From the NCBI GenBank assembly GCA_016184305.1, contig JACPCX010000160.1:1-17826 (forward strand): 17,826 bases of DNA, in the 5' to 3' direction. Below the pieces are notes generated by a model. The model saw only the letters and a list, made by a program, of their open reading frames with translations, ran no database searches and was not told where the DNA came from. Positions 1-17,826 of the stretch are shown one piece after another. Each line of letters opens with the position of its first letter. Position 1 is the first letter of the stretch. This stretch comes from Candidatus Rokuibacteriota bacterium. Lineage in GTDB: Bacteria > Methylomirabilota > Methylomirabilia > Rokubacteriales > CSP1-6. Made by a program: the position numbers and the translations under genes.

Positions 1-160
1 CGTCCATCCAGTAGCCCGGGATCGTCGGGATATGCGGCCGTCCCGGATCGGGCGAGAGGCCGAGCACGTCGCGGTAGAACTGCAGCGCGCGGTCGGCGTG
101 GGCTTCGGTCTGGCCGACGCGGATCCCGTGATGGTGGAGCTCGAGCACCGTGATGGCCAT
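1..160 (-). CDS. VOC/glyoxalase-family protein, N-terminal part (runs off the window start)
   Basis: Manual translation from ATG at 160: MAITVLELHHHGIRVGQTEAHADRALQFYRDVLGLSPDPGRPHIPTIPGYWMD. It has the VOC pattern HHxxI..V..ALxFYRDVLGL and a strong AAGGAGG RBS upstream. Not in the ORF track. Confidence 0.85.
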   Translation of the reverse strand, partial: MAITVLELHHHGIRVGQTEAHADRALQFYRDVLGLSPDPGRPHIPTIPGYWMD

Positions 161-193
161 GACACCCCTCCTTGCGCCGGCGATGTGGCGCCG

Positions 194-222
194 ATCATAG
201 GACCGGCCTTCGCGGGTGTCAA
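194..222 (-). promoter_or_regulatory. sigma70-type promoter of the VOC gene
   Basis: Minus strand TTGACA (222-217), 17-nt spacer, TATGAT (199-194), 33 nt upstream of the ATG at 160. Confidence 0.75.
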
Positions 223-239
223 TCGCCCTGACGGCCGCA

Positions 240-356
240 CTCGACGTCTTCTTCGTCGTCTCGGACAACCGGTGGAACTACCGCGACCTCGATCACGCGC
301 GCGCGGTCCTGGGCTTCGTGCCGCAGGACTCGGCGGAGAAGTACAGGGCCGGCTGA
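240..356 (+). pseudogene. Orphan 3' fragment of an NAD-dependent epimerase/uronate-dehydrogenase-like gene
   Basis: Frame reads LDVFFVVSDNRWNYRDLDHARAVLGFVPQDSAEKYRAG*. This matches the extended-SDR C-terminal pattern VSxN..xxD..xA..xLGxxPxDxAE. There is no N-terminal domain and no credible start. Confidence 0.6.
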
Positions 357-395
357 GGGGGAACCTGAAGACGCGGTCGGCGGCCGGCGCAGCCC

Positions 396-490
396 GTCCA
401 CGTCTACGCGGCGGCTGACGCGAACGGCCATGGCGCCGAGGACCTGTCCGTGGTGGTGACGGCGCTCGAGGCCCTGGCGCGGGGCGCGTC
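396..490 (+). pseudogene. Possible orphan 3' fragment of a beta-hydroxyacid dehydrogenase (3-hydroxyisobutyrate dehydrogenase-like) gene
   Basis: Frame reads VHVYAAADANGHGAEDLSVVVTALEALA, resembling the C-terminal Y..A...G.G..D.S.V...LE.LA pattern of that family. Preceded by in-frame stops at 354 and 366. Confidence 0.4.
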
Positions 491-538
491 AGGGCAGGGG
501 GGCGCCCCGCGCGCACAAGGAGGGACCGGCGCGCCGTC

Positions 539-1570
539 CTACCCGATCGACAGGGCCGCGCGGCCGATCACCGTGCCCTGCTCGAGCCGCTCGTGCAGGG
601 CCTCCGCCTCCGCCATGGGGCGGATGTCGGTGACCAGCGGCCACAGCTCTCCGCGGGCCACGAGGGCGAGGGTGTCGAGGACCTCGGCGCGCGTCACGTA
701 GCGGCTGCCGAGGAGATCGAGCTCCTTCAGGAGCATCTGCATGGCGTCGACCCGGAAGACCTTGCCGGCGCCGCCCAGCGTGACCATGCGCCCCTTGACA
801 GCCAGGGACTGCACGGCCTGCTCCAGGGTCGCGCTCGACGAGACGTAGTCGACGGCCACGTCGACCCCCTGTCCGCCGGTCAGGTCCCTGAGCGCCTCGA
901 CCACATCGGAGTGGGCGGCATCCACGACCTCGACGGCGCCGGCCCGGCGACAGGCCTCGAACTTCTCGGCGGCGATGTCGACGGCGATCACCCTGGCGCC
1001 GGCCCACTTCGACAGCATGATCTGGTGGATGCCGAGGCCGCCACCGGCGCCGAACACCGCCACCGTCTCGCCGGGCCGGGTCCCCGTCCGGCGATTGACC
1101 TTGTACGGGGTGGCGAGGGCATCGCAGATGACGCCGATCTCGGCCGGGTGGGCGCGGTAGTCGAGGCCGTCCGGCAGCCGCAGGAAGTTCCGGGCCGGAA
1201 GCTTGATGTACTCGGCGTAGCCGCCGTCGCATTCCTTGCCGACATTGCCGCCCGAGCGCTCGCAGAGGGGCTCCAGGTTGGCGAGGCACATGCGGCAATG
1301 GCCGCAGAAGAGATAGTAGTAGGCCGTCACCGCGTCGCCCACCGCGAGGCCGCCGACGCCGGCGCCGACCTCGACGATCTCGCCGGTGATCTCGTGGCCG
1401 ATGATGCGCGGATACGCGAGCGGGATGCGGCCCGCCTTGTAGTGCTGGATGGTGAGACCCGAGCCGCAGGCCAGGACGCGCGCGACCGCCTCCCCCGGGC
1501 CGGCCACCGGATCCGGCACAATCTCCAGCGTGAAGGGCGCGCCGGGCGCCCGCAGGACCAGCGCCTTCAT
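539..1570 (-). CDS. Zn-binding alcohol dehydrogenase (MDR family), atypical catalytic-zinc site
   Basis: 343 aa. GHE motif, structural-Zn CGHCRMCLANLEPLC, Rossmann GAGGGLG. ACGSGLTI stands in place of the usual xCGxCxxD. Confidence 0.9.
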   Translation of the reverse strand: MKALVLRAPGAPFTLEIVPDPVAGPGEAVARVLACGSGLTIQHYKAGRIPLAYPRIIGHEITGEIVEVGAGVGGLAVGDAVTAYYYLFCGHCRMCLANLEPLCERSGGNVGKECDGGYAEYIKLPARNFLRLPDGLDYRAHPAEIGVICDALATPYKVNRRTGTRPGETVAVFGAGGGLGIHQIMLSKWAGARVIAVDIAAEKFEACRRAGAVEVVDAAHSDVVEALRDLTGGQGVDVAVDYVSSSATLEQAVQSLAVKGRMVTLGGAGKVFRVDAMQMLLKELDLLGSRYVTRAEVLDTLALVARGELWPLVTDIRPMAEAEALHERLEQGTVIGRAALSIG

Positions 1571-1577
1571 CTCCGGG

Positions 1578-2762
1578 TCACGCGGTGAACATGAAGTTGG
1601 CCGCCTTCAGGAGGAGCGTCCGGTTGACGCCGTCGGAGTGCAGGAAGGCGGCCGCGTCCCGGAGCAGCTTCTCCACGCCGAACTCCTTCATGTAGCCGTG
1701 GCCGCCGTGGATCTCGAGGCACCAGGTGACGATCTTCCAGGCCGCCTGCGAGGCCATGACCTTGGGCAGGGCGCCCAGCGTCCGGTCCCAGCCGTGCTCC
1801 TGGTGCTCGGCGAGCCAGCACGCCCGGTGGATGTAGGAGCGCGAGGCGTCGATCAGCATGCGCATCTCGGCCAGCTCGGCGCGGATGCCGTCATGCTCGA
1901 TGAGCGGGGTGCCGCCCTGGACGCGCACCCTGGCCCACGCCACCGCCTTCTCGTAGGCCGCCACGGCGACCCCCAGCGCGCTGGCCCCGGCATAGGCGTT
2001 GGACTGCGGGAAGAACTCGGCGAGGACCCTGAAGCCGCGCCCGACCGCGCCCACGACGTTCTCGTCGGGGATGAAGCAGTCCTGGAAGATGAGCTCGGCG
2101 TTGTTGGCGAGGCGCTCGCCCATCTTGTCGTGGACGATGCCGGTGGTGAAGCCGGGGCGGCCGCGCTCCACCAGGAAGCAGGTGGCGCCGTCGGCCAGCG
2201 GCTGGCCCGGATCGGTTTGCGCGAAGACGAGACAGTGGCTCGCCCGGTTGCCGTTGGAGATGAAGTGCTTGAGGCCGTTGAGGATGAAGCCGCCGGGGGC
2301 CTTGACGGCGGCGGTGCGGAAGGGCCTCGGATACGGCACCAGGTAGTCGGAGGCGACGTCGGGCTCGGTGATGCCGATGGCGAGCATGCCGCGGGGATCC
2401 GCGGCGAAGCCCGGGAGCACGCGCGCGCGCTGCTCCGGGTTCAGCGCCTTCTGCATGATCTGGGCGATCTTGAGCGTCTGGGCGAAGATCACGGACACCC
2501 CGAGGTCGCCCCGGCCCAGCTCCTCGATCACCATGGCCGTGGTCAGCGCATCGGCGCCGAGGCCGCCGTATTCGCGGCCGAGCGTCATGGTGCGGATGCC
2601 GACGGCATGCGCCTTCTCGACGATCTCCGCGGAATAGCCCTCGGCGGGATCGCGTCGCGCGTCCAGCTCAGCCGCCCGCGGCCGCACCTCCTCCTCGACG
2701 AACCGGCGCACCGTGTCCAGCACCGCCCGCTGCTCCTGCGTCTGCACGAACATGCGCTCCAT
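1578..2762 (-). CDS. Acyl-CoA dehydrogenase family flavoprotein
   Basis: 394 aa. Motifs ITEPDVASD, LNGLKHFISNG, KMGER, IHGGHGY..E..VEKLLRDA. Alternative start ATG at 2753. Confidence 0.9.
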   Translation of the reverse strand: MERMFVQTQEQRAVLDTVRRFVEEEVRPRAAELDARRDPAEGYSAEIVEKAHAVGIRTMTLGREYGGLGADALTTAMVIEELGRGDLGVSVIFAQTLKIAQIMQKALNPEQRARVLPGFAADPRGMLAIGITEPDVASDYLVPYPRPFRTAAVKAPGGFILNGLKHFISNGNRASHCLVFAQTDPGQPLADGATCFLVERGRPGFTTGIVHDKMGERLANNAELIFQDCFIPDENVVGAVGRGFRVLAEFFPQSNAYAGASALGVAVAAYEKAVAWARVRVQGGTPLIEHDGIRAELAEMRMLIDASRSYIHRACWLAEHQEHGWDRTLGALPKVMASQAAWKIVTWCLEIHGGHGYMKEFGVEKLLRDAAAFLHSDGVNRTLLLKAANFMFTA

Positions 2763-2822
2763 CCGCCTCGCCTCCGTCCTTCGGGTTCCGCGATCGACAG
2801 GGTCGCGCGCGGTGTGAGCCGC

Positions 2823-4109
2823 TCAGGAACTGATCCACCGCACGACACCGGTGACACCGTCCACGGCCACGAGGGCCCCGTCGGGGATGCGCTTCGTGGC
2901 CTCGGGCACGCCGAGCACGGCCGGGATGCCGCGCTCGCGCGCGAGCGCCGCCAGATGCGAGGTGCTCCCGCCGAGCTCGGCGACCACGCCCGCCACGCGC
3001 GGGAGCACCGCCGTGAGCGCGGGCCCCGCCACCTGGGTGACGAGCACGTCCCCGAGCCGGACGCGGCCGAGATCGTGCTCGTGGTCGACGACGCACGCGG
3101 GCCCCTCGCCCCATCCGATGCCCGCCGGGTGGCCGGTGAGCCCCGGATGGCGGAGCCAGAGCTCGCCGGGCACCACGGCCGGGGCGGTTCGGAGCGGCCG
3201 CGCCTGGAGAATCTCGGGGCCGGTGGGGCCGAGCGCCCACTCCACCTCGACGGGTGCGCCGAACGCCTCCTCGGCGGTCAGCACCATGCGGCCGAGCGCC
3301 ACGGCCTCCGCCTCGTCGAGACACGGCGCCGTCACCAGGCCGGGAGTCACTGCTTCCGGTCTTGGTCCCGCCCCGGGGGCGACGCGCACGAGTCTGTCCT
3401 TCCGCCCCGGCTCCACGTCCTCGAGTCTGCCGTCCCGGCCCAGGAGAAACCGGTCGGGAACGACCTCGCCCTGGGCGATGGCCGATCCGAGCCCCCAGGT
3501 GCCCGTGATCAGCATCCCGCCCTCCGGGGTTCGCGAGAGCGCCCCGCCGGCGGCGCGCGCCGGGACGAGCCGCTGGACGAGCACGGCCATGGCGGTGGCG
3601 CCTGGATCGACGCCGTGGACTCGCATGTAGCGCAGCGCCCGCGTGGCCCAGAGGGCGGCCCAGCAGGCGGTGACGGTCGTGAGGAGGTCGGCGGTGCTGT
3701 CCACGCCGAGGAAGGTCTCGAACTGCCCGGCAAAGGACGTCTCCGGGCTGTCCTCGATCAGCGCCGAGGAGCGCACGGCCAGGGGCGCGGCGGGTCCGGC
3801 GCCGAGGTCGCGCCAACCGCCGAGGAGCGCTTTCGTGAGCGGCGAAGGGAGCCCCGTGCGCGTGAGCCCGAGCCTCACCGCCACGGCGAGCCGGCGTGCC
3901 TCGGGCTCGTCGGCCTGCGCCACGCGACGGGCCGCATCGGCGACACTCGCCGCGGTCAGGGCCTCGCGGTACGCGGCAGCGTCGAGGCAGACCCCGTCCG
4001 GGACGGGCAAGCCGGCCAGGAGCAGCCGCGCCAGCCGCGCGGCTTTCGGCCCGACCCTGTCGGCCTCCAGCGCGGCCGGGCTTCCGAGCGGGATGACGAC
4101 GGGGTCCAT
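2823..4109 (-). CDS. PEP-synthase/PPDK-like protein: ATP-grasp domain plus phosphohistidine swivel domain only
   Basis: Real start inferred at ATG 4109 (MDPVVIPL..., 428 aa), 2 nt after the upstream stop. Motifs VGPKAA, AVRSSA..ED....SFAGQFET, MAVLVQ, GLG..I..G, VEVEWA, ILQARP, then GGSTSHLAALARERGIPAV. Confidence 0.88.
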   Translation of the reverse strand: MDPVVIPLGSPAALEADRVGPKAARLARLLLAGLPVPDGVCLDAAAYREALTAASVADAARRVAQADEPEARRLAVAVRLGLTRTGLPSPLTKALLGGWRDLGAGPAAPLAVRSSALIEDSPETSFAGQFETFLGVDSTADLLTTVTACWAALWATRALRYMRVHGVDPGATAMAVLVQRLVPARAAGGALSRTPEGGMLITGTWGLGSAIAQGEVVPDRFLLGRDGRLEDVEPGRKDRLVRVAPGAGPRPEAVTPGLVTAPCLDEAEAVALGRMVLTAEEAFGAPVEVEWALGPTGPEILQARPLRTAPAVVPGELWLRHPGLTGHPAGIGWGEGPACVVDHEHDLGRVRLGDVLVTQVAGPALTAVLPRVAGVVAELGGSTSHLAALARERGIPAVLGVPEATKRIPDGALVAVDGVTGVVRWISS

Positions 4110-4111
4110 CT

Positions 4112-5347
4112 TCAATCCACGACGGTGATCTCCTCGACCGGGAAGCTGGAGATGATCTCCGTCCTGTCCTCGTGCACGATGAGCATCTCCTCGATGCGCA
4201 CCCCCCACTCGTACTTCTTGCCGTGCTGGGTCTCGAGCGCGAAGACCATCCCGGCCTTGATCTCCAGCGGATGGTCCAGCGACCAGATGCGCGAGATCAC
4301 CGGCTGGTCGTACTGGGCCAGCCCGAGGCCGTGCCCCCAGAGATTGGCGGCGGCCCGGTCCTCCTCCTCGTAGCCCCACGCCTCCTTGGCCGAGGGCCAC
4401 TTGAGCGCGATGTCGCGCGTCGTGGCGCCGGGGCGCACCGCGTGGATGGAGTCGTAGAGCCACTTGAGTGCCGTGGCGTAGTAATCCTTCTGCTCCTGGC
4501 TGGGCTGCTTGCCGACGCAGTAGGTGCGGTAGTAGCAGGACTTGTAGCCGTTCCAGGTCAGCGCCGCGAGGTCCATGAACACGATCTCGCCGGGCTTGAT
4601 GATCCGGTCGGAGAAGTTGCGCCAGTTGGGCCAGGTATTGGGGCCGGAGGAGACGATGACGTCCTCCACGTCCTCCATGCCGGGGACCGAGTAGAGGTAC
4701 TCCATGATGTGGGCCGTCACCTGGTTCTCGGTGAGCCCGGGCCTGAGGAAGCGCATGGTCTCCCAGTGGGCGGCATCCCCGATGGCGCCCACGATGCGCA
4801 TGCACTCCTGCTCGTCCACGTTCTTGATGGCCCGGGCCTCCATCATCGGCGTCATGCCGTCGGCCCACTTGATCTTGGCCTCCTGGAACGCCTGGAGCAT
4901 GTTGATGTCGACGAAGTCCACGCCGAGGGTCTGGTCGGCCACGCCGAACCGCTTCATCTCGTGCACGATGGCGTCCGTGAACTTCTTGACCTGCTGGCGG
5001 GAGGCGGGGCCGGCCGCCCCCTTGATCCACGCGTAGGACCAGCGGATATTCTCCTGCGGGATCCAGGGGGCGTGGCGCTGGATCTGGAAGCCGATGTCCC
5101 CCTGCTCGAAGAGCACGGGAGCGGCGTCCCCGCAGAGGAGCGCGTAGCGCAGCCCAGGCTTGAGCCGGTTCCAGCCCGGCGTGAGCGTGCTCGTCACGTA
5201 GCGGACGTTCTCGTCGTACATCAGGAGGAGCGCGCCCAGGTGAGCGGCCTTCATCCGCTCGCGGGCCCGCTCGAGGCGGTACGTGCGGAGGCGGTCCCAG
5301 TTGATGCGCTGCTGCCAGTCGACGCCGGCGATGCCGAAGTTCCCCAT
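4112..5347 (-). CDS. M24 (Xaa-Pro peptidase/creatinase-like) family protein
   Basis: Start ATG 5347 with AAGGAG RBS (411 aa, MGNFGIAGVDWQQRINWDRLR...). Motifs RAIKN..E, GHGLG, ALET, GVRIEE. Confidence 0.88.
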   Translation of the reverse strand: MGNFGIAGVDWQQRINWDRLRTYRLERARERMKAAHLGALLLMYDENVRYVTSTLTPGWNRLKPGLRYALLCGDAAPVLFEQGDIGFQIQRHAPWIPQENIRWSYAWIKGAAGPASRQQVKKFTDAIVHEMKRFGVADQTLGVDFVDINMLQAFQEAKIKWADGMTPMMEARAIKNVDEQECMRIVGAIGDAAHWETMRFLRPGLTENQVTAHIMEYLYSVPGMEDVEDVIVSSGPNTWPNWRNFSDRIIKPGEIVFMDLAALTWNGYKSCYYRTYCVGKQPSQEQKDYYATALKWLYDSIHAVRPGATTRDIALKWPSAKEAWGYEEEDRAAANLWGHGLGLAQYDQPVISRIWSLDHPLEIKAGMVFALETQHGKKYEWGVRIEEMLIVHEDRTEIISSFPVEEITVVD

Positions 5348-5349
5348 GG

Positions 5350-7125
5350 CTACGCTCTCCTTGAATGTGGATGGCCGTTCCGCACAGGAATGATCGGCAG
5401 CAGGAGATGCGAGGGCCGCCTGCGGCCGCAGTGAAGCGTGACCTTCTTGCCGAAGATCTCGGGCGGCCGGTCGCGCGGGTCGTTGTGCTGGAAGGGGCCG
5501 ACGCCGGTGAAGACATCGCCGAGCACGGCCAGCCCCGCCCCCGGCCCGCCGGGATGCTCGTAATCGCGTCCCCGCACGGTGAGCGCGAGCCGGTGGCCGG
5601 CCGGCACCACGATGGACGTCGGCCAGATCTCGACGTCCAGCTCGTACACCCGCCCGGGAGTGAGCGGCTGCCTTTCGTCGTGCGTGTGGTACGGGCGGTA
5701 CGGGAGCGTCAGGGCGGGGTCCAGCTTGCGGTGCGAGGCCCGGAGCCACCCCTGCGCGATGGGGGTGTGCGGGTCCAGCGCGCCCTGGAACACGACCTCC
5801 TTCATGTTCGGGCTCAGCACGCGAACGATCAGGAACAGGTCGGCGTCCGCGGTCTCGGACGACACGAACAGCTTGGCCGCGATGGGGCCGGTGATCTCGG
5901 TCTCCGCCTTGAGCGGCGTCGTCAAGAACGTGACCCCCTCGCCGAACCCGCTGTACGTCACGCGCCCATCCCGGGCGAGCGGCGAGTTGACGAGGCCATG
6001 ATCGGCCGGGTTCAGATAGAGCCTGGTCCACCGCGTGCGGGCCAGCGGCCATTCGCTCTCGTGCCGCTCGACGAACTGCTCCCCTGGGTGGCGCACCTGA
6101 AGCACGACCTTCGGCTGCTTCTTCCATCCGGTGTCTTCGCCCTTGAGGAAGTGGCCGAAGAACCTCTTCTGCAGACCCACGCCGTAGTCCGTGTAGAAGT
6201 GAGTCCAGTGCTCGATCCCGTGCACCTCGAGCCACTTCTGCCGCGAGGCCGCGCGCATGAACCCCTCGAAGTTGCCGCGCGGGTGCAGGCCCTGCCCGCC
6301 CCAGTTGGCCGCGGAGAGCAGGGGCACGGTCACCTTCGACCAGTCGGGCATGCGCGAGCGCCAGTACTCGTCGGTGGCCAGCGGGTTCCGGTAGCAGTCC
6401 TCGTAGAAGTCGCGGCGGGTGGCGCCGAGCTCCTCCTCGGTCAGCGTCGGCGGTCCGGATACCCAGTCTCCGGTCATCCGGCTCCGGTAGCCCCGCGTCC
6501 CGCGGCCGTGCTGCACCCTCACGATTTGCGAAGGGAACCAGGCCCTGCCGAAGGTGCAGAGGATGCCGCCGTGGTGGCTGAGGTCGCGATAGTAGTCGGC
6601 CGCGCCCTCCCAGACGCAGATGGCGGCCAGGTGCGGCGGCTCCTGCGCCGCCACCTGCCACTGGTTCATCGCGTAGTAGGAGATGCCGTTGAGGCCGATC
6701 TTGCCGGTGCTCCACGGCCGCGCGGCCGCCCACTCGATGCAGTGGTAGAGGTCCTTCGCCTCGCGCGCCGACCAGATGTCGAGGAAGCCGGGCGACCGGC
6801 CGGCGCCGCGCGAGTCCACCCGGAGGCAGGCATAGCCGTCCGGCACCCACTTCTCGGGGTCCACCACCTCCCAGTTCTGGTACCTGTTGGTGGAGCCCGC
6901 CAGGACATCCGGGTGTTTCTCGACCATGCGGCGCCACTGATCGGTGTAGAGGTCCTCGAAGTGCAGCCCCTTGGCGTAGGGGCCATAGGACAGGACGACG
7001 GGGTAGGTGCCCGCCCGGGTTGGCCGATAGACGTCGGCGCGCAGGACGAGGCCATCGTCCATGGTGACGGGCACGTCCCGGTCGATGCGCATCCCGTCGC
7101 GGACCTCGCTCGTGAACTCGCTCAT
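5350..7125 (-). CDS. CocE/NonD family hydrolase (peptidase S15-like)
   Basis: 591 aa. Motifs MDDG..LRADVYRP, PY.K, DSRGAGRSPG, nucleophile GISYYA, C-terminal EITGP...GWLRASHR...GHRL.L. Confidence 0.92.
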   Translation of the reverse strand: MSEFTSEVRDGMRIDRDVPVTMDDGLVLRADVYRPTRAGTYPVVLSYGPYAKGLHFEDLYTDQWRRMVEKHPDVLAGSTNRYQNWEVVDPEKWVPDGYACLRVDSRGAGRSPGFLDIWSAREAKDLYHCIEWAAARPWSTGKIGLNGISYYAMNQWQVAAQEPPHLAAICVWEGAADYYRDLSHHGGILCTFGRAWFPSQIVRVQHGRGTRGYRSRMTGDWVSGPPTLTEEELGATRRDFYEDCYRNPLATDEYWRSRMPDWSKVTVPLLSAANWGGQGLHPRGNFEGFMRAASRQKWLEVHGIEHWTHFYTDYGVGLQKRFFGHFLKGEDTGWKKQPKVVLQVRHPGEQFVERHESEWPLARTRWTRLYLNPADHGLVNSPLARDGRVTYSGFGEGVTFLTTPLKAETEITGPIAAKLFVSSETADADLFLIVRVLSPNMKEVVFQGALDPHTPIAQGWLRASHRKLDPALTLPYRPYHTHDERQPLTPGRVYELDVEIWPTSIVVPAGHRLALTVRGRDYEHPGGPGAGLAVLGDVFTGVGPFQHNDPRDRPPEIFGKKVTLHCGRRRPSHLLLPIIPVRNGHPHSRRA

Positions 7126-7133
7126 GGTCTTGC

Positions 7134-7163
7134 TTCATAGCAGCCGCGCGGCTCGCCTGTCAA
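7134..7163 (-). promoter_or_regulatory. Putative promoter of the CocE operon (probably leaderless transcript)
   Basis: Minus strand TTGACA (7163-7158), 18 nt, TATGAA (7139-7134) with a TGn extension. ATG 7125 lies 8 nt downstream with no SD. Confidence 0.5.
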
Positions 7164-7238
7164 ACCCCAATGCGCCGCGCTCCGCCAGGACCCGCCCGTT
7201 GACTTGGCCTTCGCCGCCGTGCTAACAGGGGAAGCGCC

Positions 7239-7859
7239 ATGACCCTCAGCGCGCAGCGCACGGCGGTCCTCGCCATCGACATGCACCGCGGGCATCTCGA
7301 TCCCGCCGTCGCGACGCTCCCGCTCGCCGCCGAGCGCTGCGGGCCGGTCATCGCCCGCGCGGCGGATCTCTTCGGGCAGCTCCGGGCCATCGGCGTCCCC
7401 ATCGTCCACGTGGTCACCGAGTACCGCGACGCCGGGGAAATCGCCGCGAACCCGTTCTGGAAGGCGATCCACGACGACCCGGCCAAGGCGAGGAAAGGCA
7501 TCCTGCGCCACAACCTGGCCGGCAGCCCCGGCACCGAGATCATCCCCGCGCTCCTCGCCGACGGGGACCTGGTGGTCAGGGGCAAGAAACGTTACAGCGC
7601 CTTCCACGCCACGGACCTGGAATTCCTGCTGAAGAGCCGCGGCGTCCACACGGTGGTCCTCGCCGGCATCAACACGACGAGCTGCATCCTGTGCAACGCC
7701 TTCGAGGCCACCAACCGGGACTTCAGCGTGATCATCGCCTCGGACGCGGTGGACTCCATGGACGGCGAGGAGATGCACCGGTTCGCGCTGCGCCTCATGG
7801 GCGCCACCGTGGGCTGGCCGCTGACCAGCCCGGAGATCGTCAAGGCCCTCAGGGCCTGA
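7239..7859 (+). CDS. Isochorismatase-family cysteine hydrolase
   Basis: 206 aa. Catalytic triad context IDMH (Asp), KKRYSAF (Lys), GINTTSCI (Cys). Confidence 0.92.
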   Translation: MTLSAQRTAVLAIDMHRGHLDPAVATLPLAAERCGPVIARAADLFGQLRAIGVPIVHVVTEYRDAGEIAANPFWKAIHDDPAKARKGILRHNLAGSPGTEIIPALLADGDLVVRGKKRYSAFHATDLEFLLKSRGVHTVVLAGINTTSCILCNAFEATNRDFSVIIASDAVDSMDGEEMHRFALRLMGATVGWPLTSPEIVKALRA

Positions 7860-7874
7860 GCCGTCACGAGGGAG

Positions 7875-8753
7875 GTGCCCGTGAAGCTGCCCAGCGAACG
7901 CTTCGACTACTCGCCCCTCGCGAGCCGCCGCCCGTGGAAGCTCCCCAAGGGGGCGCGGCTTGCCGTCTGGACCATCGTCAATGTCGAGGAATGGGACATC
8001 GAGAAGGCCATGGCCCGGCAGCTCCTGACCGCGCCGCAGGGGGTGGCCACGGTGCCCGACGTGCCCAACTGGGCCTGGCACGAGTACGGGATGCGCGTGG
8101 GCTTCTGGCGGCTCCTCGAGGCGCTGACGAAGCGCAAGATGCGCGCGACCACCGCCATCAATGCCAACGTCTGCCGCTCGTATCCCCCGGTGGCGCAGGC
8201 CATGCTGGACGCCGGCTGGGAGTTCATGGGCCACGGCGTCAGGCAGGGGGCCATGCACACGCTCCCCGACCAGCAGGCGGCCATCGGGGAGGCCGTCGAG
8301 ATCATCCGGCAGTTCACGGGCAAGAAGCCGAAGGGCTGGCTCGGCCCCGGGCTCAGCCAGACGTGGGAGACCCTCGACCTGCTGGCCGAGGCGGGGATCG
8401 AGTACGTCTCGGACTGGGTCACCGACGACCAGCCTTACGAGATCCGGACGCGGGCGGGCGCGCTCGTCTCGGTGCCCTACACGCTGGAGCTGAATGACAT
8501 CCCGATGATGGTCATCCAGCACCACAGCTCGGCGGAGTGGGTCAGGCGGGTGAAGGACCAGTTCGATCGGCTCCACGCGGAAGGAGCGAAGAACCCGCGC
8601 GTCATGGCGCTGGCCGTGCACCCGTACATCTCGGGCGTCCCGCACCGCATCAAGCACTTCGAGGCCGCCTACGATTACATGCGGAAGCAGAAGGGCGTCT
8701 GGTTCACCACGGGCGAGGAGATCTACGAGTGGTACAAGTCCCACCCGTGGTGA
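7875..8753 (+). CDS. Polysaccharide deacetylase family protein (PuuE/allantoinase-like)
   Basis: 292 aa. Motifs VNVEEW, EYGMRVGFWR, EFMGHG, PKGWLGPG, DDQPY, VPYTLELND, HPYISG.PHR. Start is GTG 7875 or GTG 7881 after GGAGG. Confidence 0.9.
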   Translation: MPVKLPSERFDYSPLASRRPWKLPKGARLAVWTIVNVEEWDIEKAMARQLLTAPQGVATVPDVPNWAWHEYGMRVGFWRLLEALTKRKMRATTAINANVCRSYPPVAQAMLDAGWEFMGHGVRQGAMHTLPDQQAAIGEAVEIIRQFTGKKPKGWLGPGLSQTWETLDLLAEAGIEYVSDWVTDDQPYEIRTRAGALVSVPYTLELNDIPMMVIQHHSSAEWVRRVKDQFDRLHAEGAKNPRVMALAVHPYISGVPHRIKHFEAAYDYMRKQKGVWFTTGEEIYEWYKSHPW

Positions 8754-8926
8754 CCCTGGCCATCGGGGCTCGATCCTGTGACGACGGTGACGGCGCCGAT
8801 GCGCTCCACGCGCACGCTGCCGCTCTCCCATCCCAGCGTGGAGGGCTCGACAGAGGAGATGACGCCCCCGCCCACCGCCACTCGCGCCCTCCAGGCTCTG
8901 CAATCATCCGGGTCCGCCAGCTCCTC
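8750..8926 (-). pseudogene. Internal fragment of a xanthine/CO dehydrogenase (CoxL/XdhA-like) molybdopterin-binding subunit gene
   Basis: Minus frame reads EELAD...RARVAVGGGVISSVEPSTLGWESGSVRVERIGAVTVVTGSSPDGQGH, matching the GxGxxxxVE...ESxxVR....V.V.TG....GQGH motif. Similarity stops at GQGH. Confidence 0.7.
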
Positions 8927-8964
8927 GCGTGGCGGCACGCGTCGACGCGGCGCGGCTCGCCGGC

Positions 8965-8993
8965 TTGACATGCGCCAGGGCCGAGCCTAAAGT
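8965..8993 (+). promoter_or_regulatory. sigma70-type promoter upstream of the DUF4440 gene
   Basis: TTGACA (8965-8970), 17 nt, TAAAGT (8988-8993). Confidence 0.65.
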
Positions 8994-9174
8994 CGGCCCC
9001 ACATTCCGGACCGGCCGAACCGCGCGGGAGGCCCGATGCCTCGTCGTCCGGTACCCTTGGATCCTGGCTTCGCTCGCTCGAATCGCCGCGGTGACTCCCG
9101 CGGGCCCCCTGTCCGTCGCCCGCCGGCGGCCGTTTCCGAAGCCCTCGACCCTCAACCCGCGGAGGAGGACTCTC

Positions 9175-9666
9175 GTGGCGAAGACAGCGGCGAAGAAGGC
9201 GACCAAGCGACCCGCGAAGAAGGCGCCGAAGAAGGCGCCGAAGAAGGCGTTGAAGCAGACGGCCCGCAAGGGCCCGAGCGTTGCCGAGGCGATACACGCG
9301 CTCGACGCAGCGTTCACCAATGCAGTGGCCGCCAGGGATTCCCAAGTGCTGGTGTCGGGCTTTTACGCCCCCGATGCCGTCCTGATGTCGCCGAATCAGC
9401 CCGCCATCATCGGGCGCGAGAACATCCGCGTGGCGCTCCAGGGCATGATGGATGCGGGGGTGACGAGTCTCAAGCTCGAGACGATCGAGATCGGCAGCGC
9501 CGGTGATCTGGCCTGGGAGCGGGCCAGGTACACACTGTCCATGACCCCGTCCGGCGGCGCCCCCATCCAGGATGTCGGCAAGTCTCTGGTGGTGTTCCGC
9601 CGGCAGCCGAATGGCACCTGGCGGGCCATCGTGGACATGTACAGCAGCGACCAGCCGGCGCAATGA
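9175..9666 (+). CDS. NTF2-like/SnoaL (DUF4440, YybH-like) protein with Lys/Ala/Pro-rich N-terminal tail
   Basis: Start GTG 9175 after GGAGGAGG (163 aa). Begins MAKTAAKKATKRPAKKAPKKAPKKALK, then FY.PDAVL..P......GR..I and G....V..RQ..G.W....D. Confidence 0.85.
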   Translation: MAKTAAKKATKRPAKKAPKKAPKKALKQTARKGPSVAEAIHALDAAFTNAVAARDSQVLVSGFYAPDAVLMSPNQPAIIGRENIRVALQGMMDAGVTSLKLETIEIGSAGDLAWERARYTLSMTPSGGAPIQDVGKSLVVFRRQPNGTWRAIVDMYSSDQPAQ

Positions 9667-9770
9667 CGCGCGCGCAGTGAACAGGAGGTCAGGGGGCCGC
9701 GGGTCGCCGCGCCCCTCTGGCCCACGGTCGACATGCCGAGAGGCACGTTGAGGAGAGAAGGAGACACGGC

Positions 9771-9947
9771 ATGGCGAAGATCTTGAAGTGTGGCGATCTG
9801 ATGCCCGGGTGCAGCTTCGTGGCCGAGGGGAAGGACGTGGCGGAGGTGATGGCCAAGGGGGCGGAGCACGCCAAGAAGGATCACGGCATGACGACGATGC
9901 CGCCGGAGATGATCCCGAAGGTCCAGGCGGCGATCCGCGACAAGTAG
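9771..9947 (+). CDS. Small DUF1059-like metal-binding protein (58 aa)
   Basis: MAKILKCGDLMPGCSFVAEGKDVAEVMAKGAEHAKKDHGMTTMPPEMIPKVQAAIRDK*. Has C-x6-C and H-x4-H, an AAGGAG RBS and a downstream terminator. Absent from the ORF track. Confidence 0.88.
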   Translation: MAKILKCGDLMPGCSFVAEGKDVAEVMAKGAEHAKKDHGMTTMPPEMIPKVQAAIRDK

Positions 9948-9952
9948 CCAGG

Positions 9953-9999
9953 GGCGGCCGGCGGGGGGCGGGGTTCCCCCTGCCGGCCGCCGTCTTTCT
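9953..9999 (+). terminator. Intrinsic terminator-like hairpin
   Basis: GGCGGCCGGC-GGGGGG ... CCCCCT-GCCGGCCGCC stem followed by GTCTTTCT, directly after stop 9947. Confidence 0.65.
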
Positions 10000-10221
10000 C
10001 GGGCAGAACCCCGCTCCCGCCAGCCTCCGCCCGGACTCACCCGCGATACCCCACGGGTCTCGGAGGGCATCACCGGTTCCGGCGCTGCCGGCGCCTGATC
10101 CGCTCCAGGGGCTGGCGAGCCGAGGGCCGGGCAGGGTACAGTGAAGCCGATCGCCATGCGCCCCATCCGGAAGGCCCATGCAATGCCCCGCGTCCGGCAA
10201 GCCCACGGGAGAGCGTGAGAG

Positions 10222-11985
10222 ATGTCATCGAGCGATGTGCTGAGGATCGCCAACTGCAGCGGCTTCTACGGGGATCGGCTCTCCGCCGCGAAGGAGATGG
10301 TCGAGGGCGGGCCCATCGACGTGCTCACGGGCGACTACCTGGCCGAGCTGACCATGGCCATCTTGTTCAAGAGCCGGCTGAAGAAGCCCGAGACCGGCTA
10401 CGCGACGACCTTCCTGGCCCAGATGGAGCAGGTGATGGCCACATGCCTGGACCGGGGCATCCGGGTGGTGGCCAATGCGGGCGGGCTGAACCCCGCGGGT
10501 CTCGCCCAGGCGCTGGGCGGCCTCGCTGCCAAGCTCGGGCTCGAGCCGCGCATCGCGTACGTGACCGGCGACGACGTGCTCGGGCGGCTCGAGGCCTGGC
10601 AGCAGGCGGGCCATCCGCTCGCCCACCTCGATCGGGGCCGACCGCTCACGGACCTCAAGGCGCCCGTGGTCACCGCCAATGCCTATCTCGGCGGCTGGGG
10701 CATCGCCGGGGCGCTCTCGCGGGGCGCCGACATCGTCATCACCGGACGGGTCACGGACGCCGCGCTGGCGCTGGGGCCGGCGGCGTGGCGCTTCGGCTGG
10801 AAGCGCGATGAGTGGAACCGGCTTGCCTCCGCCATCGTGGCCGGGCACATCATCGAGTGCGGCGCCCAGTGCTGCGGCGGCAACTACGCCTTCTTCCAGG
10901 ACGTCCCCACCTACGATCGCATCGGCTTCCCCATCGCCGAGATGCGGGAGGACGGGAGCGTCGTCATCACCAAGCACCCGGGCACGGGCGGGCAGGTCTC
11001 CGTCGGCACCGTCACCGCGCAGCTCCTGTACGAGATCGACAGCCCGCGCTATCTCAACCCGGACGTCACCGCCCGGTTCGACACGATCCAGCTCGCCCCG
11101 GAGGGCCCGGACCGCGTGCGTGTGACGGGCGTCCGGGGCGAGCCCCCGCCGGCGACGACCAAGCTCTGCCTGAACTACTTCGGCGGCTACCGCAACAGCC
11201 TCACCTTCGTGCTCACGGGGCTCGACGTCCCGGAGAAGGCCAAGCTCATCGAGGACACCTTCTGGAAGCTGGTGGGGGGCCGGGAGCGGTTCGCGGAGAC
11301 GGCCGTGTCGCTTCTCCGCTACGACCGCGAGGACCCCGAGACGAACGAGGCTGCCGTGGCGCACCTCAAGATCACCGTGAAGGATCCGGACGCGGCGAAG
11401 GTCGGGCGCGCCTTCAGCAACAAGGCCATCGAGATGGGCCTGGCCCATTACCCGGGCTTCCACATGACGGCCCCGCCCAGCGAGGAGACGGGCTATGCCG
11501 TGTACTGGCCCACCGTGATCCCCGCCCCCCTCATCGAGCAGGAGATGCACCTGGACGGGGAGACGGTTCGGATCCCGCCCGTGCTGCCGCCGGCCGATGC
11601 GCCGGAGTTGCGCCTGCCTGTCCCCGCGCTGCCCCCCCCGCCGACGGGCCCTACCAGGCGCGTGCCGCTGGGGCGCGTGGCGGGCGCGCGCTCGGGCGAC
11701 AAGGGCGGCAACGCCAACGTGGGCGTGTGGGCGCGGGATCCGCGGGCCTATGCGTGGCTGCTCCAGACGCTCACGGCCGACAGGATCCGGGCCCTCATGC
11801 CCGAGGCCCGCGGGCTCGCCGTGGAGCGCCACCCGCTGCCGAACCTCCTCGCCATCAACTTCGTGATCAAGGGGTTGCTCGGCGAGGGCGTGTCGGGGTC
11901 CACGCGGAGCGATCCCCAGGCCAAGGGGCTCGGCGAGTATCTGCGGGCCAAGCTCGTGGAGGTTCCCGAGACCCTGCTCGGATGA
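10222..11985 (+). CDS. Acyclic terpene utilization AtuA family (DUF1446) protein
   Basis: 587 aa. Motifs [74 protein letters not shown]. Confidence 0.93.
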   Translation: MSSSDVLRIANCSGFYGDRLSAAKEMVEGGPIDVLTGDYLAELTMAILFKSRLKKPETGYATTFLAQMEQVMATCLDRGIRVVANAGGLNPAGLAQALGGLAAKLGLEPRIAYVTGDDVLGRLEAWQQAGHPLAHLDRGRPLTDLKAPVVTANAYLGGWGIAGALSRGADIVITGRVTDAALALGPAAWRFGWKRDEWNRLASAIVAGHIIECGAQCCGGNYAFFQDVPTYDRIGFPIAEMREDGSVVITKHPGTGGQVSVGTVTAQLLYEIDSPRYLNPDVTARFDTIQLAPEGPDRVRVTGVRGEPPPATTKLCLNYFGGYRNSLTFVLTGLDVPEKAKLIEDTFWKLVGGRERFAETAVSLLRYDREDPETNEAAVAHLKITVKDPDAAKVGRAFSNKAIEMGLAHYPGFHMTAPPSEETGYAVYWPTVIPAPLIEQEMHLDGETVRIPPVLPPADAPELRLPVPALPPPPTGPTRRVPLGRVAGARSGDKGGNANVGVWARDPRAYAWLLQTLTADRIRALMPEARGLAVERHPLPNLLAINFVIKGLLGEGVSGSTRSDPQAKGLGEYLRAKLVEVPETLLG

Positions 11986-11999
11986 AGCTCGTCTCCTGG
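11861..11999 (+). repeat. Direct repeat copy 1 (139 bp): last 40 codons of the AtuA gene plus the first ~6 codons of xth
   Basis: Aligns without gaps to 12667-12805 with 14 mismatches (125/139 identical, manual count). Confidence 0.95.
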
Positions 12000-12014
12000 G
12001 CGACGCGGATGGCG

Positions 12015-12049
12015 TTGACGCCGGTACGTCATGTGGATACAGTGATCAC
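12015..12049 (+). promoter_or_regulatory. Promoter and probable autoregulatory operator of the TA operon
   Basis: TTGACG (12015-12020), 17 nt, TACAGT (12038-12043). The palindrome GTGATCAC (12042-12049) overlaps the -10/TSS region. Confidence 0.65.
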
Positions 12050-12052
12050 ACC

Positions 12053-12343
12053 ATGATTCGCCGGGGAGCAGGATCGAAGCGACGGAGCACGCAGTCGCTG
12101 GAATTCAAGGTCGTGCCGATCGGGAATTCTCGCGGGGTGCGCCTGCCCAAGACCGTCCTCGACAAGTACGCCATCCGAGATGTCGTGGTCGTCGAGGAGC
12201 GCGAGGAAGGGCTGCTGCTTCGCAGCAAGGGGGACCGGCGCCTATCCTGGGAGGACACCTTCAAGGACATGGCTCGTGAGCGCGAGGACTGGAGCGACCT
12301 CGACGCGGCCCTGAACGACGGCCTCGACACCGAGCCCTGGTGA
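12053..12343 (+). CDS. mazE: AbrB/MazE/SpoVT family antitoxin
   Basis: 96 aa. KVVPIGNSRGVRLPK swapped-hairpin motif and acidic C-terminus. GTGA overlap with the toxin gene. Confidence 0.9.
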   Translation: MIRRGAGSKRRSTQSLEFKVVPIGNSRGVRLPKTVLDKYAIRDVVVVEEREEGLLLRSKGDRRLSWEDTFKDMAREREDWSDLDAALNDGLDTEPW

Positions 12344-12672
12344 GCCAGGCGATCGAGCGGTACGGCATCTATCTCGCCGACCTCGATCCGACCCGTGGCC
12401 GCGAGATCGCGAAGACCCGGCCGGTGGTCGTGGTGAGCCTCGACGCGATGAACCGCCACCTCGATACCGTGGTTGTCTGCCCGCTCACCACGCGACTTCA
12501 TCCGCGCTGGCGCAGCCGCATCCAGTGCGCGTGTGCGGGCCGGAGGGCGGAGATCGCTGTGGACCAGATCCGAACGGTCAGCAAGGAGCGTCTCGGCCGC
12601 CGGGTGGATCGGCTTGCGCCGTCGCTCGCGGCGCAGCTTCGCCGGCTCATCAGCGAGATGTACGGGTCGTGA
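12340..12672 (+). CDS. mazF: PemK/MazF family mRNA interferase toxin
   Basis: 110 aa. [24 protein letters not shown]...N...VVVCPLTT and [11 protein letters not shown]. Confidence 0.93.
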
Positions 12673-12805
12673 TCAAGGGGTTGCTCGGCGAGGGGGTCTC
12701 GGGCGCCACCCGGAGCGATCCCCAGGCCAAGGGGCTCGGCGAGTATCTGCGCGCGAAGACGGTGGAGATGCCCGAGACCCTCCTCGGATGAAGCTCGTCT
12801 GCTGG
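12667..12805 (+). repeat. Direct repeat copy 2 (139 bp): orphan AtuA 3' end leading into xth
   Basis: Encodes [40 protein letters not shown] and the xth start. It also supplies the toxin stop codon (TGA 12670-12672). Confidence 0.95.
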
Positions 12806-13428
12806 AACGTCAATGGCATCCGCGCGGTGTGGAAGAAGGGCTTCAGGGACTTCCTCGCCGCGGAGCAGCCGGACATCCTCTGCGTGCAGGAGACCAAGAT
12901 CCAGCACGACCAGCTCACGGAAGAGCTCCGGGGCCCATCCGGCTACCGCTCCTACTGGAGCGCCCGGACTTCCACCTGTTCAACGTCTACTTCCCCAACA
13001 GCGCCATGGGGCCCGAGCGGCTTCGTCACAAGCTGGCGTTCTACGACGAGTTCCTGCGGCTCGCCGAGGCGCTGCGGCGGCGCGGGAAGGGGATCGTGGT
13101 CTGCGGCGACGTCAACACGGCCCACGAGGAGATCGACCTCGCCCGCCCGAAGGAGAACGGGAAGAGTCCGGGCTTCCTGCCCGTGGAGCGCGAGTGGGTG
13201 AGCCGCCTGCTCGCCCACGGCTACCTGGACACCTTCCGGCTCTTCACGCGCGAGCCCGGGCACTACACCTGGTGGGATCTGAAGAGCGGCGCGCGGGCGC
13301 GCAACGTGGGCTGGCGCATCGACTACTTCTTCGTCTCCGAGGAGCTGCGCCCTCGCGTCCGCGCCGCCGGCATCCTCCCGCACGTGCTGGGCTCGGACCA
13401 CTGCCCGATCACGCTCACCCTCGAGTGA
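12788..13428 (+). pseudogene. xth: Exodeoxyribonuclease III (AP endonuclease) with internal deletion and frameshift
   Basis: One frame gives [13 protein letters not shown]...LCVQETK...GYRSYWSA (to ~12964). A different frame gives [12 protein letters not shown]...[10 protein letters not shown]...YTWW...NVGWRIDYF...GSDHCPI. The conserved GYSGV and EGR segment is absent in all plus frames. Confidence 0.85.
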
Positions 13429-13441
13429 GGGGCCGCGTGCT

Positions 13442-14662
13442 ATGCTCCGAGGCGTGTCTCGATCCGCTGACATCGCCATCGTCGGCGCCGGCATCGTCGG
13501 GCTCGCCACCGCCGTCGCGCTGACCGAGCGGCATCCGCGCGCGCGGCTCGTCGTGCTGGACAAGGAGCCCCGCGTCGCGGCCCACCAGACCGGGCACAAT
13601 AGCGGCGTCATCCACTCCGGCATCTACTACAAGCCCGGCTCCTCCAAGGCCCGGCTCTGCGTGGACGGCGCGCGGCTCATGACCGAGTTCTGCGACGCCC
13701 ACGGCATTGCGTACGAGCGCTGCGGCAAGGTCATCGTGGCCACGAACGAGTCGGAGGTGCCGCGCCTCGAGGCGCTCCACGAGCGCGGAACGGCCAATGG
13801 CGTTCCGGGGCTGCGGCTCCTGTCGGGGGACGAGGTGAGCGAGCACGAGCCGCATTGCCGGGCGGTGCGCGCGCTGCTCTCGCCCGCCACGGGGATCGTG
13901 GACTACGGCCAGGTCGCCGAGGCCATGGCCAGGCTGGTCGTGGAGCGGGGCGGCGAGATCCTCACGGGAGCGCATGTCATGGCCATCCCGCGCGCCGGCG
14001 CCGAGCGCGTCCTGGAGACCACAGCCGGGCCCGTCGAGGCCCGCCACCTCATCAACTGCGCGGGCCTCTACTCGGACGCGGTGGCGCGCCTCATGGGCCT
14101 CCGCCCCGAGGTGCAGATCATCCCGTTCCGCGGCGAGTACTACATGATCAGCCCGGCGCGGCGCTTCCTGGTGCGCAACCTGATCTACCCCGTGCCGGAT
14201 CCGGCGTTCCCGTTCCTCGGGTTGCACTTCACCCGCACCATCCACGGCGAGGTGGAGGCCGGGCCCAATGCGGTGCTGGCCTTCGCCCGAGAGGGCTACC
14301 GGCTGGCCACCGTCCGGCCGGGCGAGATGCTCGCCACCTTGGCCTATCCGGGGTTCTGGAACATCGTGCGGCGCCACTGGCGCATGGGCAGCTACGAGAT
14401 GTGGCGCTCGCTGTCCAAGGCGGCCTTCGTCCGCTCGCTCCAGCGCCTGGTGCCCGAGATCCGCCCCGGCGACATCGAGCGGGGCGGGGCCGGCGTGCGG
14501 GCCCAGGCCGTGGCGCCGGACGGGGCGCTCGTGGACGACTTCAGGATCACGGTGGCGGAGGGCGCCATCCATGTGCTCAACGCGCCCTCGCCCGCGGCCA
14601 CCGCATCGCTGGCCATCGGCCGGCACATCGCCGGCCTGGCCGCCGAGCACTTCGGGCTGTAG
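13442..14662 (+). CDS. lhgO: L-2-hydroxyglutarate oxidase
   Basis: ~406 aa. Motifs GAGIVGLA, HQTGHNSGVIHSGIYY.PGS.KA.LC, PFRGEYY, LIYPVPDP.FPFLG.HFT, AGVRAQA, NAPSPAATASL.IG. The true start may be GTG 13454. Confidence 0.93.
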   Translation: MLRGVSRSADIAIVGAGIVGLATAVALTERHPRARLVVLDKEPRVAAHQTGHNSGVIHSGIYYKPGSSKARLCVDGARLMTEFCDAHGIAYERCGKVIVATNESEVPRLEALHERGTANGVPGLRLLSGDEVSEHEPHCRAVRALLSPATGIVDYGQVAEAMARLVVERGGEILTGAHVMAIPRAGAERVLETTAGPVEARHLINCAGLYSDAVARLMGLRPEVQIIPFRGEYYMISPARRFLVRNLIYPVPDPAFPFLGLHFTRTIHGEVEAGPNAVLAFAREGYRLATVRPGEMLATLAYPGFWNIVRRHWRMGSYEMWRSLSKAAFVRSLQRLVPEIRPGDIERGGAGVRAQAVAPDGALVDDFRITVAEGAIHVLNAPSPAATASLAIGRHIAGLAAEHFGL

Positions 14663-14850
14663 CAGGCCGCTGAAAAGGGGCCATCTGCGGAGGTACGGCG
14701 CCCTCGCCCGCCCGCTCGACGTGGCTCGCTCACGCTCGCCCGGATCTCCGGTTCCGCTCACCTCGCCCCGGGCTCGGCTCGCCAGGCGGAGTATGCCTCG
14801 CGTGCGGCCGTCGGGCGCCGCCTCGCATCTGGACCCTTTTGATCGGCCTG
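14663..14850. repeat. Palindromic REP/MITE-like intergenic element (188 bp)
   Basis: 27-nt imperfect terminal inverted repeats: CAGGCCGCTGAAAAGGGGCCATCTGCG (14663-14689) versus the reverse complement of 14824-14850, 22/27 matching. Inner arms GGCGCCC/GGGCGCC. Sits between convergent genes, directly after the lhgO TAG. Confidence 0.75.
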
Positions 14851-14878
14851 GGAGGTTTTGGCGCGCACGAAGTCTCCG

Positions 14879-15292
14879 TCAGGGCTTGGGGGCGCGGTCC
14901 TCGGCCGCGCGCGCACGGTCCTCGGCCGCGCGCGCGCGATCTTCCGCCTCCAGCATGCGCGTGGCGAGCTGGCGGATCAGCGCGAGCGCCAGCGCCGGGT
15001 TCGAGCGCACCAGGTGCTCCAGGCGATTGGCCGGAATGAGCATGAGCGTTACCGGCCCGTCCGCCACGGCGTCGGCCGAGCGCGGCGCATTGCGGAAGAG
15101 CGCGAGCTCGCCGAGCAGGTCGCCCTTGCCGATGACCCGGAGCACCCGGTGCTCCTCGCCGAAGCGCCGCCGGATCTCCACCTTGCCCTCGTGCACCATG
15201 AAGGCCTCGCCGTTGGCGCTGTCCCCCTCGCGGAAGATGAAGTCCCCGGGCTTGAACGTCCTGGTTGGCACATCCCCGATCTGACGGCTCAT
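14879..15292 (-). CDS. Stand-alone cyclic-nucleotide-binding (Crp/Fnr-type cNMP domain) protein without HTH
   Basis: Start ATG 15292 (137 aa): MSRQIGDVPTRTFKPGDFIFREGD...G.VEI...GDLLGELALFRNAPRSADAVA. The phosphate-binding cassette GE...PRSA is intact. Confidence 0.88.
   Translation of the reverse strand: MSRQIGDVPTRTFKPGDFIFREGDSANGEAFMVHEGKVEIRRRFGEEHRVLRVIGKGDLLGELALFRNAPRSADAVADGPVTLMLIPANRLEHLVRSNPALALALIRQLATRMLEAEDRARAAEDRARAAEDRAPKP
14895..14957 (-). repeat. 21-bp tandem repeat (2 near-perfect units + 1 degenerate) encoding AEDRARA heptads
   Basis: CGGTCCTCGGCCGCGCGCGC(A/G) at 14895 and 14916, degenerate copy at 14937. The protein ends EAEDRARAAEDRARAAEDRAPKP. Confidence 0.85.
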
Positions 15293-15323
15293 GCCTTGCC
15301 CTCGTGGTATAGAATAGCCCGCA

Positions 15324-16955
15324 GTGGCCCCCATGGTACGCCGATTCGCCCTCCTCGCGACAGTCATCCTGACCCTCGCGCCCGGCGCGCCCGGACCGCT
15401 GAGCGCCCAGACGAGCGTCACGGTGCAGGAGGCGCTGCTGCGCGCCAAGCCCGCCGTCGTGCTCGTGATCGCCGAGGTGTCCGCGGAGGTCACGCTCAAC
15501 TGCGGCGGCGGCCCCACCACCGTGACGCCGCCGGTGTTCCGCGAGACCGGCACCGGGTGGTTCGTGGACGGCCGGGGGTGGATCATCACCAACGGGCATG
15601 TGGTGCAGCCCGCGCACACGCCGCCCCGCTGGCTCGTGAATCAGCAGGCCCAGCGTGCGGTGACGACGGCATGCCTGGCGAAGGTGCTGCAGCGCCAGGG
15701 CATCACCCCGGGCGAGCGTCCCGATGTCGAGGACGCGGTGAAGCGCCGGCTGCTGGACCAGGTGCTGCCGACGACGAAGGTGAAGCTCAACCCGCAGGTG
15801 TCGGTGGTCATCTCGAGCGGCGCGCGCTTCAAGGCCGAGGTGAAGAAGTACAGCCCGCCGGTGAGCAACGAGCCCGGCGTCATGTCCGGACGGGATCTGG
15901 CGCTCCTCCTGATCCCCGGCGCGGAGTTCCCCGTGCTTCCCCTGGCCGACTCCAAGGTCGGGCGGATCGGCGACCCCATCCACATTCTCGGCTTCCCCGG
16001 CGTGGTGCTCTCCCACGAGCTCCTGAACAAGTCGGCCAGCGTCGAGGCCTCGGTGACCAACGGCGCCGTGTCCGGGTTCAAGCAGGACGTGACCAACCAG
16101 CCCGTGATCCAGACCGACGCGCCCGCGGCCTGGGGCAACTCGGGCGGGCCCGCGGTGGACCAGAAGGGCGCCGTGCTGGGCGTGCTCACCTTCGTGTCGC
16201 TGGCGCCGGGGCCCGAGGGCTCCATCGTCCAGGGCTTCAACTTCGTCATCCCCTCGGACGCGGTCCGCGAGTTCGTCAAGGGGACCGAGGTGAAGATCGA
16301 GGGAAAGAGCAAGTTCACGGAAGCATGGTTCAGGGGGCTCCGGGAGTTCTTCAGCGAGGACTGGAAGGCCGCCGCGCGGCACTTCGAGGCGGCGGACAAG
16401 CTGGTGCCGAACCTGCCCGACGTCAAGCGGGTCCTGGGAGAGGCGCGCGAGAACATCAAGAACCCGCCGCCGCGGCCCTTCCCGTGGTTCTGGGTGGCGG
16501 TGGGGGTCACCCTGCTGAGCGGGGCCGGCTATGGCGGCCAGTTCGGGCTGCGCTGGCACAGGAACCGCTACCGGATCCAGCCCTCGGAGGTGATCCGGAT
16601 GCTGGAGGCGGGCAAGGCGCCCATCGTGCTGGACGTGCGCAGGACGGAGGTGTACGAGGCCCTGCCGCTCAAGATCCCGAACTCGGTGCGGCTCGCTCCC
16701 GAGGAATTGGCGAGCGGCGTGAGCGGGCTCGAGCTCGACACCAACCGCCCGGTGGTCGCCTACTGTACCTGACACGACGAGGCCACGAGCGCCCGTGTGG
16801 CGCGCGATCTCAGGAAGCTCGGGTTCAAGGACGTCCGCATCCTCAAGGGCGGCCTCGGGGCCTGGACCAACGCGGGGCTTCCCATCGAGACCCGCTCGGA
16901 CATCTCCGCCGTGGGGCTCGAGCTCTACAAGGCGCTCGCCGGCGGCAACGTCTGA
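15324..16955 (+). CDS. Membrane-anchored trypsin-like serine protease-TPR-TM-rhodanese fusion, probable selenoprotein (Sec at TGA 16770-16772), ~543 aa
   Basis: Signal peptide (start GTG 15324 or ATG 15333), triad ITNGHVV / RDLALL / GNSGGP, TPR-like helices, TM FPWFWVAVGVTLLSGAGY. Rhodanese IVLDVR...IP.S...VVAYCT*HDEATSARVARDLRKLGFKDVRILKGGLGAWTNAGLPIE continues in frame to TGA 16953-16955. Confidence 0.82.
16773..16802 (+). promoter_or_regulatory. Candidate bacterial SECIS element
   Basis: GCCAC (16782-16786) pairs with GTGGC (16797-16801). An upper GC/GU stem would close a GCCC loop (16791-16794) starting with G, 18 nt after the UGA. Folded by eye only. Confidence 0.55.
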
Positions 16956-16966
16956 GGGCGGGCCGG

Positions 16967-17003
16967 AAACGAAAGCGGGGAGGCCCGTTCCCGAGCCTCC
17001 CCG
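16967..17003 (-). terminator. Terminator-like hairpin (U-rich tail on the minus strand, possibly bidirectional)
   Basis: Perfect 9-bp stem CGGGGAGGC (16976-16984)/GCCTCCCCG (16995-17003), followed on the minus strand by CTTTCGTTT. Confidence 0.55.
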
Positions 17004-17011
17004 AAGCATCC

Positions 17012-17130
17012 CCCCGAAACGCCCAACGGCGTTTGGGGCCCACTACGTCATGCCGGGCCCCGCAGGGCGACCGGCGGCGGGCTAAAAAGCCCGTCCTCAG
17101 GTAGTTGGGTTTTCCTGGCGACCCGAGCTT
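17012..17130. other. Multi-hairpin structured non-coding element of unknown class
   Basis: Hairpin 17012-17038. Three-way junction closed by 17039-17046/17101-17109, with internal hairpins 17052-17075 and 17076-17095. Confidence 0.5.
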
Positions 17131-17477
17131 CCGCCTCTCCCAGCCGTCGCGCAAGCCCCCAGTGGCCTCGGTGCGTCAGCCTCGCTGCGTCAACGGGCTA
17201 CGAGCAGCCGGACCAGCGACATGACTAGGAGCACGAGCATTCGATCTTACGGTTCCAGTGGTCCACGTCGGAGCCTCCGCATCTCTTGTGTCGACTGGCC
17301 CGGCAGTCGTCCGACAGGCCAGATTCTCCCAGGGGTTCCGGGGCACATCCCGAGCGGCTGAAAGTCCATCGCTGCGGGCATAATCGTCTCCTGGCACGCC
17401 AGCCTGGCGATTTCGCCCGGCCTTCAGATGCGTTCGTCCGGCGCCCGCCGCGCCGAGTGACCGCGGCACGCCAGGGC

Positions 17478-17826
17478 TCAGGGACCGACCGTGCCCGCAG
17501 GGGCCCGGGCGGCGGACCCGGCCGCTGGCCGCGCCGTCGTCTCGGCCTCGGCCAGCCGCTCCTGGCGCCGGCCAAGCCACCAGCCGTTGATTACCCAGGC
17601 CACGGACAGCGGCACCGCCACCCAGGCCGCCGCGCCCATCCCCAACCCCAAGGCGCCGAGCAGGCCCCATGACCACGCGCCCAGCTGGTCGCCGGCCCGG
17701 TACATGACGGTGTCGATGAAGTTCTTGGCCTTGTACTTGTCCTCGCGGGCGACGACGGTGAAGAGCACCTCGCGCGTCGGCCGCGCCAGCGCGAAGTTGC
17801 CGGTGCGCCGCGCGACCTGGAAGGCC
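17478..17826 (-). CDS. NTP/NDP-exchange (NTT/TLC)-like MFS transporter, C-terminal part
   Basis: AFQVARRTGNFALARPTREVLFTVVAREDKYKAKNFIDTVMYRAGDQ followed by hydrophobic helices. The ORF is open to the window end. Confidence 0.85.
   Translation of the reverse strand, partial: AFQVARRTGNFALARPTREVLFTVVAREDKYKAKNFIDTVMYRAGDQLGAWSWGLLGALGLGMGAAAWVAVPLSVAWVINGWWLGRRQERLAEAETTARPAAGSAARAPAGTVGP

Follow-up and report, generated by a model that had tools for sequence, protein, structure and literature searches.

A membrane-anchored trypsin-like protease of Rokubacteriales predicted to carry a selenocysteine-containing rhodanese domain

Introduction

A 17,826-nucleotide stretch of a Candidatus Rokuibacteriota genome (Methylomirabilota, Rokubacteriales; GCA_016184305.1, contig JACPCX010000160.1, positions 1 to 17,826; hereafter the window) contains a gene for a trypsin-like protease whose open reading frame meets a TGA in the middle of a second, rhodanese-like domain and then remains open in the same frame. 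A preliminary description of this sequence proposed a hidden selenoprotein. The locus therefore raises the question of whether this TGA ends the protein or encodes selenocysteine (Sec) and, in the latter case, what a selenium-containing domain might do at the end of a protease.

Results

Gene structure and reading frame

Re-reading of the frame bore out the 482-codon open reading frame described at first (15324..16772, + strand), which ends in ...NRPVVAYCT followed by the TGA at 16770-16772, and beyond it exactly 60 sense codons (HDEATS...AGGNV) lead to a second TGA at 16953-16955. The frame had been opened at GTG 15324, but ATG 15333 is the likelier start, because the methionine that it encodes (M4) is kept in at least 90% of aligned homologues and full-length homologues have about 540 aa; the GTG is retained as an alternative, and residue numbering is counted from it throughout. 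The earlier statement that the segment downstream of the TGA has no start of its own is not strictly correct, as an in-frame GTG at 16797, within the conserved rhodanese domain, begins a 52-aa open reading frame. The anticipated truncation by standard annotation was confirmed by the public record, a 479-aa 'trypsin-like peptidase domain-containing protein', and 15 of the 120 best database proteins likewise end at YC[TS]. The features of the locus are as follows.

14879..15292, - strand: stand-alone 137-aa cyclic-nucleotide-binding protein, divergent (Pfam cNMP_binding, 3.6e-22)
15333..16955, + strand: whole read-through gene, product of ~540 aa, terminal stop TGA 16953-16955
15333..15407, + strand: putative signal peptide, MVRR, hydrophobic helix and PLSA/Q (sequence inspection)
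15456..16277, + strand: extracytoplasmic S1C (HtrA/DegS-like) serine protease domain, no PDZ (Trypsin_2, Foldseek)
15597-15599, 15894-15896 and 16140-16142, + strand: catalytic codons of His92, Asp191 and Ser273 (alignment)
16311..16460, + strand: three-helix linker, residues 330-379 (AF2 helices 330-343, 347-360 and 365-379)
16482..16565, + strand: single transmembrane (TM) helix (PWFWVAVGVTLLSGAGYGGQFGL) with positive patch RWHRNRYR (AF2 helix 387-414)
16572..16883, + strand: predicted cytoplasmic rhodanese domain, split by the TGA (Pfam Rhodanese; NF041203 top match)
16770..16772, + strand: in-frame TGA, proposed Sec codon (residue 483), column conserved across loci
16789..16803, + strand: SECIS-like hairpin GCGCC-CGUGU-GGCGC, 5-bp stem, 5-nt loop, 16-nt spacer after the UGA
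16884..16952, + strand: conserved C-terminal tail (ETRSDISAVGLELYKALAGGNV), leading into the cyclic-nucleotide-binding domain in fused paralogues
16976..17003, strand not given: 12-bp GC-rich hairpin, possible terminator, 21 nt past the stop codon

Only on the minus strand does the last of these hairpins have a T-rich tail. A search around the gene revealed no sigma-70-like promoter, and scans of the window gave no Rfam match and, with ARAGORN, no tRNA.

Conservation of the TGA and selection on the downstream codons

At E<=1e-60, the protein was detected in 90 of the 93 genomes sampled from the bacterial family and in 99 of the 151 genomes of the phylum sample. Among 88 related loci alignable at the column of residue 483, 41 have the same in-frame TGA, which is more than chance would account for, and the codon recurs at this column in 9/9 further loci, some of which belong to a second family with 35-37% identity. 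The concern that the TGA might be limited to one assembly is thereby answered, as it recurs in independent assemblies that number in the dozens and reach down to 35% identity. Homologues listed with two TGAs were considered as carriers of a second Sec, which was rejected, as in the six such loci inspected the only TGA within the aligned core is that of column 483. The TGA also serves as the ordinary stop of the same gene, and recoding would therefore be local to residue 483.

The 60 downstream codons, for which purifying selection had been proposed as a check, gave dN/dS values of 0.045-0.21 against 15 TGA-bearing homologue loci with synonymous divergence, consistent with such selection. The nearest relative (96% identical) differs after the TGA by two non-synonymous and no synonymous changes, which is uninformative for dN/dS, and the upstream-region estimate was set aside because it assumes gap-free alignment and is unreliable for distant pairs.

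Replacements at the column among the 88 loci are Ser in 29, Thr in nine and Cys (TGC) in seven, and overall Sec, Cys, Ser, Thr, Ala, Asp and Glu alternate there; a Cys at the column (YC[ST]C) is found in 18 of the 120 best database proteins, again a minority. The Sec/Cys signature proposed at first thus holds in that Cys homologues exist, but not in the expected proportion, Ser and Thr being the commonest replacements. Residue 483 is therefore dispensable in many lineages and not essential for the basic function of the family. The preliminary description had stated that sense codons other than Cys in close homologues would refute its proposal, and Ser and Thr codons are indeed present in such homologues; the Sec reading is still supported, and a stop at the TGA does not follow from these replacements.

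A hairpin associated with the TGA

In the hairpin at 16789-16803 the second loop nucleotide is a G with G or U after it, the UGA-to-loop distance is 21 nt and the folding energy of the hairpin alone is -7.6 kcal/mol; the hairpin is included in the minimum free energy (MFE) fold of positions +1..+45. The published bacterial SECIS (bSECIS) model, as quoted in a review, allows a loop of 3-9 nt, a stem of 4-16 bp, a G within the first two loop positions, a UGA-to-loop distance of 16-37 nt and an MFE <= -7.5 kcal/mol (PMC13188914), and the hairpin agrees with these constraints, as stated there, in loop, stem, loop G, distance and energy.

At the fixed register +17..+31, GCGCC-N5-GGCGC is present in all 37 distinct TGA-bearing sequences and in 4 of 44 distinct sequences lacking the TGA (1/7 with TGC, 3/37 with other codons). 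Of 19 further TGA loci, 18 have the hairpin as well and the remaining one keeps the stem by means of one G-U pair. Across nine phylogenetically independent TGA/non-TGA pairs, the hairpin was concordant in 8.4 on average and never opposite (median sign-test p 0.004). The sequence comparison thus indicates that the hairpin decays in lineages where the TGA was replaced.

Covariation analysis (RNAalifold, 34 distinct TGA sequences) revealed none, only an invariant 5-bp stem with no conserved extended stem; compensatory changes are absent because the stem never varies. The 86-nt fold around the TGA adopts an alternative pairing no more stable than shuffled sequences (z = +1.30; 185/200 shuffles equally stable), and non-TGA sequences are at least as stable as TGA sequences (mean fold energy -17.2 vs -14.8 kcal/mol, p 0.16). 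In a genome of 70% GC, thermodynamic stability is therefore unusable as a signal, and the fixed-register comparison and the 45-nt fold were used instead. The hairpin motif follows a TGA five times in the genome and lies in a coding context only at 16789-16803, so that it is not a general SECIS of the organism.

Selenocysteine use by the organism

The four genes named at the outset as diagnostic of Sec use gave a divided result. The selD gene was found (345.7 bits) and itself contains one in-frame TGA, as it does in 4/4 further genomes of the family, but selA, selB and tRNA-Sec (selC; ARAGORN) were not found in this metagenome-assembled genome (MAG), which is 88.8% complete with only 36 tRNAs. 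In same-genus genomes, tRNA-Sec, selA and selB lie in one cluster (selA in 3/3, selB in 3/3, tRNA-Sec above the cut-off in 2/3 and as a cut piece in the third). The 98% complete relative G010 likewise yielded no selA, selB or tRNA-Sec, yet it has a TGA-containing selD and two TGA copies of the protease-rhodanese gene. The genome contains 16 other in-frame-TGA candidates, with 14 matches to thiol-redox families, 11 of which are to families that NCBIfam names as (seleno)proteins, and these other TGAs coincide with the U position in motifs (UxxC, CxxU and UGSC) of known selenoprotein families.

Domain architecture and topology

The N-terminal region is modelled by AF2 as a helix (residues 4-17) followed by a low-confidence linker. 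The protease domain matches Pfam Trypsin_2 over residues 76-287 (79.9 bits, 4e-22), its top Foldseek matches are the HtrA1 and DegS protease domains (TM-score ~0.7 on the target), and it contains a helical insert at residues 102-150 (AF2). All three catalytic residues, H92, D191 and S273, are unchanged across 36 sequences, in agreement with the intact His-Asp-Ser protease proposed before. No Pfam PDZ family was matched at E<=0.01 in the read-through product, and TIGR02037 scored 66.4 bits, far below its NCBIfam cut-off of 416.

The helices described as TPR-like are present as three AF2 helices before the membrane, but no Pfam TPR match was obtained for them. The single TM helix stood as described, as AF2 helix 387-414. 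The C-terminal end is placed in the cytoplasm because paralogues fuse a cyclic-nucleotide-binding domain there and by the positive-inside rule read from sequence. We infer from this a topology of signal peptide, outside protease, one TM helix and cytoplasmic rhodanese.

Pfam Rhodanese (PF00581) matches residues 420-516 (43.8 bits against a cut-off of 22.2, 3.6e-11), so that the domain spans the TGA at residue 483 and, as first proposed, the 60 downstream codons complete it. The active-site loop reads Y-C481-T-U483-HDEATS, and Cys481 (codon 16764-16766) is invariant in 36 sequences. In catalytic thiosulfate sulfurtransferases the active-site loop has six residues, and the Cys is followed by basic or amide side chains. 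The present loop departs from this pattern: it exceeds that of solved rhodaneses by two residues (YC--GGGFRSA vs YCTUHDEATSA), is acidic (P-D-E) and, by alignment to solved sulfurtransferases, lacks the basic residues by which thiosulfate or persulfide is held. The C-terminal tail that follows has the invariant residues E522, G531, E533, Y535, K536 and L538.

The divergent cyclic-nucleotide-binding gene starts 40 nt from ATG 15333, and its phosphate-binding-cassette residues G61, R71, S72 and A73 are invariant. A divergent neighbour of this kind is present in 41 of the 88 loci, and in 26 of the 88 (paralogues) the protease-rhodanese protein itself carries a C-terminally fused cyclic-nucleotide-binding domain. 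Gene order and fusion make the 137-aa protein a likely partner of the protease-rhodanese protein.

Comparison with known systems

A rhodanese 'form 3' selenoprotein with a CxU motif (NF041203, rhodanese_LYCAU) is listed, in the available text of PMC13188914, as predicted by Zhang & Gladyshev 2005. It shares with the present domain the rhodanese fold and a Sec placed two positions beyond the catalytic Cys (C-x-U), and it is the top NCBIfam match of both the protein (74.9 bits) and the locus (71.5 bits). These scores are below the cut-off of 115, and by NCBI's rule the protein is therefore not a member. NF041203 describes a small protein of 126 positions with the motif L-Y-C-A-U, whereas the present domain, with the motif A-Y-C-T-U, forms the cytoplasmic tail of an exported protease of 540 aa. 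The proposal that this architecture is new for a selenoprotein is accordingly narrowed: CxU rhodanese is already a listed predicted kind (NF041203; available text of PMC13188914), so that the novelty is only in the architecture. The apparently new parts are the fusion of a CxU rhodanese to a periplasmic S1C protease and the cyclic-nucleotide-binding partner, divergent or fused.

The DedA-linked rhodaneses with a comparable loop, mentioned in the preliminary description, were found as DedA/VTT fusions carrying YC[TS]U-P.E..SA in sister families of the same order. They share the loop (YC[TS]U-P.E..SARVA), 38-45% identity to residues 416-524, an identical hairpin with identical spacing, and the position of the rhodanese after a membrane segment and positive patch; they differ in having an N-terminal polytopic DedA/VTT domain (PF09335) in place of the signal peptide, protease and single TM helix. 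The CxU module therefore serves more than one membrane partner. A literature search found no printed description of these DedA/VTT-rhodanese CxU proteins.

HtrA, DegS and DegP (S1C) share the protease fold and the His-Asp-Ser triad, and DegS is likewise a membrane-anchored outside protease, but here the protease precedes the anchor, which runs on into cytoplasmic domains, and no PDZ was detected. Predicted Sec-containing proteases, a 'trypsin-like serine protease' and a 'secreted serine protease MucD', are described in the available text of the GOS survey (PMC2398784), the former with Sec replacing a conserved Cys within the trypsin domain and the latter with CxxU. Compared with those families as described there, the present protein has no Sec in the protease, and its only in-frame TGA, the proposed Sec codon, falls in a separate rhodanese domain across the membrane; identity with the GOS 'trypsin-like' selenoprotein was rejected because the Sec of the latter is inside the protease domain (PMC2398784). 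TsoB (rhodanese/DsbD fusion-like, NF045694) resembles the present protein in joining a Sec-containing rhodanese domain to a membrane protein, but the score is low (18.3 bits, E 5e-4) and, according to the available text of PMC13188914, it has the motif UxxxxU and another partner domain.

Discussion

The gene very probably encodes a protein in which an exported protease, a TM helix and a CxU rhodanese are joined and the internal UGA is recoded to selenocysteine, the insertion itself being deduced from sequence. This hidden selenoprotein, as proposed at the outset, is supported by the conserved TGA and downstream sequence, the SECIS-like hairpin, the Sec-containing selD and other selenoprotein genes. 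Recoding of the UGA at 16770-16772 would proceed through the short in-gene hairpin at 16789-16803, giving a product that would consist, in order, of a cleavable signal peptide, an HtrA/DegS-like protease, the three-helix linker, the TM helix and the cytoplasmic rhodanese.

Within this product, Cys481 and Sec483 could form a reversible selenenylsulfide, making the rhodanese a redox- or persulfide-responsive module and not a classical thiosulfate sulfurtransferase, and the rhodanese and its cyclic-nucleotide-binding partner could report the cytoplasmic state via the TM helix to the outside protease. Such a Cys481-Sec483 switch, with the partner signalling the cytoplasmic state, is suggested by domains, motif and gene linkage and is put forward as a tentative possibility. 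The initial proposal that proteolysis is coupled to redox or sulfur/selenium chemistry is likewise hypothetical. The wider picture of an envelope protease regulated from the inside by a selenenylsulfide switch and a cyclic-nucleotide sensor, together with a portable CxU-SECIS module carried on unrelated membrane proteins, is decidedly speculative and in its entirety unlikely; if true, it would represent transmembrane signalling of a kind not described so far.

A different function for the same Sec-containing protein is that the rhodanese carries sulfur or selenium, with a persulfide or perselenide on Cys481 that Sec483 would resolve or relay, the protease being independent or no more than an anchor or partner. 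That rhodaneses carry sulfur and selenium is established biochemistry; the fold and the invariant catalytic Cys are retained here, and the occurrence of the same CxU module and hairpin on the DedA/VTT membrane proteins of sister families fits this function too. However, the longer, acidic loop lacks the residues that would hold thiosulfate or persulfide, the tight link to cyclic-nucleotide binding points to signalling and not to trafficking, and Sec is replaced by Ser or Thr in most paralogues, which together leave a carrier function somewhat doubtful.

Reading of the TGA as another amino acid, by near-cognate insertion of Trp or Cys or by a lineage-specific suppressor, would agree with the failure to find selA, selB and selC in the MAG and in G010. 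It is nevertheless very improbable, given a hairpin that fits the SECIS model and is lost along with the TGA across lineages, the other genomic TGAs at the U of UxxC, CxxU and UGSC motifs and in selD, the use of TGA to terminate the same gene and the full machinery in same-genus genomes. That the TGA is a true stop, through nonsense mutation, sequencing error or pseudogene formation, leaving a 482-aa protease with half a rhodanese domain, would match the public 479-aa proteins and the 15/120 database proteins that finish at YC[TS], but is almost certainly wrong in view of the recurrence of this TGA across dozens of independent assemblies with identities as low as 35%, and of an open downstream frame under purifying selection (dN/dS 0.045-0.21) whose codons complete the rhodanese model.

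The protein occurs in 90 of 93 sampled family genomes of a major soil and aquifer lineage and is systematically shortened in public annotation, which ends at the TGA, so that the cytoplasmic domain and the selenium dependence are invisible to users of the record. With its varied replacements, the family could also be of use for training selenoprotein gene finders, which depend on Sec/Cys pairs. Selenocysteine would here stand in a new setting, the cytoplasmic end of a protease that is exported and genetically linked to cyclic-nucleotide sensing, and the protein offers a concrete, testable candidate for control of envelope proteolysis by redox state or a second messenger. The residue swaps at position 483 and the decay of the SECIS hairpin after loss make the family a natural experiment on why selenocysteine is kept in some lineages and dropped in others.

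The protease-rhodanese reading frame and its in-frame TGA

The gene begins as an ORF of 482 codons ending in ...NRPVVAYCT-TGA, with 60 more sense codons following in frame, as the preliminary description had claimed. Residues are counted from GTG 15324; the likely start codon is ATG 15333, judging from the conservation of M4 and from homologues of about 540 aa. The gene and the domains and modelled segments of its read-through product are as follows.

15324..16772, plus strand: ORF up to and including the internal TGA
16770-16772, plus strand: internal TGA, proposed selenocysteine (Sec) codon, residue 483
16797, plus strand: in-frame GTG downstream of the internal TGA
16953-16955, plus strand: second TGA
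Residues 76-287: Trypsin_2 (Pfam, 4e-22)
Residues 420-516: Rhodanese (Pfam, 3.6e-11)
Residues 4-17: N-terminal helix (AlphaFold2 model)
Residues 45-318: protease, with a helical insert at 102-150 (AlphaFold2 model)
Residues 330-379: three helices (AlphaFold2 model)
Residues 387-414: long helix (AlphaFold2 model)
Residues 417-510: rhodanese fold (AlphaFold2 model)

The Rhodanese match extends across residue 483, so the TGA splits one domain in two, and the codons after it complete the rhodanese as proposed. The accompanying claim that this stretch has no start of its own needs qualification, as the in-frame GTG is present but lies inside the domain. Among NCBIfam models, the read-through product matched NF041203 ('rhodanese-related (seleno)protein, LYCAU') best, with 74.9 bits, which falls short of that model's cut-off (115). 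Residues H92, D191, S273, Y480 and C481 were invariant in 36 sequences, in agreement with the intact His-Asp-Ser protease described earlier. The closest structural matches of the AlphaFold2 model (mean pLDDT 70.9) were the protease domains of HtrA1 and DegS, and Pfam detected no PDZ domain in the product. The loop past the catalytic Cys is acidic and exceeds that of solved rhodaneses by two residues. The protease is probably outside the cell and the rhodanese inside, given the N-terminal MVRR, hydrophobic helix and LSA|Q, which fit the signal peptide already suggested, the RWHRNRYR patch past the membrane helix, and the fusions to cyclic nucleotide (cNMP)-binding domains.

Nei-Gojobori dN/dS for the 60 codons after the TGA, between the window and TGA-bearing homologues of equal length, was 0.045-0.21 in the 15 comparisons with synonymous divergence, some loci being repeated between sources; purifying selection thus extends past the TGA. 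A 96%-identical relative, with two non-synonymous and no synonymous differences, was uninformative. On these sequence grounds, the stretch is considered to be translated.

A SECIS-like hairpin after the TGA

16789-16803, plus strand: SECIS-like hairpin, in fixed register after the TGA

The hairpin GCGCC-N5-GGCGC occupies +17 to +31 past the TGA in all 37 distinct TGA-bearing sequences, with loops CGGGU (20), CGUGU (11), AGGAU (3), AGUGU (2) and CGUGC (1). Without the TGA, all five stem pairs are possible in one of seven TGC sequences and in 3/37 with other codons, the disruption involving mainly synonymous codon choices within the conserved S-A-R-V-A peptide. As related sequences are not independent, the association was tested on a tree of 78 sequences containing nine independent pairs that differ in TGA state; on average the hairpin shifted with the TGA in 8.4 of the nine, and no pair went the other way (median p of the sign test 0.004). 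Identical hairpin and spacing were found in 9/9 additional protease-rhodanese loci and in 9/10 other rhodanese loci, the tenth having one G-U pair.

Folded alone, the window hairpin has -7.6 kcal/mol; it is included in the MFE fold of +1 to +45 and agrees on all four constraints with the model of the bacterial SECIS quoted in PMC13188914. Several observations count against the hairpin: the stem is invariant among TGA sequences and showed no compensatory covariation, the 86-nt fold around the TGA was no more stable than shuffles, and fold stability in non-TGA sequences was on average no lower than in TGA sequences. The UGA is predicted to be recoded locally, with a SECIS-like signal.

Distribution and evolutionary history of the proposed Sec codon

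Of 41 related genomes, many had full-length matches with exactly one TGA. For the site alignment, 38 loci taken from related genomes were combined with 52 on named public contigs, 90 in all.

Codons and residues at the TGA column. Loci are the 88 readable in the site alignment, which includes related, non-independent sequences and a few contigs present in both sources; proteins are the best 120 database matches.
Loci: TGA, 41; AGC (Ser), 24; ACG or ACC (Thr), 9; TGC (Cys), 7; TCG or TCA (Ser), 5; GCG (Ala), 1; GAT (Asp), 1
Proteins: Ser, 53; Cys, 18; Thr, 17; stopping at YC[TS] (probably calls cut short), 15; Asp, 10; Glu, 4; Ala, 3

Cys appears in both counts, so Sec/Cys pairs exist as the preliminary description had expected, but Ser and Thr, commoner than Cys among the loci, are the usual replacement. 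The Cys before the column (YC) is retained in all but two loci of the alignment. All nine additional loci carry TGA, three of them, from a different family (35-37% identity), within a YCDU motif.

In the phylum sample (E<=1e-60), for which the tallies, like claims involving loci L037 and L150, derive partly from the unpublished genomes G012, G088 and G123, the protein was present in 99/151 genomes, including 90/93 of the window's family and 6/7 of a second, and absent from two other families (0/11 and 0/18); two gene copies per genome are common. The nearest named contigs belong to Candidatus Rokubacteria/Methylomirabilota MAGs, the top one 96% identical. Homologues with 66-75% identity also occur in MAGs labelled Verrucomicrobiia, Binatia, Nitrosotalea (an archaeon), Dormiibacterota, Acidoferrum, Deferrimicrobiaceae and Limnocylindria (loci L076, L090-L093, L095, L097 and L101); errors of binning or labelling are a likelier explanation of these than transfer.

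In a midpoint-rooted quick maximum-likelihood tree, no deep clade lacked Sec, all 11 sequences of one clade had it, and supported branches forced at least nine changes of Sec state. The simplest reading, under the midpoint root only, would be an ancestral Sec repeatedly lost to Cys, then Ser, Thr and others.

Sec machinery and other candidate selenoproteins

The window's MAG (3.2 Mb, 239 contigs, 70% G+C) is 88.8% complete with only 36 tRNAs. Of the machinery sought following the preliminary description, selD was found (345.7 bits; contig C18:28407-29345, locus L007), and an in-frame TGA near its N-terminus indicates a Sec-containing SelD, as TGA-bearing selD also occurs in 4/4 other genomes of the family; no selA, selB or tRNA-Sec turned up in this MAG. 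In three same-genus genomes and one other, these lie together on one contig, so that a single unassembled contig would explain the missing genes.

G003:C2:43285-48078; G002:C150; G007:C131; G001:C154: tRNA-Sec, an interval of some 1.4 kb, selA and selB

The 98%-complete relative G010 also gave no selA, selB or tRNA-Sec above cut-offs, yet its selD contains a TGA, as do two copies of the protease-rhodanese gene, a discrepancy that could reflect a binning gap or divergent machinery.

A composition-based scan of the window's genome gave 83 in-frame TGA candidates, 16 of which were chosen for redox-like motifs and profile-matched. Fourteen matched thiol-redox families, and for 11 of these the NCBIfam family name refers to a (seleno)protein or to a Sec-containing (U) motif, with scores mostly under curated cut-offs: UGSC (three), WAxxUGC, CYCXC, Rcas_1661, GSU3128 (two), PrdB/GrdB-like (two) and AhpD-related. 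Of the other two candidates, one proved to be a pair of adjacent genes and the second gave no match. In this set, beyond selD and the window's gene, at least 14 genes, one of them Prx-like, carry an in-frame TGA placed in a UxxC, CxxU or UGSC-type motif.

Contigs C10, C52, C70, C80, C81, C121, C126, C128, C173, C200, C215, C224 and C227: the chosen TGA candidates (loci L134-L149)

The predicted selenoproteome of this genome is large, and presumably mostly truncated or split in annotation; PMC13188914 mentions 63 predicted selenoprotein genes in one Methylomirabilota MAG.

The cNMP-binding neighbour

14879..15292, minus strand: gene for a 137-aa cNMP-binding protein, divergent and upstream of the protease-rhodanese gene
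15293-15332: 40 nt between the two divergent starts
16976-17003: GC-rich 12-bp hairpin, 21 nt past the protease-rhodanese stop

The phosphate-binding cassette of the neighbour is intact and invariant. Such a gene lies divergently 14-55 nt upstream in 41/88 loci (the window's clade), and in 26/88 (the Ser/Thr clade) the protease-rhodanese protein carries a cNMP-binding domain, 42-52% identical, as a C-terminal fusion, a form confirmed by Pfam for one locus and for one database protein 68% identical to the window's; neither gene nor domain was seen in 21/88, where flanks are mostly <=500 nt. The two proteins are evidently tied by gene fusion and neighbourhood, a genetic link for which contact is putative.

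The neighbour ends in a threefold tandem repeat of AEDRARA (14879-14960, minus strand), and its homologues are alignable only to about residue 125. The region between the starts contains TGGTATAGAAT, similar to an extended -10 box, and a consensus scan found no promoter there. The downstream hairpin has a T-rich tail on the minus strand only, and may thus serve as a terminator for the convergent minus-strand gene alone or for both.

Related CxU rhodaneses and possible function

In other families of the order, which lack the protease fusion, there are rhodaneses with a TGA and the motif YC[TS]U-P.E..SARVA, 38-45% identical to residues 416-524 of the window's protein. In one locus checked in full, the rhodanese is at the C-terminus of a DedA/VTT-domain membrane protein, matching the DedA association mentioned earlier, and loci L150-L163 have C-terminal CxU rhodaneses on DedA/VTT-domain proteins with the same hairpin. 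Found on different membrane proteins, the CxU rhodanese and the SECIS-like hairpin inside it therefore behave as an attachable module. Identity with the GOS 'trypsin-like serine protease' selenoprotein was rejected, as PMC2398784 places its Sec within the protease domain, whereas here it is in the rhodanese. Full-text searches, with incomplete coverage, on bacterial rhodanese selenoproteins, Rokubacteria/Methylomirabilota selenoproteins and HtrA-rhodanese selenoproteins gave no description of a Sec protease-rhodanese fusion, and a full-text search returned none of DedA/VTT-CxU rhodanese selenoproteins.

One possible function, rated only slightly below the next, would be to relay sulfur or selenium at the membrane. 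It is possible, and tentatively preferred, that the invariant Cys and the Sec two residues later form a selenenylsulfide acting as a redox or persulfide-sensing switch in the presumably cytoplasmic rhodanese, which together with the cNMP-binding partner would modulate the protease outside. Ser and Thr forms retain Cys481, so position 483 seems to serve in resolving or tuning and not as the essential residue.
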